This document shows, one piece after another, positions 1-64,000 of a DNA stretch of 64,000 nucleotides. Position numbers and translations under genes: made by a program. The stretch comes from an uncultured virus (IMG/VR IMGVR_UViG_2860841867_000002). Taxonomy: Duplodnaviria > Heunggongvirae > Uroviricota > Caudoviricetes. The notes beneath the pieces were generated by a model. It was not told the DNA's origin. It did no database searches and worked only from the letters and a program-made list of their open reading frames with translations. The stretch is taken from positions 1-64,000 of IMG/VR virus record IMGVR_UViG_2860841867_000002. One strand, given 5' to 3'. Every line of letters begins with the position of its first letter. Positions within the stretch are counted from its first letter, which is position 1.

Positions 1-1146
1 TCACACTTTCGCGACTAAATCGTCCAATTTTCCGACTAATTCCGCCTGCATCGAAGGCAAAACATGACTGTACGTTCCGAGCGTCGTTTTGATATGTGCG
101 TGGCCTAAACGCTCCTGAACAATCTTCGGACTGATTCCGATACTGATTAAATACGTCGCGTGAGTATGTCGCAAATTCTTCGGAGGGATTTTCGGGAGCT
201 CAAGCTGCGCAATTAACCGAGTAAATGCCCGTCGATAGTTATTCGGATGTACCCACTTACCGTGCTTCGTACACACTACGAGATCATAGTCGATGTAGTC
301 CTCGCCGAGAATTTCTTTTTCGCGCTGGACCATTTTCTTATGTTCGATTAAGTATTCGATAAAGAATTTCGGTAAATGGACGGTCCTGAAGCCCGCCGCA
401 GTTTTGACCTCGGGAACTAATCCGTAATTACCTTCGTCGTCTATCTTAGCGAGAGTTTGTCGAATTGTTAAATAACCCTTTTCGAAGTCTATATCGGACC
501 ACCGCAATCCGAGAACCTCCCCCATTCGCATGCCTGTAATAACGGATAATACCATTCCGATAAAGTAACGAGTTAGTGACACGATACGGTTGCGAGCATC
601 CAAAAACGCTTGTACATTCGACTCGTTCCATACTTTAGAAATGCGATTTTCGGGAGGAAGGTTTACATCGTCAAGGATGGCGAGGTCGAACGCTCCTTTT
701 CGGGAAGCTTTCTTTAAGACTTCGGCGACAACACCGAAAGCTGTCCGGATGGTTGCCGGAGCAAGTTTCCGTTCATTGTGAAGTCGATTAATATAATGCT
801 GCAAGACTTCCTCAGTGATGTCTTTAATTTTAAACGTTCCTAGATATGGAAGTATGTTGTAATCAAGCTGCTCGCGGTAATTGACGATTGTACTTGATCG
901 AAGTCTAACCTTTTTCGATTCAAACCATTTTTCAGCGAAGGTACTAAACACGCTTTTATTAGGGTTATGAGAATTTTTTTCCTTATCCACCTCTATTATG
1001 ACCTGCTTTAAAACCTCTTTCGCCTCTCGTAGACTCGACATTCCTTGCCTTCTTTTTTGAATTCTAGCACCAGTTATCGGGTGAACCCCGCCAGAATATA
1101 CAAAATAATATTTTCCGGTTTTATCGTCTTTCTTAATCACTGTCAT
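1..1146 (-). CDS. int: Tyrosine integrase
   Basis: N-terminal arm-binding region, TGMRMGEVLGLRWSDIDF, KNLRHTHAT, RLGH...TY motifs; ATG at 1146 has GGAG upstream (track start 1155). Confidence 0.95.
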   Translation of the reverse strand: MTVIKKDDKTGKYYFVYSGGVHPITGARIQKRRQGMSSLREAKEVLKQVIIEVDKEKNSHNPNKSVFSTFAEKWFESKKVRLRSSTIVNYREQLDYNILPYLGTFKIKDITEEVLQHYINRLHNERKLAPATIRTAFGVVAEVLKKASRKGAFDLAILDDVNLPPENRISKVWNESNVQAFLDARNRIVSLTRYFIGMVLSVITGMRMGEVLGLRWSDIDFEKGYLTIRQTLAKIDDEGNYGLVPEVKTAAGFRTVHLPKFFIEYLIEHKKMVQREKEILGEDYIDYDLVVCTKHGKWVHPNNYRRAFTRLIAQLELPKIPPKNLRHTHATYLISIGISPKIVQERLGHAHIKTTLGTYSHVLPSMQAELVGKLDDLVAKV

Positions 1147-1226
1147 TATCCTCACTCCAATTGAGCGAAAGATTAATGCTAGTTGTGATGTCCTCTATTA
1201 TATCACTATGACCCCTTTTTAGGGAG

Positions 1227-1556
1227 TCACACGTCCTCCAACGCAACCCACACGATCTCCCTGAACGGTATGTCAACGCCTTCAATCCGCAATGTCCCTC
1301 CGACCGGATCAACGGATTCAATCACGCCGCTCACCCTCTCCGCGACCCAATTACGCCAGTAACGGATCTCGCAATCCTGTCCGGTCCTGTACGCGTATTG
1401 TATCTTCGATTCAAAGTCCGACCACTGCTCCGGATCAATCGATGGCTTCCGCTCATATGCGTGATCAATTTCGGATTTAAGTTTCCGGAGACTAGCGATG
1501 TGCTCCGGCAAGAATATAGACGTCCATTTCATCGTCCCTCTATCGCGTAATGTCAT
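1227..1556 (-). CDS. YolD-like protein
   Basis: LRDRGTMKW...LPEH N-terminal signature; LexA box upstream. Confidence 0.85.
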   Translation of the reverse strand: MTLRDRGTMKWTSIFLPEHIASLRKLKSEIDHAYERKPSIDPEQWSDFESKIQYAYRTGQDCEIRYWRNWVAERVSGVIESVDPVGGTLRIEGVDIPFREIVWVALEDV

Positions 1557-1606
1557 TCGTGGTTCCTCCTTCGGTCCTATTCGTTATCTATGACGAAAGT
1601 ATAACA

Positions 1607-1620
1607 CGAACAAATGTTCT
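1607..1620. promoter_or_regulatory. LexA (Cheo) SOS box inside the promoter of the yolD-like gene
   Basis: CGAAC-AAAT-GTTCT matches GAAC-N4-GTTC; lies between minus-strand TTGCGT (-35) and TATACT (-10). Confidence 0.85.
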
Positions 1621-1628
1621 TACGCAAT

Positions 1629-2447
1629 CTATTCCGCTTGGAGGAACGTTTCGAACTCCGCTAATAGCCCAACGTTTTTAACGCGATTTTCACGGGCTTT
1701 TACCGTCCATGCGGCTTGTCGGAAGCTAGCGTATAGGTAGTCGTCAAAGCGTCTAATTTTCCGCTGTTTTCGTTTGAGAATCGCTGCATGCCACGCTTCA
1801 ACGAATGGCTGCGGATGTTCTTCGATGATCAACGTTGGGTCTACGCTTGCCTTAGCCCGCAGTAAGATGCCGTAGTATTTATAAATTTCGTCTGCGTCGA
1901 AGTAGCGCGCCATTGCGGAGTAGATTTCGTTTGGTAACGCATTTTTAAGACCGCAGGCCGGCACCGTATCTATTACGTGATTTTTTGAAAGATTTATAGA
2001 ATCCGATGGTTCATTCGTAATTTTAGGCGCTTCATCCGTTGGCTCCGTTGGCTTTTCGGCATCCTCACGCGTGGTCATTGTCGACTGGTCATCTTCGGAC
2101 AGTTGCGTGTCCTCGACTCTTCTTCCGACCGGGAGAATGACGATAATATTTGCGCCGTGGCCGCCGTTTATTTTCCGTGTTGTCGCGACCTTCTGGATGA
2201 TCGAAAGTGATGCGAGTTTGTTGACGGCACGACGCGCTGTCTTGACGGACTTTCCGATCAGGTCCGCGAGTGTCTCCGCTTTGAGATGCGCTGCGCCGGC
2301 GAACTTGACCGCATAGCGAGCGATCGTCTTCAGCGTGAACCGGTCGGTGTCGTTTAATTCGTATGTATTGCGCTTGATGTGTTCGTAGACAGCCGCGTTG
2401 AGTTCGGCCGTCGAGTCGAACGTTTGGTGTTCCGCTAAATAATGCAT
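1629..2447 (-). CDS. Helix-turn-helix protein, replication-initiator-like
   Basis: AETLADLIGKSVKTARRAVNKL winged HTH, then low-complexity linker and helical C-terminal domain. Confidence 0.6.
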   Translation of the reverse strand: MHYLAEHQTFDSTAELNAAVYEHIKRNTYELNDTDRFTLKTIARYAVKFAGAAHLKAETLADLIGKSVKTARRAVNKLASLSIIQKVATTRKINGGHGANIIVILPVGRRVEDTQLSEDDQSTMTTREDAEKPTEPTDEAPKITNEPSDSINLSKNHVIDTVPACGLKNALPNEIYSAMARYFDADEIYKYYGILLRAKASVDPTLIIEEHPQPFVEAWHAAILKRKQRKIRRFDDYLYASFRQAAWTVKARENRVKNVGLLAEFETFLQAE

Positions 2448-2486
2448 AATGATTCCGCCTTTACGTATCGTTTGTTAATACGTATT

Positions 2487-2560
2487 TTACGTTTATGCGT
2501 AATACTAGTCAACGATTATTTTCGTTTTTGCGTAAATTTCTTTTTTACGTATTTACGAAA
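2487..2560. promoter_or_regulatory. Three palindromic operator-like sites TT(A/T)CG-N6-CG(T/A)AA
   Basis: Copies at 2487-2502, 2520-2535 and 2545-2560 between divergent HTH genes. Confidence 0.6.
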
Positions 2561-2606
2561 ACACTTTCGTGCATTATAATTAAATAAAACGATTGGAGGC
2601 AGAACG

Positions 2607-2822
2607 ATGAGACGAGTAGTTCTACGAATCGATAAGCTAATGGATCGCTACGGACTAAATCAGGGTGAATTCGCCGAAAAGGTCGGGATCAGACCAGCCG
2701 CAATTTCGCAACTTTCTCGAAACCATGTTGTCCGCGTTTCAATCGACCACTTAGAACGAATTGTAAATACGTTTGAGATTGATGATGTTCGGGAAATTAT
2801 CGAAATAGAAAAGGACAGGTAA
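2607..2822 (+). CDS. Xre/Cro-like HTH regulator
   Basis: LNQGEFAEKVGIRPAAISQL; strong GGAGG RBS. Confidence 0.9.
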   Translation: MRRVVLRIDKLMDRYGLNQGEFAEKVGIRPAAISQLSRNHVVRVSIDHLERIVNTFEIDDVREIIEIEKDR

Positions 2823-2885
2823 ACAGTAACACTTGCATTCGAATTTAATGTATACTAATAGTAATAAATTACTAAGGAGAATTTC

Positions 2886-4400
2886 ATGAATCATAATTTT
2901 ATACTTATTGATTTCTTAGACGAAGTTAGATCCGGAATGGCTCTCGCAACCGAAAGACGTGCTAATATGGTTGCTACAGAGCGGGGAGAAGTCTCGTTTC
3001 TAACTCTTAATTTTCAAAATAACCACGAACACATTATCTCTAGAATGAAAGAAAGAGGGAGACTCGCGGAGAATATCAAGGTATACAATTTTCACGAGCA
3101 CTTCTACAACTTACCTGAGCGCATCTCTAATAAGGATAAATCTCCTGAGCTTGGGTTGGTCGAGGATGGGCTTTCTCACTATATAGATGAACGCCCTAAT
3201 ACAAATGGCTACAGGTACTATGATAAGGACGGGAACTATGTAAAGTACAAACTATTCGACGAAGAAATGAGACTTAAGTTCATTGATTATCGTGACCTTA
3301 ATCTCCAACGTACCCATAGAGTTGAGTATGATCTTAACGGCAGAAAGAGACGTGAGATTAGATACAACCTTCAGAACAACAAACCTGCGTTTGAAAAATA
3401 TTATGATATTAATGAGGAATGTTATTTATCTGTTTGGGTAAATTCTTCAGGGAAGAGAACGAAGTGTGTTATTCACGCTGGAATTAACAAAGCATTTAAT
3501 CATATAACTGATGCGCACGTCTATTGGGTTGAGTCTGTTCTAAAAGATTACACGAATCCGTTTTTAATGCTTGATGAATTGGGATTACTAGATGTTTTCC
3601 GTAAGGTGAGCAACGATTGTTATAAAATCGTAACCTTGCATAATACGCATCTTGATAAGCCACACGTTAAAGGATCTCCATATAGGCGCGTGTATAAAGA
3701 GATATTTGATCACAGGGATGAATTCGATGCGATTGTTTTCTTAACTGAAGAACAAAAAAGGGATGTCGAGGAAGACTACGGTAAGGATAAACGATTTGTT
3801 GTAGTTCCTCATGCGGTCACATTGGACAAAGATGAAATACTAGATGAATCAATTGAGCGAAATCCTAAATCAGCCATAACACTAGCTCGCTTGGAGGACA
3901 GCAAAAATATCGCGGACGGAATTCGAGCTTTCCGTATTGTAGTCGATACTATTAAAGAAGCCGAGTATCACATCTTTGGTTATGGAAAAGAGAAAGAAAA
4001 TTTACAAGCGTTAATAAAGGAGTTAAAACTCGAAAACAATGTTTATATTCACGGGTTCACCCATAACGTTAATAGAGAAATCCAAAAACATGGATTGTCT
4101 ATTATGACGTCCCGTTTTGAAGGCTTTTGTCTAGTGATCATGGAGAGTCTAGCCAACCAAACGCCAGTAGTTAGTTACCGGACGAAGTACGGACCGGAAA
4201 CACTTATCAGAGACGGAAAAGACGGATACCTAACAGAATACAATAACTACGAAGAAGTTGCGGAAAAAGTAATTGAATTAATGTTGGACAGCAAGAAACA
4301 GAAAAAGTTCGCGAAAAATTCATTGGATGTGTACAAGCGGTTTAGTTATGCTCGTTATAAGAAGAATTGGTTAGGCCTGTTTAAACAACTTTCGAAGTAA
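2886..4400 (+). CDS. GT4 glycosyltransferase, TagE/GtfA-like
   Basis: ARLEDSKN, TSRFEGFCLVIMESLA, YGPETLIRDGKDGYL; N-terminal beta-meander-like extension; AT-rich and opposite in orientation to the late operon. Confidence 0.85.
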   Translation: MNHNFILIDFLDEVRSGMALATERRANMVATERGEVSFLTLNFQNNHEHIISRMKERGRLAENIKVYNFHEHFYNLPERISNKDKSPELGLVEDGLSHYIDERPNTNGYRYYDKDGNYVKYKLFDEEMRLKFIDYRDLNLQRTHRVEYDLNGRKRREIRYNLQNNKPAFEKYYDINEECYLSVWVNSSGKRTKCVIHAGINKAFNHITDAHVYWVESVLKDYTNPFLMLDELGLLDVFRKVSNDCYKIVTLHNTHLDKPHVKGSPYRRVYKEIFDHRDEFDAIVFLTEEQKRDVEEDYGKDKRFVVVPHAVTLDKDEILDESIERNPKSAITLARLEDSKNIADGIRAFRIVVDTIKEAEYHIFGYGKEKENLQALIKELKLENNVYIHGFTHNVNREIQKHGLSIMTSRFEGFCLVIMESLANQTPVVSYRTKYGPETLIRDGKDGYLTEYNNYEEVAEKVIELMLDSKKQKKFAKNSLDVYKRFSYARYKKNWLGLFKQLSK

Positions 4401-4420
4401 CAACGCGAGGAGAGAATAAA

Positions 4421-4687
4421 ATGTCTATTATTAAACAAAAATACAGTGATGTAATCGTAGTTCCGTCTGGTAGCGAATTAGTTTCTCTACAAAGCGAGAG
4501 AGACGAACTATACCTTTATTTCAACACCACAGAAAATCATAGCTCTGATGTCTATAACATTAAATTGTATGGTGAAACAGAGAAAGAAAGCGTTCTTGGG
4601 TCACCTTCGTATAAAGGAAGTATTCTGCATAAGGATGAAATGGTGTATGTAGCAGCCGATAAAATCGGCGAAAATGAGATATATTAA
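4421..4687 (+). CDS. Hypothetical protein, probably co-transcribed with the glycosyltransferase
   Basis: GAGGAG RBS; followed by a terminator. Confidence 0.7.
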   Translation: MSIIKQKYSDVIVVPSGSELVSLQSERDELYLYFNTTENHSSDVYNIKLYGETEKESVLGSPSYKGSILHKDEMVYVAADKIGENEIY

Positions 4688-4695
4688 AGAAAGAA

Positions 4696-4726
4696 AAAAA
4701 CTCTACCGGATAAGGGTAGAGTTTTT
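4696..4726. terminator. Bidirectional intrinsic terminator
   Basis: AAAAACTCTACC-ggataag-GGTAGAGTTTTT between convergent genes. Confidence 0.85.
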
Positions 4727-5042
4727 ATTTATCCTTTATCCAGTCTATCGCTATGTTTTGTTTACATTTTCGACAGCTTGCGTTATGTTTTCCGTATAGA
4801 ATAATATTCTTTTTGAATCCGCAACGAGGGCATTCGAACTGCTCACTGCCCGTAAATGCTCCGACTAAGAAGAGGAGTCCGATGCCGCCTAAACCTATTC
4901 CTGGCAGTATACCGATAATAGTAACGAACAATATTATGCTGATCAACAACAAGAACAATCCAATTAGGCCTGAAAGAACGCGAGGAATTATACGCCCAAC
5001 CGACATCCGCCTCTTCAGTACTTCTACACGTACGAAATCCAT
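4725..5042 (-). CDS. Membrane protein with C-terminal zinc ribbon
   Basis: Two hydrophobic segments, then CPRC...CRKC. Confidence 0.7.
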   Translation of the reverse strand: MDFVRVEVLKRRMSVGRIIPRVLSGLIGLFLLLISIILFVTIIGILPGIGLGGIGLLFLVGAFTGSEQFECPRCGFKKNIILYGKHNASCRKCKQNIAIDWIKDK

Positions 5043-5130
5043 TCGATCAACCTCCGTTATTTATATTATAGCTGATTTATGTATACGAGCACCTACGAAT
5101 TTATACGCAGGCGCCCGCCAAAAGTTCCGC

Positions 5131-5388
5131 TTACTTAGTCGTTCCTTCACGTTTTGCGCCGATCTCGAAAAGACCCGTCGCAGCCAGTCCCGCAAAACCG
5201 CCGGCCCACAACCGCAATACTAGTTCGAGGTCCGTAAACGGATAGGCCACGGCTCCGAGTGCGATTCCCAAAACGAAGCTGACCGCAGGCACAACATTGG
5301 TCGGCATGTTAATCGTTTTCTTAACAAGTTGAACAAGCGCCGTTAGGATGGGCGCCAACACTGTCGCAAATAATAATACTTCTTCCAT
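5131..5388 (-). CDS. Holin
   Basis: 85 aa with 2-3 TM segments, AGLAATGLFE motif, adjacent to endolysin. Confidence 0.85.
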   Translation of the reverse strand: MEEVLLFATVLAPILTALVQLVKKTINMPTNVVPAVSFVLGIALGAVAYPFTDLELVLRLWAGGFAGLAATGLFEIGAKREGTTK

Positions 5389-5409
5389 TTATATCGTCTC
5401 CCTTTTCTG

Positions 5410-6345
5410 TTATTTAATAGTTGCGCCAGTTGATTTCGCCGCGTAGATATTCACTTTTCCGAACTGATCCGTCTTGATTGTATAGACGTCCGTTTGAGGG
5501 TTCGCAAGGATCTCGTATTTAAGACCGCCAAATTTCTTCGGCCGCAAGAATCCGCATTCGTTCCCTTTGACCGGCGCTTTGTTAGTCGGATAGATGCGCC
5601 ATGAGTCGGCAGATGCCGGAAGATATACGCATTTCTTACCGCTTGATGACGGTTTGGAACCGCTGCTTCCCGTAAGATTCAGAACCTGGCCGACCATGAT
5701 TTTGTTCGGATTTTTAATACCGTTATAGGACTGGAGTTTCGCCACACTAACGCCTGTTTTAACCGCGATTTCCGAAAGCGTGTCGCCTTTCTTTACGGTA
5801 TACGTCTTACCGGATGCTTTCGGTGCTGATTTCGCAGGGCTAGACGACTTTCCTCCGAGCGCCTTCAATTCCGTAGCGATGGCCGCTTTCACCGCATCCC
5901 AACGCCCCTCATCGAGTACACGGTGCGGGCAGTATTTTCCGCTCCAATCCTGGTGTTTTTTAACGCGATCAACGCCCCAACCGCGCTCTTTTAAAAGCTG
6001 AGCGATGAATTTAATCGCAAGTTTTTCGGCCGCTTTATACTTAGCGCCGCCTGATTTCGAATAGCAAACCTCGACACCGATAGATGAACGGTTGCCTGGT
6101 CCGTTGCCGTCTCCGCAATGCCATGCGTTACGGTTTGTCGGAATCCCCTGAACGACCTCTTTATCGTCTACCGCAAAGTGATACGATACTTGGTTGTTAT
6201 TGCGGATCATGTACGCAATTTCATTCGCTGCTGAAGCGTCGTTCGCCGTATTGTGAAACGTAATGTACTTCGCATCCATTGAATACGGACACTTAACGGA
6301 ATACTTACTTGACGCGACGAGGTTTTTCTTGACTGAAATCGCCAT
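5410..6345 (-). CDS. N-acetylmuramoyl-L-alanine amidase endolysin with LysM (XlyA-like)
   Basis: [30 protein letters not shown]; Lys[14 protein letters not shown]. Confidence 0.95.
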
Positions 6346-6414
6346 TTAATCGTCTCCCTTTTCGTTAATTTTGCGCATATAAAAAGCCCGCCGGACTCTC
6401 ACCGAACGGGCGTG

Positions 6415-6618
6415 TTATTCTCTTCCGCGAAACTTCTCTTCGAGCCTATCGAGCTTGTCGATAATGACGTCGTATTTATCGCTGAATTTATCGAGTAGAT
6501 CCTGTAGCCGCGATTCACGTTCACGATTCGATTTCATGACGTAAATTAGCAGCCACGTAAAAAGGACCGCGAACGGCCCTTGCGTTAAAAAATATTTGAT
6601 TACGTCCAGCTCGCCCAA
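6415..6618 (-). CDS. BhlA/UviB-family holin-like protein
   Basis: TQGPFAVLFTWLLIYVMK...RESRL signature. Confidence 0.9.
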   Translation of the reverse strand: MGELDVIKYFLTQGPFAVLFTWLLIYVMKSNRERESRLQDLLDKFSDKYDVIIDKLDRLEEKFRGRE

Positions 6619-6621
6619 TGA

Positions 6622-6816
6622 CTACGCCTCCTGTTCGCTATTAGTTACGTTCTCGTCTTCGTTTGGCGGCGAATCAGGATCGTAAGGATCTCCGGTAATT
6701 TCCTCGTATTGTTCCGGCGTGATCCGTCCGGCAGCCACAACGTCATGCACTTGCTTTTTCGTCCAAAGACCGTCTTCATAGAACCCTTTAATATACGTGT
6801 ACCAATCGATTGGCAT
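6622..6816 (-). CDS. XkdX-family protein
   Basis: ITPEQYEEITG motif. Confidence 0.85.
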   Translation of the reverse strand: MPIDWYTYIKGFYEDGLWTKKQVHDVVAAGRITPEQYEEITGDPYDPDSPPNEDENVTNSEQEA

Positions 6817-7110
6817 TTACGAACCTCCTAACGCGATTAAGTAGTATAAATCCGCCACTTGTTTCCGGAGAACTTCCATTTCTGACGGTCCGGGATCAGG
6901 CGGTTGGAGACTATCGATATACTCTTGCGTGGCCGTTTCTCGCCACTCTGATTTGTCTTTATCGAATACAGGTTTATACATACCGGCACCGCCGGGATTA
7001 ACCGGAGGGATATCCGTGTAGCCTTTCGGAATATCCTCTCCGTCATTGATGATCTTATTTTCAGACGGCACATAATTCATTTTGCTGTCGTATTTGTATA
7101 TTTGTTTCAT
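6817..7110 (-). CDS. Tail-fibre-associated small protein
   Basis: YTDIPP...YKPVFD...W, C-terminal helix; lies before xkdX-like gene. Confidence 0.65.
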   Translation of the reverse strand: MKQIYKYDSKMNYVPSENKIINDGEDIPKGYTDIPPVNPGGAGMYKPVFDKDKSEWRETATQEYIDSLQPPDPGPSEMEVLRKQVADLYYLIALGGS

Positions 7111-7125
7111 TTGATAACAGCTCCT

Positions 7126-8349
7126 CTACAATGCTTTAAATGAGAAATCAAATCGAATATAATTTGTATTGCTTGATACGTTCTCAACTACTACTTCACC
7201 AGTCGCCCTAAAGAGCAACCTAGCCACCTGCGCGGTACCCGACGCTATTTGGATGCAACCCATATCGCGAATCGGACGCATGTTTTCCGGAAGTGTGAAA
7301 ACTGTCGTTCCAGTAACGCCTCCTTTTGCTGCCCCTCGCACCCATACCGTTTTCGTCGCGTCAATTCCGAAGACTACATCTTCGCCGCCGTTGTAGTGAG
7401 CCCAGCCGTTCTGCAAAGTCGCAACAACCCACGAAAAGTTAGATACGTAAGTCTTGGCATCAGAAAGAGCCTTATCCGCTTTTTCCTGCGCGCCCGTCGT
7501 CGTTTCCTTAGCGTTCCAGGCAATGCGCTCATCAGCTGTGATATGCCGGGTAGTATCGTCGTCATGCGCATCAAATTCTTTTTTACTCGCCTGCTGTACG
7601 TCATCTACATTCGATAAACCAATTTGCGCTTTTGTCACATCGTGCGGGTTACTCGTGTCATTGACGTGGCTATCAAACTCTGTTTTCGATGCTTGCTTGA
7701 CGTTATCGACGTTGGACAGGCCGACTTGAGCTTTCGTTACCTTGTGCGGATTGTTCGTCTTGGCTGCGTGTGCATCCGTATAAGCGTTTGCGTTAGCTTC
7801 CGCTGCATCTGCCTTTTCCTGCGCTCCCTCTTTCGTCTCGATCCGGTCGAGATCCGAGAACTTCGCTTTTAATTCGTCGAGCATCACTGTCTCTTCGTCA
7901 TACAGCGCGATGATCAACGCTTTTAACGATTCAAAATCATCGACGTAATATTCCGCAAGAGGTGCGATATTCTGGTCCGCAAGACTTTGCGATACCTCAA
8001 AGCCGAATTTATGCGCAGAGAGTGATTGGCCGTTCGTGTATTTCAAAATTAGCTGGCAGTCGAATTTACCGTACATTTTGATTTCGTCCTCATCCAATAC
8101 GTACTCTGCGACACCATTCAACGGATCGACTATCGTGACGTCCCGTATTCTTTGCTTGCCGCTTGGCGGAACGAGGATTACTTTCCCGGTCACAGCTGAT
8201 AGGGGCAAAGGGATGCCGTCCTTGCGTAAATAAAATATCAACTTTGCCGTATTAATATCTTGCGTCGAAAATATAAAAGCTGAATTATAATTTCCTTCTG
8301 TTATCGGGTTTATATCAAACGTGTAAGAGCCGGTTTTATAAATAGCCAA
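7126..8349 (-). CDS. BppU-family baseplate upper / fibre protein
   Basis: BppU-like N-terminus (FSTQDINTAKLIF); NPHxVTKAQxGLSNVD repeats; C-terminal LQNGW domain. Confidence 0.85.
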   Translation of the reverse strand: MAIYKTGSYTFDINPITEGNYNSAFIFSTQDINTAKLIFYLRKDGIPLPLSAVTGKVILVPPSGKQRIRDVTIVDPLNGVAEYVLDEDEIKMYGKFDCQLILKYTNGQSLSAHKFGFEVSQSLADQNIAPLAEYYVDDFESLKALIIALYDEETVMLDELKAKFSDLDRIETKEGAQEKADAAEANANAYTDAHAAKTNNPHKVTKAQVGLSNVDNVKQASKTEFDSHVNDTSNPHDVTKAQIGLSNVDDVQQASKKEFDAHDDDTTRHITADERIAWNAKETTTGAQEKADKALSDAKTYVSNFSWVVATLQNGWAHYNGGEDVVFGIDATKTVWVRGAAKGGVTGTTVFTLPENMRPIRDMGCIQIASGTAQVARLLFRATGEVVVENVSSNTNYIRFDFSFKAL

Positions 8350-8369
8350 CAGTATTACCTCCCTTTCTT

Positions 8370-10418
8370 TTAGTATGTTGGAGTTTCAGGTAGCTCCGCA
8401 TCGTACCCGTAATTCCCGTCAGATCTTTGTGTAACTGTTGGCGCTTTACGCATCATCGGCCTAAGATCAACTTGCTTTACCGAGCCGGTGCTGAGGACTT
8501 GGTAATATCTTTGACACTCGGCTATTTCTTCAGTTAGAGGACGTGCGACATATGGCGTAGCAAATCTTCCTTTTTCTAATTTGACGAGATAAAATTCTAC
8601 CCATTCACCAGGAGCCAAACTATCGTATGATGAGCTGCCTGCTGTTTCAACATCAACTTGGACCTCTACGTAATCTTCTTCCAAAAATTTATATGAGGAC
8701 ATATCGGGCATCTTTATATTCAACACAAAGAATGTGAATCGACTTGTCACTTGGCAAGATCTAACCGCAAGATTATCGTGTTTTCCATCGTGCGCTAAAT
8801 CGAGATGGAGTTTGATTCTATGTGAGGATTTATTGGTTCTTGCCCATAAAGCCAAGGTGTACTCCTCACCGCTTCTAAATTGAGTCGGATTTTCTATTCG
8901 CTGTATTAAATCAGTTCTCGAGAGATCCGGAACATTTTTCAATTTCGTTATTCTTAAACCATACTTATTAGAAAAAGGAGCACTCATCGGCTTTTTCACT
9001 CTTTCAGTCCGATTGATCCCGCTCTCATTGGTACCAACAGCATTAACGAGCCACCTGTCAGCAGTGAATACACCATCATCAGTAAAACTAGTTCCACGCT
9101 GCCATACGTCGAAGGCTCCGTTAGTTACGAAGTTCCTGTTCGGCATATGCAATGCGACTTTATCGTACGTTATATCTGTGATATTCGGCCGCGGTCGCGG
9201 AGCAGTCTCGATTAGCTTTCCGTCTTGCGCTCCAGCTAACGTCACAAATACCAGTTCCCTACCGCTTCTTTCAACCGCTATTTGCATCAGAGCCGGAATA
9301 ACGTATCCATCATAATTAAACATGCAAACACCCTCATTTTCGAAGGCGTAATTGACTCTGTCAAAATCGTAGTTCTGCTCAATTAAGTCAGCGAATGACT
9401 CTTTCGAGAATGAATACGACTTAGCAATGCTTCCGTCTAGATTAAGGACGGTAATCGCAGGGTAATCTTTTCCTTGTCCTAAGACAATTTTATTATCATG
9501 GAAAGTAATCCCTTGTACCTTTTCAAACATAATCTCTTGGTTGTTTACTGAGACCTCCATTAGCAATCTAGGACTTCCTGCGATAATACTTTGAAAATCA
9601 TAAATGTATATCCGGTCCATTCTCTCATTCGTTGAGTTTCCGGAAACGAAGTATTTTTTATCGATATCATTTCCCGTCTTATATGATCCGAGAACTTCCA
9701 TCGTTTCTTCTATTTCCCCAGTGGTATAGTTAAAGATAGAAAGCTCATTTTCAAACTGCTGCCTCACAAGAAAGCACAATTCCCCTTCTGAGTTCTTAAA
9801 CCAAGGAATACCCTCGTTATACGTTGAACTTGTGATCGTAAATTGTTGGGAATCCTTCAGAGCTGATGTAGATAGTTCATAGCGCGAAATGATACAAACA
9901 CTACCACCGTTTTCTTGCCTTGCAATATACAACTCATCGTCTTCTTGATTTATAGAAATGGCTTGTGGGAATGGCAGAGAGTTATCCCTGGCCAAAACAG
10001 AGAATATAATTTTTTGATAATTAAGGTACTCCTCGAACTTTCGATCTCTTTTTACTTGCTCCCCATAAAGGTTATCAATTCTACTTTCTGTATTGAATAA
10101 TCGATCGTTGGCTGTATCGAAAACTTCCCCTTTATTATTCACTCGGAGGTCTACAACCTCTTTTATATTTGTTCCGTCCGCGTTTAAAATTAGGTTATTG
10201 ATCCGTTTTTTCGTTTTCTCAATCTCATCTGAGACTGTTAACCCGTCAAGGTGGCTTATTTGATCGGACGTATGGGATGCCTGACCTTTAATATGAGATT
10301 TTAATCCATTGTATGATCCACTAATGTCTTCCGCAATATCCACTAGATTGTCATTGTAGCTGTTTCTAAAATCACGATCGAAAGCATTGCCTGCTTTTTT
10401 ATAAGGGTAATTCGGCAT
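8370..10418 (-). CDS. Receptor-binding / baseplate protein with TagC-like beta-propeller and carbohydrate-binding-like domain
   Basis: EVVDLR N-terminal motif; PQAISI, VQGITF, ENEGV propeller-like blades; NFVTNGAFDVWQRGTSF...ADRW domain. Confidence 0.7.
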   Translation of the reverse strand: MPNYPYKKAGNAFDRDFRNSYNDNLVDIAEDISGSYNGLKSHIKGQASHTSDQISHLDGLTVSDEIEKTKKRINNLILNADGTNIKEVVDLRVNNKGEVFDTANDRLFNTESRIDNLYGEQVKRDRKFEEYLNYQKIIFSVLARDNSLPFPQAISINQEDDELYIARQENGGSVCIISRYELSTSALKDSQQFTITSSTYNEGIPWFKNSEGELCFLVRQQFENELSIFNYTTGEIEETMEVLGSYKTGNDIDKKYFVSGNSTNERMDRIYIYDFQSIIAGSPRLLMEVSVNNQEIMFEKVQGITFHDNKIVLGQGKDYPAITVLNLDGSIAKSYSFSKESFADLIEQNYDFDRVNYAFENEGVCMFNYDGYVIPALMQIAVERSGRELVFVTLAGAQDGKLIETAPRPRPNITDITYDKVALHMPNRNFVTNGAFDVWQRGTSFTDDGVFTADRWLVNAVGTNESGINRTERVKKPMSAPFSNKYGLRITKLKNVPDLSRTDLIQRIENPTQFRSGEEYTLALWARTNKSSHRIKLHLDLAHDGKHDNLAVRSCQVTSRFTFFVLNIKMPDMSSYKFLEEDYVEVQVDVETAGSSSYDSLAPGEWVEFYLVKLEKGRFATPYVARPLTEEIAECQRYYQVLSTGSVKQVDLRPMMRKAPTVTQRSDGNYGYDAELPETPTY

Positions 10419-10460
10419 CTGTCTCCTCCTTTGCTATTTTCACCCTGGTATGACTGCCTA

Positions 10461-11996
10461 TTATACAGCTTTAAATTGCGTATAAATACCGATGAATTGG
10501 TTCGACAACTCTGCACTAGAACTGTTTTCGATGCACACATCTCCACTAGGAGTGACTACGCCTCGGAAATACTGTGGAATCCCATCTGGAGACACTGACG
10601 AAACTCCGATAAACAAGTACGGGAAAGGAGGCCTATATCCAACTGGAAGAGTGAAAGCTGGTATAGCGTTACCAATTGTACCTGAGGATATGGCGCCTCG
10701 AAGGTAGACTGTACCAACGAAATCTTTTCCGTACTGAATCGGATAATTCCAACTTTGATCTGGGTACTGCACCCAGCCATTTTTAAGAATTGGAGTTGCC
10801 CATGTAATCGAATCTAGATTATCCAGGGAATTCGAAGCCGCATTCCATGTCGCTCTTTCTTCTGCGGTTATATGGACAACAGTATTACTTATGTGGGACT
10901 GAAGTTCCGCCTTGGTTGCGATTCCATTCATATTTATTGCAGAGTCTTTTATTTTTCCAGTTGAAGTATCAATAACTTTGTCGACCGCTTTTTTTGTTGT
11001 ATTAAAACTTGCGATTATGTCAGAAGCCTTTTTCGCTATCGACCCGAAAGTAAATGTAGGCGATTTGGATTCGTCAGAGTAATCCTCCCTACTCACCGCT
11101 CGTAGCTGAACGTTCAAATCAAAAGGCTCAATAACACACCATACATAATCACCTTTTTTAATATCAGACAGCCCCATGCTTTTAAGTTCAATTGCAGTAA
11201 ACGTGAGGGATATATCCATGCTATCGTTTAGCTGCTTTTTCATGGCCGCTAGAAGACTTTCTTTATCTGTGTATCGTTCGTCTTTAACCGGATCCGCATG
11301 TTTGATGCCGTAGAATTCCGCTAACGGGCTCTTATATTCAGCGAACAAATAATTGCCCTTTTCGTCCTTCTTCCCATATCCTCGAATATATGTCGAAAAA
11401 CTACTGGTATCGATCTCTTTTTGCGGATCTTTTACGTTGAACTTATATCGCAAGAATGAATCATCTCTTTGAATGCCGAATTTTTTAGCAACGTAGATTT
11501 TCTTGCCTCTATAGTCGAACTCCGCTCCGAACTTTTCGAGAATATCACGAAAAAGAGCAAGCGAATTGTTCCAACCGAAATTTTCTACCCTGACAGATAT
11601 CGGCAAGTCTGTCGTATCTATTTCGAAAGTGTACCCACTTCCCGCTAATGCAAAAGAGAGCATCGCATCCAATCGAAGCGTGCCCGTCTTTTCTTCGTAT
11701 ATATAGTTATTCATTAAGTCGTCGAAGATACGATGGATGGCCGTTACTTCAACTCCGACGCCTTTCCGGTACGTTCGTTCTCGGTGGGTTTTGATGATAT
11801 ATTCTTCGTTATCAAAAATAAGTGTATTTTCATTTTTGACAAGGTTATAGCCAGACTGATTATTCTTAGTCTTGACCCCCGTAACTTTTAACGACCGCGC
11901 ACCGTCACTACCGTCAGTTCGCGTTGTCACAAAGCCTGGCAACGGCTCCATTACACCTGTTGCATCTTTAACCGCTAATATTTTCAATTGATTCAC
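10461..11996 (-). CDS. Tail-associated protein (Tal, prophage endopeptidase-tail family)
   Basis: Follows Dit; STYIRGYGK, YGIKHADPVKDERY. Confidence 0.85.
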   Translation of the reverse strand: MNQLKILAVKDATGVMEPLPGFVTTRTDGSDGARSLKVTGVKTKNNQSGYNLVKNENTLIFDNEEYIIKTHRERTYRKGVGVEVTAIHRIFDDLMNNYIYEEKTGTLRLDAMLSFALAGSGYTFEIDTTDLPISVRVENFGWNNSLALFRDILEKFGAEFDYRGKKIYVAKKFGIQRDDSFLRYKFNVKDPQKEIDTSSFSTYIRGYGKKDEKGNYLFAEYKSPLAEFYGIKHADPVKDERYTDKESLLAAMKKQLNDSMDISLTFTAIELKSMGLSDIKKGDYVWCVIEPFDLNVQLRAVSREDYSDESKSPTFTFGSIAKKASDIIASFNTTKKAVDKVIDTSTGKIKDSAINMNGIATKAELQSHISNTVVHITAEERATWNAASNSLDNLDSITWATPILKNGWVQYPDQSWNYPIQYGKDFVGTVYLRGAISSGTIGNAIPAFTLPVGYRPPFPYLFIGVSSVSPDGIPQYFRGVVTPSGDVCIENSSSAELSNQFIGIYTQFKAV

Positions 11997-12818
11997 CTAC
12001 TTATAGAAAAAGAAGAAATCAAACGAGATTTCGAAACTTCCAGATGTACCAGAAAGTTCGATGTCATTCCACCCAGGTTTCAACGAAATGTATCCTCGAT
12101 TAGTATTTCCGTAAACGCTAATACCGTTTTTCAGATGGCGCAACCCCTCGAGTTTTATCTTGTCGGTTGATTTCGTTGTTCCGTTGTATGAAACAGTTTG
12201 ATCCGTTGTTATATTCTTGATCGCAAAATTTGTGGATGATCCGGAATATACGATATTCAGAGGCATCTCGTTACAAGGATCGACTGTTACGTTACCAGCG
12301 TTATAGATTCTGAATTTTTTAGTGCGATGGATATAGACAAGTTCATCCGCGGGTATAAGTCCCTGACCTATCTGCCAAATATTTTCACCGAATGTGAAAG
12401 GATCAAGTGTCGAACCGACTGAACTCGCAAACGGTAACGGAGACGTAAATTCAATTTCAAATGTACCGGTCCTTGGGTTTACGTCTTCTGGCTCGAAGGT
12501 GCTGCTCGGTTTTACCGTCCACACTTTTCCTGGCTGTCTCGAATCGATTAGTTCTATAGGTTCTTCGCACGCAAATAAAGCGTAAACCTCATCGATCACC
12601 AATTGGTAATCGAGATGGTCTACGCCCTGAATCTTAAACTTCGCTTTGAGCTTTCGCTCACCGAACGTTGTTCCGGTATCAATCGTGCCGTGACGACCGT
12701 CTACTTCCTCGTAGTTAGTCCGGTGTGTTAATGATTCTTTACGAAAGCTCAAAAGCTTTAAGCCGTACTTACGGTGATCGATAGTCTCACCGTTCTTTAT
12801 AATCGTCAGGTACGCCAA
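11997..12818 (-). CDS. Distal tail protein (Dit)
   Basis: Follows TMP; EVDGRHG, IYNAGN, LKPGWN, aromatic C-terminus. Confidence 0.88.
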   Translation of the reverse strand: MAYLTIIKNGETIDHRKYGLKLLSFRKESLTHRTNYEEVDGRHGTIDTGTTFGERKLKAKFKIQGVDHLDYQLVIDEVYALFACEEPIELIDSRQPGKVWTVKPSSTFEPEDVNPRTGTFEIEFTSPLPFASSVGSTLDPFTFGENIWQIGQGLIPADELVYIHRTKKFRIYNAGNVTVDPCNEMPLNIVYSGSSTNFAIKNITTDQTVSYNGTTKSTDKIKLEGLRHLKNGISVYGNTNRGYISLKPGWNDIELSGTSGSFEISFDFFFFYK

Positions 12819-15800
12819 TTATCGATCACCCCACAACAATTTATTGAATCCGATGTTCTGTGCTTGGCCTTTTTCTACACTGTCTGTAAGCGCCGTCGAG
12901 TCGACAATAACATTCGGATCCTTACGTAGAATACCTGTTAGCAACGTGTTGGTTTGGCGCAGTAATGCGTTTTGTCCCCGTAGCAAAGCAATTTCCTCCT
13001 CGTTACTTCCACCAGACGGATCCATACCGATTTCTCTTCCTGCCGCCGTCCATAATTGCTGCGCCCGCTGCCTATGGTTTTGCAACGGAATAATCGCTTC
13101 TGGACCTTCTTCCGCAATCCAGGCGAGCTGCTTTTGCGTCACAATATCGCCGATTTTATATCCTTTGTACGGACCGCCTTTCGCCATCGATCTGATGCCT
13201 GGAGTATTAAACGGGCTTCCATAGCGAGATTTGATATAACGGATAGCCGCAACCGCGTTGTGGACCGGATTCATGATGTCGCCCATGCCCGGAAGCTTAT
13301 ACGCATCAAACGTTGGTTTGATCGTTTGCATAAGACCCATTGACGGTGTACCACGTCTCCAGTTCGAGTCCCAACGGTTAATTGTAGACGGACCCGTACG
13401 GCCTCCGGACTCTTTCATCGCAATTGTAACGAGTGGGGCGAACCAAGAAGCTGGCGAATTCGTTTTAGCCATCGCCGCCCGAATCCATTGCTTAACGTTT
13501 CCGGACGCTTTATCGCCACTTCCGAAAGCTCCACCAAAGTCAGCGAGTTTCTTTTTCATAAAGCTGACGGCGGAATCTTTGACTTTACCGAAGGCACCTT
13601 TCGCAATTGTCCCGAAAGCTCCGGAAATATCCGGCAACTTCAGTCCGAGACTTTCTATCGTTTTAGCGATAAGTTTTGACGGATTGCTAACGTATTCCCA
13701 CGCATCAAAAGCGAAATCCTTAACACTGTTTACGGCAGCTTTACCCGCATCAACAGCGGATTTTCCAACATCGATGGCAGAATCGAAGAAACTTTTGTTC
13801 TTCGTACCTTTCCTGAATGCGGGGATTCCAGAAGATAGTACCTCGCGTGTTTCTTTATGCGGCAAGACTTGCGTCCCCTTTGGCAGATTAAAGAGCGTGT
13901 CGGTTCCAGGGCTTAAACCTGTGAAACCGGAAGGTGTACGGAATAACTCCGGACCGCCTCCATCTCCTAAGATAGCAAGACCGCCTTTGTGCCCACCTGC
14001 TGGCGTACCTTTAGCGAACCTCGGAATTTCGAGTTTAGGGATCCGGAGTTTTTTATCCACCCCGAATGTATCGAGTAGCTTGTTAATCCCTTTTTGCGTC
14101 AAGCCATTGATAATTCCTTCAAGTCCGCCGATCATCGTATTTCCTAGAGATTTAACTCCGGATAGGGCTCTGCCGGCCATATTTTTTATTCCGTCACCAA
14201 TTTCACCTGGTAGCGCCTTTGCTCCCTCGATCATGTTGTGGAACGTGTCGGTCGCAAATTTCCCGATTGATTTGAACAAACCTACTGTTCTGTCCTTCAA
14301 GAAATTCCAGGCGCTAACTGCCCCATTGACCAATCCAGAAAAGAGTGTGAGGACTACATTTACAGCTCCTCGGATTACTGCGGTGATTATGTTCCAAATA
14401 CTTTTCAGAATCCCAAGTATCGCATTCCAGACCGCACTCCAATTGCCTTTTAGTAGCGCAGTGAAAAACTTAACTACGTTGATCACGATATTGAGTGCGT
14501 TTTGGATTACACTAACAACTACAGGGAACACGACTTGCACAATTTTCAGCACGAATTGGATCGCTGGGATAAGAACAGTACGAATTATAGTTGCCACTAA
14601 CTGTAAAACCGTTACGGCTACCTGCATGGCAATCTGAATGATGCTTGTTACAACAGGGAAAACAGCCTGAACAACTTGCAGAATGAGTGGTAGCAAGGTT
14701 ACAGCCAACTGACTCAAGATTTGAGCAACTGATGTTAACAGATTAGCGACGATAGGCACTACAGACTGAATTATCGCCAGTACTGGCGGGAAAATTGATT
14801 GAAACGCCTGTAGCAAAATTGGTAACAAGGTAGTCGCAATAGTGGTTACTACTGGAACAAGGGACTGAATCAACTGTAGCACTATTGGAAGTACAGACGA
14901 TACGATTTGTAAAATCAGCGGAAGCAAAGATGTAAATGCTTGAGCTAACATTGGCAACAGTACCGATGCGACTTGCATAATAAGTTGTGCGAATTGGACT
15001 TGGAAAGATGCCCATGTCTGAATCAACTGTCCAACCAAAGTTACAACTTGCGGTAGAAACGCCGCGAAAGTCACGCCTAATTCCTGGATTACCGGCGCTA
15101 TCTGAACCGCAATTTCAGAGAATGATTGACCTAACGTTGTCCACAATTCCCCAAAAGCATTTCCGAGCTCAGTAAACGTTGGTCCTAACGAACTAATGCT
15201 GGACATTATGACTTCGCCCGTTTTCGCGAATTCAGGTGCAAGCTCTGCTGCAATATCCGAAAAATACCCGATAAATTGATTTATGATTGGCTGAATCGCA
15301 ACTACAACGTTACCGATCACCGACATAATCTGTGACCAGGCGTTCTGTACAGACGCTCTAAACTCTTCGTTTGTTTGATATAGTCGGAATAAAAAACCGG
15401 CTAGACTAACAAGAGAGGTGATGACAAAACCAATAGATCCGGAAACTCCGGCCATCCCCAACCCTAACGCAGTCACGGTTGGCGCTAAAATCGATATGAT
15501 TCCGCCCACGCTCGAAAACGCAGCCCTTAAATTCTGAATGAATAAATCTACTGCGGAGCCGGCTCTATCCGCTAGTCCGGAACCGAATCTATCTGCGATC
15601 GACGATCCGATGTTTGAAACGAATTCACCTATCGAATTAACCACGTTAGCAAATCGCTGTCGTACTGCCGGAACAATAACGGAGACGCCGTCAGCAAATC
15701 TCTCCCACCCGGCTACCGAAGCTTTTTGTATAAAATTAAATGTGTCGCCTACCACTGCCGAAATACTGCTGAATGCCGTAACCGTCACGTTTCTGACTGA

Positions 15801-18119
15801 TTCAAAAGCGCCGTTTACAAAATTACGGAATTTCTCAGACTTTTTGTACGCGATTACAAGAGCTGCTCCTACCGCGGTTATGCCAAGAACCGTAAGGCCG
15901 ATCGGACTCGTAAGTGCTCCGAATGCAACACCTATAACCTTTATAAACTTTTCACTTTTTATCAAACCTTTTAAAAGACCGCTTACAGTCCCGAGTCCAG
16001 ATATCATTTGGCCGACACCTAGCATTAAAAAACCTAACGCTGCAACAATTCCCATAATTACAGTTGTAACCGCTAAAGAAATAGCTACGAACGATTGCAT
16101 TCCTTTAGATAGACCATTAAACCAGTCCGTCGCGCTCTGAAGCACAGAAACGAGTGCAGAGATAGCTGGGGTTAGCGCATTACCAAATGAAATTTGTGCA
16201 GTTTCTACGGCACCGGAAAGCTCTTCGATTTTACCCTTAAGGTTATTCATTTTTTCAGCAGCAACATTATCGGCCTTAATTTTATCCATTGCAGCCGCCA
16301 TTTTATCGAAACCTTTACTTCCTTCCTTACCAAGAATCAACGCGCCTCGAATAGCGTCACTACCGAAAATATTGTAAAGGGCTTCTTGTTTATCTTTTGC
16401 GGACAAACCGTCAAGCGCCTTAGAAAGCTCTCCAGATATTTCTGTCATACTCCGAATATTTCCGTTAGCATCAAAAAATTTATTGTCCATGATTCCAAGA
16501 CTCCGAGCGGCTTTGTCAAAGGCCTTCTCGAACTTTTCGGTCCCTTGCTTCGCTCCTGTCGTCTTTTCAACATACTTGTTAAGTGCCTCGTATATATCGC
16601 CGATATTTTTACTCGCTGGTTTGAAGCCTTTATCAGCCATACGTTTAAAAGCTTCGGAAGTATCAAGGGTGACTAGACCAAGATCGTGCATTGTCTCGTA
16701 CTGAGCTTTTGTCATAGGTACTAAACGACTTAACATCGTTTTCATCGAAGTACCTGCATCTGATCCTTTAAGTCCATTCTGTGCGAAGAGGGCTAGTGTA
16801 GTAGCCGTGTCTTTAAAAGACAGTCCCATACCGGCTGCTACTGCGGATGTCATTTGAAGACCATACCGCATCTCTCCAACCGTTGTTGCAGAAGAGTTTG
16901 CGGCCCCTGCGAGAATATCTGCTGCCTGTGCAACGCTAATGTTATCGTCTTTAAACGCGTTCAGTGCAGTCGACGCAATTTCCGCCGCATCCGCAAGCTC
17001 TAATTCTCCCGCTGTCGCAAGCGATAGCGCGCCCTTAAGTGCGCCATTCAGTATGTCCTTCGTAGATACACCGGCCTTTACGAGTTCTTCCATACCTTGC
17101 GCAGCTTCAAGCGCACTGTATTTCGTATCAGCACCGAGTTTAATGGCTAATTCCGTAAGGGCAGCGCTGTATTGGTTGGCTTCTGCCGGATTCATGACCG
17201 CCTTCACGCTCGACATCTGCTGCTCGAAGTCCATCGCTTTTTTCGTTGAAACCGCAAGACCTCCGCCTAAAGCCGCTGTCGCTACGCCGAATGACATCGC
17301 GATTTCAGATCCCGCAGATTGCATTCGACCCCCAACGTCCCGCATCCGGTCCCCGACTTCACCCATCCGGTTGCCGAGCTCGTTCCAACGGCCCGTGTTC
17401 GATTGGATCTGTCGGTTCGTTGCGGCCAGTTCGGCTTGAGTTGTTCGAAGTTGTGCCGTCGCTTGATTCATTTGAACGCGTAATTCTTGAGTCGCCTGAG
17501 CATCTTCGCCTTTTGCGCGTTTAGCTTCGAGATACAGTCGGCGGATGTTTTTAAGACGCTGCTCTTGTAACGAGATCGATTGCGTAAGATGTTCCGATTT
17601 TTGTCGTAGTTGCTCGGTAGTAGAACCGAAATCCCTTATGCCGGCTGATGCAGCCTCAAATGACGAATCCAATACGCGTAACTTCGTATCGATCGTCTTA
17701 ATGCTTGCGCTAATTTTAGCGCCTAATTGACTGAAGCCGTTGCTCTGCTCTCGCATTTTACGGTTAAGAAGGTCTAATTGATCCTCAGTTTTCCGAACCG
17801 CTGCAACAGTTCGATTATACTGGGCGAGGAGCTTTTCAGATTGTGCCGAATACCTTCCCGTCGTCCTTACGCTCTCTTCATATTGCCGCTTCAACTCGTT
17901 AAGTTTCGCCTTTTGCGTTTGTAAAGTCCGATTTAATATGTCGGTCTTATTACGCAATGAATCCAGGCTGTTATCGAATCGGCCAGCTCCAGCCATTGCC
18001 GCTTTGAATTCCGAGTTTAGTACCTTTAATTTTCTGTTAACGTCCTGTAGGCCGCGAGAGAAGTCAATGTTGTCTAGACCTAAACTAACGCGTATAGATC
18101 CGACTGATTCAGTCGCCAA
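12819..18119 (-). CDS. Tape measure protein with C-terminal lytic transglycosylase (SLT) domain
   Basis: 1766 aa; TP901-type core (TKYSALEAAQGM); ESGG...GLMQ...AAIRYIKSRYG. Confidence 0.96.
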   Translation of the reverse strand: MATESVGSIRVSLGLDNIDFSRGLQDVNRKLKVLNSEFKAAMAGAGRFDNSLDSLRNKTDILNRTLQTQKAKLNELKRQYEESVRTTGRYSAQSEKLLAQYNRTVAAVRKTEDQLDLLNRKMREQSNGFSQLGAKISASIKTIDTKLRVLDSSFEAASAGIRDFGSTTEQLRQKSEHLTQSISLQEQRLKNIRRLYLEAKRAKGEDAQATQELRVQMNQATAQLRTTQAELAATNRQIQSNTGRWNELGNRMGEVGDRMRDVGGRMQSAGSEIAMSFGVATAALGGGLAVSTKKAMDFEQQMSSVKAVMNPAEANQYSAALTELAIKLGADTKYSALEAAQGMEELVKAGVSTKDILNGALKGALSLATAGELELADAAEIASTALNAFKDDNISVAQAADILAGAANSSATTVGEMRYGLQMTSAVAAGMGLSFKDTATTLALFAQNGLKGSDAGTSMKTMLSRLVPMTKAQYETMHDLGLVTLDTSEAFKRMADKGFKPASKNIGDIYEALNKYVEKTTGAKQGTEKFEKAFDKAARSLGIMDNKFFDANGNIRSMTEISGELSKALDGLSAKDKQEALYNIFGSDAIRGALILGKEGSKGFDKMAAAMDKIKADNVAAEKMNNLKGKIEELSGAVETAQISFGNALTPAISALVSVLQSATDWFNGLSKGMQSFVAISLAVTTVIMGIVAALGFLMLGVGQMISGLGTVSGLLKGLIKSEKFIKVIGVAFGALTSPIGLTVLGITAVGAALVIAYKKSEKFRNFVNGAFESVRNVTVTAFSSISAVVGDTFNFIQKASVAGWERFADGVSVIVPAVRQRFANVVNSIGEFVSNIGSSIADRFGSGLADRAGSAVDLFIQNLRAAFSSVGGIISILAPTVTALGLGMAGVSGSIGFVITSLVSLAGFLFRLYQTNEEFRASVQNAWSQIMSVIGNVVVAIQPIINQFIGYFSDIAAELAPEFAKTGEVIMSSISSLGPTFTELGNAFGELWTTLGQSFSEIAVQIAPVIQELGVTFAAFLPQVVTLVGQLIQTWASFQVQFAQLIMQVASVLLPMLAQAFTSLLPLILQIVSSVLPIVLQLIQSLVPVVTTIATTLLPILLQAFQSIFPPVLAIIQSVVPIVANLLTSVAQILSQLAVTLLPLILQVVQAVFPVVTSIIQIAMQVAVTVLQLVATIIRTVLIPAIQFVLKIVQVVFPVVVSVIQNALNIVINVVKFFTALLKGNWSAVWNAILGILKSIWNIITAVIRGAVNVVLTLFSGLVNGAVSAWNFLKDRTVGLFKSIGKFATDTFHNMIEGAKALPGEIGDGIKNMAGRALSGVKSLGNTMIGGLEGIINGLTQKGINKLLDTFGVDKKLRIPKLEIPRFAKGTPAGGHKGGLAILGDGGGPELFRTPSGFTGLSPGTDTLFNLPKGTQVLPHKETREVLSSGIPAFRKGTKNKSFFDSAIDVGKSAVDAGKAAVNSVKDFAFDAWEYVSNPSKLIAKTIESLGLKLPDISGAFGTIAKGAFGKVKDSAVSFMKKKLADFGGAFGSGDKASGNVKQWIRAAMAKTNSPASWFAPLVTIAMKESGGRTGPSTINRWDSNWRRGTPSMGLMQTIKPTFDAYKLPGMGDIMNPVHNAVAAIRYIKSRYGSPFNTPGIRSMAKGGPYKGYKIGDIVTQKQLAWIAEEGPEAIIPLQNHRQRAQQLWTAAGREIGMDPSGGSNEEEIALLRGQNALLRQTNTLLTGILRKDPNVIVDSTALTDSVEKGQAQNIGFNKLLWGDR

Positions 18120-18137
18120 ATCTCCGATACCTCCCTT

Positions 18138-18365
18138 CTAAAAACCCGGTATCTGATCGATATAGCCGAGTTTTTGTTGTGTTTTTCCGCTTCCGTGAGA
18201 GCTACCACCATCACTAAAATTCATTAGTTCGCAAAACCACCCGATGTCCATTTCGTCTAGGTAATAGATATCCGAGGGTTTTTCGGAGTTGTCGAGATAG
18301 AGCTTTTTGAGATCCCTATCAAGTTGATCTAAAACATCAAGGGGTAAAATATACCCCGGTGTTAG
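18138..18365 (-). CDS. Tail assembly chaperone C-terminal (gpT-like) frame reached by -1 frameshift
   Basis: 75-codon open frame LTPGYILPLD...LDEMDIGWF...YIDQIPGF directly after slippery A AAA AAC; absent from the ORF track. Confidence 0.85.
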   Translation of the reverse strand, partial: LTPGYILPLDVLDQLDRDLKKLYLDNSEKPSDIYYLDEMDIGWFCELMNFSDGGSSHGSGKTQQKLGYIDQIPGF

Positions 18366-18706
18366 TTTTTTACCTCACCGATTGCCTGCGCTTCAGTTTC
18401 TTTGTTCTCGCCAACTTGTTCATTTGGAACAGCTACAGTTCCAACGACTTGTTGGATTGTTTCCGTAATTGTAGGAATTAGTTTTTCAGAAGAAATCCCG
18501 TCATAAAATTGATCGATATCGAATTGTTCGTCATAAACTCGGACTACGTAACCTACCAATGCGTCCAAATCTTCAACATCCAAATCATCAAAGTTGCTCG
18601 ACTTCGAAAGTTTAATAGCTTCCCGCAACATACGCCCCTTTACGAAAGGTGCTTGAAATACCTTCTCTTCACCATCAATCATTAATGTGATTTGCATAAC
18701 CCACAC
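18362..18706 (-). CDS. Tail assembly chaperone (gpG-like)
   Basis: Between tail tube and TMP; YDEQFDIDQFYDGI; ends GTA AAA AAC TAA. Confidence 0.88.
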   Translation of the reverse strand: MWVMQITLMIDGEEKVFQAPFVKGRMLREAIKLSKSSNFDDLDVEDLDALVGYVVRVYDEQFDIDQFYDGISSEKLIPTITETIQQVVGTVAVPNEQVGENKETEAQAIGEVKN

Positions 18707-18730
18707 TCCTAATTTCTTTATTTTTTTAAT

Positions 18731-18757
18731 AAAAAGAGAGCTAAAAACTTAGCTCTC
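18731..18757 (-). terminator. Intrinsic terminator after the tail-tube FN3 extension
   Basis: GAGAGCTAA/TTAGCTCTC stem followed by a U-tract on the minus strand. Confidence 0.75.
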
Positions 18758-19015
18758 CGTTTCTATTTTCGTCTTCGTTTGTGTCACAATTTCGCTCATA
18801 GGAGACTCGCCGGACTCATTAGCAGCCGTTACGTTAATTGTGAGTTTAGTATCCGGACTCATGCCGGTTGTTACATACTTAGGTTGCGTCACGTTTTCAG
18901 CGAATTTCTTGTCTGCGCCTCTGTAAACGTTGTATGAAGTCGCCCCATCTACGGGATCCCATTCAACTGTAATAGAATCTGTCGTACTGTCGTACCGTAG
19001 ATTCTGGGGCGCATC
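18749..19015 (-). CDS. FN3 extension of the major tail protein (+1 frameshift product)
   Basis: PDAPQNL...ITVEWDPVDGATSYNVY...GES FN3 pattern in the +1 frame right after CCC TGA. Confidence 0.85.
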   Translation of the reverse strand, partial: DAPQNLRYDSTTDSITVEWDPVDGATSYNVYRGADKKFAENVTQPKYVTTGMSPDTKLTINVTAANESGESPMSEIVTQTKTKIETES

Positions 19016-19595
19016 AGGGAGTAGAGGTTGTTGGTTCGTAAACTTTCTTAAACCAGTTTTCAATAACCTCTGCTTTCACGCCCTCATCTCCCGTAAATAC
19101 GCTACGTTGCCAAACCTTGTCGTGATCGCGTCGTACAAATACACCAGAAATAGAGTCGGTTTGGAATTCCGGGCTATCTCCTTTAGTTGCAAAAGACTCC
19201 TCTTGCGGCTGGAATCTCCCTTTATATAGCGCGTAAAGTTTAGATTTCCCTCCAGTAGTAGCTGACTCAAAAAGCAACGCTCCGTACGGTGCGATATCCG
19301 TTTCTTTCTTCTCTAGTACACCATCGCTAAGAATAGTGTGACCGAGCAACAACGCCTGTGCAGTAGTTGATAATTGATCGATACCGATTTCAACTTCCGT
19401 TTCTCCCAACGAAGATTCAACTTCTGAAGGGCCGTCATCAGCATATAGAGTTTCGCTGTTTGTGTTCGGTGTGATACTTGCTTCGATCGCATTTCCGATT
19501 TTAACCGGAGTATCGTAAGTAACTCCGTTCTCATCTTCCGTTAGAATTTTCGCAAAGTGTATATTTTTTAAACCTACGCGTACGCCTTTTGCCAT
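19014..19595 (-). CDS. Major tail (tube) protein, phi13-like
   Basis: VGLKNIHFA, LYADDGP, LYKGRF; ATG at 19595 has GAGGAG RBS. Confidence 0.92.
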   Translation of the reverse strand: MAKGVRVGLKNIHFAKILTEDENGVTYDTPVKIGNAIEASITPNTNSETLYADDGPSEVESSLGETEVEIGIDQLSTTAQALLLGHTILSDGVLEKKETDIAPYGALLFESATTGGKSKLYALYKGRFQPQEESFATKGDSPEFQTDSISGVFVRRDHDKVWQRSVFTGDEGVKAEVIENWFKKVYEPTTSTP

Positions 19596-19603
19596 AGGTT
19601 GCT

Positions 19604-19948
19604 TCACTCCTCTTCCGTATTTAGTGTCGTCCCATAACGCAAGACTTTGTGAAAAAGCTCAGTTTCGGTTTCATAAAGGTCCTGTTCGTTTGAACGAAAA
19701 AAGCCAGCTCGTTTGAGCCGGCTCTTTACCTCTTTTTCCAGTTCTGAATATTTAGTTGGGTCTTTTGTGAAGATACTGATTTGTACATAGTGATTAGCGA
19801 AGGCCTCTTCATCCTCCGTTGAAAGGGCGCCTGATACGTTGTAAACATAAAAGAGAATGTAAGTATCCTCGTCACCTGAATACGTAATAAATCGAACAGG
19901 TACACCAATATCCTTCAAAGTCGCCATTACTAGACTCCGAAGACTCAT
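19604..19948 (-). CDS. Tail terminator / completion protein
   Basis: Position; VQISIF, DLYETETELFHKVLRY. Confidence 0.75.
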   Translation of the reverse strand: MSLRSLVMATLKDIGVPVRFITYSGDEDTYILFYVYNVSGALSTEDEEAFANHYVQISIFTKDPTKYSELEKEVKSRLKRAGFFRSNEQDLYETETELFHKVLRYGTTLNTEEE

Positions 19949-20367
19949 GGCATCAAATTCCTCCGGTAGTAGCTGACAATCTCTTGCTGCGCATCATCCT
20001 TAGATGCAAGAAAAGACGGCTCAACGAACGGTCGAGGAGCGTGCCCTGGGTGGTTAACTTCCTTACCGTAAACAATTTGGCCGTCTGTCTGTATTTTGGC
20101 TTTTCGCAGTTTTATAAGGTGTGGACTTGTGCCGAATTCAAGAAAATGTGCTGTGAAAAAGTCTTTTTCAGGGCCGATTACTACTTCGTCTGACTTACTT
20201 TTTTCGACAGCGATCTTGTATCTTTTACTCGGGTTGTTCTCTTCCATAGTTTCGTAAATAGGCTTTGCCCCGGCATCTAACGCGCCCGATTTCAACGAAT
20301 TAGCTCGATTACCCATACGCTGGATATTTCGCATCACCTCGTCAAACCCGGAAATCCGAATGCTCAT
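19945..20367 (-). CDS. HK97 gp10-like morphogenesis protein
   Basis: HFLEFGT...APRPFVEP. Confidence 0.85.
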   Translation of the reverse strand: MSIRISGFDEVMRNIQRMGNRANSLKSGALDAGAKPIYETMEENNPSKRYKIAVEKSKSDEVVIGPEKDFFTAHFLEFGTSPHLIKLRKAKIQTDGQIVYGKEVNHPGHAPRPFVEPSFLASKDDAQQEIVSYYRRNLMP

Positions 20368-20699
20368 TTGATTCCGACCTCCTTCGTCACTATCGTAAAG
20401 GTGACGTTCCGCTCATCGTCATTTATGATGCTCTCAATTTCGAACGTCCTACCTCCGTATGAAATGCGCAAGTCATTTCTAAGAATCAACTTCATCCGTT
20501 TTGAATATCGAATAACAAACCGCGCTGTCCTGTCCGCCTGTACTGCGCCCGCCTGGTAAAATTCGCGCCCCTGAACCGTCTTAACCGCTGACCAAACGGT
20601 CGCAACCGGTAACCATTCCTTTATTTCGAATCCCTCATCGTTTGTTGTTTCGGTAAAACGGAGAAATGTGATCCGCTTATTAAAATCTCCTGTTTTCAC
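20364..20699 (-). CDS. Head closure / head-tail adaptor (SPP1 gp16-like)
   Basis: FNKRITF, VWSAV, GREF, FVIRY. Confidence 0.88.
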   Translation of the reverse strand: MKTGDFNKRITFLRFTETTNDEGFEIKEWLPVATVWSAVKTVQGREFYQAGAVQADRTARFVIRYSKRMKLILRNDLRISYGGRTFEIESIINDDERNVTFTIVTKEVGIK

Positions 20700-20703
20700 G
20701 TGA

Positions 20704-20943
20704 TCACCTCAGTTGCAATACAATGCCGGCTACTTTGTTTCCGCTCATTGCGGTTGATCTGTTTTCATACGCATCTGTGACGTATATGAGGACGGCCAGT
20801 TTATATAGTTCCGATTCCTTGTCGGTTACACCGGCGTTTTCCAGATGTTTCTCTGCGGCGGAAATAAAAAAGGAGATAAGGGGATCCTCCTCATCTCCAT
20901 CAATCCGCAGATATTCTTTTACCTCATCGGGAGTGATTTTCAT
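20704..20943 (-). CDS. Head-tail connector (gp6-like)
   Basis: EVKEYLRIDGDEED, YENR. Confidence 0.9.
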   Translation of the reverse strand: MKITPDEVKEYLRIDGDEEDPLISFFISAAEKHLENAGVTDKESELYKLAVLIYVTDAYENRSTAMSGNKVAGIVLQLR

Positions 20944-20945
20944 AT

Positions 20946-21485
20946 TTACTCACCGCCAGATGGTGTTGGTTCGACAACAGTGATCGTTACGGTATTCTTA
21001 ACCGTTGTCTTAACTTTCGATTTGACAGTAATCGTAGCAGATCCGGCTGCAACCGCAGTTACCTTTCCAGAGCTCGTCACCGTTGCGACTGACGTGTTGC
21101 TCGACGTGTATGTTACGCCTTGGTCAGCTCCACTTGGCGATACTGTTGCGGTAATTTGCTGCGTCTCACCTACGTTCAATGTTTTAGACGATGGGCTGAC
21201 GCTGATGCTTTCCGGATCAGGAACAGGCGTCGGCTCTGTTGTAACGGAAAGCTCGTCACTCAGCTCCGATGGATTTCCCGCCATTGAGATCGCCCGAACT
21301 TGGTATTTATACGTAGTTTCCGGCTTTAAACCACTCTCATTAAACGACGTGCCAACGCGGGTCCCGACGGAAACCCCGTCCCTAAAGATTTCGTATTCTT
21401 TGATTCCCCCAGCAAAGGCTACGGCATCCCAACTTAGGGATGCCGATGAGTCAGTCGAAGATGCCTTTAGCCCTTGGGGTGCTTT
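20946..21485 (-). CDS. FN3 + Ig-like (Big_2) extension of the major capsid protein (+1 frameshift product)
   Basis: Frame open from just after CCC TAA: KAPQGL...SLSWDA...YEIFRDG...GLKPETTYKYQVRA then VTYTSSNTSVATV; the track reports only the last 112 aa. Confidence 0.85.
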   Translation of the reverse strand, partial: KAPQGLKASSTDSSASLSWDAVAFAGGIKEYEIFRDGVSVGTRVGTSFNESGLKPETTYKYQVRAISMAGNPSELSDELSVTTEPTPVPDPESISVSPSSKTLNVGETQQITATVSPSGADQGVTYTSSNTSVATVTSSGKVTAVAAGSATITVKSKVKTTVKNTVTITVVEPTPSGGE

Positions 21486-22638
21486 AGGGAGTAGTGTCTA
21501 CTTTAGCGATACGGAATGCAGATTTCAGTTTAATTTTGTGATCGAAATACGCAGTAAGAACGAATACATTTTCGCCAGTTTTAACGTCTTTATCGCTTTC
21601 GTAAGTGATTGCTGGATCATAGTTGAAGTGAGAGTAACGGAAGTCACCGACGATAGGATCAACCGCAGCGTCACAGAATTCAACTGGTTTACCGATGATT
21701 TGTTCCGGTTGTGCACCGTAAAGAGTTGCACTTCCATTAGCCAAAGTTTCAATGATTTCGAGATAGTCTGCGTATGTCATCATTACTTTTGCGTTTTCAC
21801 GGAAGTCCTCCGGAAGATCAGCAATAGCTTTTTTGATTGCTTTATATTTATCTTCCGCAGATACTTGCTTAATTCCGGCAGCGTAGAAGGACATTTCCTC
21901 TTCTCCCTGTTTCGGTGTTACTGCGAAAGAAACTTTTTTCTCTTTTGCAGCTAGGCCGGATTGTAAAGCGCGCTCAACTGTAGCGACCAGATCAGTATCA
22001 GTAGCTGCCAAAATAGTTTCGGAGATTTTTGCCATGACTTTGAATTTGCGACGTCCGAAAGTAACTACATCTCCGTCTACTTCAAGTTCTTTAGCAGTCT
22101 GCAAGTCTTGGATGAAGTCATCATCGTCAAGGGAAAAATCAACTTTAGGGATTTCGAGATTTGTTACACTCGTATACGTTGAAAGCTCACGCAACGGATT
22201 CTTTACAAAAGGTTCGTGAATAAGTTCTTCCGAAACTGTTTTAGGAAGGAGTTTTTCCCCGCCTGTTCCGTTATTATCTCCTAACGCAGCACGTACCTCA
22301 GGAGCCGGTACTTCTTTTCGCATTGTTGCACGGATTAATCCAGCTTTAGCAGAAATTTTCTTAACTTTTGGATCTTCGCTGTTAAGTCCAGCAGACGCGC
22401 CTGCTTTTGCTTTTTCAAGGCTTGCTTGAATTTTAGCTTTTTGTTCCTGCTCTAAAGCATCGTGTTGATTTTGCAGGATATCCATGCGTTCTTTAAGATC
22501 GTCTCTTTTTTGTTTTAAAGACCGTACTTCGTCGATAGAAGCGTTAGGGTCGGCTGCTTTGTTCATGATTTCTTTTTCAACCGATGCTAATTGTGTACCT
22601 ACAGTGTTTAAGTTTGCCTTCAGATCAAATAGTTCCAT
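21484..22638 (-). CDS. Major capsid protein, HK97 family
   Basis: N-terminal coiled-coil delta domain, GGEKLLP, IVGDF, SAFRIA. Confidence 0.93.
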   Translation of the reverse strand: MELFDLKANLNTVGTQLASVEKEIMNKAADPNASIDEVRSLKQKRDDLKERMDILQNQHDALEQEQKAKIQASLEKAKAGASAGLNSEDPKVKKISAKAGLIRATMRKEVPAPEVRAALGDNNGTGGEKLLPKTVSEELIHEPFVKNPLRELSTYTSVTNLEIPKVDFSLDDDDFIQDLQTAKELEVDGDVVTFGRRKFKVMAKISETILAATDTDLVATVERALQSGLAAKEKKVSFAVTPKQGEEEMSFYAAGIKQVSAEDKYKAIKKAIADLPEDFRENAKVMMTYADYLEIIETLANGSATLYGAQPEQIIGKPVEFCDAAVDPIVGDFRYSHFNYDPAITYESDKDVKTGENVFVLTAYFDHKIKLKSAFRIAKVDTTP

Positions 22639-23375
22639 TAAATGATTCCCCCGTTTTGAAGTTTTAGTAAATTCGTTTGTGCTTCCGCGATAAGCTGCTC
22701 ACGGAACAGGCGCTCTTTTTCCGCCTGCTTTTCGTCCTCTTTCGTCTGATTAAGAAGTGATTCCGGAGTGTTCCGGTACTTCGCAAATAACTGCGTGTCT
22801 ACTTTCGCAACGGCAGCGCTAGGAGCTTCGATAGAATCGCACAGCCCTAAATCGAGGCATTCTTGCGCCGACAGCCACGTTTCTGCGTCCATAAGTTCGA
22901 TCAAACGATCACGATCGAGTTTTCCGCCTGCTTTTTCGAGGTAAGCTTCGATAAGACTTTCGCGAATGCGATCCATGTCGTCAGCCCACTTACGAAGCTC
23001 TTCAGCGTTTCCGTTGACGGTAATGATTGGGTTGTGAATCATCATCATCGCGTTTGCGGGCATAAAAATAGTGTCACCGGACATTGCGATGACACTTGCG
23101 ATAGAGGCAGCCAGCCCGTCGACGTAGACGTTAACATGGGCTTTGTGCCGCTTTATGATGTTGTAGATCGAATTCCCTTCGAAAACAGAGCCACCTGGCG
23201 AATTGATATAGATATTTAGCGCAGAAACTTCGCCAAGTCCGTCTAAATCCTCCTTGAAAGTTTGCGCAGTCACTTCGTCACCCCAGAACTGGGCCGAACT
23301 GATTTCACTGTAAATGTAAATCTCGCCTGTTTTAGCGTCATTCTTCGCCGCTTTGATTTCCCAGAACTTCTTTAT
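22638..23375 (-). CDS. ClpP-like prohead maturation protease
   Basis: INSPGGSV, GLAASIAS, MMIHNP, AETWL; start uncertain (ATA at 23375 has an ideal RBS; track start is 23408). Confidence 0.92.
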   Translation of the reverse strand: MKKFWEIKAAKNDAKTGEIYIYSEISSAQFWGDEVTAQTFKEDLDGLGEVSALNIYINSPGGSVFEGNSIYNIIKRHKAHVNVYVDGLAASIASVIAMSGDTIFMPANAMMMIHNPIITVNGNAEELRKWADDMDRIRESLIEAYLEKAGGKLDRDRLIELMDAETWLSAQECLDLGLCDSIEAPSAAVAKVDTQLFAKYRNTPESLLNQTKEDEKQAEKERLFREQLIAEAQTNLLKLQNGGII

Positions 23376-24636
23376 CGTCCTCACCTCCTTTCGAGTTTTC
23401 GTTATCACCTTCGTTAATTTCTAACGTTGGAGGCGTCGGTACATCCGCCGATGTTATTTTCTGTTGCGCAACCTGGTCGATTGGGAATAAATCTTTGCTT
23501 AAATAAAGCGTATCTCCGCCCTCTTCTGGCGGCAAATCCTCCCACGCACGCACCTCATTCGGCTTAAACCAGCCGCTCCGGATACCTTGTTGATAAAAAT
23601 TACCGCGGGTCTGCATGTCCCCACGCAGTAACGCGTTCATACTGAACTTAAAATAATAACCGGACTTGCGTTCCTTTTCGGTCAGCAGCTTCCGGTTAAA
23701 TTCTTTTTCGTATTGAGTTGCGATAGGCATTAGCGTGCCTTGTACATAATCGATATAAAGCTGCTCCATATTGGAGACGCTGCCTTGTGTCTCGCCAAGC
23801 ATGTACAACGGAATATTAAAGGCCTGCGCGACTCTTGAACGTGTCACTTTTTCGACCTCAAACGCCTTTGTATCGATGAATTCCTTCTTTAATTCGCGTA
23901 TTTTTACCCCCGGTTCCTGAATTAAGAGGCCTCCGTTGTCTTTATAGAAACTTTTAAAGTTCTCTAACATCTTTTCTTTGCGTGTATCGTCGAGCTGATT
24001 CGCCAATTCCAGAATGAACGATATCTTTGCTCCGTCCATTTGTTCGAGACTGAACAGCCGGACGTCGCGATCAAAGTCGAGAGCGTTCCGCAGAACCTTT
24101 AGCGGTGAGATTCCTTTCAACCCGTCTACCGACGTATATTTAACGTGAATCATGTCCATGTTGTGAACGAAATAATTTCCGTTGTCTCCTAAAATCTCGT
24201 ACCAAAGTTCACGAGTAGTCTCTTCAATCACCGGCTGCACTCTCGAAGGATCCAAAACCTCTAATCCGACGACTTCATAGCGCATTCCGTACCGTTTTAT
24301 TGCGTAAGCATTGCCATATACGGCCCGATGCGTCTCCAAAAGGCCGATAAATTGCCCGGATGTCATGTTATGATTCGGCGCGTATGTCAGAAGCTCGGAA
24401 GCCTGAGACTCAATCGGTTGATAATTTTTATACGCCTTGATCGGTAGGCTTGACATTGTGTTTGATAATCGCGACACAGCCGAGAAAACCGTTTCGTTGT
24501 CAACTAGCGCATGTTCTCCGTAATTTCCTAGAATAGTAGCACGAGGAATAAACCAGTGTGTTAGATCTCTTCTCGTTTCCGCCTTGACATCGGATGGTTT
24601 GCGAAAAAAATTCCGAACATTGCTCCAAAAGCCCAA
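23338..24636 (-). CDS. Portal protein, HK97 family
   Basis: YGNAY, GISPL, LLRGD, NEVRAWEDLPP. Confidence 0.95.
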   Translation of the reverse strand: MGFWSNVRNFFRKPSDVKAETRRDLTHWFIPRATILGNYGEHALVDNETVFSAVSRLSNTMSSLPIKAYKNYQPIESQASELLTYAPNHNMTSGQFIGLLETHRAVYGNAYAIKRYGMRYEVVGLEVLDPSRVQPVIEETTRELWYEILGDNGNYFVHNMDMIHVKYTSVDGLKGISPLKVLRNALDFDRDVRLFSLEQMDGAKISFILELANQLDDTRKEKMLENFKSFYKDNGGLLIQEPGVKIRELKKEFIDTKAFEVEKVTRSRVAQAFNIPLYMLGETQGSVSNMEQLYIDYVQGTLMPIATQYEKEFNRKLLTEKERKSGYYFKFSMNALLRGDMQTRGNFYQQGIRSGWFKPNEVRAWEDLPPEEGGDTLYLSKDLFPIDQVAQQKITSADVPTPPTLEINEGDNENSKGGEDDKEVLGNQSGEE

Positions 24637-24647
24637 TTTCTCACCTC

Positions 24648-26441
24648 CTAACCGTTTAATAGATCGCTAATTGAGATAAATCCGACGCTTCCGCCCTCAA
24701 CCGGCTTCGTCATATCGAGATAAACCTGTGTATGTGCATTAAGAAACGCCGCAAACCCATCGATTTTCCGGTACCTCGTTTGTTTTGTCGGCAACCAGTT
24801 ACCGTTCCGGTCTTCGACAAGTTTGACGTTGTTTAGATACCATGTGAAAAGCTTGTTCTCGTTATAAACGACGTTCCCGTCAAGCAGTAATTCTTTGATG
24901 TGTTTTAACGGATCACTCAGCGTAATATAACCCTGACGCACGACCTCCGTTTGGAATCCGTAGTTTTGAAGATCGTGAACCAACCGCATTGCATTCGCCG
25001 GGTCAAACGTGATCTTATCGATCTGATATTTGCGCGACATTTCAACGAACCAGTCGTAAACGTACTCATATTCCACGTATTCGCCCGGAATAATCGTCAA
25101 ATATCCGTCATCTTGCCACTCTCGGTACGGTATTTTCTCGTTATCTTTCTCGACTTTTGCCGCCGGAACCCATGAATGAGACAAAACAAAAACGCGATTA
25201 TCCGGCAAAATAAATTCCAGACACGCGCTCGTAAAGTCTTCCGTTTGTGATAAGTCGAAGCCGCCGATACATCTCATGCCGCGCAGTTCTTCGATATTAT
25301 GATATTTGTTATTACGTTTTATAACTTCGAAGTCTACAAAGCTTTGCTCGCCGTTATCCACGAACATATTAAACTGCTTCGTAATCCAGTCGTTTCTCTC
25401 TTGAGGGATGTCGCGATCCGACCGGTAATCCTGAACCATTGTCGGAAGCTTCATCGTTACCCCCATATTCGGGTTCGCTTTTATCCATTCAGTCGGCTGA
25501 TCTATCTCCTTTTCGTCGTCTAATTCCGCAATAAAGTAGAATTTTCGGTCCTGTTCATTCGATCCTTCAAGAACATCGGAAGCAACTTCGTAATATTCAA
25601 CTAATGGGCCGTCTAAAACGTACCCTGCGGTCGTAATATAAATAACCATCGGCTGTCTCCGCGCAGACCAGGAGCGCTTGATTACGTTTATCAGCTTAAA
25701 TCCTTGGAACTCGTGTATCTCATCAAAAATGCCGAGGTGAGTATTAAGTCCGTCAAGCTTTTTACTATCGGATGCTCTCGGCTCAATACGACTCAAAGAC
25801 TTCATATCGAATATTCCTTTTTGGTTTTCCTTCATATTTCTCCGAAGTGCTGGCGACTTCTGAACCATCGCCCGGCTTTCATCGAAAAGTTCACCAGCCT
25901 GCTGCTTCGAGTTGGCTAAAACGTAAACACGCGCCCCCGGTTCGTTATCTTTTGATATCGCAAAGTTTGCTAATCCGCTAATCATCGTCGTTTTACCGTT
26001 TTTACGGCCAATAAAAACCAGGCCCTCGCGAAATCTCCGCAACCCGGTATCGCGATGCACCCACCCGTAGAGTGAGCCGATTACGAAATGTTGCCACGGC
26101 TGAAGCGTTAGGTTGGCGTAATCACCTTTTGACGGTTTGCAAAACTTTTCAATGAACCGAATTGGCCGGTGTCCTTTTTCGATATCAAATACGTAAGGAA
26201 ATTCGTCAGTACCAGCGCGCTCCAAGTCTCGCAGGTGACGTTTACACGCCAAAACATTTTTCCGACTTGCTTTAATTTCTCCCGCAACAACTTTCTCCGC
26301 GTAAAAGGTTGTAAGTAGATTTTCGGCCGGTTTTTCGCATATAAATCCGGCCATTTTTTGCGTTTTTAGCCAGTTTTCGAACCATTTTTCAAGCTCCGTA
26401 GGGCTAGAATTCGTCGTAATCGTCGTCATTTTCACCACCAC
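24648..26441 (-). CDS. terL: Terminase large subunit
   Basis: LQPWQ, GRKNGKT (Walker A), DEIH, ITTAG, GFDLS, KIDG. Confidence 0.96.
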   Translation of the reverse strand: MVVKMTTITTNSSPTELEKWFENWLKTQKMAGFICEKPAENLLTTFYAEKVVAGEIKASRKNVLACKRHLRDLERAGTDEFPYVFDIEKGHRPIRFIEKFCKPSKGDYANLTLQPWQHFVIGSLYGWVHRDTGLRRFREGLVFIGRKNGKTTMISGLANFAISKDNEPGARVYVLANSKQQAGELFDESRAMVQKSPALRRNMKENQKGIFDMKSLSRIEPRASDSKKLDGLNTHLGIFDEIHEFQGFKLINVIKRSWSARRQPMVIYITTAGYVLDGPLVEYYEVASDVLEGSNEQDRKFYFIAELDDEKEIDQPTEWIKANPNMGVTMKLPTMVQDYRSDRDIPQERNDWITKQFNMFVDNGEQSFVDFEVIKRNNKYHNIEELRGMRCIGGFDLSQTEDFTSACLEFILPDNRVFVLSHSWVPAAKVEKDNEKIPYREWQDDGYLTIIPGEYVEYEYVYDWFVEMSRKYQIDKITFDPANAMRLVHDLQNYGFQTEVVRQGYITLSDPLKHIKELLLDGNVVYNENKLFTWYLNNVKLVEDRNGNWLPTKQTRYRKIDGFAAFLNAHTQVYLDMTKPVEGGSVGFISISDLLNG

Positions 26442-26727
26442 CCGCGTTTAATTCTTTGCGCTGTGCCGGCGTAAGATCGAGCGATTTCAGAAGATTGTTT
26501 AACGTCGTCACCGTCTTCGTAAGCTCAATCGCTAACGGATTTTTGACAAGGTTCTCCGCGCCTGCTTTGTTCGTATGCCGCATCATTAAAGGGTTTTCGG
26601 CTACTTCCTTTTTTAGTCGGCGGTAAAACTTATGAGTGTCGACGTAGAGTTCGATCAGTTCTTCATCCGATTCTTTATACCTGTCTCCGAGATATTCCCG
26701 GATTTTTTTCGCTGTCGGTACCGCCAT
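26404..26727 (-). CDS. terS: Terminase small subunit (P27 family)
   Basis: VKNPL...LDLTPAQR; directly upstream of terL. Confidence 0.9.
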   Translation of the reverse strand: MAVPTAKKIREYLGDRYKESDEELIELYVDTHKFYRRLKKEVAENPLMMRHTNKAGAENLVKNPLAIELTKTVTTLNNLLKSLDLTPAQRKELNAGGGENDDDYDEF

Positions 26728-26744
26728 TAAAACACTCCTTTCAT

Positions 26745-26850
26745 TCGGGGAGACCCCCCTTTAATGTAAAATTTCTGGTCGCGCAACAAGCGAAGGGGGC
26801 CCGCCGGTCCCTTGTATTTTTGTTTTTTAGTCCAGAGGGGAGGGGGCTAT
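26745..26850. other. Candidate cos packaging site region
   Basis: Non-coding G/C-run-rich gap between HNH and terS with GGGGGCCCGCCGG core; typical position for 3' cos phages. Confidence 0.55.
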
Positions 26851-27185
26851 AATTCGGGGTTAGCCTCTGTCTTTACAACCCTGATTTTTCTCTGTTTCTT
26901 CTCTGTTTTGGCACTTTTCTGCCCCTTCTCCGGATGGCGTTTGTTGTGGCAGGAATTGCAAAGGCTGACCAAATTTGATGCATCTAAAGCTAATTCAGGG
27001 TATTCTCGCAGCTCCTTTATGTGGTGTACAGTCTCTGCTTTAGTGATCGTTTTATTAGCGAGGCAGTCTTGGCACAGGTGATGGTCGCGCTTGAGTACTA
27101 AGGCCCGGCACTTAGCCCAGGCTGTAGACTTATAGAACGCTCGTGCTTCGGGATCGCGCTTATGTTTGTCATAGTAGTTACTCAT
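26847..27185 (-). CDS. Terminase-associated HNH endonuclease
   Basis: FYKSTAW, CQDC, VHHI, LCNSCHNKRH. Confidence 0.92.
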   Translation of the reverse strand: MSNYYDKHKRDPEARAFYKSTAWAKCRALVLKRDHHLCQDCLANKTITKAETVHHIKELREYPELALDASNLVSLCNSCHNKRHPEKGQKSAKTEKKQRKIRVVKTEANPEL

Positions 27186-27352
27186 CGCCTTGCACCCGCC
27201 ATGAATCGCGTTAAGGTTAACGCTGGACCCAGTCGTATTAATCTAGGCTTACAGAACGGACGGCCTGCCAGTTGTATAAATCCAAGCTCATAGTCGCGTT
27301 CCTTTCGTTGCTCTCGTAGGTATCTATAACGCTGCTTACGTTCTCTATTCAT
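27182..27352 (-). CDS. Small basic hypothetical protein (56 aa)
   Basis: MNRERKQRYRY...MAGARR; overlaps both neighbours; below the track cutoff. Confidence 0.6.
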   Translation of the reverse strand: MNRERKQRYRYLREQRKERDYELGFIQLAGRPFCKPRLIRLGPALTLTRFMAGARR

Positions 27353-27587
27353 AAGCTCGTTCGCCTACCGCAAGTTCCTTCGTCTCTACAACCGGAGCGC
27401 CTGTGCTATCCTTAGTGTGTTTGATACGGTAATAAGTAGAGCCGCATTGGTCTGCGTCTTTAGTACGCCACTCGAAGTCTACCGCAATACGACCGGTAAT
27501 TTCTTCGCCTTTGTATATGACGCGTGGTATCGATTGTTCATCCGTGAGTTCTATCGTTAGTAAGTTCGGTTTAGGTTTGACCTCCAA
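27345..27587 (-). CDS. Hypothetical phage protein
   Basis: GGAGG RBS, operon context. Confidence 0.7.
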   Translation of the reverse strand: MEVKPKPNLLTIELTDEQSIPRVIYKGEEITGRIAVDFEWRTKDADQCGSTYYRIKHTKDSTGAPVVETKELAVGERAYE

Positions 27588-27589
27588 CG

Positions 27590-27907
27590 CTATCCCTCCG
27601 TTTCCTTCCGTTTATAGCGTACTTCTAATCCTCCATCGTCATTTACCGCAAAGATAAACTCGTTAGCTCCATCGTTCATTAGTCCGGATATGACGCTTTT
27701 CGTTGCCTCCCGTTCTTCTTCCGTACTGTATCCCGGAAGCTTTACCTTAACGTAATTCTCTCGCTTCGCTGTAGTAAACGTGATAGGCGTTACATAGCCG
27801 GTATAAGGCTTAGTAGATACGGACGTACTGCCGGACGTACTGCCGTACTTACTACGTATATACTCGACCGCATTAAGCGCAGCATTAATCGGATTAGCCA
27901 ACGTCAT
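27590..27907 (-). CDS. Hypothetical protein with N-terminus resembling the end of the TMP SLT domain
   Basis: AGGAGG RBS; NPINAALNAVEYIRSKYGS...PYTGY. Confidence 0.7.
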   Translation of the reverse strand: MTLANPINAALNAVEYIRSKYGSTSGSTSVSTKPYTGYVTPITFTTAKRENYVKVKLPGYSTEEEREATKSVISGLMNDGANEFIFAVNDDGGLEVRYKRKETEG

Positions 27908-28154
27908 CCCTCCTTTCTCATACTAAAGCGTCAATCACTCTACGGTGATTTACCAATCCGACGCGCCCACCAATACCGTTGCACTTTGTCTTTATCTTTT
28001 ATATAAGTTCTTTATCGCGATAATGTATTTAATAGATTACCAATATCTGCGTATCGTATGAGCGCAGCGAATAGATCGCTATTATTTGTTTCTCTTTTAC
28101 GTATTGCTCTTTTACTTCTTTCTCTTTTTACAGTCCGCCCTGTGCAGATGATCC

Positions 28155-28201
28155 ATCGTATGTCTTGCGCATACTAGCGATCGTATGTCCTAGGCATACT
28201 A
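28155..28201. repeat. Two 22-nt direct repeats, each internally palindromic (iteron/operator-like)
   Basis: ATCGTATGTCTTGCGCATACTA and ATCGTATGTCCTAGGCATACTA, period 25. Confidence 0.75.
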
Positions 28202-28217
28202 TGCGTCATAGCAACGT

Positions 28218-28607
28218 TTATAACAGCTTGGATAGAACGTGATACCGATCCTTAATACTGAAGGTGCGTAGCATGCGTTCTATATACTCGTTATCTAAAC
28301 CGGTTGTTTCTTCTAGCTCGATCTTCATGCGCTCCACTTCGTGCTTACAATCGTAATGGCTCGGGAACTCCTCGGTATTCAATGCGCTTTTAGCAGCGTT
28401 ACACGGACGACAGAGTAGCTGGAGATTGTCGATGTCATCTGTACCACCACTCGCTTGCGGAATAATATGATCGATATTGTACGTTAGGCTTTCGTTACCG
28501 TTAGCTTCACGCTTACTAACGAGTCCTTCTACTCCGCAGTGAGCGCATTTCCTTGCGCTTAAATCAGCGAACTCTTCTCTCCTTTTATACGACCATTTTA
28601 ACGCCAC
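28218..28607 (-). CDS. HNH endonuclease
   Basis: CAHC...IDHIIP...GG...NLQLLCRPCN. Confidence 0.9.
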   Translation of the reverse strand: MALKWSYKRREEFADLSARKCAHCGVEGLVSKREANGNESLTYNIDHIIPQASGGTDDIDNLQLLCRPCNAAKSALNTEEFPSHYDCKHEVERMKIELEETTGLDNEYIERMLRTFSIKDRYHVLSKLL

Positions 28608-29156
28608 CTAATTACGCTCCTTTCTGCGACGCTTCGGCAAGTACACACTGAAGTCCGGTCGCACCGTTTCGCCGAACTCATTAACGATATATCCATCGTC
28701 AGTTATGTGCGGACAGAACGACGGAAAGTACCACTTGAAACGCTTTGTCCCTTCGTAATGTCCGGTCGTCCGTATGATCCCGTTAGTCTCTAAGATCGCG
28801 GCCAGCAGATTAATCCGGTTACGATCGACGCGAAGGTGCTGCTGAATAGTTTCGTAGTTTAAGAAGCAAGCGCCGAACCTATCGTTAAGGCTTCCGTCAC
28901 TGCGCGTATAGTTACCGTCGATATACGATTGCAGCAGAAAGTAAAACGCCACAACATCGCGAATCTCAGGCTTTCGTTTGTAATCGGCATAGACTACGTC
29001 ATAAGCTTCGTTAATTAGGCGCGGAAATACCTTGCGCATAAGCTCCCGACTGTATACCTCGAACCCTTGCGGATTGTCTAAGAGCGCGGCTTTGTCATTC
29101 GGCATTGGCTTGCGGTCTGGTTGGTCTCTGTTGTTCAGCGCTACAACGTTACTCAT
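28608..29156 (-). CDS. Winged-helix DNA-binding protein, replication-initiator-like
   Basis: CFLNYETIQQHLRVDRNRI...LETNGII. Confidence 0.55.
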   Translation of the reverse strand: MSNVVALNNRDQPDRKPMPNDKAALLDNPQGFEVYSRELMRKVFPRLINEAYDVVYADYKRKPEIRDVVAFYFLLQSYIDGNYTRSDGSLNDRFGACFLNYETIQQHLRVDRNRINLLAAILETNGIIRTTGHYEGTKRFKWYFPSFCPHITDDGYIVNEFGETVRPDFSVYLPKRRRKERN

Positions 29157-29527
29157 CCGCCCCCCTCCTCTACGTAAGTAACTTCGTATGCATTATCGAT
29201 AACCCACCGAAACATTGGATCGTTTACAATCGGATTATCCGCGTAGCCCGGTAGCATAAATAGCGCAACGTATTCCGGATTTATGCCGTCCAGTACGTAA
29301 GGATTACGCGATACAAATTGCGTGTACTTATAGTTCGGATACCTCGTTTTCACACGTTTCCACATCGTTTTGGCTTCGCTAACGGTCCGTCCTACAACGA
29401 GAGCGCATCGCCATTTCTCTTTCGGTTTAGGGCCGTCGGACAGAGCGAAAAAGGCTTGGCGCAATTGATCGAGCTGTTCGTCGTATTCATCGCTGGCGGT
29501 AAGTTTAACGGTTATTTTACCGCTCAT
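29153..29527 (-). CDS. Hypothetical protein
   Basis: Translationally coupled to both neighbours. Confidence 0.7.
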   Translation of the reverse strand: MSGKITVKLTASDEYDEQLDQLRQAFFALSDGPKPKEKWRCALVVGRTVSEAKTMWKRVKTRYPNYKYTQFVSRNPYVLDGINPEYVALFMLPGYADNPIVNDPMFRWVIDNAYEVTYVEEGGG

Positions 29528-29787
29528 CAGCGCTCCCCCTTCCGGAAGATTTTCGTACTAGCCTCTTCGATCTTCTTACCGTCGACATAGACCGGAGGCG
29601 CAATATACTCCTCGCCGATATATAACCGCCCTGCCAGATGACCCTTCGCCTGTTCTTCCCGCAATTCAGCCAACGCCTTAGTCGCCGCCTTTGCCTCGCG
29701 TTGGACCGCCTTGAGTCCGGTTATCGCGTCGGATACATCCAAGTCGATTTTAATTTTGCCGATTGATTCGCGCTTTGATTCCGCCAT
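29527..29787 (-). CDS. Hypothetical protein resembling TMP termini
   Basis: AAGGAG RBS; ESIGKIKIDLDVSDAITGLKAVQREAK. Confidence 0.7.
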   Translation of the reverse strand: MAESKRESIGKIKIDLDVSDAITGLKAVQREAKAATKALAELREEQAKGHLAGRLYIGEEYIAPPVYVDGKKIEEASTKIFRKGER

Positions 29788-29899
29788 TCACATCGTCTCC
29801 TTTTTCGTTTCTTTATCGCCTGCGCACCGGAAGGCCCGTAGGCAACGCAAGCACAAAAAGAGCGACCCTTATTCGGAGCGCCCTCGTTCTGATTGCTTT

Positions 29900-30187
29900 T
29901 TATTCGTCAACTCTTTCGTAAGTCTTTTCGAAAATATCCGATTTACACGGGTACAGCTCGCCTTCTACTCCGCGAATAATATAGTCGCCTTCTTTAGCGA
30001 TCATAACGCCTTCTAGCGTTTTAATTTCGCACCAAAGTCCTTCGTTAGGTTCAAACGGGCTCCCGCTTTCATACGCCGCATGTGTAATAACGTCATTACT
30101 CGTTACTTTGTCGTGGAACCAATCCGGCCATGGTGCGCCATATTTAAACGCCTCAACTACAACCGGCTTTTTACGGTATTTCGCCAC
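29900..30187 (-). CDS. Conserved small phage protein (PGDYG-like)
   Basis: KYRKKPVVVEA...TLEG...GDYIIRGVEGELYPCKSDIFEKTYE. Confidence 0.8.
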   Translation of the reverse strand: MAKYRKKPVVVEAFKYGAPWPDWFHDKVTSNDVITHAAYESGSPFEPNEGLWCEIKTLEGVMIAKEGDYIIRGVEGELYPCKSDIFEKTYERVDE

Positions 30188-30211
30188 CCTTACGTCCCTC
30201 CCTTCGAATTT

Positions 30212-30284
30212 ACACGAAATTAGCGTTTCTAACCGTCACCCTACCGAATACCCTCGGCCAAGGCTAAAACGTCTAATTTCGTGT
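30212..30284. repeat. Palindromic element, copy 1
   Basis: ACACGAAATTAG...CTAATTTCGTGT; related copy at 32255-32335. Confidence 0.7.
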
Positions 30285-30308
30285 GATTTGCGCGTGAAAA
30301 TCGTTACG

Positions 30309-30471
30309 CTATTCCGTTTTGTATTCGTCAATAACTCCGCAAATGTACGCATCAACCACCGTTATAGGATTCGTTAGTGGTCCGTTCTTCGAAATCAACG
30401 AGAGCATCTTCGTAATTGTCGTAGATCGCTTGGCTAGCGTCACAATAGTCGCTGAATACTATGTACTTCAT
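30309..30471 (-). pseudogene. Small ORF with a probable 1-nt frameshift
   Basis: GGAGGTG RBS; 39-aa ORF stops at 30352 and an adjacent frame continues VDAYICGVIDEYKTE to TAG at 30309. Confidence 0.35.
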
Positions 30472-30569
30472 ACGAGAACACCTCCGTTTATATACAGCCG
30501 CAATATGTACTAAAAGGACGCCAAGTGTGCGGCTAATGCCCGTTGTTGCTCCGTAGTTGTAGCGTCCTT

Positions 30570-30601
30570 CTCATAACGTATAGACAACTACGTAGGTAAA
30601 A
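30570..30601 (-). promoter_or_regulatory. Putative phage-specific promoter/regulatory motif, copy 1
   Basis: CTCATAACGTATAGACAACTA-N4-GGTAAAA, near-identical to 36589-36620; heads the late transcription unit. Confidence 0.65.
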
Positions 30602-30856
30602 GTTGATATATTAACGGAATATTTTCGCATGTTTTAAACCTAGCGTCCACTCCGTCGCTTACGCTCCTCCGTGTCCGCGGATATTATTAAGACCTTTATC
30701 GCGATACAATTATTTATACAATATACATGATTGCGTTTCTGCGGGACGGAGTGAAACGTAGTTCCCGCTAGTCTTCGGATTCAGAAGACTAAGAAGTGAT
30801 TGCGGACTAAAAATCGCCGAATCCCTTGCGGCTGTAAGCACAAACCCTATTTTCGG

Positions 30857-30908
30857 TTGTGCGAATAAAGTCGTGTTTTTGGCCGATTTGTGCGAATAAG
30901 ATCGTGTT
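30857..30908. repeat. Two 21-nt direct repeats (iteron-like)
   Basis: TTGTGCGAATAAAGTCGTGTT and TTGTGCGAATAAGATCGTGTT, period 31. Confidence 0.75.
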
Positions 30909-31038
30909 CATTATCATTTACGTTATTCTAATTGAGAATACGCCGGTAATCATCCGACATCCCACCGTCATATCCACCGCATCATTATTCGTATAAACGT
31001 ATAAATATACGATATCAACACGAAGAAATAGACGCCAA

Positions 31039-31257
31039 TCATTCGTCAGCGTCTTCGATTCTCACCTCGAATAACTCTTCGACACCCACTCCGAGTGTTC
31101 TCGCAAGGGCAAATACGTGCCAATCGAGATGCCTTTCGTTTTTATCGAACCGGCTAATGCTTCCTTGCGGAACTCCTGACGCTTCAGACAGCGGAATTTG
31201 CTTCCACCCTTTCGCGTTCATTACCTCCGACAGTCGCGGTCTTACCGTTATTTTCAT
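31039..31257 (-). CDS. Xre-family HTH regulator
   Basis: QIPLSEASGVPQGSISRF...LGVGVEELF. Confidence 0.88.
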   Translation of the reverse strand: MKITVRPRLSEVMNAKGWKQIPLSEASGVPQGSISRFDKNERHLDWHVFALARTLGVGVEELFEVRIEDADE

Positions 31258-31318
31258 CCGTACTCACCTCGTTTTGTTAATTCGATTATACGATAACGAA
31301 TAAATTTTCGCAAATCAA

Positions 31319-31347
31319 TTGACATACGTTATGCGATATCGTATATT
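31319..31347 (+). promoter_or_regulatory. SigA-type promoter
   Basis: TTGACA-17 nt-TATATT, followed by AAAGGAGGTG RBS. Confidence 0.85.
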
Positions 31348-31374
31348 TAAGGTAACGAAAGGAGGTGAACGTAA

Positions 31375-31521
31375 TTGATTGACACCGTGATGAAACTTTC
31401 GGCAATCGTCGCAACTTGGCTCGGAATTCTAAAAATCGTCTTAGAAATCCGGAAGATGCGAAAGGAATCCGAAAGTAAAGAGCGACGGCCTCCGACCAAG
31501 AAGCACCGTCGCCGACAATAA
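31375..31521 (+). CDS. Small membrane peptide with basic tail (48 aa)
   Basis: MIDTVMKLSAIVATWLGILKIVLEIRKMRKESESKERRPPTKKHRRRQ; near-perfect RBS; not in track. Confidence 0.8.
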   Translation: MIDTVMKLSAIVATWLGILKIVLEIRKMRKESESKERRPPTKKHRRRQ

Positions 31522-31565
31522 ACACCGAGGGGCATTGCGCCCCTTGTCAATCAATTATAACACGA

Positions 31566-31727
31566 ATGAAACGAATTGATACCACGGAAATTTTGTTAAT
31601 CGTCGTCTTGCTCGCCTGGATTGCGGATATGAACTTCGGCCGGCTTTCCGTCCTGGACTGCGTCGGCCTCGGCTCAGCCGTCGTTTTTATCGCGCTTCTA
31701 TTCTTTATATCGAGGAGGAATCGGTAA
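31566..31727 (+). CDS. Small two-TM protein (53 aa)
   Basis: MKRIDTTEILLIVVLLAWI...VVFIALLFFISRRNR; TAATG overlap with next gene; no clear RBS. Confidence 0.6.
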   Translation: MKRIDTTEILLIVVLLAWIADMNFGRLSVLDCVGLGSAVVFIALLFFISRRNR

Positions 31728-31927
31728 TGACGCTTTATATAAAACGCTTGTGGTCCGACACACCGCCGCTGAAGCCGCAGCAGGCCGATCAACTTCTCGA
31801 TCTATATCAACGCCCTATTACGTCATTTAAAGACGCAGGCAAAGCGTATCAGATCGGCTTCAATACTGCACTCACGTGTCTCGGCTATCTAATCGCAAAC
31901 AAATACGGAGGTAATGACGATGAATAA
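31727..31927 (+). CDS. Hypothetical protein
   Basis: GAGGAGG RBS. Confidence 0.7.
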   Translation: MTLYIKRLWSDTPPLKPQQADQLLDLYQRPITSFKDAGKAYQIGFNTALTCLGYLIANKYGGNDDE

Positions 31928-32252
31928 AACGAAACTCTTAACGGCCATCCTCGGCCTATCACTCGCAGGCAACGCGGCTCTCGGAATCTACGCTGCCAAA
32001 CTAAACGAAGATGTCGATATTGCTTATCGTGTGGCTGACGACATGGCAGCCGAAGCTAAGGACGCTCAGGAAACGATCGAGCGCGAATATATTGTCGAAG
32101 GGAAAGACTACGCGGTATCAGCGGACGACGGCGGCTTCTCTTTCGATCCACAAGCCACAGACGCAAAGCCAGGCGATCGGATCATCGTGACTTTTACGAA
32201 GGATCAGTACGAAAATGGCAGCGGATTTAAGGCGATTAAGGTTATCGAATAA
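31914..32252 (+). CDS. Secreted or membrane-anchored hypothetical protein
   Basis: N-terminal signal-like segment, OB-like C-terminus. Confidence 0.7.
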   Translation: MTMNKTKLLTAILGLSLAGNAALGIYAAKLNEDVDIAYRVADDMAAEAKDAQETIEREYIVEGKDYAVSADDGGFSFDPQATDAKPGDRIIVTFTKDQYENGSGFKAIKVIE

Positions 32253-32254
32253 CA

Positions 32255-32335
32255 CACGAAATCAGGCGTTAAGCGGCCGCCGATACCTAATATACCAGCA
32301 ATACTTTCCGGCGGCTCCTACGCTTTAATTTCGTG
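32255..32335. repeat. Palindromic element, copy 2
   Basis: CACGAAAT...TACCTAATATACC...ATTTCGTG. Confidence 0.65.
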
Positions 32336-32489
32336 GGAAAATCGTTCGAAGGGCGAACGGCAAGTAGACCGGAAAAGCCTACGCAAACTGTTTAAATGCC
32401 GGAATAATTTACCGCAACCGAATCGCTTTGTCTCGGCGGACTCTTACTATATCATTATAGTAACTACGCTGAAACGAGGTGATTCTTTT

Positions 32490-33299
32490 TTGTTTATTTC
32501 GCCCATGCTGCTTGAATCCGCAAAGGAGCCGTTTAACTCTGACGACTATATCACGGAAACCAAATTCGATGGCATCCGCCTGATCGCGTCTAGGAATAAC
32601 GGTTTAATCCGCCTCTACACACGCCACAACAACGAAGTCACCACTAAATTTCCGGAACTATTAACGCTCGACATACCGGACGGCACCATATTAGACGGCG
32701 AGCTTATCGTGCCAGGTCCGACGGGCGCCGGCGATTTCGAGGCCGTCATGGAACGGTTCCAGTCGCGAAAAAGTTATCATCCGATAGTATTTTGCGTTTT
32801 TGATGTCCTGCGGATAAAAGGCGTTTCAGTTACGTCTAAGCCGCTAGGTGAACGAAAAGAATTGCTGGCCGGTCTAAAACTCGATCATCCTAACGTTAAA
32901 GTAGTCGAAGGTGTTCACGGCCATGCTGCGGATTATTTCGAATTGGTCTGCAAAAATAAAATCGAGGGCATCGTTATGAAGCGGGTAGACGCGCCGTATA
33001 CGGAAAATAAGCGGTCAGATCGCTGGCTGAAGATCGTAAACTACGAATATACTGACGTTTGGATTACGGGACTCCGTAAGGAAGATAATGCGCTGCTGCT
33101 TTCATACCTGGACGGCCAGTATGCCGGCGTGATGGAGTTTATGCCGTACGATGCGCGACGGAAGTTTCATGCGGGGAGGATAATCGTAGAAGAAACCGAG
33201 AAATACGCCTATATTAAGCCAATTGGGTGCCGCGTCAAGCACCGGTTCAAGACGAAAAATGACTTGCTGCGGATTCCTTCGTTCCATGAATGGCGTTGA
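32490..33299 (+). CDS. ATP-dependent DNA ligase
   Basis: ETKFDGIR, LDGEL, FDVL, EGIVMKR, WLK. Confidence 0.95.
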   Translation: MFISPMLLESAKEPFNSDDYITETKFDGIRLIASRNNGLIRLYTRHNNEVTTKFPELLTLDIPDGTILDGELIVPGPTGAGDFEAVMERFQSRKSYHPIVFCVFDVLRIKGVSVTSKPLGERKELLAGLKLDHPNVKVVEGVHGHAADYFELVCKNKIEGIVMKRVDAPYTENKRSDRWLKIVNYEYTDVWITGLRKEDNALLLSYLDGQYAGVMEFMPYDARRKFHAGRIIVEETEKYAYIKPIGCRVKHRFKTKNDLLRIPSFHEWR

Positions 33300-33346
33300 A
33301 TGTGCCGGTCATTTATCGTATTCTAATATTCGGAGGTTGAGGACGA

Positions 33347-33520
33347 ATGGATTACGAAACAAAAGGCTATGATACGTCAATTGTATACGATTATAAAGAG
33401 TACCCAGACGTCCATTACGGGCGCTGCGATAACTGCGACTATACGCTGTTTAAAAGTTCGGTGAAGGATGGCGTTTTCCTACGTGAGTGTCGACGTTGCG
33501 GTATGAAAAAGAGTATATAA
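33347..33520 (+). CDS. Small zinc-ribbon protein (57 aa)
   Basis: MDYETKGYD...CDNC...CRRCGMKKSI; RBS present; not in track. Confidence 0.8.
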   Translation: MDYETKGYDTSIVYDYKEYPDVHYGRCDNCDYTLFKSSVKDGVFLRECRRCGMKKSI

Positions 33521-33525
33521 ATACG

Positions 33526-33559
33526 AAAAAGGCCCGACTCGATTGAGTGGGCTATTTTT
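33526..33559. terminator. Bidirectional terminator
   Basis: AAAAAGGCCCGACTC-gatt-GAGTGGGCTATTTTT. Confidence 0.7.
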
Positions 33560-33866
33560 CTTCTGCATCTACAGACGAGCTTCCTATCTTATCACTCGCC
33601 GGATCATATAAACCGTCGAACTCTTTAGATTTATCACCGTTCAAATATCCTTCAACGGTGATAGCACCGGTTGGATCAATAAAGTAATCATCATAATAAG
33701 TAATAGTATCAATACCTTTGTACTCATTATGTAGATATTCAGTCATCTTAGTTTTCGCCTTCTCAAAAAGAACAGTTTCTTCTTTTTTCACATCATACTG
33801 ATGCTTCATAAACAACCCTCCACCTGCTATAATTAACAATAGTAGGATAATAATGTATTTTTTCAA
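33552..33866 (-). CDS. Membrane-anchored protein, DUF1433-like; candidate lipase immunity protein
   Basis: N-terminal TM; YL...YKGI..IT, IDPTGAITVEGYLNGD. Confidence 0.7.
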   Translation of the reverse strand: MKKYIIILLLLIIAGGGLFMKHQYDVKKEETVLFEKAKTKMTEYLHNEYKGIDTITYYDDYFIDPTGAITVEGYLNGDKSKEFDGLYDPASDKIGSSSVDAEEK

Positions 33867-33923
33867 ATGAAATTCATTCCTTTCCTATTATTATTTTACA
33901 TTACACGGAAGGTGTTGTATATC

Positions 33924-35363
33924 TTGAGTAAGAAGATTAAGAAGTCCAATCTTACGGATGAGACTTATTATCGTATAAGCCAACGTTCTTACAACTACGA
34001 TTATCTCAGAAAAAAATTAAAAAACAAAGAGTACATACGGATAAATTCATCTGTTTCCGGAGCCACCTACTGGTATGTTGATAAAATTAAAACAGACGAA
34101 GACACCGGGTTAGATGCGGCCGTTCTATCCCAGGCCGAAAATAAAAACGGCAAGTGGGTGAAATCCGACCACCCCAAAAACGTCGTTGTAGCTTTTGCGG
34201 GAACTGATCCGGGGAAGGACCCGTTAAGTGACGTAGAGCAAGCAGACATTAATCATATCGTCTTAGGAAACGATCCGAAAGATAAAACACAATATGTCGT
34301 CAAGAAAGATGCGAAAGATATGTCTAAGACGTTCGGTAGATATATTGGTTCGATGGAACAAACTGCCATGCTTGAGTCCGGTGATTATAAATTAATTACA
34401 AAAACATCGCAAATCGATCAAGCCGATCAACTTGTGCGGGAAGTTAAACAAAAGTATAAAGGCACCTCGACAGTTATTTCAACCACCGGACACTCGCTCG
34501 GCGGCGCAGAGGCTGAATACAGCGCGGTCAACAATGATATCTATGCCGTCGCGTTTAATAGCCCCTCAATCGTTCACCTGCATTCTGATGAAAAACAGAA
34601 AGAAATTAATAACGGAGATTATAACTCTTATGTAAAATCTATCATTAATCCGGATGATATGGTCGGTGCCGGTTGGTGGGACGAATTCGATCGCCACAAT
34701 GGGACTACCATCTACACAAAAGACCCTTCTATTGCAACGGCTAATCGCGAAGAAAGACTTGACGGCAATAAACTCCAACAGGTTGGAAGAAACCTTCTGT
34801 ATTTCGCTAATACACTAATCTTTCAAAATCCGGATACACACGGCCTCAACAAAGGCAACTTTACCTTCGACGAAAACGGCAACGTTCAAAATATAGAGGG
34901 CGATGAACTCGTTTATGACAAAAATTTAAAAGCGATGCTCCCACCGGAAGTTGCCTCCGGAAGTGGCGCAATTAAAGTAACACCCGAAGTTGCCAAGCAG
35001 CTCGCGCAAAAAGTAAATGCGATCATCGATGACTTGCGGACGATGAAACGGGAAGCCGAAAACGCTTATCAGGAACACGACGCCGAGATCAACGACCTGA
35101 AGCACGATACCTACCGTCAGGTCGGCCACGGTTTATACGACAAGCTGACACTCGAGGATGTAAACAATACGCTGAAAAACCTGGCGCAGTCGTTTGACAA
35201 AAAAGGCAATCCGCTATTTTACGATGTTCATGCCGAAAAAGCGTACATCGCCTCATTAAAAAATACGATTTCAGATTTAGAAGACATCAGCGGGTACCTG
35301 GCGCAGATTGCAAAAGATTTTAAATCGAAAGATAAAATGCTGGCAAATTGGCTTAAACTTTAG
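33924..35363 (+). CDS. Lipase-domain protein with C-terminal helical (WXG/LXG-like) region; candidate T7SS toxin
   Basis: VAFAGT, TGHSLGG, FNSP, DMVG, H; then IKVTPE... helices ending DFKSKD; TTG at 33924 has RBS (track start 33867). Confidence 0.8.
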   Translation: MSKKIKKSNLTDETYYRISQRSYNYDYLRKKLKNKEYIRINSSVSGATYWYVDKIKTDEDTGLDAAVLSQAENKNGKWVKSDHPKNVVVAFAGTDPGKDPLSDVEQADINHIVLGNDPKDKTQYVVKKDAKDMSKTFGRYIGSMEQTAMLESGDYKLITKTSQIDQADQLVREVKQKYKGTSTVISTTGHSLGGAEAEYSAVNNDIYAVAFNSPSIVHLHSDEKQKEINNGDYNSYVKSIINPDDMVGAGWWDEFDRHNGTTIYTKDPSIATANREERLDGNKLQQVGRNLLYFANTLIFQNPDTHGLNKGNFTFDENGNVQNIEGDELVYDKNLKAMLPPEVASGSGAIKVTPEVAKQLAQKVNAIIDDLRTMKREAENAYQEHDAEINDLKHDTYRQVGHGLYDKLTLEDVNNTLKNLAQSFDKKGNPLFYDVHAEKAYIASLKNTISDLEDISGYLAQIAKDFKSKDKMLANWLKL

Positions 35364-35374
35364 GAGATGAAACA

Positions 35375-35707
35375 ATGGAAAATTTCAACAAACTGGCTTC
35401 ACTCAACAACTTAAACGGAGATCAAGAAGATACCCTCTTCATACGGCGCAACCAGCTTCAAATGCTGAAAACGGGCATGAGAGTAACGGCCGCAACTAAG
35501 CTTGAAGGCATTAAAACGACACTAAGACCGAAGTTTAAAATAGGCGATATACAAAAAGAAATGAACAGCGTTTATTCATCGCTTCTCTACAGCTTCGAAG
35601 GAAAAGCGCAAGAGGCGCTTGCTCAACGAATCAGCCAAAGCGCCCAGCAGCTTATTAACACGGAGAAAGACGGAGAGAGCTTTGTGAACGGATTTAAGAC
35701 GAGATAG
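35375..35707 (+). CDS. Small helical WXG100-like partner protein
   Basis: 110 aa; helix-SFEGKAQEA-helix; AGGAG RBS just after lipase gene. Confidence 0.6.
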   Translation: MENFNKLASLNNLNGDQEDTLFIRRNQLQMLKTGMRVTAATKLEGIKTTLRPKFKIGDIQKEMNSVYSSLLYSFEGKAQEALAQRISQSAQQLINTEKDGESFVNGFKTR

Positions 35708-35733
35708 AGGCGCCAGTCTAAGGCGCTTTTTTT
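35708..35733 (+). terminator. Intrinsic terminator
   Basis: AGGCGCC-agtctaa-GGCGCTT followed by a T run. Confidence 0.75.
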
Positions 35734-35740
35734 CGTTCAT

Positions 35741-36541
35741 CTACGGCTTATTAACGTTAAACATCGCAAGTAGCGTCTTATCCGGCGCCTTTGACTGACG
35801 ATAAAACACGTTAGGATTAAACGTATATCGTTCCGGCTCGCCACCGACCTTTATTCGCGCGACAACGAATTCGCCGTCGAATTTCATCTGCTTCAGGCGT
35901 CGGCCAAGCGTGTCGGGCGTTACTCCGATAGCGGCCGCCAGCTCTTTCTTATTGAACCAACGAATATGCTTCGGATTCTTTTCGAAAGGATTTTCGCAAA
36001 GGGCATTTGTTTCGTAGTGAACGAACGGCAGCATCCGGTAGATCAGACCGATGTCTGTCGCCTTCACTTCGCTGTATACCTTCTTAATCTTCGCGGTATA
36101 GAGTTTGACGACGTATTGGCTTCCGAAGTTGCCCTTAAAATGATAGCGTTCGTTCACCGAGTATATGCCGCCTTCTTCCCGGATAATATCATGCGCAGTA
36201 CAGGCGCTCAGGAAATCGTAAAACGTTCGCGGCTTTTTCGCGAGCTGTAGAACGGACATCATATCCGCCGTGGTCATCGGCGTTTTGTCGCGGCTGGATT
36301 TAACGAGAACACCGTTATAGTCAACGTAGCATTGCAGCAGCATCAGATAGCCGCATTGTGCCGTTGTGAGAGCGTCATATACTTCGTGAATGTTCGGCAT
36401 ATTGGCGTTAGAAAAGTCGCGCCTGTCCGTCGTCTGCTTTTGCTGTTCCCGGAAGGCTTCGTCTTGGTTCCGGTGTCTGAGCGTGTAGTCTGTCGATAAA
36501 TCTTCGCCTGTTTCTGCGTTTACTACTCGTAATCTTTTCAA
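35741..36541 (-). CDS. Rep-like DNA-binding protein (tandem winged helix)
   Basis: YSVNERY and YTFNPNVF wing motifs; NKKELAAAIGVTPDTL HTH. Confidence 0.6.
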   Translation of the reverse strand: MKRLRVVNAETGEDLSTDYTLRHRNQDEAFREQQKQTTDRRDFSNANMPNIHEVYDALTTAQCGYLMLLQCYVDYNGVLVKSSRDKTPMTTADMMSVLQLAKKPRTFYDFLSACTAHDIIREEGGIYSVNERYHFKGNFGSQYVVKLYTAKIKKVYSEVKATDIGLIYRMLPFVHYETNALCENPFEKNPKHIRWFNKKELAAAIGVTPDTLGRRLKQMKFDGEFVVARIKVGGEPERYTFNPNVFYRQSKAPDKTLLAMFNVNKP

Positions 36542-36588
36542 AATATCGTCTCCTTTTTCGCAAAATAAAAGAGCGCGGATGTGGCGCC

Positions 36589-36620
36589 CTCATAACGTAT
36601 AGACAGCTAAACGGGTAAAA
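36589..36620 (-). promoter_or_regulatory. Putative phage-specific promoter/regulatory motif, copy 2
   Basis: CTCATAACGTATAGACAGCTA-N4-GGTAAAA upstream of the Rep-like gene. Confidence 0.65.
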
Positions 36621-36628
36621 TAGGCTGT

Positions 36629-37117
36629 TTAGTGAATAATTTTTTCTCCTGTTGCGATATCGACCGTAAACTGTCCCGGGGATCTCCCCTTTACGAAATC
36701 GTTATAGCGGCTTCTTCGTTCTTTATTTCGCGCCCTGGCCGCCCTATCAACGAATTTTTCCTCGTATGAAGAGCGTTTTCTTCGCGTTGGAACTTTATAA
36801 TTTCGGCCATCTGCCCCGTACTCTTCGGCAAGTTTTTCGGAAGCTTCAGACTTAATACGCTCCTCTCGCTGTGTCTCGCTCATGATCGGGTACTCTTCGC
36901 GGGTCATTTTATCCGGATGGGGATTCGTTAGCTCTTCGTAGATAATAAGATTTGCCATATGTTCAAGTTCCGTGGAGTCCGGAGATTTACCGACTGAATC
37001 GTGGTATGCTTCCACAAGTGCGTTAATTTCCTTAATACGTTCAATACGATCCAATTCTCCAGCCTTCGTTCGCTTCTGTAATTCGGTAATCATTTCGTGT
37101 AGTAGCGCCTTATCCAT
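36629..37117 (-). CDS. Hypothetical phage protein
   Basis: ATG at 37117 with GGAGG RBS; EEYPIMSE motif. Confidence 0.75.
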   Translation of the reverse strand: MDKALLHEMITELQKRTKAGELDRIERIKEINALVEAYHDSVGKSPDSTELEHMANLIIYEELTNPHPDKMTREEYPIMSETQREERIKSEASEKLAEEYGADGRNYKVPTRRKRSSYEEKFVDRAARARNKERRSRYNDFVKGRSPGQFTVDIATGEKIIH

Positions 37118-37499
37118 TAATTCGTCCTCCCGTCGAGTATCCTTCGCCATGTCCCGCCCAATAGTAGTAAATATCCGCAATTGAATCGGCTGCACGATTT
37201 ATCAGATGATTAATCGAATCCTTGCCAACTCCCATCCGTTTTCCCGCCTCCACTTGCGTCAGATCTTCGAAATATACGAGCCGGATGGCTTCGCGCTGTC
37301 TGTCGGTCAGTTTCGCAAGCTCGATCGCGTTGTGCAGATCGAGCAGCACTTCGGCAGCTTCGTATTCTCCGAGCCGTTTGCGGCTGACGAACTTCGGATA
37401 ATCGGAGAGCAGCGTTTTGACGCCCTCCGCATTGTCTAGCGCATAAGCCGCCTCAAATTCGCGATCCTTTCGGTGTAGATCGATTTTGACTGTTCCGAT
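37110..37499 (-). CDS. Sigma-70 region 4-like regulator (candidate late activator)
   Basis: LTDRQREAIRLVYFEDLTQVEAGKRMGV; start uncertain. Confidence 0.85.
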   Translation of the reverse strand: MGTVKIDLHRKDREFEAAYALDNAEGVKTLLSDYPKFVSRKRLGEYEAAEVLLDLHNAIELAKLTDRQREAIRLVYFEDLTQVEAGKRMGVGKDSINHLINRAADSIADIYYYWAGHGEGYSTGGRING

Positions 37500-37613
37500 A
37501 ACAACCGCCTCCTCTTTCGTTAATAACTTCGTTAACAATTCGCACATCACAGTTGACTATCGGTAACTATTCCGTCTATACTGAACGTAAATACTTCCGT
37601 AAGGAGATTCGTT

Positions 37614-38000
37614 ATGGCACTTACGTGGATATCTAACGACTTCGAACGCAACACCAAAGCGTATATCACAATCGAAAAGCAACGACGTTTGTTTGTTTCG
37701 GCCGGTGCGCGGCGCGTCATCGGACTGCCTACGGACGGACCGTTTTATTTATCCGTCGCATATGACGCGGCTGAAAAGCGCATTGTTGTCGGCAAGCCCG
37801 AACTCGTTAAGCAGCCGGATGTCAAACCGTTCAAGTTCGATAAGCGCGGCAATGTTTCGGCATGGCCGTTCTTGCGTAAAATCGGCATTGATTTCGATAA
37901 GCTTCCGCAACGCTATTATTTGATCGGCGATGGCGAGGCGTCAAAACAACCGTACCTGGCCTATCCGAAAGGCACGTATGCGTTTCAGTTAGACGAGTAG
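37614..38000 (+). CDS. Hypothetical protein, opposite strand, with its own promoter
   Basis: AAGGAG RBS; upstream TTGACT-18-TATACT. Confidence 0.75.
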   Translation: MALTWISNDFERNTKAYITIEKQRRLFVSAGARRVIGLPTDGPFYLSVAYDAAEKRIVVGKPELVKQPDVKPFKFDKRGNVSAWPFLRKIGIDFDKLPQRYYLIGDGEASKQPYLAYPKGTYAFQLDE

Positions 38001-38549
38001 CTCCGCCATAATCGCGTCCAGCTTCTCGTATAACTCTTCCGGCTTGCCTGCGTTCTCAATTTCGTAATCAACTTCGAAATGATCAACGGCAAGCTCAGTC
38101 GGATGCTCCAAGTCGGCGAGGTCGAATTCATCGCCGGCTTTTTTTGCGCGTTCAATTCGGAGCTCTGCCGGTGCTGTTATGCGGATAAATACGAAACCTT
38201 CGTCCTTCAATCGCTTGTATTCGTTAGGCTGGCGGCAGTCATCGATGATCACGCGATTCTTTAGCGCCGTATTGCCGCAGTCGCAAGGATGGCGGTCGAG
38301 ATAGGCGGCTATTTTCGGCATGAGAGCGTCGATCCATACGTCCTCTCCGAAGGCTTCCCGCGCCCACTGTCCGAACTTCTGATAATGAGCGCGCGGCTTC
38401 GGATTTCTCGGAACGTGAGGGAATGCGCGGTGAAATGCGTCCTTCAGTTCGTCGCCAAATGCGAACGGCTGGAAATCGTAGTGAAGCGAGATGTACGATG
38501 CGGCCAGCGACTTGCCTGCGCGAAGTGGTGCGGTGAGGGCGATCTTCAT
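37989..38549 (-). CDS. Deoxynucleoside monophosphate kinase
   Basis: APLRAGKS P-loop, IDDCRQPNE, HPTE. Confidence 0.85.
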   Translation of the reverse strand: MKIALTAPLRAGKSLAASYISLHYDFQPFAFGDELKDAFHRAFPHVPRNPKPRAHYQKFGQWAREAFGEDVWIDALMPKIAAYLDRHPCDCGNTALKNRVIIDDCRQPNEYKRLKDEGFVFIRITAPAELRIERAKKAGDEFDLADLEHPTELAVDHFEVDYEIENAGKPEELYEKLDAIMAELLV

Positions 38550-39613
38550 TGGCGTTCCCTCATTGCGTTAAGAAGTGCGGCAACCTCTTCGGCTGTGAAC
38601 ACCTTTTCGTCCCTCTTACCGTTTGTAATGGCGTAAAGATTGTAGATCCGGTCATTTTCAGCGTCTTGAAAATCGTCAATACGATCTTTAATTTTCGCTA
38701 ATTCTTCGCCGTGTCTCCGGTTGTCTTTGTGCAGCGTGTCGATTTTGTCTTTCATACGATTCATTTCTTCGTATAGAAAATCGGCTGTATCCTCGTTTTC
38801 CGCGCGATCATGTTCGACTTTTTCTTCTAACGCAGCGATATCGTGGCGAATGTCCGAATCAGCATTCCGCAGCTCAGCGATTCTTCCCGGTCCCATTTCG
38901 TTCCGGCCTAGCTCTTCTTTGATCCGTTTATTCTCACGCTCTAATTCCGCAACACGCGTCGCTAGGTTAGCGATAACGTCGATCGGGTCGGAGGGCTGCG
39001 GTTCTTCTTCGGAGGATTCGGCCGGGACGAGGACGCGGTATTCTTCGTACTCTGCGTCTAAAAAATTCTCACCTAGAACGCCATTAACCAAAAAGAAGGA
39101 CCCGTTGTCATGAAAGTCGTCAACTTCTTTTACGGAGTCGACAAATCCTTTCGGAAAATCATCGCTCTCAGTTACGATAACCTTCTCGCCTATTTCCGGC
39201 TTACGATCGACCATTTCGTAGCGCTCCGGACCGTCAGGGCCGTCAATGTGGACGATGTTGGTCGGTTCGAGGACGTGGTATTCTCCGAGGTAGATAAGTC
39301 CGCCACAGTTCATACCGGATGTGGCTTCGCCGCATTCCACGAAACCCGATCCAGGAGGAGCTTCGCGGTCTACCGTAAAAATATCTCCGTTCTCGTAAAT
39401 ATCGCCCGGATACCTTTTGTCTACGATCACAATCTTATCGCCGACCTCCGCCTTCCTATCGACCTCTACATATTCCCGTTTGATTCCGCCAAGTGATTCG
39501 TCAGCCAATACGTGGATTTTTTCGTTAGTTTTCGTCATTTTATCGAGCTCCCTTCGTATTAATCGTTCAAATTCCGGCTTAACCCGATCCATCACGCTTT
39601 TAAGGAAGTCCAT
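38546..39613 (-). CDS. Modular hypothetical protein (two SH3/KOW-like repeats plus coiled coil)
   Basis: YVEVDRKAEVGDKIVI and YEMVDRKPEIGEKVIV repeats. Confidence 0.75.
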   Translation of the reverse strand: MDFLKSVMDRVKPEFERLIRRELDKMTKTNEKIHVLADESLGGIKREYVEVDRKAEVGDKIVIVDKRYPGDIYENGDIFTVDREAPPGSGFVECGEATSGMNCGGLIYLGEYHVLEPTNIVHIDGPDGPERYEMVDRKPEIGEKVIVTESDDFPKGFVDSVKEVDDFHDNGSFFLVNGVLGENFLDAEYEEYRVLVPAESSEEEPQPSDPIDVIANLATRVAELERENKRIKEELGRNEMGPGRIAELRNADSDIRHDIAALEEKVEHDRAENEDTADFLYEEMNRMKDKIDTLHKDNRRHGEELAKIKDRIDDFQDAENDRIYNLYAITNGKRDEKVFTAEEVAALLNAMRERQ

Positions 39614-39629
39614 ACGAACCGCCTCCTCG

Positions 39630-40187
39630 TTATTTAATAACCCGCAATTCTACCGACTGCCGGCCGAACTGTACCGCGTCGGCTTCACTCGCGACCAATA
39701 GATCGAGCCGTGCGCCTTTAATCGCTCCTCCAACGTCAATCGCCTTCGCCTGGAAGCTCGAACCGTCAGCGAGCCGGACTTCAACCGTAGAGCCTAGCGC
39801 AATCACAGACGGATCGACCGCTATGACGCGTGCTCCTTCGTAATAGATCGAATGGCTGACGTCGACTCCCGTTTTGGTGATTCCGGTGCAGCCTTCCGCA
39901 CAAAAGGCGGTATAAGCCGTCATGGTAAAAGTCCGCCATGCTGACGTTTTAGTTGCGGTCGGAGCAGGTTTCTTTTTCGTCTTCTTCAGCGCCATGATTT
40001 CGTCCTCAAGCGCCTGTATCTTCGATTCCTTTTTCGTTATCTCTTTCGTTAATTCTCTGTTGCGCAATTCAGCCGATTGGATGGCGGCCTTCTCTGGCGT
40101 TATCCTTGGCGGTTCTGGCGGCTGATCTGCCGGACAGTGGCCGGAGAATAGCTGCGCTGTTATCGTGAAATTCGTTAGGATTCCGAT
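39630..40187 (-). CDS. 3D-domain cell-wall-binding / lytic transglycosylase-like protein
   Basis: TAY...GITKTG...IAVDPSVIALGS...DVGGAIKGARLDL; start uncertain. Confidence 0.88.
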   Translation of the reverse strand: MGILTNFTITAQLFSGHCPADQPPEPPRITPEKAAIQSAELRNRELTKEITKKESKIQALEDEIMALKKTKKKPAPTATKTSAWRTFTMTAYTAFCAEGCTGITKTGVDVSHSIYYEGARVIAVDPSVIALGSTVEVRLADGSSFQAKAIDVGGAIKGARLDLLVASEADAVQFGRQSVELRVIK

Positions 40188-40189
40188 GC

Positions 40190-40885
40190 TTACACCTCCG
40201 TTTTGACCAATTCGCAAATGCTGACGGGAAATTTCGGTTTGACTAACTCGTAGACAGCTTTCGCGTACTCTTGAATTTCGACTTGACTATCGTGTGCCAG
40301 GCGTTGGTTTAGGAAATGCGCGACCGATTGAAGCGATGCCGTCCAGTAGTAGCGTACGTACATTCCGTAAGCCGGGAGGAATAGACGCGCTTGTTCTGCG
40401 CAAACACCCGATTTCATTGCGCGTTCATATAAACGCTCACCAAACGCAACGTAATCGAGTAGATCTTGCGTGGCTATTTTACCTTGACCTTCCGGCAGTG
40501 TTTCGCTGCTTCCCTGCTTCGCATTCTCCGGGGTTGACCGCCATTCATCCGCTTGCGGAATATAAAACGCAGGCTCTTCGGTAACATAGCGCCGACTCGA
40601 TTCGTTCCAAGCGTCCATTGTGTGATCTGACCCGACGATATATTTCCAGTGCTGGCGCGCAACCATCAGTGGAGCATAGATTTCGAATTGAACCGTCGCA
40701 TGTCGGAATGGCGACGTATGGCCTTCCCGCGCAAGGAATTTAATGAGCCGGATGTCCTTTTCGGATAGATTAGTAGATTCCTTGTCGTAGGAAACGCGGG
40801 CTGAGTTCACGACGGAAAGGTCGGAACCCATTACGTTTGTTAGGCGGACATAGCCGCGGTCAAGTACGTCGATCATTTCGTTCAT
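40190..40885 (-). CDS. thyX: Flavin-dependent thymidylate synthase
   Basis: SARVSY, HTSPF, NESSRRY, EQARLFLP, QVEIQEYA. Confidence 0.92.
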   Translation of the reverse strand: MNEMIDVLDRGYVRLTNVMGSDLSVVNSARVSYDKESTNLSEKDIRLIKFLAREGHTSPFRHATVQFEIYAPLMVARQHWKYIVGSDHTMDAWNESSRRYVTEEPAFYIPQADEWRSTPENAKQGSSETLPEGQGKIATQDLLDYVAFGERLYERAMKSGVCAEQARLFLPAYGMYVRYYWTASLQSVAHFLNQRLAHDSQVEIQEYAKAVYELVKPKFPVSICELVKTEV

Positions 40886-40982
40886 AATACGCCTCCTCGT
40901 CTTGAAAAAAGGATAGAGTGCTTCTTTTATTTTCTATTTCATGAGATAATTACTATAAATCAATTAAAGAAAGGAAGATCTT

Positions 40983-41360
40983 ATGAAGCTGAACCATGAA
41001 GTGGTTAGAAATATTTTATTGACTGTAGAGGAATCTTTAAGTTATAACCAAAAAGTTGATGTACAGGATCTCGCGAAGTTTCCTCTACTAGAGAATTACG
41101 ATATTAATGATGTCAAATACACCGTCCGAAAGTTACACGAAGCTGGATTTCTTAATATAAGCGTTTCCGGAACAAAGCTTATGGAATGGGTCGAAGTTGA
41201 AAGCCTTACCTATCATGGACACGAATTTCTAGATAATATTCGGGAATCTGGTATATGGGCTGAAACTAAGAAATTGGCATCTAAGATCGGCGGTGGATCT
41301 GTATCCATCCTTGCGGAAATAGCTTCTAGTGTAATCAAATCGAAGTTAGGGCTTAGTTAA
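40983..41360 (+). CDS. DUF2513-like winged-helix protein (moron)
   Basis: MKLNHEVVRNILL...LTYHGHEFLDNIR...W; AT-rich, opposite strand. Confidence 0.8.
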   Translation: MKLNHEVVRNILLTVEESLSYNQKVDVQDLAKFPLLENYDINDVKYTVRKLHEAGFLNISVSGTKLMEWVEVESLTYHGHEFLDNIRESGIWAETKKLASKIGGGSVSILAEIASSVIKSKLGLS

Positions 41361-41859
41361 CCCCGCTACTCCCGAATCCACCCGCACCCCGATCGCTATC
41401 GCCCAACTCGGCCACTCCCGTAAAAACCGCCTGCTCGATCGGCTTGATTACGGCTTGGGCGATACGATCGCCTTTGCGGATGATGTACGAAAACTGCGGC
41501 AAGTCTCCGTTCATTCTATAAATCTCTCCGGTAACCATTAACGGTCCGTAGTCGAAAGGAACTTCCATATTTAATGGCGCAATATTATCGACAACCACTC
41601 CGACCTCGCCCCGATATCCCGCGTCAACTGTACCGAGCTGAACGCGAAGCTTCGTCTTCAGCGTAATGCCGGAGCGTGGCCGAATCTGCATTTCGTAGCC
41701 TTCCGGAACCTCGAACGCTAGCCCCGTTTTGACTAGCGCGGTTTCTCCCGGCTCGATAACGACGTCTTCTGCCGCAACCAGGTCGAAGCAGGCGTCTGAA
41801 GCGTGAGCATATTGCGGGATTTTTGCATCGGGTGATAGGCGTTTAATGTTTACGTTCAT
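41353..41859 (-). CDS. dut: dUTPase
   Basis: CFDL, RPRSG, GTVDAGYRGE, RIAQ, RGAGGFGSSG. Confidence 0.95.
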   Translation of the reverse strand: MNVNIKRLSPDAKIPQYAHASDACFDLVAAEDVVIEPGETALVKTGLAFEVPEGYEMQIRPRSGITLKTKLRVQLGTVDAGYRGEVGVVVDNIAPLNMEVPFDYGPLMVTGEIYRMNGDLPQFSYIIRKGDRIAQAVIKPIEQAVFTGVAELGDSDRGAGGFGSSGVN

Positions 41860-41909
41860 ACGAAACCCTCCTCGTTAATAACTGCGAATATACTTTCGTT
41901 AATGGACGC

Positions 41910-42878
41910 TTACTCGAAATAGAAATCGCTGTCCTGCAACGGCTCGACCGTCGCTTTTTTGTATCCGTTACCTTTCATCGAAAAGAAGTCATGCGATTTC
42001 GTCTTCGTATCCAACCCGTTCAGCACGATCGGATTTACCGTTTCATCTTCGAAATACGGATCGAATCCGAGGTTAGCCAGCGCCTTGTTTCCGTTGTATC
42101 GCACGAACTTCTTAACGTCGTGAGTCAGTCCGACTTGGTCGTACAGGTCTTCGGTGTAGGCGGCCTCATTCTCGTAGAGTTCCGCAAGCAATTCGACGGC
42201 AAAGTCGCGCAATTCGATCTGTACGCCCGGTGACTGGCGATTGTAAATTTCCTGCGCAAGCAAACCGACATAAACACCATGAATCGCTTCATCGCGGATT
42301 ATCAAATTAATGATCTCGCCGCTGTTCATCAGCTTTCCTTGACCGTAGAAATATAACGGATAGTAAAAGCCGCTGTAGAAAAGGAAGCTTTCGAGGTAGA
42401 CTGACGCAACCATCGCTTTGTATAACGAAATGTCATCGCCTGCCTCAATCGCGTTATACAATCCGCCAATGATTGCGGCTTTCCGCTGCAGGTATCGATT
42501 CGTCTTCACCCATTCGAAAAGTTCCGTTATCTTCTCCGTTGGCGCTAGCGTCATGAAGATGTTCGAATACGACTTCGCATGGACTGCGTTTTCCATCATC
42601 GCCATAAAGTTCAGGACGGCTTTGCGCTGATGACCGGATACCTGAGCGGCAATTAACGGCATACCTTCGTTCCCTTGCTCCGTGTCGAGTAGCGTCAGCC
42701 CCGCGAGCACCTTCATGTATGTGTCCTGTTCGTTGGTACCGAGATACTTCCACGTTAGGAGGTCGCCGTTTAGAGCGATTTCCTCCGGAAGCCAAAACTG
42801 CTTAACGTTCTGTTCGTAAAACATCTGCGTGAATCCGTCTTCGTGTTGCGACCAGTTTGCTGCTGTATATTCCGTCAA
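41910..42878 (-). CDS. nrdF: Class Ib ribonucleotide reductase beta subunit
   Basis: [34 protein letters not shown]. Confidence 0.97.
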
Positions 42879-42916
42879 TTATTCGTCCTCCTTCTTTTTG
42901 TTATTTTTCGGATTTA

Positions 42917-43261
42917 CTAGCTGCGTCTGCTTAAATATTCGTTCAATATGTCTTCATATTTATCTCGCATGAACTTAAACCTGTCTTGATGCAAGTTCTC
43001 GCTCCACCCGGTTAATTCATCAAGCTCCTTCATTTGCTGAAATCCTTTTTGGATTTCCTCGTAGTAAAATTCAATGTCTCCCACCGCTCGCCAATGCCTC
43101 GCTGTTCTGACTTGTTGCCCTGTTTCGGCTGTTTTCATAGCTATATTTAAGGCTTTTGTTTTCTTGTTTTGATTAGAGAGTATGTTCGATGCGATTTTCT
43201 TCAAAATGAGATCGCAGTAAACCTTAACGAAATTAGTTGGTTCGCTCACTATCAATACCAC
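42917..43261 (-). CDS. Hypothetical protein inserted between nrdE and nrdF
   Basis: AGGAGG RBS; AT-richer than flanks. Confidence 0.7.
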   Translation of the reverse strand: MVLIVSEPTNFVKVYCDLILKKIASNILSNQNKKTKALNIAMKTAETGQQVRTARHWRAVGDIEFYYEEIQKGFQQMKELDELTGWSENLHQDRFKFMRDKYEDILNEYLSRRS

Positions 43262-43280
43262 CTCCTATCAATCTGATAAT

Positions 43281-45380
43281 TTAAACCACGCATGACAGGC
43301 AACCTTCCTGCCCCGTATCTTTAGTCCGCGCATAATACAGCGTCTTGATCCCTTTGTGATGTGCGTATAGGTCAATTCGGTTCAGATCGCGTGTCGTCAT
43401 CGTATCCTTCAGGAACAGCGTAAATGAGATGCCTTGATCGACGTGCTGCTGAATTGTCGCAATCATATCGACGACTTTAAACATATCCATGTCGTACGCT
43501 TCCTTATAGAAGAACCAATTCTGCGGCGATAGTCCCGGCATCGGATAATACGTCTTCGAATTGCCGTACGTACGCTCTTCGATTCGCTCCATAATCGGCA
43601 TGACCGACGCTGTAGCCGACTGCACATACGAAATAGATCCCGTCGGTGCGATCGCTAGTCTATACGAATGATAGAGTCCGTGTTTCCGTACGTTATCCTC
43701 CAGCCGAACCCAATCGATGCGTTCCGGAATTTCAACGCCTTCAAACAGCTTCGCGACCTTCTCCGTTTTAGGACGAAAATCTCCCGCGACGTACTTATCG
43801 AAGTAGCTGCCGTCCGCATACGTTGATCCTTCGAATCCCTCGAACGTGCTGCCGGTTTCCTTCGCAAGCTCCATCGACCGCACCAGCGACCAATAATTAA
43901 CGAGCGCAAAGAATACGTTAGCGAAGTCGCGAGCCTCTTCCGATTCATAAGCGATCCTATTCTGCGCAAGATATCCGTGTAGATTCATCGCGCCAAGTCC
44001 GATCGAACGCATCTGACGGTTGGCCTTAGCGACTGCCGGCGCGTTCTTGATATTCGTTGATTCCGATACGACCGTCAGCGAATCGACTGCGAGCTTAACC
44101 GTTTGCTCGATCGACTTATTCGCCATGACGTTCGCGATGTTGAGCGATCCGAGGTTGCACGAAATGTCTAGTCCAATTACGTCCTCTTCGCCGTAGTCGG
44201 TGTACTCCGAAACTTTGGACGCCTGAAGTACTTCGCTACAGAGATTCGAAAATTTCACCTTCGAAATGTGATTCAGCGCATGAGCCGCGTTGACGTTATC
44301 TTCGAACATAATGTACGGGTAGCCCGACTCAGACCGTAGAATCGCGAGCTTTTCGAGTAGCTGCCGCGGATTAATCTTTTCCTTACGCACCGCCGGATTC
44401 TCGACGAGCTTGTCGTACATTTCTCCGATATCCATTTCATCAAGGTGCTCGCCGTATTCCTTATAGACCGTATGCGGATAGAAAACGTATGCGTCACGGT
44501 CTTCGCGAGCCAATTCGATAAACTTATCCGGAATGACGACGCCGATCGATAGCGTCTTGACCCTTACGTCTTCATCTGCGTTAATCTTTTTGGTATCGAG
44601 GAAATCGTTGATATCGCGATGGAACACGTTCAAATATGCTGCTCCTGCCCCCGCTCTTGCGCCTTGCTGATCTGCATAGCGGAAGGCATTATCGAGGAGT
44701 TTCATAACTCCAACGACGCCCTTCGTTACGTTCTCGATTCCTTTGATCGATTCACCTTTCGCTCGCAACTTCGATAAATTCAAACTTACGCCTCCGCCCA
44801 TTTTCGAAAGTTGCATCGCTGTTCCGATCGCCATTTGAATATCGTTTAAGGAATCGTTCACTTCGAGAAGGAAACACGATACGAGTTCGCCGCGTCGCTT
44901 CCGCCCGGCATTCAAAAACGTTGGTGTAGCCGGCTGGTATTCCTGACGGATCATCATTTCCGCAAACTCGATCGCCTTGGCCGCGTCCCCTTTTGCGAAG
45001 AATAGCGCACAGATGGCGATTCGATCTTCGTAGCGTTCGAGGATCTTCTTCTTATCGTTCGTCTTGAGCGCGTAATCGTTGTAAAACTTGAACGCACTCA
45101 TAAACGAAGGGAAACGGAACTTTTTCGCGTAGGCTGCCTTGTAGACCGCTTTTATTTCATCGAATGTATACGGCTCGAAGACTTCGCGTTCGTAATAGTC
45201 GTTCTCGATCAGATAATCGAGCTTTTCGCGCAGATCGTGGAAAAATACCGTATTCTGATTCACGTAATCTATGAAATAACTGCGGACGGCTTCGGCATCC
45301 TTTTCGAATTGAAAGCCGCCGTTCTTCCGTATCATAATTTCGTTGTTAAGTTCGATATACTTCGCATGCTTATTCGTCAA
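43281..45380 (-). CDS. nrdE: Class Ib ribonucleotide reductase alpha subunit
   Basis: PATPTFLN, SCF, SNLCSE, APTGS, TLYY, C-terminal CLSC; uninterrupted. Confidence 0.97.
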   Translation of the reverse strand: MTNKHAKYIELNNEIMIRKNGGFQFEKDAEAVRSYFIDYVNQNTVFFHDLREKLDYLIENDYYEREVFEPYTFDEIKAVYKAAYAKKFRFPSFMSAFKFYNDYALKTNDKKKILERYEDRIAICALFFAKGDAAKAIEFAEMMIRQEYQPATPTFLNAGRKRRGELVSCFLLEVNDSLNDIQMAIGTAMQLSKMGGGVSLNLSKLRAKGESIKGIENVTKGVVGVMKLLDNAFRYADQQGARAGAGAAYLNVFHRDINDFLDTKKINADEDVRVKTLSIGVVIPDKFIELAREDRDAYVFYPHTVYKEYGEHLDEMDIGEMYDKLVENPAVRKEKINPRQLLEKLAILRSESGYPYIMFEDNVNAAHALNHISKVKFSNLCSEVLQASKVSEYTDYGEEDVIGLDISCNLGSLNIANVMANKSIEQTVKLAVDSLTVVSESTNIKNAPAVAKANRQMRSIGLGAMNLHGYLAQNRIAYESEEARDFANVFFALVNYWSLVRSMELAKETGSTFEGFEGSTYADGSYFDKYVAGDFRPKTEKVAKLFEGVEIPERIDWVRLEDNVRKHGLYHSYRLAIAPTGSISYVQSATASVMPIMERIEERTYGNSKTYYPMPGLSPQNWFFYKEAYDMDMFKVVDMIATIQQHVDQGISFTLFLKDTMTTRDLNRIDLYAHHKGIKTLYYARTKDTGQEGCLSCVV

Positions 45381-45726
45381 TAGCTCTCACCCTTTCCGTA
45401 AATATCCGTACATCCTCCGTCGTCCCCGCCAGCTCGAACTTGTGGACGATCGGCACTCCGTACTCTTCCGCAATCAAGTCCGCCGCCTTTGCGAAATTCC
45501 CGCCCCAGTTGCGATTGCCTGACGCAGCCACGCCCGCCATTAAATCGCCATTATCCGCGAGGAAGTCCCAAACGGTGCCAGCGACCTGACCGAAGCCGTA
45601 AGTTCCCGTTACCAAGACGAACGGTTCCGTTAAAAGCATATCCGACTTGATTTCGACCGCTGGCAGGCCGGTCTTGGCTACGAATCGGCGGACGTTACCG
45701 GCCAGCGAGTAATAGGCGATTAACAT
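45370..45726 (-). CDS. nrdI: NrdI flavodoxin
   Basis: SLAGNVRRFV, SGNRNWG, FELAGT. Confidence 0.95.
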   Translation of the reverse strand: MLIAYYSLAGNVRRFVAKTGLPAVEIKSDMLLTEPFVLVTGTYGFGQVAGTVWDFLADNGDLMAGVAASGNRNWGGNFAKAADLIAEEYGVPIVHKFELAGTTEDVRIFTERVRAIDE

Positions 45727-45869
45727 AAAGACGCCACCAATACTCCGATAGGAATTGCGTACATAGAGAGAACGATTAGCTTTACGATCTTATCCGTCAT
45801 AGTTTTTGCTTCCGTAAAAACCGTTAATAGCGCAAAAAGTAGCAAGCACACTATCGCAACGTATGTCAT
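45720..45869 (-). CDS. Small membrane protein (49 aa)
   Basis: MTYVAIVCLLLFALL...; fills the gap with overlaps on both sides. Confidence 0.6.
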   Translation of the reverse strand: MTYVAIVCLLLFALLTVFTEAKTMTDKIVKLIVLSMYAIPIGVLVASLC

Positions 45870-46066
45870 TCGATCGACTCCCTCCGTTTTAATTCCGCCT
45901 CTATTTCGTCTTTTCGCGCCAGAATCCGGTCACGCTCGATTCTTAATTCGATCAACTTCGTATCGTGCCGGCTGATTGCGTAATCAACATCGATAAGTTG
46001 TTCGTCAAGCCATCGTAAGGACTGTCGCAATTGTGCGGCCGGGACGCCGTAGCATTCGTAGGTCAT
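45866..46066 (-). CDS. Small coiled-coil hypothetical protein
   Basis: RBS and operon coupling. Confidence 0.65.
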   Translation of the reverse strand: MTYECYGVPAAQLRQSLRWLDEQLIDVDYAISRHDTKLIELRIERDRILARKDEIEAELKRRESIE

Positions 46067-46332
46067 TGCGTTTCCTCCTCTACGTCCTTTTGAACGCGTT
46101 TATGTTCGCGGTATGCGGTGTACAGTCGATCAGCTAATCCGACGAGTAACGCGGTTACCGTGAAAACCACTGCGATTGTGATTCCGACTTTAACGACTGT
46201 TCCGACCGCTGGGACCGAAAGCAACGCCGTCACGATGACAAATCCGGTCAGACATCCCGCAGAAAACAATCCGAGTAATAAGGTGAGCGCAGCCAAGTAC
46301 GCTAATGCTCCGATAAGTCGCTGCTTAAACAT
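46063..46332 (-). CDS. Membrane hypothetical protein
   Basis: Two long hydrophobic segments. Confidence 0.65.
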   Translation of the reverse strand: MFKQRLIGALAYLAALTLLLGLFSAGCLTGFVIVTALLSVPAVGTVVKVGITIAVVFTVTALLVGLADRLYTAYREHKRVQKDVEEETQ

Positions 46333-46555
46333 TCGAGCCGCCTCCTAATTCATCCTTATATCGTTCATGCAATGTGTCTGCGAGTTCCTTAGCGTACACA
46401 AGAAACGCATTGACAAAATCAGCCTCTTCCTGCGTTATTATTTCATTTTCTTTACCTTGCTTAGCTTGAATTTGGCGAGTTAAAGCAACCGCCGAATAAA
46501 TAAAGCCATCAAATATCTCCTGTTTAAGAATCATCATATTTCTATGCTCTTCCAC
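46325..46555 (-). CDS. Hypothetical protein
   Basis: Operon context. Confidence 0.6.
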   Translation of the reverse strand: MEEHRNMMILKQEIFDGFIYSAVALTRQIQAKQGKENEIITQEEADFVNAFLVYAKELADTLHERYKDELGGGSNV

Positions 46556-46558
46556 CGA

Positions 46559-46933
46559 TCACTTCCCTCCGATCGTGTCGAGGATTTCTTTGATCGCGTA
46601 GTATTCCGGGTTGATTAGCGCTTTGATTCCTTCGGTGATCGCATAAATACCGAATCCTCCCGGAGTAACCACTAAAAAACAAACAGCAAGCACCACGGGA
46701 AACCATTCGAAATCCCAACTACAATGGCTCTTCTCATACGATTTTACAGTCACCTTCGTAATTATGACTCCCGCAATAACTGCGATCATTAGAAAAACGA
46801 ACCCGATAATCGAATCAGTCACACCGTTAGCAAACGCCTGCTTTACGAGAACTCCGTATACATGCTCGGCCGCGACTCCGAGCTTTGCTGCCAGCTTGTC
46901 GATATACTCCATCGCTTTATCCATTCGAATCAC
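46559..46933 (-). CDS. Conserved phage membrane protein
   Basis: DKLAAKLGVAAEHVYGVLVKQ...NPEYYAIKEIL. Confidence 0.75.
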   Translation of the reverse strand: MIRMDKAMEYIDKLAAKLGVAAEHVYGVLVKQAFANGVTDSIIGFVFLMIAVIAGVIITKVTVKSYEKSHCSWDFEWFPVVLAVCFLVVTPGGFGIYAITEGIKALINPEYYAIKEILDTIGGK

Positions 46934-47487
46934 TCCTTCGGTTTATCTATTACGCCTACGTGAATCAGCCACGAAAGCCCAATTGCCGCCGCATCGCTTT
47001 CATCGAAGTTTGCAAACTCGCCGGTATATCCGGTCATACGCCGCACCGCCGCCTCAACTTCGTCCTTTTCTGCGTTGCCTGATCCGGCAACCAACGACTT
47101 AACACGCGTTGCTGATATTCCGAGTTGCGGTTGCTTTGCGGTCGGAGTCTTCCAATACTTATCGAACGTTAACCCGAATCGAGACGTTGCTCGTTCGCAC
47201 GCGTTCCACGCCGCCAGAACCGGATAGTTCGAGGTCGACGTTTTGCCTGCGAAGTCCTCCCGCACCACATAATCGAATCCATCCCGCGGGTAGTTTTTAT
47301 CGAGGAACATCAGCGCCCACCCTTCGATAACTTCGGCTCGATGCGCGTGTGACCGGCTAGGGTTTGGCTTGACGTGTGATAGCGCTTTGATCGTTGGCTT
47401 TCGGTTGCGTACCTCGATGATCGCCACGCCTGGGCAGGTCATCGAGGTGTCGAACGCAAGGCACCGGATAGGCTTGGCGCTACTCAT
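46930..47487 (-). CDS. RuvC-like Holliday junction resolvase
   Basis: LAFDTS..CPGVA, VRE, VK...GSGNAEKDEV, DESDA. Confidence 0.85.
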   Translation of the reverse strand: MSSAKPIRCLAFDTSMTCPGVAIIEVRNRKPTIKALSHVKPNPSRSHAHRAEVIEGWALMFLDKNYPRDGFDYVVREDFAGKTSTSNYPVLAAWNACERATSRFGLTFDKYWKTPTAKQPQLGISATRVKSLVAGSGNAEKDEVEAAVRRMTGYTGEFANFDESDAAAIGLSWLIHVGVIDKPKE

Positions 47488-48523
47488 CTGCCCGCACTCT
47501 TTCGATAAATTCGAGCGCATCAACGTACTGCCGTTTCGTAGATTCGTATACGTTCGACCTCAATACTCGCGACACTTTTGCGCGAAGATCCGCCAGTTCT
47601 TCATCCGTCAGCGACTTCGCAATAGCCGTCTTGTATCCGTTAAATGTCCATCCGTTCAGATCCAACGGTAAAGGCGAGCCCTCCTCGACAGACTTGCGGA
47701 TCTCTACGAATCTATCGAATAGCTGCTCGACGTCTTCATCCGTAATTTCGATGCCGAACGCCCGCATATCCGGAGACTTTTCGAACTCTCCTTCCGGATA
47801 CACCCACGATTTCTTAGCCGCGTTCACGTAGAGGATGACGTAAAGGTCGACGCCGTACATCGGACCGTAGGCGACGCATTGCTTGACGTGCTTTTCTTCC
47901 GGCTGCCACATCGAATGGAGGGACGTCTTTGCAGCGGTAGTCTGCTTCGATTTAATCTCGAGGCCGACGCGCAGCACTTCGCCGTCTTCCGTTACGTAGC
48001 GCATGATGCCGTCGCACGTTCCGTAAAGGTTGAACGAGTATCCACGATGTGTGACCGGATGATTCCTTTTCGCGAAATCCTCGAACATCGGCGTTCCGTC
48101 TTCGTTCTTTTCGAAGCTGAACGGACAGGGGCGGCCAGTCTTCTTCTCGAAATGTTTCTCCATGAAGAGAATGTCGCGCTGGATCACGTCACCGATCGCT
48201 GTACCAATTCGAGTCCACCGTCCTTGATACGGAGGCTTTTTCGTTTCGTCCCTCGGAGATCCGATCGCTTTATGGTATAGCTCGCGCGGGCAAGCGTTAG
48301 CAGATGACGGCGAGAAATACGGCTTCTTCGGAAATACTTTCGGAGCATTGGCGTACCATTTATGAATCTGCGCGTCCAGGGCGTTATCCCACGTCTCCGG
48401 CAGCGAGTGCCATTCGTTCAGATATTCGACCAATTCGTCCGCAATCTGCTGCGCGTATGTGGTCGGTTCTTTTATGTGTGCCCGCAGTGAATTTGCGGCT
48501 GATCTTCCGTTTATATTCGTCAA
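47480..48523 (-). CDS. PD-(D/E)xK exonuclease (Cas4/RecB-like fold)
   Basis: FSPSS..CPRELY, GTCDG, LEIKS, Q..AY. Confidence 0.8.
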   Translation of the reverse strand: MTNINGRSAANSLRAHIKEPTTYAQQIADELVEYLNEWHSLPETWDNALDAQIHKWYANAPKVFPKKPYFSPSSANACPRELYHKAIGSPRDETKKPPYQGRWTRIGTAIGDVIQRDILFMEKHFEKKTGRPCPFSFEKNEDGTPMFEDFAKRNHPVTHRGYSFNLYGTCDGIMRYVTEDGEVLRVGLEIKSKQTTAAKTSLHSMWQPEEKHVKQCVAYGPMYGVDLYVILYVNAAKKSWVYPEGEFEKSPDMRAFGIEITDEDVEQLFDRFVEIRKSVEEGSPLPLDLNGWTFNGYKTAIAKSLTDEELADLRAKVSRVLRSNVYESTKRQYVDALEFIERVRADE

Positions 48524-50827
48524 TTAATCGTCTCCCTTCGTTTTAAACCACTCTTCCACGGGAACTCCTTCGCCCCATCTTCGCATCACTTCGATATCTG
48601 TTCCGTTAGGTACAACGTCTCCCCAACGATATGAATTAAGCATGATATCGCGAATGTCTTGCGCTTCCTCCCACGTAAAATCCTCCGGAACTTCGAATAT
48701 CAATTCGTCATGTACCGTTGACCACAGCGCCCAGCCCGGTTTGTTAGCGCAATATTCATGAGCCTTAATCATCGTGACCTTCGTTTGTATAGACGACGAT
48801 CCTTGAACGCGGGCATTTGTCGCCTGCCTCAAAGCACGATTGATCCGCGAGTTATGTTTCCTGGCGTCCTCATATTTCGGATCATTCCATTTTCCATACG
48901 GAATAGGTTTTCGAGGTAATTTAGCGTCCGGAAGCCGTCGTTTTCGCGCCTTTAGATCAGCCCAAACGTATCCGTTTTTTCGCACAAACTCCTCGTTTTC
49001 TTTTAGCCAAGCCGATAACTTCGGCATACTTCCGAATAGCTCACCCTTAAACTTTGTCGCCTCTTTTTTATTAACGCCTAGCATATCCGCAAGAGAATAG
49101 TCACTCATCCCATAAAGTGTCGCTAACCACACGACCTTCATTTGCTTACGCTCCTTAGTGTCTGAGCCATCGGCGTTTTTATAGACTTCCTCGTACGGAC
49201 GCTTATAGAAGTTTGATGCCATCATAGCGTAAGGATCGCGCTCCTCTAAAAACGCGTTTATCAGTACCGGCTCTCCGGATAAATAAGCCACACACCGAAT
49301 CTCCTGCGCTTTAAAGTCGGCACCCAGCAACACTTTTCCGGGAGGAGGGCTAAACATCGGTCGGGCTTCTTGAGGCTGATTCTGTACGTTAAAGCCTTGA
49401 TCTGTTTTATCCTCATCATCCTTGCCGGAGCTGAATCTTCCCGTTACGGTTCCCATCGGATTAAAGCGCGAATGCCAACGCTTAGTTGTCGGATTTTGCT
49501 TCAATGGCAGAGTTTCAATGTAGGTACCGGAGAGCTTCGTAATTTTCTTGTACTCCAACAACTTTGCAATGACTTCGTGGTCGCCTTTTAGCGGCTTTAA
49601 TGTTTTCTTTGCGTCCATGTTCGGAAGCTCTTTGCCGATCGCCTTCGAAAGTGCAGGGCGCATCTGTTGGGTTGAGTTTAGATTTAACGGACCATCGCCT
49701 TCATGGAACGGAGTCAGCTCCGTAACTAATTCCGACCGCAACTCTTCCGCACGCTTATGCAGTTTTTCTCCGTATTCCTTTGCGAAATCCAAGTCGAGGA
49801 TATATCCGTTAGCCTCTAAATCGACAATTACATATAGCAACGGAATCTCAACGGTTTGGTAATACTCCAAAATCGTAGGCATTTTTTCCATGTGTTGACG
49901 TTGAAATTTGTACAGCTTCCACGTTAATTCCGTATCTTTAGCTGCGTAAACTAGCGCGATGTCTAATGGCACTTCTTTGAATTGCGCGTCCCGACCAAAC
50001 AATGCGTCGAACGTATCTGCCGGCGTTTTTAGATATTTTGGCGCCAAGTCTTTTAATTTAAATGAACCGGCACCACCCAATGTGCGATCACCTTCGTTTT
50101 CATTTAACATGTGCATCGCGGTCATCGTATCCCAAACGACGCCTTTCAGATCGAATCCATGTCGGCGGACCATCGCAATATCGAATATCGCGTTGTGCAG
50201 GACTTTTCCGATCGACTCATCGTTAAATACCGGCGCCAATCCTTCAAGCACGTATTCGCGACTCAGTTGCTCGCAATCTACGTGATCAACCGGTATATAA
50301 ACGTGCCAGTCAGCGCTCGGAAGCGTGAGCGAAAGCCCGACGATAGCATCCGTATATACATCAACGCCGGTCGTTTCGGTATCCACTGCGATAATTTCTT
50401 CGCTACTTAACGCCTCAATTAAAGCCTGGAATCGGGCTTCAGTCGTAATTAATTCGTAGTTTTCCGGTGTATTCTCGACCATCTTCCGCAAAGTTTCTTC
50501 GCGCTGGGATTCTTGAAGCGTCTTCCATAATCGCATGGCCTCCGCCTTGCTGAACGCCTTCGGGTTGCCGGCCTTGTTCACGCAGTCAGACGGATTCCTT
50601 GCGAGCTTGCCCGCTTCCATTGCCGCCTTGACTTCGTTTAAGCGTTGGCGGTCAGTTTCCGATAGCTTGCTCGCGAATATGCGGCGCCAGCTTTCCTCGA
50701 TCGGTTCGGCCTTTCTCGCCTTCTGCTTCCGCTTAGCTGTTTCAGCAACTTTTTCGTTCTTAACTTCGTCATTTTTAGGCGCCAAAGCGCTAAGATTCAA
50801 CCGCAGATTTTCGAGTTCCATTCGCAC
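48524..50827 (-). CDS. Family A DNA polymerase with 3'-5' exonuclease
   Basis: DTETTG, HNAIFD, YAAKD, TGRFSS, DFKAQEIR, LYG, VHDE. Confidence 0.96.
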   Translation of the reverse strand: MRMELENLRLNLSALAPKNDEVKNEKVAETAKRKQKARKAEPIEESWRRIFASKLSETDRQRLNEVKAAMEAGKLARNPSDCVNKAGNPKAFSKAEAMRLWKTLQESQREETLRKMVENTPENYELITTEARFQALIEALSSEEIIAVDTETTGVDVYTDAIVGLSLTLPSADWHVYIPVDHVDCEQLSREYVLEGLAPVFNDESIGKVLHNAIFDIAMVRRHGFDLKGVVWDTMTAMHMLNENEGDRTLGGAGSFKLKDLAPKYLKTPADTFDALFGRDAQFKEVPLDIALVYAAKDTELTWKLYKFQRQHMEKMPTILEYYQTVEIPLLYVIVDLEANGYILDLDFAKEYGEKLHKRAEELRSELVTELTPFHEGDGPLNLNSTQQMRPALSKAIGKELPNMDAKKTLKPLKGDHEVIAKLLEYKKITKLSGTYIETLPLKQNPTTKRWHSRFNPMGTVTGRFSSGKDDEDKTDQGFNVQNQPQEARPMFSPPPGKVLLGADFKAQEIRCVAYLSGEPVLINAFLEERDPYAMMASNFYKRPYEEVYKNADGSDTKERKQMKVVWLATLYGMSDYSLADMLGVNKKEATKFKGELFGSMPKLSAWLKENEEFVRKNGYVWADLKARKRRLPDAKLPRKPIPYGKWNDPKYEDARKHNSRINRALRQATNARVQGSSSIQTKVTMIKAHEYCANKPGWALWSTVHDELIFEVPEDFTWEEAQDIRDIMLNSYRWGDVVPNGTDIEVMRRWGEGVPVEEWFKTKGDD

Positions 50828-50854
50828 CCTCCTTTCTCGCGTGATGGGTTCGGT

Positions 50855-51007
50855 CTACTCCGAGATAAAATTTACGGCACCGAAAAATAACGCCATAGAT
50901 ACGTATAATCCAGCGAATAGCCATTCCGAATTGTATATAGCGATTACGGACAATGCAGAATTATAGATACCGAAGACATAAGCGAATGCCCTATTCGACC
51001 TGCTCAT
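50855..51007 (-). CDS. Small membrane protein (50 aa)
   Basis: MSRSNRAFAYVFG...; GGAGG RBS, ATGA overlap. Confidence 0.6.
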   Translation of the reverse strand: MSRSNRAFAYVFGIYNSALSVIAIYNSEWLFAGLYVSMALFFGAVNFISE

Positions 51008-51183
51008 AAATCGACCTCCTCCGTCCATTTCCGCTTGTATTCCACCTCATTGTCCGCATACCAATCCGACCAGCAAGCGTTGTCGCAAAAGTACCGGTCG
51101 AAGAGCGAATCGTATGTTGCGGATCGCCCTTCGTTCATTACCCGGCTACATGCGGCGCAGATGGCGGCAGGTTTTGCGTCCAC
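51004..51183 (-). CDS. Small Cys-rich (zinc-finger-like) protein (59 aa)
   Basis: CAAC...FCDNAC; abuts the upstream stop. Confidence 0.7.
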   Translation of the reverse strand: MDAKPAAICAACSRVMNEGRSATYDSLFDRYFCDNACWSDWYADNEVEYKRKWTEEVDL

Positions 51184-52233
51184 TTACTCGTCGCCCTTTC
51201 GATCGAAACGCGCTTCGACTGGCGCTATTAGTTCGATGCTTGACTGATTTTCTGTGCAATTTCCGTGGTTCTGTGTAGCGACTTTTACTCGACCGTCCTC
51301 GCCGACAGCCAAAACCTCGCAAATTTCCCCATCATATAAATACTGAACCATATCACCGGCCTTATACTCGCCCACCTCGCGTCCGATTGCGGCCCATTTC
51401 TTACGCTCGGCGGCTGCGCGTTTTGCTTCGGCAACTTCTTCGTCAGTGGCGCGGACGAGTTCATCTTCGTAAAAAATTCCGGCTTCGTTTCCGTTTAATT
51501 TTTCGCAATGGAAAGGTGCGAAATCTTTGTCGTCTCTTTTTACTAGTACGATTTCATCAATTTCCGCATAATGACCGCTTTCGTTCCTGACCACCTTCGC
51601 ATAATCACCGACTTTCAGGCGTTCAGGCTTCGGCTCGGCGGCGCTGACTTTGCGGTAGACTTCGAAATCATCGGCACAGTAAGTGTCAAAACCGTCACCG
51701 TCGTCATCCCGGATTTGAGGATCTCCGCAACCATCTACGCGATAGATTTCGTAATACTTACCTGCGGTTAGAAATTCGTTTGGAGCTTCGTCAAACTTAA
51801 CGAAATCGCCCGCCTTCGCCTCGCTCTTGTCAATCCGTACGTATTCCGTCTTGGCTTCGCCTTTTAGCGCAGCAACGTCGGATTTTAGGGATTCGATATC
51901 CTTTTCGTTTGTGCTGACGCGATCTTCTAATGACGGTTGAGATGCGGAGACTTTGCGGAAGAGTATGCTATCCCCGTCTGTTACGGCGTTTCCGTGAAAG
52001 TCGTCTATTTCATCTCGGACAGATAACCGCGAAGTACCCTCGTCGCGTACTAGTAGGTAAAATCCGCCTAATTTAAGATCCGGATGCCTATGTCCGTTAA
52101 GTACCAAATCTCCGGATTTTCCGACACTTCTCGGAGTTCCTTCCACACGCTCATACTCCGCACCGTTATACGCAACCTTCGTAATTTCACCGTTCACCAT
52201 ATCGAGAGTTTTAACGCCAGTAAGTTTCGACAT
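51184..52233 (-). CDS. Modular hypothetical protein with SH3/KOW-like repeats
   Basis: KSGDLV, AKAGDFV, LKVGDYA, YKAGDMV repeats. Confidence 0.75.
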   Translation of the reverse strand: MSKLTGVKTLDMVNGEITKVAYNGAEYERVEGTPRSVGKSGDLVLNGHRHPDLKLGGFYLLVRDEGTSRLSVRDEIDDFHGNAVTDGDSILFRKVSASQPSLEDRVSTNEKDIESLKSDVAALKGEAKTEYVRIDKSEAKAGDFVKFDEAPNEFLTAGKYYEIYRVDGCGDPQIRDDDGDGFDTYCADDFEVYRKVSAAEPKPERLKVGDYAKVVRNESGHYAEIDEIVLVKRDDKDFAPFHCEKLNGNEAGIFYEDELVRATDEEVAEAKRAAAERKKWAAIGREVGEYKAGDMVQYLYDGEICEVLAVGEDGRVKVATQNHGNCTENQSSIELIAPVEARFDRKGDE

Positions 52234-52273
52234 CGAATCGTCCTCCTTTTATTGACCGTCCGACCCGGTAAGG

Positions 52274-52705
52274 TCAAACCGCCTCCGCTTCGTTATTTTC
52301 CACAAAATCTTCCCGCATGAAATTCAGATCCATTTCGACCCAGCGCTTGCCTTCCTTTACTGACGGCCCCCAATAGTCGGTAATGCCGCGATTATCGAAC
52401 ATCCAAACGCGAGGGAATTTTCCCTCACCGATCAGCACGCCGATGAAGAAGTCGACGTCGTCCGTCGTATAAGGCTGACCGTCTCCTTTGCGCCCTTCTA
52501 CCGTTAAATAGCCGCGGTCTTCCCGACGATCACGAATCGTCTTAACCTGGAACGTCTTCCATTCGCCAGTGCCCGGATCTCTTGCGCTGATATCGAAGGA
52601 TTCTTCCGTCTCCGCTTTTGATACCGCCTGCCACCCGCTGGCTAATAAAGCCGCGCGGGCGATCAGTTCGGAATATTTGCCGATAGTTTCCTTGAGATGC
52701 GCCAT
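52274..52705 (-). CDS. PD-(D/E)xK endonuclease-like protein
   Basis: GKYSE, FDI, FQVKT, Y...DVDFF. Confidence 0.7.
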   Translation of the reverse strand: MAHLKETIGKYSELIARAALLASGWQAVSKAETEESFDISARDPGTGEWKTFQVKTIRDRREDRGYLTVEGRKGDGQPYTTDDVDFFIGVLIGEGKFPRVWMFDNRGITDYWGPSVKEGKRWVEMDLNFMREDFVENNEAEAV

Positions 52706-52727
52706 TCAATCGTCCCCCCTCGTTTTA

Positions 52728-53483
52728 TTAAAACGGCAGATCATCGTCACTGATTTCGTTAGATTTTTCGTTATTAGATTCCGCTAATGGAGGCAGAACG
52801 GCTTTCTTGACGCCCTCTTTCGCTTCGTGAAGAATCTTAACGATGTCTTCTTCATCGCGGAAGTTAGCGAGTTCTTCGTATTTGTAGTCGATGCCGATAA
52901 ACGCTTTTGCTTCTTCAAGAACATCGCCAGGTAGATCTCCAGTTTCTAACGAATAAGTCTTGTCGGACTGCTTAAAATGCACCGCTTGACCTACGAGTGT
53001 ATAATCCGACTTGATTTTCTTGACCGGCTTCTCCGCTTTATCAAAATCATCCATTAAACTGTTTGCGTGGAATTCCGCAATGTCTATAACGCGATAAGTT
53101 TTGTATGTCGGATCGTACACCGGTATCATAAAGAACATTTTTCGTTTTGCTCCCGCTTTGCACGAAATGCACTCATTTTTTCCTGGCTGGAAGTATTTTT
53201 TTAACTCGTCAACGCTGACGGTACTACGAGGGGAGTGCAAGCACGTATGCTTTCGGAATTTATGATCGTAGCCCTTTCCGGTGTATTCTCTGTTTTCATG
53301 TACGAAATAGACGTACCACTCATCGTACGGCGCAAGCATAACCAACGTACGTCCTTCTTTGTTGATCTCCCCGCGACTTCCGACGCGGACATAACGCGTA
53401 ACGCCCTCCGGGAATTCGCTTTCGCCGTTAGCCGCCTTATCACGTTCTTCTTCGCGCTCTTTCAAAATGTCTCTAATGCTCAT
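52728..53483 (-). CDS. Probable single-stranded DNA-binding protein (gp32-like)
   Basis: H/C zinc-like ligands (HTC...CISC), acidic DDDLPF C-terminus, near DNA polymerase. Confidence 0.7.
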   Translation of the reverse strand: MSIRDILKEREEERDKAANGESEFPEGVTRYVRVGSRGEINKEGRTLVMLAPYDEWYVYFVHENREYTGKGYDHKFRKHTCLHSPRSTVSVDELKKYFQPGKNECISCKAGAKRKMFFMIPVYDPTYKTYRVIDIAEFHANSLMDDFDKAEKPVKKIKSDYTLVGQAVHFKQSDKTYSLETGDLPGDVLEEAKAFIGIDYKYEELANFRDEEDIVKILHEAKEGVKKAVLPPLAESNNEKSNEISDDDLPF

Positions 53484-53642
53484 TCGATTTCCCCCTACGT
53501 TTTAATTTTGAGGCTTTTCGCCCTCGCAAAATGCCGGTATCTGCGTCCGAAACGCCGCCAGCGCTAAGCCGTAGCGACGCGACTCTGTTACTTAACGGCC
53601 ACCCCGACATTCTCCGAGCGCCGGGCCGCATATCCGCCGCCC

Positions 53643-53738
53643 TCATTCGCCTTCTTCGCGATTAACTTCGTAAATAAGTCTGCAAATACAAAGCGCTGCA
53701 ATCACCGCAAATATTTCGAATAGCCATGCGTTAGACAT
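53643..53738 (-). CDS. Small hydrophobic peptide (31 aa)
   Basis: MSNAWLFEIFAVIAALCICRLIYEVNREEGE; GAGGAG RBS. Confidence 0.5.
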   Translation of the reverse strand: MSNAWLFEIFAVIAALCICRLIYEVNREEGE

Positions 53739-54255
53739 AGGCAGCGACTCCTCTCGCTGTACGCGTCAGTTCGCGTCTTAATTCGTGCGATTCCGCCGGC
53801 AATTCGTCAATACGCATACGAACCGCATTAATTCGAGATTGCAACGCCAATTTCGTCGGTAATGACCGGGCGCGCGACAAACGGTCTTCTAAATGTGCGA
53901 TCTCTTCTTCGAGTTCATCGCGAAACTTATCGATCCTAGCCACCTCTTCCGTAATTTGTTGCGACATTTTCGTAATTTCTTCCGTAATGAAATTCGTCAC
54001 TTTACGCCGAATACGATTGATGCATCCTTTATTCGGTGGGATCACGGTTTTAACAACGTCTACATCTACCGCAAGCATGAACGTTGCTCCACGATGGGAA
54101 TACATCCGAGCATCTTTTCCGTTGTTGTCCGGACCGATGCCGCAGTAAATCGCATTAGATAACATCTGCGACGCCCATGCTTCCGGCGTTTGGTTGCCGA
54201 TCTTAAAGCGCTTGGTAATTCGTTTCTTTGCGTGGTGAGATAGCGTGACTTTCAT
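53731..54255 (-). CDS. Hypothetical protein (HAKKR motif plus coiled coil)
   Basis: MKVTLSHHAKKRITKRF; ATGA-coupled start at 54255. Confidence 0.7.
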   Translation of the reverse strand: MKVTLSHHAKKRITKRFKIGNQTPEAWASQMLSNAIYCGIGPDNNGKDARMYSHRGATFMLAVDVDVVKTVIPPNKGCINRIRRKVTNFITEEITKMSQQITEEVARIDKFRDELEEEIAHLEDRLSRARSLPTKLALQSRINAVRMRIDELPAESHELRRELTRTARGVAAYV

Positions 54256-54404
54256 CCGACCCGCACCGCCTGTATCGAAAGTGGACGGTAGTAGTCCGCC
54301 GGATCTTCGTCGACCGGCCATGCGCCTTGATATAAAATTTCGGTAAGTTTGCGCTGATCTAGCGCTGGATACGTATTGGAATCGGTAATTTTGGGGATAT
54401 TCAT
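54252..54404 (-). CDS. Small hypothetical protein (50 aa)
   Basis: MNIPKITDSN...QAVRVG; GGAGG RBS; not in track. Confidence 0.7.
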   Translation of the reverse strand: MNIPKITDSNTYPALDQRKLTEILYQGAWPVDEDPADYYRPLSIQAVRVG

Positions 54405-54540
54405 AGTACGTTCGCCTCCATATTATTTAGGTAAAACGCACTAGATCGGAAGGTGTGTTCGCATTCTGTTCGCTTGTCTTTTGACAACAGATTGTATATG
54501 ATGAGGGTGTAGCGATGCCTTCCGGGCTAGTTACGCTAAG

Positions 54541-55155
54541 TTATTTCGCAAACAAATAGTCTCGGTAATCACCGAACTGTTGAGTATCGAAGTAGCCTGC
54601 CAGCTTTTCGAGTTTGCGAATGACTGTCATGTGATGGACGCCTAACTTCTTACCGATTGCCGTCGGCGTTGGGCGTTCACACGCTAGGAACGTCTCAACA
54701 ATTACTTTTGTTGTTTCGTCCGATTTTTCAACCAAATTGTCGATCAGTTGCCGCTGATCGGCTCTTTTTTTTCTGAAAAATAAATTCTCTGGTGTATCTT
54801 CTGCGACGACTCTCAGCGTTGCCGCGCCTTCATCGCCATTCGAAGATAACCCACACTCTAACACTTCATTCTGATGCCTTTTCTTTTTATTCCTATAAAG
54901 ATTCGCTCGTTTATTTTTTAGACTGAACTTAAAATAGTTTTCGAAGTCATGTTCACCGGAATAAGAAGCAACACAATTCATAAGGACATCCTCGTATAAT
55001 GCTAACACCTCCGGAACGCTAGCCCTCAACGATCGCGCCACCTCTTCAAATGTCGATCGCATCGGAGTGATGGTTAGGTCATAAATCTCTGTGAAGGAAT
55101 TATTACTTCTTGTCTTTTGATAATTCAATACCAGGCTATTCAGTTTTTCTTTCAA
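54541..55155 (-). CDS. Sigma-70-family RNA polymerase sigma factor
   Basis: Region 2-like (FTEIY...DFENYF) and region 4 HTH (TAIGKKLGVHHMTVIRKL). Confidence 0.75.
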   Translation of the reverse strand: MKEKLNSLVLNYQKTRSNNSFTEIYDLTITPMRSTFEEVARSLRASVPEVLALYEDVLMNCVASYSGEHDFENYFKFSLKNKRANLYRNKKKRHQNEVLECGLSSNGDEGAATLRVVAEDTPENLFFRKKRADQRQLIDNLVEKSDETTKVIVETFLACERPTPTAIGKKLGVHHMTVIRKLEKLAGYFDTQQFGDYRDYLFAK

Positions 55156-55334
55156 AAACTTTCACCCTCCTTTTTTCACTTAATAATACCCGCGACATTT
55201 TAAAGCCGCACATAATTTCTTAATTTTTTTCTAAGTTTTTCTTCTGTAAAGAAATAATAACATGTAATTTGGATAATTCTTCTCTATCACACTATGTTTC
55301 CGAAAAATAATTTAATGTAATGAATATTCGCAAA

Positions 55335-55363
55335 TAAAAGAAAATCCCGTCGAATGACGGGCT
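55335..55363 (-). terminator. Intrinsic terminator after aimP
   Basis: CCCGTC-attc-GACGGG followed by ATTTTCTTTTATTT on the minus strand. Confidence 0.8.
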
Positions 55364-55375
55364 AAAAAAGAAAAA

Positions 55376-55498
55376 TCAACCACCTGGGACTGGGTCTGCT
55401 AACTGTGTTGTATTATCTTCTGTCACATTATTAATTAACGAACTTCCCGCTAGCAGAACCACCGCTGTAAATAAAACTGCCAATAAAATCTTTTTCAA
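55376..55498 (-). CDS. aimP: Arbitrium signalling pro-peptide AimP (40 aa)
   Basis: MKKILLAVLFTAVVLLAGSSLINNVTEDNTTQLADPVPGG; signal peptide plus short C-terminal peptide; GGGAGAGGA RBS; overlaps the aimR 3' end; not in track. Confidence 0.88.
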   Translation of the reverse strand: MKKILLAVLFTAVVLLAGSSLINNVTEDNTTQLADPVPGG

Positions 55499-56609
55499 AG
55501 TATTCCTCTCCCTTGTAATTTAATTGGATGTCCTTTATAGGGGCAGCGACGAGAGGGTCTAATCCGGCATCGATCATATCACCCACAACGATGCTTGAAA
55601 ACAGGAAGTTGAATTCTTGTGTGAATGTACTATACGCGCAGGCCAGATCTGATAAGGTCCCATCCTTGATCAATTGGAAGTACCGCAGAAATAGATTTTT
55701 TTCGCCTAGTATCATGTCTTTCGGTGTTGGTAAATTTTGAGGAATCTCCCCTTTCTCTTTATACGAATAAAATCCCTCGACTAACTTCAATGTGTTTTTT
55801 GCTTCCGCAGCAATCCTCAAATCGTTTGTCTTTTTTGCCTCATCAGCGCTCATCCTTATATAGCGAAGACACTCTTTCTTATCTTCCTCTATAAAAGAAA
55901 CACCCATGTAATAATACCCGTCAGATTTCGTTTTCGCACTTAAATTCGAAGAAAAAAGAAATTCTGCATGACGTCGCGCTTTTGAAAGATCTTTAAGATA
56001 TAAATAAGCAGGCGCAAATACTTCGGAGAGTCTGATAAGATAACACTCTTTAAAAAACGTTTTCCTTGCGTCACTTAATTCGTATATCTCTTTTTCGATA
56101 TCGGAAGCTTTTTCAACGATTGTTGCATATTTATTTTCAAAATAAAGACAGTAGCAAGAAAAGATATCTTTCAAAACCTTTAATTCTTTATCCTTTCCGC
56201 ATTTTAAAGTGTTCACATAATTCCTCAACTCTTGTGGTCTGAATTCCCCTAACATGTAGTTATATATTACCTGATAAAATTGTGTATAATTGATTAGGTT
56301 GGAATCCATTCTATGCGCTTTCAGCAATTTTTCTAACAAAGGAATATCACGCTTTATTGCCGCATACTCAAAAGCATGTTTAATAGCCTCAGTTGTAGTT
56401 AGTTTCAAACACCATTCTTGCATTAATTCATGATACTTCGCTTTATAGAAAAATTGTGACAATTTTAATAATGTTCGAAATCCGATTTTCCCAGTTCTTT
56501 TGAAATTGTAAAGCTGATTCACATGAATATTTAATTTACTTGCAGCTGAATCAAAATCCAAAAACAAATCGTCGAAACAGTTTAAAACATCTTGCTGAAG
56601 TGCGCCCAA
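55431..56609 (-). CDS. aimR: AimR-family arbitrium receptor (HTH + TPR)
   Basis: 392 aa; LYNF, ELMQEWCLKL, AFEYA, CYLIR, YYYMGVSF pattern parallels SPbeta-type AimR as recalled; followed by a secreted peptide gene. Confidence 0.88.
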   Translation of the reverse strand: MGALQQDVLNCFDDLFLDFDSAASKLNIHVNQLYNFKRTGKIGFRTLLKLSQFFYKAKYHELMQEWCLKLTTTEAIKHAFEYAAIKRDIPLLEKLLKAHRMDSNLINYTQFYQVIYNYMLGEFRPQELRNYVNTLKCGKDKELKVLKDIFSCYCLYFENKYATIVEKASDIEKEIYELSDARKTFFKECYLIRLSEVFAPAYLYLKDLSKARRHAEFLFSSNLSAKTKSDGYYYMGVSFIEEDKKECLRYIRMSADEAKKTNDLRIAAEAKNTLKLVEGFYSYKEKGEIPQNLPTPKDMILGEKNLFLRYFQLIKDGTLSDLACAYSTFTQEFNFLFSSIVVGDMIDAGLDPLVAAPIKDIQLNYKGEEYFEKDFIGSFIYSGGSASGKFVN

Positions 56610-56665
56610 ATTTAAACCCCCTCTATTTTTAATTGCGCTCGTTTATATTTCTAAGTATAATACAT

Positions 56666-56685
56666 ATGTGTACTTTTGTACACAT
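56666..56685. promoter_or_regulatory. Perfect inverted repeat between aimR and the divergent HTH gene
   Basis: ATGTGTAC-TTTT-GTACACAT. Confidence 0.55.
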
Positions 56686-56717
56686 TATTATTCAAAAAAT
56701 TTGGAAGGAAGATAATT

Positions 56718-56915
56718 ATGATTGATTATTCTCCATTATTTAAATGTCTTAATGAAAAAGAAATAGCTTTGAGTCATTTCCGTGAAAAAGGACTAAATTC
56801 TAAAACGCAGGCTCGTATAAATAAGGGACAAGCTGTAAGTCTCTCGACAATTGAGTTTTTGTGCAAGGAATTAGACGTTCCGATCGAATGTGTCGTTAGG
56901 ATCATAAGGGACTAG
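56718..56915 (+). CDS. Xre/Cro-like HTH regulator
   Basis: MIDYSPL...VSLSTIEFLCKELDVPIECVV; ATG at 56718 with RBS. Confidence 0.88.
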   Translation: MIDYSPLFKCLNEKEIALSHFREKGLNSKTQARINKGQAVSLSTIEFLCKELDVPIECVVRIIRD

Positions 56916-56976
56916 CTAACCTAGCGAGATATTATCGTCTAGTGTAAAATAGTACGGACACCTTTAATGATGGGAG

Positions 56977-57216
56977 GTGTTTGTTACGTTTAAGGTCGGC
57001 AAATGCCGGATACCCGAACTTTGCCATAAACGCGGTATTGATCAGACTCAACTCGCAGCTAAAGTCGGTTTAACAAAACAGCACATAACGGACTACGTAA
57101 GCCTCCGCAACATTCCAAGCATCGAGCGAGCTTATAATATCGCTCATGTACTTGGTTGTGTTCCTGAAGATCTTTACGAATGGTCCGAGGTATCCGGCAA
57201 TAACACGGAGGGTTAA
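56977..57216 (+). CDS. Xre-family HTH regulator (candidate repressor)
   Basis: DQTQLAAKVGLTKQHITDY...IAHVLGCVPEDLY; start uncertain. Confidence 0.88.
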   Translation: MFVTFKVGKCRIPELCHKRGIDQTQLAAKVGLTKQHITDYVSLRNIPSIERAYNIAHVLGCVPEDLYEWSEVSGNNTEG

Positions 57217-58232
57217 TATAACCTCCGCCGACCTTTAGTACGGGTATTCCCGTACTGTAAACTCACCCGCCACTTCTTAACGTCATCCGCACGCTCATAC
57301 ACCGCCTTCAACTCCGCTCTCCCCTTCGCAAGCAATAATTCATTCGCATCCTTTCCTTCCGTAATATATACGTGTGCCAGTCCGACTTTCCCGTATAAAT
57401 AACGCTCGACCTCCGCACGCAACTTCTCGCCGGCCTTATCGTTATCCGTCACGATGGTTACGTGTTCGACCGGAGACTGGACGATAATGTCCGCCTTCCG
57501 TTGGTTGAACGAAGACCCACCGGTCCCGATCGCCGGCACTCCCGCCGTCATCCACGATTGCGCATCGATCTCCGCCTCGCATAAGACAACGCGTGTCAGC
57601 CGCCGGTCATACACGACATTCATTCCGTAAACAAGGTCCCGTATCGGCCAGCCGTCTTTAACGTACCAGAACGCCTTGCCCCGCTTTGACCGGTACTTCA
57701 CGTTAGCGAGCCGCCCGTTCGGCAGCCGCCAGGGCAACGCAACCGCACCGCCAACCATTCCGACGCCCATTAGCCGCTGGACCGCCGGCATGATTCCGCG
57801 CTTGTTTAAATAATCGTTAGGCCCCGCAACCACGTCGTCGAGAATCGATTCGCTTAGATGTTCGCGATTCTTTGCGATCTTCAGCTTCGGCAGCCTTAGC
57901 GTTAATTTACCGTTATCTGAATCCGGCGCATACGCATCGATGAGGTATTCGACCGTCTCCTCTTCGGTTTCTTCGCGCAAGAACGCTAGCAGCTTAACGA
58001 AGCCACCCCGTGCATACTCTGCGTCATAATAGCCGCTATCGCCCCAATAGCCGGCCTTTGCGGATGTCGTATCGTCAAGATATACGTAAAAACTCGGCGT
58101 CCGGTCATATCGGAAAGGACTTGCGGCCAGGAGCCGCTCATCCGTCCAGGTCGGCCGCGTCCATTCGAACTGTTCGAGCTCATATCGTATGTCGACGTCG
58201 ACCGGACGGCCGTTTAACGTCAATGTCGGCAC
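57213..58232 (-). CDS. DNA primase (TOPRIM)
   Basis: YLNKRGI, KYR, CEAEIDA, TDNDKAG, KDANE. Confidence 0.9.
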   Translation of the reverse strand: MPTLTLNGRPVDVDIRYELEQFEWTRPTWTDERLLAASPFRYDRTPSFYVYLDDTTSAKAGYWGDSGYYDAEYARGGFVKLLAFLREETEEETVEYLIDAYAPDSDNGKLTLRLPKLKIAKNREHLSESILDDVVAGPNDYLNKRGIMPAVQRLMGVGMVGGAVALPWRLPNGRLANVKYRSKRGKAFWYVKDGWPIRDLVYGMNVVYDRRLTRVVLCEAEIDAQSWMTAGVPAIGTGGSSFNQRKADIIVQSPVEHVTIVTDNDKAGEKLRAEVERYLYGKVGLAHVYITEGKDANELLLAKGRAELKAVYERADDVKKWRVSLQYGNTRTKGRRRLY

Positions 58233-58253
58233 TTTCGTCTCACTCCTTTCGTC

Positions 58254-59582
58254 TTAGAAATCGAACTGATCCGCTCCCCCTAGCTGCTTAATGACGCCAA
58301 ACTGCGGCAAATAAACGATCTCTGCGCGCTGACCTTCGCCGCCATCCCGGCCTTTGTTCAGACCGATCAGGCCCCGACCTTCCTCTGCGTTCGTATCCAC
58401 CGCAATCAATAGCGCAGCATCTTCGAGAAGAGCCTTTGTTTTCTTGACGTCTTTACGCTGCGGCAACTTTAATTCGGAATCAGCGTCTTTCCCTTCGCCT
58501 TCTTCCGCTTGCGTCAACGCAAAGACAGTCGTTTTTGTTTGTCCGGCCAGACGACGGAGTTTCATCGATGTATTAGCCGCGTCTCCCCCCGCAGTCTTTG
58601 ACGTGTTCTTTTCGTAATCGAGGTAGTAAAACGGATCGATTAGAACGACGTCAGCTTTCGTTTCGAGGATATCCGCTTTTAAATCCCGCAGTTTCCGGGA
58701 GCCGAAGTCTTCGTCGTCTACCGCGCGGACAATAATATTACCCGGGATCAGTTCGTTCATCTTATCGAGGAATTCCATAAAGCCGGCTTCGAATTCGTCG
58801 GAAAGCTTGCCCTGGCGTACATCGCGCGAATTAAATCCGGCCTCAATATCGACGCCATCAAGATTCGCTTTTGTCACGCCAATGCTTGCCGAAATGGAAA
58901 CGTAAAGCCTGACGAGAACCTCATACCATCCCATCTCCATCGACCAAATCAGAACGTTCGCCCCCTGCATCGCGCAATTAATCGCTTCCTCCAACGCAAT
59001 GGCCGATTTTCCCCGGCCGGACTTCCCGTAAATAACATATACGTTCGATGAAACATAGCCGCCCATCGCCCGGTTTATGAAGTCGAATTTACTGAGCCAG
59101 ATCCGGAAAGACTCGCCAGCCTTGCGGTTTTCGTATTCGGCTTTGAATTTGTCGGTATCTTTTTTGATGTCGGTACCGATAGAACTACGAACGTTTGTTC
59201 TTATTTTAAGACTTTCGACTTTTTCCGTCAACCATGAAAATAATTCTTCCGGATTATCTTGCGCTTGGCTAAACCGGTCCGGAAGCTCCTTTTCCGCGAT
59301 ATCAACGAACTCTCGCAACGCAGCCTGTTTCCGTAGTTTTTCCGCAAGGTAATCGTAATTGGCCTCGATATTAAAATCCGGCTGGAAGTCCGGAACCTCA
59401 TTCGCTACCATTTCGGCCGTCGGTGCCTGGCCTCCGTGTTTCTCCGCATATTCCGTGATGTATCGGAGTGCCTTGCGTTCGCCTTCCGTCGGCAGATCCT
59501 CCGCGGTAATATTAAAGCGCAGCAGCGCGTTCGGATCGTTCTGCTCGATCACTTTCGATAGCATTAAAACACCGTAGTTCAT
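58254..59582 (-). CDS. DnaB-like replicative helicase
   Basis: GKSGRGKS, SMEM, LIDP, TQ, KGRDG. Confidence 0.92.
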   Translation of the reverse strand: MNYGVLMLSKVIEQNDPNALLRFNITAEDLPTEGERKALRYITEYAEKHGGQAPTAEMVANEVPDFQPDFNIEANYDYLAEKLRKQAALREFVDIAEKELPDRFSQAQDNPEELFSWLTEKVESLKIRTNVRSSIGTDIKKDTDKFKAEYENRKAGESFRIWLSKFDFINRAMGGYVSSNVYVIYGKSGRGKSAIALEEAINCAMQGANVLIWSMEMGWYEVLVRLYVSISASIGVTKANLDGVDIEAGFNSRDVRQGKLSDEFEAGFMEFLDKMNELIPGNIIVRAVDDEDFGSRKLRDLKADILETKADVVLIDPFYYLDYEKNTSKTAGGDAANTSMKLRRLAGQTKTTVFALTQAEEGEGKDADSELKLPQRKDVKKTKALLEDAALLIAVDTNAEEGRGLIGLNKGRDGGEGQRAEIVYLPQFGVIKQLGGADQFDF

Positions 59583-59785
59583 CCGCGATCCCTCCTCACT
59601 CTCTTAACGTAAATCACTCGGACGCCTCTTTTCGCCTGCTCTGCGATTTCGATTCGAATACGGAAGAAGTCGGCGGCTTTGCCGAACATATCCGAAATGT
59701 AATTCGCAGCGACACCGATGTAATAAAACGCCCAATCTAGCGCAGCAAACGTCCACTTTAACGGATAGAGTAGGCGGTACATCAC
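59579..59785 (-). CDS. Hypothetical protein
   Basis: GGAGG RBS, coupled to helicase. Confidence 0.6.
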   Translation of the reverse strand: MMYRLLYPLKWTFAALDWAFYYIGVAANYISDMFGKAADFFRIRIEIAEQAKRGVRVIYVKRVRRDRG

Positions 59786-59838
59786 CGCTTGACCTCCCGC
59801 TTTAATTTCGCCTTAGCTTCGTCCTGCTTCGCCTTGTA

Positions 59839-60282
59839 TTACTCGTCGCCGTACATCGCTTCCAGACGTTTGTAATCGTTTAACTCGTCGAGCAGCTCAT
59901 CGATTTTCTTCGTTTTCTTTTTCGCCATATCATCCCACGCCTTTTCTAGTCCTTCGCTAAGCTTAGCTACGGTATCGGCATACGGTAATTCCGGAAGAAA
60001 TTCCGCAAAGTGAAACGCCGTTCCCTCCGGCTCCGGATAGTTTTCGTAATCAACTCCGTCAAGATATTCGTCAACAAACTGACTGCGGCAGACTAGGCGG
60101 ATATCGTTCGCATCAGCGAGAATCCATTCGCCATGTATTGCGTCTGTCAGATCGAACTCAACGTAAGTAGAAACGCCGGTATCATCCGTTTCCTTAACGT
60201 CCCGACGCGCATCCACGAAGAAAATGCGGTCAGGATATCCGTCTACTGCGACTAGGTCTCCGAAAGTGATTTCGGCTTTCAT
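59839..60282 (-). CDS. Hypothetical protein, possibly truncated by a premature stop
   Basis: Frame continues 18 codons beyond TAA to a TGA overlapping the next start. Confidence 0.7.
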   Translation of the reverse strand: MKAEITFGDLVAVDGYPDRIFFVDARRDVKETDDTGVSTYVEFDLTDAIHGEWILADANDIRLVCRSQFVDEYLDGVDYENYPEPEGTAFHFAEFLPELPYADTVAKLSEGLEKAWDDMAKKKTKKIDELLDELNDYKRLEAMYGDE

Positions 60283-60650
60283 GATCGACCACTCCCGTAA
60301 TAAACGATCGATATTTTTAACCCATGCTCCCTTGCGAGATCGATCATATGCTTAGTTCCTCGGCTCTTCCCGTCCCAAAACGCCACGAGTGCGTCAGCTT
60401 CTTTCGCCATCTCCTTATTACGAATATATCCCGCAGCCTTTCCGAATCTATCCCAATCGGCCGGGTGCTCACTTACCCTATATCCGCGTTCGTCAGCGTA
60501 TCTTTCTCCGAGAGCATCGGCTCCCCTTGCCTTTCCGGAAACGATTATAATTTCTTCGTCCTGTCTATTTCGCAAAACTGAGTCCATCTTTTGGCGCAAT
60601 AATTCGTAGTTATTGAAATCGCGTCCGCCGGCAATAATCACTTTAATCAT
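60279..60650 (-). CDS. SLOG-superfamily (YspA/DUF2493-like) protein
   Basis: IIAGGRDF, SGKARGAD, GKAAGYIRN, FWDGKSRGT. Confidence 0.88.
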   Translation of the reverse strand: MIKVIIAGGRDFNNYELLRQKMDSVLRNRQDEEIIIVSGKARGADALGERYADERGYRVSEHPADWDRFGKAAGYIRNKEMAKEADALVAFWDGKSRGTKHMIDLAREHGLKISIVYYGSGRS

Positions 60651-61429
60651 CTCCGTAGCCCCCTTTTCGATTCACCTTCGAATCCATGCACTATACATAA
60701 GTCGCGAATTCTATCGTAAATACGGTGCTCGCCGAACACGCCCGGCAAACGTTCAATCGAAATGTTGCTCGTATAGATTGTCGGCAACTGATTCGTCACT
60801 CTCGCGTTAATTATGCCGTGTAAATCACCGCGAAATCCGTCCGTTACGTTCCGTACACCAATGTCGTCCAGAACCGCAAAGGGCGCCGTCTTAGCCGCTT
60901 CTAGCGCGCGGTAGTAACGGGTGGCGGCGGGCTCTGCGACCGAGTCCGGAACACGCGGCCGATTGAATTCGTTATAATCGTCTTGCCATTCGTTCACATC
61001 GAGGAAATAGGCCGGACGCAGTGACGGCGTTAAACCTCTCCGCAAAGATCCGCTGTAATGGACGCGCAGCCATTCGTTAAGGAGCGCCGCTGCTGTCGTC
61101 GTCTTTCCGGTGCCGGAGTTCGCGCTGAAGAGATACAACGACTTGATACGGTCAGCCGGTTCGATATAGCCTTCCGTTTGCTCAAACTGACGCTCGAACG
61201 TCTTGACGTAGTTTTCAACCGATTTATATATCGCTGGCTGATCCGCTCTGGCTGGCGAATTGGCAAGCGTTGTCAGTCGATATTCTCGCGGTAAGCCTGC
61301 CGCCGCTGACCGCCCGCCGTTTCCTGTCGCGCCGTGTAGTGCGATGAAGTGCGGGCATCGGCGGTTACAGGCGGACGTGCCGGCCGCTTTGCATCCGGTA
61401 GCCAGGACGCAGTTTCTTTCGTTAGTCAA
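60647..61429 (-). CDS. DnaC/IstB-like ATPase (helicase loader)
   Basis: GTGKT, VLDDIG, TIYTSN, RIYDRI. Confidence 0.9.
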   Translation of the reverse strand: MTNERNCVLATGCKAAGTSACNRRCPHFIALHGATGNGGRSAAAGLPREYRLTTLANSPARADQPAIYKSVENYVKTFERQFEQTEGYIEPADRIKSLYLFSANSGTGKTTTAAALLNEWLRVHYSGSLRRGLTPSLRPAYFLDVNEWQDDYNEFNRPRVPDSVAEPAATRYYRALEAAKTAPFAVLDDIGVRNVTDGFRGDLHGIINARVTNQLPTIYTSNISIERLPGVFGEHRIYDRIRDLCIVHGFEGESKRGLRR

Positions 61430-61447
61430 TGGCGTTCACTCCTTTCG

Positions 61448-61594
61448 TTAGTTCTCGATTACGTTTACTACGTGGATATTTCCGTTGTGTTTGTCTACGA
61501 GGAGATATACGGTGTACTCATCCCCTTTTACGACGTGTAGCATACCTTCGACGAAATCGAGATCAGTCGTTACTCTTGCTGGATCGTATGTCAT
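61448..61594 (-). CDS. Small hypothetical protein (48 aa)
   Basis: MTYDPARVTT...VIEN; ATGA overlap with upstream gene. Confidence 0.55.
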   Translation of the reverse strand: MTYDPARVTTDLDFVEGMLHVVKGDEYTVYLLVDKHNGNIHVVNVIEN

Positions 61595-62661
61595 TCGCCC
61601 ACCCCCGTCCGGCTGTCATCGACGATTTTTAAGAACGACTCTTCTCCGTATTCATCAATCCCTTCCGTTACTGTAGGTAAATAATCGAATCCTCCATCCT
61701 CATAAAAAACCTTATCCTCGTTTACATCCACGATTTTTCCGTAATAATCCGCGACCTCATTAATTTCGAAACTACCGACAACATCCCCCACACGAACCTC
61801 AGTCGGCTGCGGTGCGTTAAGATATTCGTCAGGTACTTCGAGTCCAAGTGCACGATGAAGAGCGATGGCTTCTCCGATATGGACGTTGAAGCAGTCGTCT
61901 GGTGCGGCCTTGGCGATTCCTCTGCGGACTATGTTCGTACATCCTCTCAGCTTTCTCAAAACCACGACGGTTCTTTTTTCGGTGTTTACGATGAATTCGT
62001 GATCATGTCCGATGTCTCTTTTGAGTAAACCCGATACATCCGCCTTCGCCTGCTCAACGATTTCATCTCGACGTTCTTGTGCGGTCTTTTCCTGCGGCCG
62101 CATATAAGTCGCATCCATGTCCGCATCGAATTTTCCTTGCTTATAACCTTCGCCATAAGAGCGCAGTCTGATCGCCCTCATAACCGCTTCTCCATGTGCG
62201 ATTAGCTCATCGTATCCCATTGCGTCCAAATCAATTTTCATTCCGTCAGCCTCCTCGTTTTTAACTTCGTTATTGATGATAACTTCGTATTGCTCGTCGC
62301 TTAAATACTCAGGTAGTTTTCCTAAAACTACCCTTACAAACACTCCAGAATAGTCTCTTTCTATAGGGCTATTAGAGAAAGTACCAACAACCTCAGCCTT
62401 CTCGTATGGAAGTATATACGTATTTAGTTCAGGGGGATCGATAACTAGAACCTTCTCACCAACTTTGGCCGGACGCTTTTCTGTGACGATGAGTTCAGCG
62501 TCTTCTTTAGCTACTAAACAACCATCAATACTTCCGTTATATACCACATAGTCGGCGTTGTCTTCCCGTGCGACTTCGAAAACTTCACCAATCTTATCTG
62601 TGTACCAGTACCTAGATCCACTTGCTTTCTTAATCCGCACATACTTTTTCGTTTTAGCCAT
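61591..62661 (-). CDS. Modular hypothetical protein
   Basis: AKVGEKV and VRVGDVV modules; GIAKAAPDDCFNVHIGEAIALHRA domain. Confidence 0.75.
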   Translation of the reverse strand: MAKTKKYVRIKKASGSRYWYTDKIGEVFEVAREDNADYVVYNGSIDGCLVAKEDAELIVTEKRPAKVGEKVLVIDPPELNTYILPYEKAEVVGTFSNSPIERDYSGVFVRVVLGKLPEYLSDEQYEVIINNEVKNEEADGMKIDLDAMGYDELIAHGEAVMRAIRLRSYGEGYKQGKFDADMDATYMRPQEKTAQERRDEIVEQAKADVSGLLKRDIGHDHEFIVNTEKRTVVVLRKLRGCTNIVRRGIAKAAPDDCFNVHIGEAIALHRALGLEVPDEYLNAPQPTEVRVGDVVGSFEINEVADYYGKIVDVNEDKVFYEDGGFDYLPTVTEGIDEYGEESFLKIVDDSRTGVGE

Positions 62662-63031
62662 TCCGTAACCACCCTTCAGCCGTTTTAATCGCTATTTCTG
62701 CATGTTGCAACGTCAAAGGTTCCGCACCTTCATCCGTCATAAACAGCGCATGACCGACTCTTCCGCGCTCTTTGTACCACATCATAACGATATAGCCCCC
62801 GTACCCTTCGTAAGTTGCCGGCGCATAATTGTCGCTTAAAGGCACGTACCCTATTGAACCGCAAGAATCATCGTCACGATCAGAATTCCCGAGTCCCTCC
62901 GATAACCTACGTAATTTACTCATCGTTGCGCAGTTCCAATTCTTTGGCGAAAATACGCCATTTTCGAAAGCACAAACCGGATCTGATCCTTCCCACGTTT
63001 TTCCGCGTTCTTTACACAATCTACATGCCAT
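62654..63031 (-). CDS. Cys-containing hypothetical protein
   Basis: ATG at 63031 with GGAGG RBS (track extends to 63361). Confidence 0.7.
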   Translation of the reverse strand: MACRLCKERGKTWEGSDPVCAFENGVFSPKNWNCATMSKLRRLSEGLGNSDRDDDSCGSIGYVPLSDNYAPATYEGYGGYIVMMWYKERGRVGHALFMTDEGAEPLTLQHAEIAIKTAEGWLRNG

Positions 63032-63047
63032 CTCGCAATCCCTCCGT

Positions 63048-63452
63048 TTAATAAAAGTCGTCGCCGATTTCCGCCTGCTGCTTCCGCCTTTGTTGCGCCG
63101 CTTCTTCGGCCCTGATTTCCGCCACTGCCCGCTGCAAATTCCGTCCCATATACGTCTGCATAAATCCGAAGCTGATACCCGGCCATTCTGCCGTAGGCCT
63201 GTATTCCGCAAAGCACAGATCGATGAATCGCTTCGTTGCTTCCGGCCCGTATTCGCCCGGCTTCCGCTTCGTTCCGACCCAGCGCCCGAGCATTCCCGCT
63301 TCCGCCTTCCATGGTTCGCGAGTAGGCATCGGAACGTAAGGGACGCCGTACAGCCGCTCATGCTCCGCTTTTAAATACGCCTGGAAGTCGCGTACATTCC
63401 ACTTAAATACCGGTTTATCTGTCGTCGGCATTTTCGTCACCTTCTTCGTCAT
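63048..63452 (-). CDS. Hypothetical protein, possible replication-associated factor
   Basis: WNVRDFQAYL...YG; lies upstream of the loader and helicase. Confidence 0.65.
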   Translation of the reverse strand: MTKKVTKMPTTDKPVFKWNVRDFQAYLKAEHERLYGVPYVPMPTREPWKAEAGMLGRWVGTKRKPGEYGPEATKRFIDLCFAEYRPTAEWPGISFGFMQTYMGRNLQRAVAEIRAEEAAQQRRKQQAEIGDDFY

Positions 63453-63801
63453 TGATCCCGGCTATTTGGACTCCGAGAGCATCCAACGTTCTACGGACTG
63501 ATCGCTTCATGAGCAAGTACTTGCCTTTGTCCTCATGGAACTGTGCTCGATCGTACCCATCGCAGAGTTTCTCGTAATATTCCCGCACCTTCTCCTCCGG
63601 CGTCTTTTCGACTTCATATCCGTTGATTAATGCGGCTGCGAGCGTCATGATGTCGATAGTATTAATTCCGGAATATTCATCTCCAAAATGACAACAGTGC
63701 ACTTTAGCAGTAAGCAGTTCTTCTTTTGTCCCCACCTCTAAAAACGCCTCTATCGAATCCGACTGATCCTTCGTAATTACCGGCTTTTTAATTTCGCTCA
63801 T
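63415..63801 (-). CDS. DUF1642-like protein
   Basis: LAAALINGYEVEK motif. Confidence 0.7.
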   Translation of the reverse strand: MSEIKKPVITKDQSDSIEAFLEVGTKEELLTAKVHCCHFGDEYSGINTIDIMTLAAALINGYEVEKTPEEKVREYYEKLCDGYDRAQFHEDKGKYLLMKRSVRRTLDALGVQIAGINDEEGDENADDR

Positions 63802-63921
63802 CTATTCGTCCTCCTCTAACGCTTCGAGTTCTTCTTCTAATTCGCGAATCTCTTCTAACAACCCGTCAATCTCGACATGTAAATGCTGAATATCCTCGAT
63901 GATTTCATCACGTCTTGTCAT
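63802..63921 (-). CDS. Small acidic coiled-coil protein (39 aa)
   Basis: MTRRDEIIEDIQ...EEDE; AGGAGG RBS. Confidence 0.65.
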   Translation of the reverse strand: MTRRDEIIEDIQHLHVEIDGLLEEIRELEEELEALEEDE

Positions 63922-64000
63922 CTTAGCGCCTCCTTTGCGTGTAAATTTATTTCGTATAGCTCAGTAATCGGAACTAAATCGACTGGTTCTTCGGGAAGCT

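Follow-up and report, generated by a model that had tools for sequence, protein, structure and literature searches.

A small gene upstream of the terminase in Bacillales prophages resembles the two ends of the tape measure protein and may encode a decoy for tail-directed defences

Why should a complete phage carry, in front of its terminase genes, a gene of 86 codons whose product recalls the two ends found in a tape measure protein (TMP)? The window (the whole 64,000-nt stretch analysed here) belongs to a 67.7-kb provirus record whose minus strand encodes a head module of HK97 type and a siphophage tail module. An earlier note on this DNA had singled out the 86-aa ORF as a reduced TMP with a strong ribosome-binding site, upstream of the terminase and more than 11 kb from the TMP gene. 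The ORF is real, running from 29787 to 29527 on the minus strand (the plus strand is closed there), and its surroundings were found as described: AAGGAG lies 9 nt 5′ of the ATG, terS follows 2.8 kb downstream on the same strand and the TMP start is 11.4 kb away. The note's caveat that a terminal G(D/E)R match with the TMP may simply reflect overlapping ribosome-binding sequence is right for those three residues, since the final G-E-R codons carry the ribosome-binding site of the next gene and the stop codon overlaps its ATG. The features referred to are as follows.

29527..29787, minus strand: putative mini TMP-ends protein, 86 aa (ORF call; PHROG 27153 and 4705 matches)
29797..29802, minus strand: ribosome-binding site AAGGAG, 9 nt before the ATG of the 86-aa ORF
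29668..29763, minus strand: conserved core (residues 9-40), a strand-like stretch with alternating hydrophobic residues followed by an amphipathic helix; similar to the TMP N-terminal segment
29629..29733, minus strand: predicted helix, residues 19-53 (10-residue blocks 21-40 at pLDDT 96)
29530..29598, minus strand: swappable tail, residues 64-86; VYVDG motif and basic end, as in the TMP C-termini of related phages; the final three codons also serve as the next gene's ribosome-binding site
12819..18119, minus strand: full TMP gene, 1766 aa (PF10145, SLT domain)
18000..18110, minus strand: TMP N-terminal segment, residues 4-40, resembled by the core of the 86-aa protein
13083..13175, minus strand: penultimate motif of the TMP (GPYKGY..., residues 1649-1679), of which copies occur in the tails of relatives P0019, P0023, P0025, P0030, P0034 and L056
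19945..20367, minus strand: tail completion protein (TCP), HK97 gp10-like; candidate partner of TMP N-termini, a role described for phage 80alpha in the available part of its report
24648..26727, minus strand: terS and terL, which open the packaging module and lie downstream of the 86-aa gene

Elsewhere the window holds several genes of separate interest. An AimR-family arbitrium receptor scores above the NCBIfam cut-off in this 68-kb prophage (55431-56609, minus), and a class Ib ribonucleotide reductase NrdE and a family A DNA polymerase (43281-45380 and 48524-50827, minus) are found in what is a temperate phage. A GT4-type glycosyltransferase moron lies on the strand opposite the late genes (2886-4400, plus). 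The region 33552-35363 is possibly a moron related to type VII secretion: its 498-aa ORF has an SA1320-family match below the cut-off and, faintly, a WXG100-like stretch, and next to it is a divergent 104-aa ORF whose N-terminus is hydrophobic.

The likeness to the TMP start can be counted by hand: the alignment previously proposed between the 86-aa N-terminus and the start of the phage's own TMP does contain 12 identities in 29 columns. The local score, 44, is equalled or beaten in 0.02% of 20,000 shuffles, and no window among 1,701 others of 45 aa along that TMP attains it. Standard searches miss the link. Pairwise BLASTP against the own TMP did not report the N-end match and BLASTP against the window's ORFs placed it at E 0.94; a HMMER model of the core gave less than 3 bits for the best of 33 TMPs, and a TMP N-terminal model a median of 1.8 bits against the family. 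Profile-profile comparison (hhalign) of the core with 26 TMP N-termini, drawn like the other TMPs from database matches and from prophages carrying the family gene, gave a probability of 60.8%, above all 450 control windows in both directions. The best control was a TCP family, also with a strand-helix start (score 19.4 vs 21.6 for the core). With 40 non-redundant TMPs, taken from 95 with credible starts after 17 ids with truncated, miscalled or duplicate starts were left out, the probability was 87% (E 4e-6, 34 ungapped columns) and that of the TCP profile 2.6%. Moreover, when the core score matrix was slid along whole TMPs it peaked in the first 20 residues in 18/40 (0.9 expected), with the same ungapped register in 16 of those 18 top-ranked TMPs, compared with 8/40 for both the best of 1,075 control profiles and the best of 200 column shuffles. 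The 86-aa protein alone peaks at the TMP N-end in 14/40. The profile search against TMP N-termini proposed in the earlier note therefore does yield a match, at the level of the family, and the comparisons indicate that the core and the start of TMPs, a strand plus a helix, are related in sequence. The AlphaFold2 model of the 86-aa protein shows a confident helix (19-53) and little else; the strand is not called in the monomer. According to the available text on phage 80alpha, TMP residues 1-37 form a strand and a helix, and three copies bind one TCP (bioRxiv 10.1101/2024.12.10.627806). This arrangement is not universal, as T5 places its TCP elsewhere in the part of the account available (bioRxiv 10.1101/2024.10.16.618446).

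The 90% database yielded 101 candidates, of which 91 are relatives of the 86-aa protein; at the 50% identity level there are 291 clusters, the best 150 of which have lengths of 56-301 aa. The protein itself matches PHROG 27153 (E 1.8e-22) and PHROG 4705 (E 2e-5); among 45 aligned family members, 45 match the former and 42 the latter (E<=1). Neither PHROG has a function or a TMP link attached in the libraries scanned. Named genomes belong to Bacillus, Paenibacillus, Oceanobacillus, Sporosarcina and related genera, apart from one metagenome bin that bears a different label. The gene is also found in cultured carriers, among them KLEB27-1, Lietuvens, PK3.6, MMB025 and the Halcyone group. Nearly all family proteins (227/228) have in common a core of some 35 residues, preceded by variable inserts and followed by variable tails. 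The shortest members (50-58 aa) are the core alone, with no tail.

The tails point to the other end of the TMP. From 302 tails of 20-110 aa, 168 non-redundant ones were compared with TMPs. The best match fell in the last 40 TMP residues for 36/168, vs 18/330 C-termini of other genes and 14/168 reversed tails, and the result was replicated on 31 other TMPs (28/168 tails vs 17/330 other C-termini and 10 reversed tails, p 5e-5). When tails were matched to the last 60 residues of 16 classes, 35/168 exceeded the control threshold with TMP C-ends and 5/168 with TMP middles. TMP N-ends took 16/168 (p 0.01) and the 13 other gene classes 7-12 each, none of them significant. TMP C-terminal peptides are, on these comparisons, the only identified structural class enriched among the exchangeable tails; 133/168 tails (79%) are of types without TMP likeness. 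The tail of P0058 is identical to a TMP end at 18/26 positions, and across 71 nt the DNA of the GPYKGY tail module and the 3′ portion of a TMP gene show 73% identity. In a family-wide blastn an in-frame TMP capture came second (E 0.003), the lowest E-value (1e-4, 40 nt) being that of an internal stretch, which was taken as chance. Judged by eye, several TMP-end types are represented among the TMP-like tails, a sign of repeated capture.

For the 86-aa protein itself the evidence at this end is mixed. The C-terminal echo of the phage's own TMP seen in the earlier note is not significant (p 0.09), whereas the longer tail does resemble the TMP ends of related phages G015 (p 2.5e-4) and G016 (0/20,000 shuffles), both picked from 41 TMPs. 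There is no DNA likeness between the 86-aa gene and the phage's own TMP gene. Its tail is a condensed relative of the GPYKGY-plus-VYLDG tails (0/5,000 shuffles with four relatives out of five, p 0.005 with the remaining one), and those tails match the TMP penultimate motif of the window phage. The VYxDG hairpin is a common motif. Taken alone, the 86-aa tail is borderline: just over the threshold in the 16-class test, just under it in the 31-TMP replication and 5/67 in the sister-clade TMP test described below. Across the family, tracking of the cognate TMP was not significant for either the N-end (p 0.056, 36 pairs) or the C-end (p 0.18, 42 pairs). In NF5, the available text describes the last 27 modelled TMP residues as anchored on Tal (PMC12917162).

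Cereus-type prophages carry a sister homologue (hhalign 95.6%) in 35/55 loci, mostly of 71 aa and with a nearly fixed tail. This clade corresponds to PHROG 4705 and occurs in 62 catalogued phage records, including WBeta (wp52, annotated 'conserved phage protein') as well as Gamma, Cherry and Fah. The sister tail profile peaks in the last 45 residues of 23/67 TMPs (2.1 expected), a count reached by 0/930 controls (best 18), and the TMP-end-like tail is kept in 20/21 aligned members. The sister core picks only 5/40 TMP N-termini, which is within the control range; in PHROG scans, sister members weakly match several TMP profiles over the opening 60 profile positions (best E 0.001). Subtilis-clade VYLDG tails, chosen by that motif, peak at the end of 13/67 TMPs (3/930 controls).

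Conservation was also examined through substitution rates, as the earlier note had suggested, and they show purifying selection on the core (median dN/dS of 0.20 in the 1,216/7,875 pairs with pS 0.05-0.6). A TMP reduced to its two ends, the note's central idea, thus stands at the family level, on the N-end profile match, the class-specific C-end match and purifying selection, although the match to the phage's own C-end is not significant. Taken together, these data support the mini-TMP anatomy, and indicate from sequence that it is real and widespread among Bacillales prophages.

The family gene is single-copy and lies on the same strand upstream of terL in 125/130 loci, at a median of 2.4 kb. 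This count covers loci with at least 7 kb downstream (20 shorter loci were dropped), some of which are the same prophage from two collections. Among loci with 7 kb upstream, it is present in 13/17 close relatives (absent from 4) and in 17/30 phages with the other terminase type. One relative lacking it is 98% complete, with a positive control run for the absence, and the first 300 aa of its TMP are identical. The gene is accessory and dispensable. In phages with the other terminase type (L005, L008, L021, L025, L057-L065 and others) an integrase-like gene of about 181 aa lies on the opposite strand between the family gene and terL.

Late expression of the 86-aa ORF is suggested by position alone. 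In PK3.6 the family gene is the first gene after a RinA-family activator. A promoter scan found 2 sites vs 2.7 expected. In L082, L083, L244, L246 and L249 a hairpin and T-run, seen by eye, stand just before the ribosome-binding site of the family gene and could mean that expression needs read-through. Contigs from four RNA runs cover 26-30 of 30 bins of the region, so they may be of DNA origin. The virion proteomics of PK3.6, in the part of the report available, detected only three proteins and is too shallow to count (PMC10459684); its supplement holds ORF tables only, for the terms searched.

What, then, might such a protein do? Decoy and mimic counter-defences are a known kind. We tentatively favour, at somewhat less than even confidence, a late-made decoy for TMP-binding defences, derived from a TMP gene without its middle. 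On this proposal a tape measure gene would have lost its middle to give the 86-aa gene, and its position suggests that the protein would be produced from the start of the late operon, shortly ahead of the real TMP. The core may self-associate like the TMP N-terminal bundle and so display TMP-end peptides, which could soak up host- or prophage-encoded factors that, in the manner of Tab, bind TMP ends and block tail assembly. The phage's own tails would then be protected in hosts carrying such factors, and the swapping of tails would reflect changing defences. Consistent with this are the likeness at both ends, the sister tail, a gene that is accessory yet selected and a terminase-side position like that of anti-Tab. 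That cognate TMPs are not tracked is easier to reconcile with a decoy for generic features of TMPs than with a component tailored to the phage's own tail. Against it stand the majority of tails that are not TMP-like, the tailless members of 50-58 aa, the scores below 3 bits for the core HMM and the 5/40 for the sister core. The decoy reading is further strained by a core far more conserved than TMP N-termini, which is odd for the mimic of a variable target.

That conservation is better suited to the strongest of the alternatives, in our view rather unlikely, in which a TMP-derived core has a job of its own, such as binding a conserved host or phage protein or forming a generic oligomer, and the tails are recombination hitch-hikers of little matter in a mosaic region. 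Pairwise identity between phages is 62% for the core and 17.5% for the TMP starts of the same phages, the core is common to phages with non-homologous head modules, and tailless members exist. Moreover, most passengers (the variable modules on the core) are small unknown modules that are also present as neighbouring genes. The pre-terminase region does collect TMP pieces, as judged from a second TMP fragment in a nearby ORF.

27794..27907, minus strand: TMP-derived piece, the first 38 residues of the 105-aa ORF 27590-27907, matching TMP residues 1615-1654 (E 9e-5)

Random capture should, however, sample all gene ends, and only TMP C-ends, of several types, were enriched among the 16 classes; nor would hitch-hiking readily account for a TMP-end-like tail kept by nearly all aligned sister-clade members.

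The neighbourhood has features of its own. The TMP residues matched in the 105-aa ORF (minus) form the end of the SLT region; the cluster of this ORF occurs in 8 loci, and the ORF has a weak PHROG 11489 match. The domain of an 80-aa ORF (27345-27587, minus; PHROG 21294/18973/9442) is also found as a fused tail on several family members. A second HNH gene (28218-28607, minus) is cleanly absent from contigs of runs X1 and X12, which marks it as a mobile insert. The idea that the whole pre-terminase cluster is built of structural fragments was rejected (2/158 clusters vs 3/240 controls).

A broader version of the decoy reading, which we consider unlikely, would make the family a modular display platform. 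Onto an oligomerising core of TMP origin, encoded at the start of the late operon, phages would graft pieces of virion-assembly proteins watched by immunity, TMP C-ends most often but also a TerL nuclease domain and a portal motif, and defences would be titrated before the real proteins appear. A TerL nuclease domain is inserted before the core in L056:9386-10270 and P0100, and a portal C-terminal motif lies in the N-terminal insert of sister members L364:4698-5072, L363 and L379 (phrog_12, E 8e-5 for L364). P-loop-like passengers were considered as TerL ATPase pieces, and this was not confirmed.

A dominant-negative poison against rivals, its core replacing the TMP on TCP or its tail occupying Tal so that the tails of co-infecting or co-induced phages come out defective, is distinctly unlikely. 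The protein does appear to copy both TMP segments that bind partners in solved tails, as far as the available texts describe them (residues 1-37 on TCP in 80alpha, the last ~27 on Tal in NF5), and the tail of the 86-aa protein is a closer fit to TMP ends in related phages than to that of its own phage. However, the core resembles its own TMP N-end too, and the late-strand site before terL means that the protein would be made while the phage's own tail is being built; Tab, by contrast, is constitutive in the lysogen in the available account.

A little more doubtful still is a helper of the phage's own tail assembly, that is, a placeholder or chaperone holding TCP or Tal until the TMP comes, or a minor virion part. 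Late position, likeness to both partner-binding ends and the N-end cognate trend would suit such a role; the 98%-complete relative whose TMP start is identical does without the gene, cognate C-ends are not tracked, and the core is unchanged across very different TMPs and TCPs. A required role in the own tail is disfavoured, since the gene is dispensable and does not track its cognate TMP. Convergence on a common strand-plus-amphipathic-helix start, with only a few tails as true TMP captures, would explain why standard searches miss the link and why the best controls also start with strand and helix, but is highly improbable given the shared ungapped register, the failure of all 1,075 control profiles, the gulf between the TCP profile and the core, and two ends that point independently to the same protein.

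If the decoy reading is correct, a counter-defence has been made by miniaturising a structural protein, and TMP-end-targeting immunity is predicted in Bacillales, with the mini-TMP as bait with which to find it. If the protein is instead a poison, it would be a minimal tail-assembly inhibitor. Either way it could serve as a natural probe of the two TMP interfaces, with TCP and Tal, known from recent tail structures. An origin and a testable function are thereby offered for a widespread 'hypothetical' gene.

Searches for a known counterpart returned little. Pfam, NCBIfam, PADLOC and PDB sequence searches with the 86-aa protein gave no significant match; in the last, one solved TMP came up with its C-terminal region at E 4.3 and was not counted. 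In the ESM Atlas only unnamed clusters scored above 0.9, a TMP_2 cluster at 0.75 being a lead only, and fold searches of both models found nothing or generic helices (Z <5). PADLOC (2023 library) matched neither the 86-aa gene nor a defence partner beside it, and its scan of 18 proteins (17 from the window) gave only generic HNH matches and one weak mad1 match. No mini-TMP or TMP mimic was described in the literature searched, which covered few subscription papers, and no TMP-end-targeting defence in Bacillus was found there. The available text of the EVADES preprint (10.1101/2025.06.06.658234) never mentions the tape measure.

Among known systems, one of the closest is the TMP itself (PF10145; 80alpha gp56, NF5 gp15), with a strand-plus-helix start in the same register and C-termini that family tails resemble. 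However, TMPs have 500-1800 aa, and the 86-aa protein has no PF10145 or SLT, is dispensable and has a core more conserved than TMP starts. It was rejected as a TMP in its own right on its length, on having no Pfam match above cut-off and on a gene outside the tail module, where the TMP slot lies between the tail chaperones and Dit. In the available text, Avs18 senses a central TMP segment of ~130 residues (bioRxiv 10.64898/2026.01.04.697583); it is an unlikely target, and an Avs18 decoy is disfavoured, because that segment is missing from the 86-aa protein (and few tails match TMP middles). Tab, as far as its report is available, blocks tails via the TMP C-terminus and is constitutive in the lysogen (PMC10884400). 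Tab and Tai are, like the mini-TMP gene, prophage genes tied to tail assembly, but they are constitutive in lysogens as described, whereas the mini-TMP gene lies on the late strand and has no PADLOC match (2023 library). The same source describes anti-Tab as a late gene between terS and terL that protects TMP-dependent tail assembly, and the available part of a second describes a similar logic for Tai/Ati (PMC11364771). Anti-Tab (JBD26) and Ati (phi80) are small accessory late genes, and the mini-TMP gene likewise lies beside the terminase, a likeness of position only. Compared by their partial descriptions only, they differ in being said to bind a cognate defence protein encoded alongside, with no mimicry of TMPs described. 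Satellites offer a further parallel. SaPI Ccm is a satellite structural-protein homologue that interferes with helper assembly, and such homologues resemble the mini-TMP in that a virion protein homologue is reused outside its normal role. TMPs encoded by satellites are described in the available texts on EPIPs and PLE (10.64898/2025.12.02.691453; PMC13595925). Satellite homologues, however, reside in satellites and rebuild particles, whereas the mini-TMP is a fragment-sized gene in complete phages.

Follow-up and report, generated by a model that had tools for sequence, protein, structure and literature searches.

The three-gene block in Table 1 raises the question of what a lipase gene, set head to head with a gene for a small membrane protein and followed by one for a small helical protein, does in a temperate phage. 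The window (the whole stretch of DNA analysed, 64,000 nt, positions 1 to 64,000 of IMG/VR record IMGVR_UViG_2860841867_000002) belongs to a 67,745-base provirus that is classed as 100% complete and carries integrase, lysis amidase, terminase and AimR genes. The host is probably a member of the B. licheniformis group, since the nearest toxin homologues are named from B. haynesii, B. licheniformis and relatives. The three open reading frames of the original prediction were all found where it had placed them. By analogy with a characterised system of S. aureus, the block is very probably a lysogenic-conversion cassette of the Tsl2 family: the lipase and its partner would be exported by the type VII secretion system (T7SSb) of the host against neighbouring cells, and the DUF1433 protein would protect the producer.

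Table 1. Features of the cassette and its boundaries (window positions; residue numbers are those of the protein named).
Feature	Position	Strand	Basis
Bulged hairpin with A/T runs on both sides, overlapping the immunity stop codon	33525..33560	.	Folding better than shuffles
Immunity protein (Til2/DUF1433), 104 aa, N-terminal membrane anchor	33552..33866	-	PF07252
Candidate promoter of the toxin within the immunity gene, TTCATA-17-TATAAT with extended -10 TGcTATAAT	33805..33833	+	Scan 10/12
Candidate immunity promoter, TATACA-17-TAAAAT, in the 57-nt gap	33893..33921	-	Scan 9/12
Tsl2-family reverse toxin, 479 aa: class 3 lipase domain (~9-320) and helical tail (350-479)	33924..35363	+	
Catalytic triad codons of the toxin, S191 (34494), D245 (34656), H306 (34839)	34494..34841	+	Conservation, alignment to TslM allele
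WXG100/LXG-like trafficking tail of the toxin, helices 354-399, 410-420, 435-478	34971..35360	+	AlphaFold2 model
Putative export-arm motif of the toxin, F466-x3-D470-x2-L473-x3-L477	35319..35354	+	Conservation
Single helical partner (Tla2-like), 110 aa, F74-E75-G76 turn	35375..35707	+	
Terminator hairpin, right boundary of the insertion	35706..35730	+	z -3.35 on +

The limits of the insertion are given by related phages with an empty site (L080, L090-L092 and L122). In these, the stop codon of a 57-aa gene is followed directly by the 35706-35730 hairpin, so the insert spans approximately 33521/33529-35707 and lies between that stop codon and the phage terminator. Terminators had been predicted on both sides of the cassette, and both hairpins are real, but the right one is the phage's own pre-existing terminator and is also present in cassette-free phages. 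The left hairpin (folding z -4.43 on the plus strand and -3.63 on the minus strand; missed by the terminator scan) is absent from cassette-free phages, whose match to the window stops at 33521-33528, and is likely a two-way terminator that arrived with the cassette. As had been anticipated for the secretion machinery, the complete provirus has no match to EssC. No Rfam families were found at 32000-37500, and the partner alone of the three proteins is matched in PHROGs (phrog_38349, unknown function).

The toxin gene likely starts at the TTG at 33924, behind a GGAAGG sequence, giving a protein of 479 aa. Of 209 homologues, the best 120 have lengths that mostly fall at 473-482 aa, and their matches begin at residue 1. 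The start given by a mechanical ORF call (ATG 33867) was rejected, as it overlaps the ribosome site of the immunity gene and homologues begin at 33924. The predicted lipase motifs and the IKVTPE opening of the tail are present, at residues 89 (VAFAGT), 189 (GHSLG) and 350 (IKVTPE), along with NPDD (242), DTHG (304) and DFKSKD (465). In Pfam, the protein scores 23.1 bits for Lipase_3 (cut-off 22), and it matches NF047388 (SA1320 family) partially (40.2 bits, E 1.5e-10; the curated cut-off of 230 bits is not reached). The triad is kept in 36/36 rows of one alignment (A1) and, in another (A2), at S191 in 69/70, D245 in 68/70 and H306 in 67/70 rows. The AlphaFold2 model (mean pLDDT 88.9) shows an alpha/beta hydrolase followed by helices. 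Among the class 3 lipases that match the fold of the head is Lip2 3o0d (Z 13.7, 207 aligned, rmsd 3.8), cited as a template for both TslA and TslM (PMC10730906, PMC13560087). When solved structures were searched by sequence, the sole match was a plant phospholipase A1 (E 0.06). The fold lists contained no conspicuous LXG or PE-PPE toxin complex, a result that excludes nothing.

Two families of reverse T7SS toxin have been described in S. aureus. Tsl1 (TslA-TlaA1-TlaA2-TilA) has two partners, a G-x-L motif and, upstream, a DUF576 lipoprotein as immunity protein in one transcription unit with TslA (Garrett et al. 2023, PMC10730906). The second, Tsl2 (TslM/TlaM/TilM), combines an N-terminal lipase and an LXG-like domain at the C-terminus with one WXG100-like partner bound 1:1 and an allele-specific, divergent DUF1433 membrane protein as immunity (Higginson et al. 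2026, PMC13560087). A Tsl2 locus lies beside hysA and hsdS/hsdM in a public S. aureus record, and its 537-aa lipase was treated as a TslM allele because the triad lies one position after the published 171/226/261 and the primer motifs of that paper are matched. The toxin profile (70 sequences, led by the window protein) aligns with this allele end to end (probability 99.92, E 4e-35, 391 columns), although pairwise identity between the two proteins is only 27% over 189 residues. Residues S191, D245 and H306 align with S172, D227 and H262, and the paired motifs are IKVTPE/VKIQPD, PLFYD/FKFYN and DFKSKD/KFEEKD. The gene order is the same in records of S. aureus, L. monocytogenes and B. cereus.

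By these sequence comparisons the cassette is a member of Tsl2, not Tsl1. The predicted kinship to TslA was not borne out: reverse domain order, a lipase toxin and T7SSb export (here by analogy) are shared with Tsl1, but the two partners, the same-strand DUF576 lipoprotein and the G-x-L motif were not found in the window cassette, and the full-length match is to TslM. With TslM the cassette shares the N-terminal class 3 lipase with its Ser-Asp-His triad, the LXG/WXG100-like tail, a single downstream FEGKA partner of ~100 aa, the divergent DUF1433 membrane protein and, for some members, carriage on mobile elements (SaPIs, SePIs). There are also differences. TslM has a 116-residue unstructured linker that the window toxin lacks, as do non-staphylococcal members (PMC13560087), and its proposed L-x-G turn is replaced by V-G-H-G; the window cassette sits in a complete temperate phage at a fixed site, with one immunity gene and no immunity raft, and a partner-less natural form exists. 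Canonical LXG toxins have the opposite domain order, and no PF04740 hit (N-terminal LXG domain) was obtained. Among these are YokI (SPbeta), YqcG (skin) and YobL, the prophage-borne T7SSb toxins of B. subtilis (Kobayashi 2021, PMC8321402); there too, phage elements supply T7SSb toxin-immunity pairs for within-species competition, but the toxins are nucleases with an N-terminal LXG domain and a downstream antitoxin, neither lipases nor reverse.

The immunity protein reaches the cut-off for DUF1433 (PF07252; 31.2 bits vs 30.8) and is encoded divergently, with exactly 57 nt (33867-33923) between its TTG and that of the toxin, just as predicted. Its profile matches the TilM-like DUF1433 protein adjoining the S. 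aureus TslM allele (probability 96.1), its domain is predicted to face outside, and a divergent homologue stands beside the toxin in 29/29 loci that contain the toxin 5' end. One locus (L132) is an orphan immunity gene within a prophage remnant. The cassette has one partner gene only, followed by the terminator. A 110-aa helical protein with a central turn had been predicted, and the model agrees, placing FEG 74-76 between two helices (helix-turn-helix; pLDDT 60.6, low confidence). The partner matches no Pfam family at cut-off and reaches no WXG100 cut-off; TlaM itself lies below that of TIGR03930 (29.8 < 44.85 bits). Its profile matches TlaM weakly but specifically (probability 60, E 8.5e-5), with the FEGKA turn aligned, and in an alignment by eye FEG falls on the WEG of host YukE. 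Its Atlas neighbours at 0.94 include WXG100 (27% of members) and LXG (13%) clusters.

The helical tail of the toxin resembles WXG100 proteins (EsxA/YukE, ESAT-6/CFP-10) in its opening (GAIKVTPE vs GIIRVTPA in YukE) and in the HxxxD/ExxhxxxH arm at its end. It differs in having an insert of ~35 residues at the turn and no WxG, and both tail and partner fall below the WXG100 cut-off (tail vs TIGR03930, E 3.4e-4). The best structural match of the tail is the WXG100 pair EsxO/P (EsxOP; Z 10.2, 89 aligned, rmsd 1.9), and EsxA is found among unrelated coiled coils (Z 9.3-9.4); helical-hairpin Z scores under 13 may be generic. The toxin family profile also hits host YukE (E 7e-10), and the A2 profile hits the TslM tail alone (E 6e-18), each among 5 targets. 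We infer that tail and partner form a WXG100-like heterodimer.

An FxxxD export motif had been predicted at the end of the toxin. The motif is present (F466-D470), but it ends nine residues before the C-terminus. D470 is kept in 70/70 rows, and only one other column of the alignment is invariant; F/YxxxD/E occurs at this site in 58/70 rows, and the TslM allele has FEEKD at the same place as FKSKD of the window toxin. Together, F466, D470, L473 and L477 fit the HxxxD/ExxhxxxH consensus of export arms (PMC10765036). Since F/YxxxD/E is common in the last 20 residues of window ORFs (11/65), the motif counts only through conservation; in the last 25 residues of partners, it was found in 2/21 only. 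Its conservation backs the placement on the toxin, although in LXG toxins the FxxxD arm sits on the Lap partner and pairs with the LxG turn of the toxin (PMC10765036). In the accessible text of the TslM paper, FxxxD is named once, for Laps, and the LFG turn is proposed as the signal instead (PMC13560087); that of the TslA paper reports no FxxxD on the TslA partners (PMC10730906). The L-x-G turn of TslM reads V400-G-H-G403 here, with G403 aligned to the Gly of LSG in TslM and Gly401 at the Leu position. The arrangement thus looks reversed relative to LXG toxins, with the export arm on the last helix of the toxin and the FEG turn on the partner.

EssC was above cut-off in 5/5 host-group genomes, and the genome G001 has a complete yukE-yukD-essB-essC-esaA-essA locus in a row. 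The toxin profile matches 68/301 Bacilli genomes at E 1e-8. EssC was sought in all 25 genomes with E under 1e-45 other than G001, and in 45/233 non-matching genomes (20 with a listed value of zero, 25 counted as such because the match list does not contain them): it was above cut-off in 23/25 Bacilli genomes with a close homologue vs 1/45 without (one more partial, below cut-off). Because kin share both traits, and because several T7SS subtypes exist, so that some of the EssC genes counted may belong to others (PMC11217815), this co-occurrence is taken as support and not as a statistic.

Homology, gene order, fold and EssC co-occurrence all point to what had been predicted, a reverse lipase effector of the T7SS that is carried by a prophage together with a single partner and a divergently encoded immunity protein. 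TslM shows EssC- and partner-dependent export, triad-dependent toxicity and allele-specific rescue (PMC13560087), and by analogy the Bacillus proteins would share these properties and the 1:1 binding. In a lysogen, the helical tail of the 479-aa toxin would bind the 110-aa partner as a four-helix bundle like a WXG100 dimer. The host EssC (YukB) would read the toxin arm (F466/D470/L473/L477) together with the F-x-G turn of the partner, and T7SSb would export the complex. Outside, the Ser191-Asp245-His306 lipase would cut membrane phospholipids of neighbouring Gram-positive cells, and the DUF1433 protein, with its domain outside the membrane, would shield the producer, and kin of the same allele, by blocking the cognate lipase. 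This scheme presumes where the signal lies and that the lysogen expresses the genes. RNA data were sought in 24 listed runs recorded as RNA, 14 of which contain the stretch. Four were examined: one raw-read run gave 0 reads, which is no test of expression, and in three contig sets the phage flanks were covered as well as the cassette, with paralogous tails summed, which is uninformative on expression.

The family, its mechanism, Bacillus homologues and prophage T7SSb toxins of B. subtilis are already known, and Higginson et al. (PMC13560087) mention SaPI copies as well as homologues in Bacillus and Listeria. In the literature searched (subscription papers fall outside it, and the TslM paper's figures of gene neighbourhoods and motifs may bear on phage context and export motif) no Tsl2 cassettes in Bacillus phages were found, and type VII secretion is absent from the accessible text of a paper on prophages of B. 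licheniformis (PMC4374763). Nor did that search find the fixed-site cargo, reassortment of head and immunity, the partner-less form, the toxin-borne export arm or the promoter boxes. The phage slot, modular exchange, partner-less alleles and putative toxin-borne export arm are testable additions to a known family, one that is known from S. aureus islands and is now seen in complete phages that swap its alleles; their bacilli are tractable and used in industry, and competition of lysogens with non-lysogens is directly testable there. They also offer sharp tests of where the export signal of reverse substrates lies and of how divergent toxin and immunity genes are co-ordinated.

With the toxin as query, 20 loci were obtained from viral contigs; 19 of these occupy one and the same site, flanked by the 57-aa gene and a 266-aa gene. 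A search with the 266-aa flank gene gave 55 loci; phage records are redundant, so locus counts do not represent independent phages. Where this flank is at least 93% identical (28 loci), the cassette is present in 15, the site is empty in 6 and occupied by other cargo in 2, and 5 are too short, which puts the cassette in 15/23 informative close relatives. Nine of the 15 have the partner, one has a broken partner and five are without it. The cassette was found in 0/14 loci with the flank at 85-90% and in 0/13 below 80%. Other cargo at the site includes a Rap-family gene (L085). The cassette is swappable cargo at one fixed site of temperate phages of the B. licheniformis group. Among 50,697 GenBank phage records, a distant homologue was found in 2 Listeria phages only; the B. 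subtilis phages 268TH007 and phi18-2 match the flanks and lack the cassette. Further copies occur in satellite-like elements and at non-phage sites, two of them beside queF. This provirus also adjoins queF. The genome G001 carries 6 toxin matches, 5 immunity genes and 2 partners, and G002 carries 4, 4 and 2.

Identity to the window proteins ranges over 71-99% for full-length phage toxins and 52-100% for immunity proteins; flanking phage genes mostly exceed 85%. Across 23 loci, immunity identity correlates with that of toxin residues 5-60 (rho 0.74), 61-130 (0.63) and 131-260 (0.42), but not with that of residues 261-325 (0.04) or the tail (0.12); these loci form about nine immunity groups, so p-values overstate the correlation, which is also expected from physical linkage. 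Individual loci show the same separation. In L033/L034, immunity is 84% identical to that of the window and the tail 60%; in L025/L029/L031, the tail is 94-98%, the partner 95-96% and immunity 47-56%. The lipase head and immunity gene appear to reassort against tail and partner, and the head-to-head layout would allow the former two to travel as one block. If phages exchange such blocks at one fixed site, each prophage would give its host one weapon and one protection specificity.

The partner is missing or broken in 7/18 viral loci with downstream sequence. Six of these are partner-less, the toxin stop codon being followed by one shared junction and a terminator, and this junction is joined to at least three different toxin heads. 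The three-gene unit is thus not obligatory. One further genome locus (L028) has an interrupted partner. As TslM needs TlaM, partner-less copies should be either decaying or complemented in trans. Five of the six keep the triad and F466/D470, and one is frameshifted (L017). Codon differences in partner-less tails (10 non-independent pairs) are 77 synonymous vs 18 non-synonymous, an excess that leans towards complementation in trans, although recombination with partnered copies would look alike. In both whole genomes in which partner-less copies could be checked (G001 and G002), partner-bearing cassettes occur as well.

Such incomplete loci, including the frameshifted toxin and the interrupted partner, could also mean that phages keep the cassette mainly for immunity against the Tsl2 toxins of neighbours, many toxin copies being decaying passengers. 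The orphan immunity gene of L132 would fit this view, as would the orphan til2 genes that are common in S. aureus (PMC13560087). We consider it improbable, given the intact triad and F466/D470 in 23/23 full-length alleles (five partner-less ones included), the synonymous excess in the tails and the complete copy in the window itself. Less probable still is an action of the lipase on the producer or within the phage cycle, as anti-phage suicide, superinfection defence or a lysis aid. Lipase domains are effectors in some defence systems, and the phage around the cassette is complete, its slot being used elsewhere for genes that modify the host (such as the Rap-family gene). Against this, none of the 3/3 cassette proteins has a PADLOC match, the outward topology predicted for the immunity protein fits an external target, homologues also occur at non-phage chromosomal sites and track EssC, and TslA and TslM show toxicity only once they have been exported (PMC10730906, PMC13560087). 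Export for nutrient scavenging or attack on eukaryotic membranes is very unlikely, for although fungal triacylglycerol lipases, feruloyl esterases and plant phospholipase A1 come nearest in fold among solved structures and public names of homologues are simply 'lipase', the adjoining membrane-anchored TilM homologue is fixed, co-varying and polymorphic, the mark of toxin-immunity pairs.

Within the preferred reading, of an exported antibacterial lipase with its own immunity protein, a more far-reaching version can be proposed tentatively, and we think it possible rather than probable. Temperate phages of the B. licheniformis group would exchange modular arms on the host T7SS: head, both promoters and immunity would move as one block, the export arm would be borne by the toxin, and partner-less alleles would be active cheats that borrow a partner from another prophage or a chromosomal cassette of the same cell, or that pair with host YukE. 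If so, the toxins at a lysogen's disposal would depend on the other prophages it carries.

The co-ordination of the 'curious' divergent toxin and immunity genes was left open in the TslM paper (PMC13560087). Conserved, face-to-face candidate promoter boxes may explain this layout, and the predicted transcripts overlap by ~45 nt across the immunity start. The toxin-strand TATAAT arises from the Ile-Ile codons ATT-ATA of the immunity membrane helix in 15/15 alleles, with TGn in 14/15; other isoleucine codons are mixed (48 ATT, 37 ATA and 18 ATC). A -10/-35-like pair for the immunity gene is likewise kept in the gap in 15/15 alleles, with TGTAA(A/C)AT at the same place, all of these boxes being consensus matches within related, AT-rich sequence. 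TGnTATAAT is found likewise in the S. aureus and B. cereus loci, and in 2/12 more distant loci.

The cassette and the ATP-dependent DNA ligase gene immediately upstream lie in a region that is, in its entirety, a variable accessory block. Some related phages have the ligase gene and others are without it. At the phage site occupied by the cassette one phage carries a Rap-family phosphatase gene and another a gene for a secreted-looking protein of no Pfam family.

Copies of the cassette adjoining queF in two Bacillus species, one of them next to an integrase fragment, are probably leftovers of a phage of the window's type in the same attachment region. At a further locus, a prophage remnant with holin-like and Rap-like pieces holds an orphan DUF1433-like gene, with no toxin gene beside it at that locus.

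Elsewhere in the window, the family 4 glycosyltransferase gene adjoining the lysis genes is likely a second lysogenic-conversion gene, its product perhaps altering the cell surface. The AimR-like gene and the pre-peptide that comes after it constitute a predicted arbitrium lysis-lysogeny system.

Further subfamilies are possible. Distant homologues at L062, L065 and L066 have a true WxG protein as partner and an upstream gene on the same strand. At other loci (L050, L052 and L054-L057) the divergent neighbour is lipoprotein-like in place of a plain membrane anchor. The SA1320 family, whose model partially matches the toxin and also, weakly, YukE, may be another reverse-type T7SS lipase family.

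Features of the window and of related loci
Feature	Location	Coordinates	Strand	Details
Glycosyltransferase, family 4	window	2886-4400	+	504 aa
ATP-dependent DNA ligase	window	32490-33299	+	
SA1320 family match	window	34383-35102	+	NCBIfam NF047388; toxin residues 154-393; E 1.5e-10
Secreted pre-peptide	window	55376-55498	-	40 aa; C-terminal end DPVPGG
AimR-like	window	55431-56609	-	PF22871, 82.7 bits
Cassettes adjoining queF	L033, L034	5626-7759 (each)		B. tequilensis and B. stercoris
Distant homologues	L062, L065, L066	about 1480-2820		
Rap-family phosphatase	L085	5450-6586		
Secreted-looking protein	L089	5538-6074		178 aa
DUF1433-like orphan	L132	2136-2657
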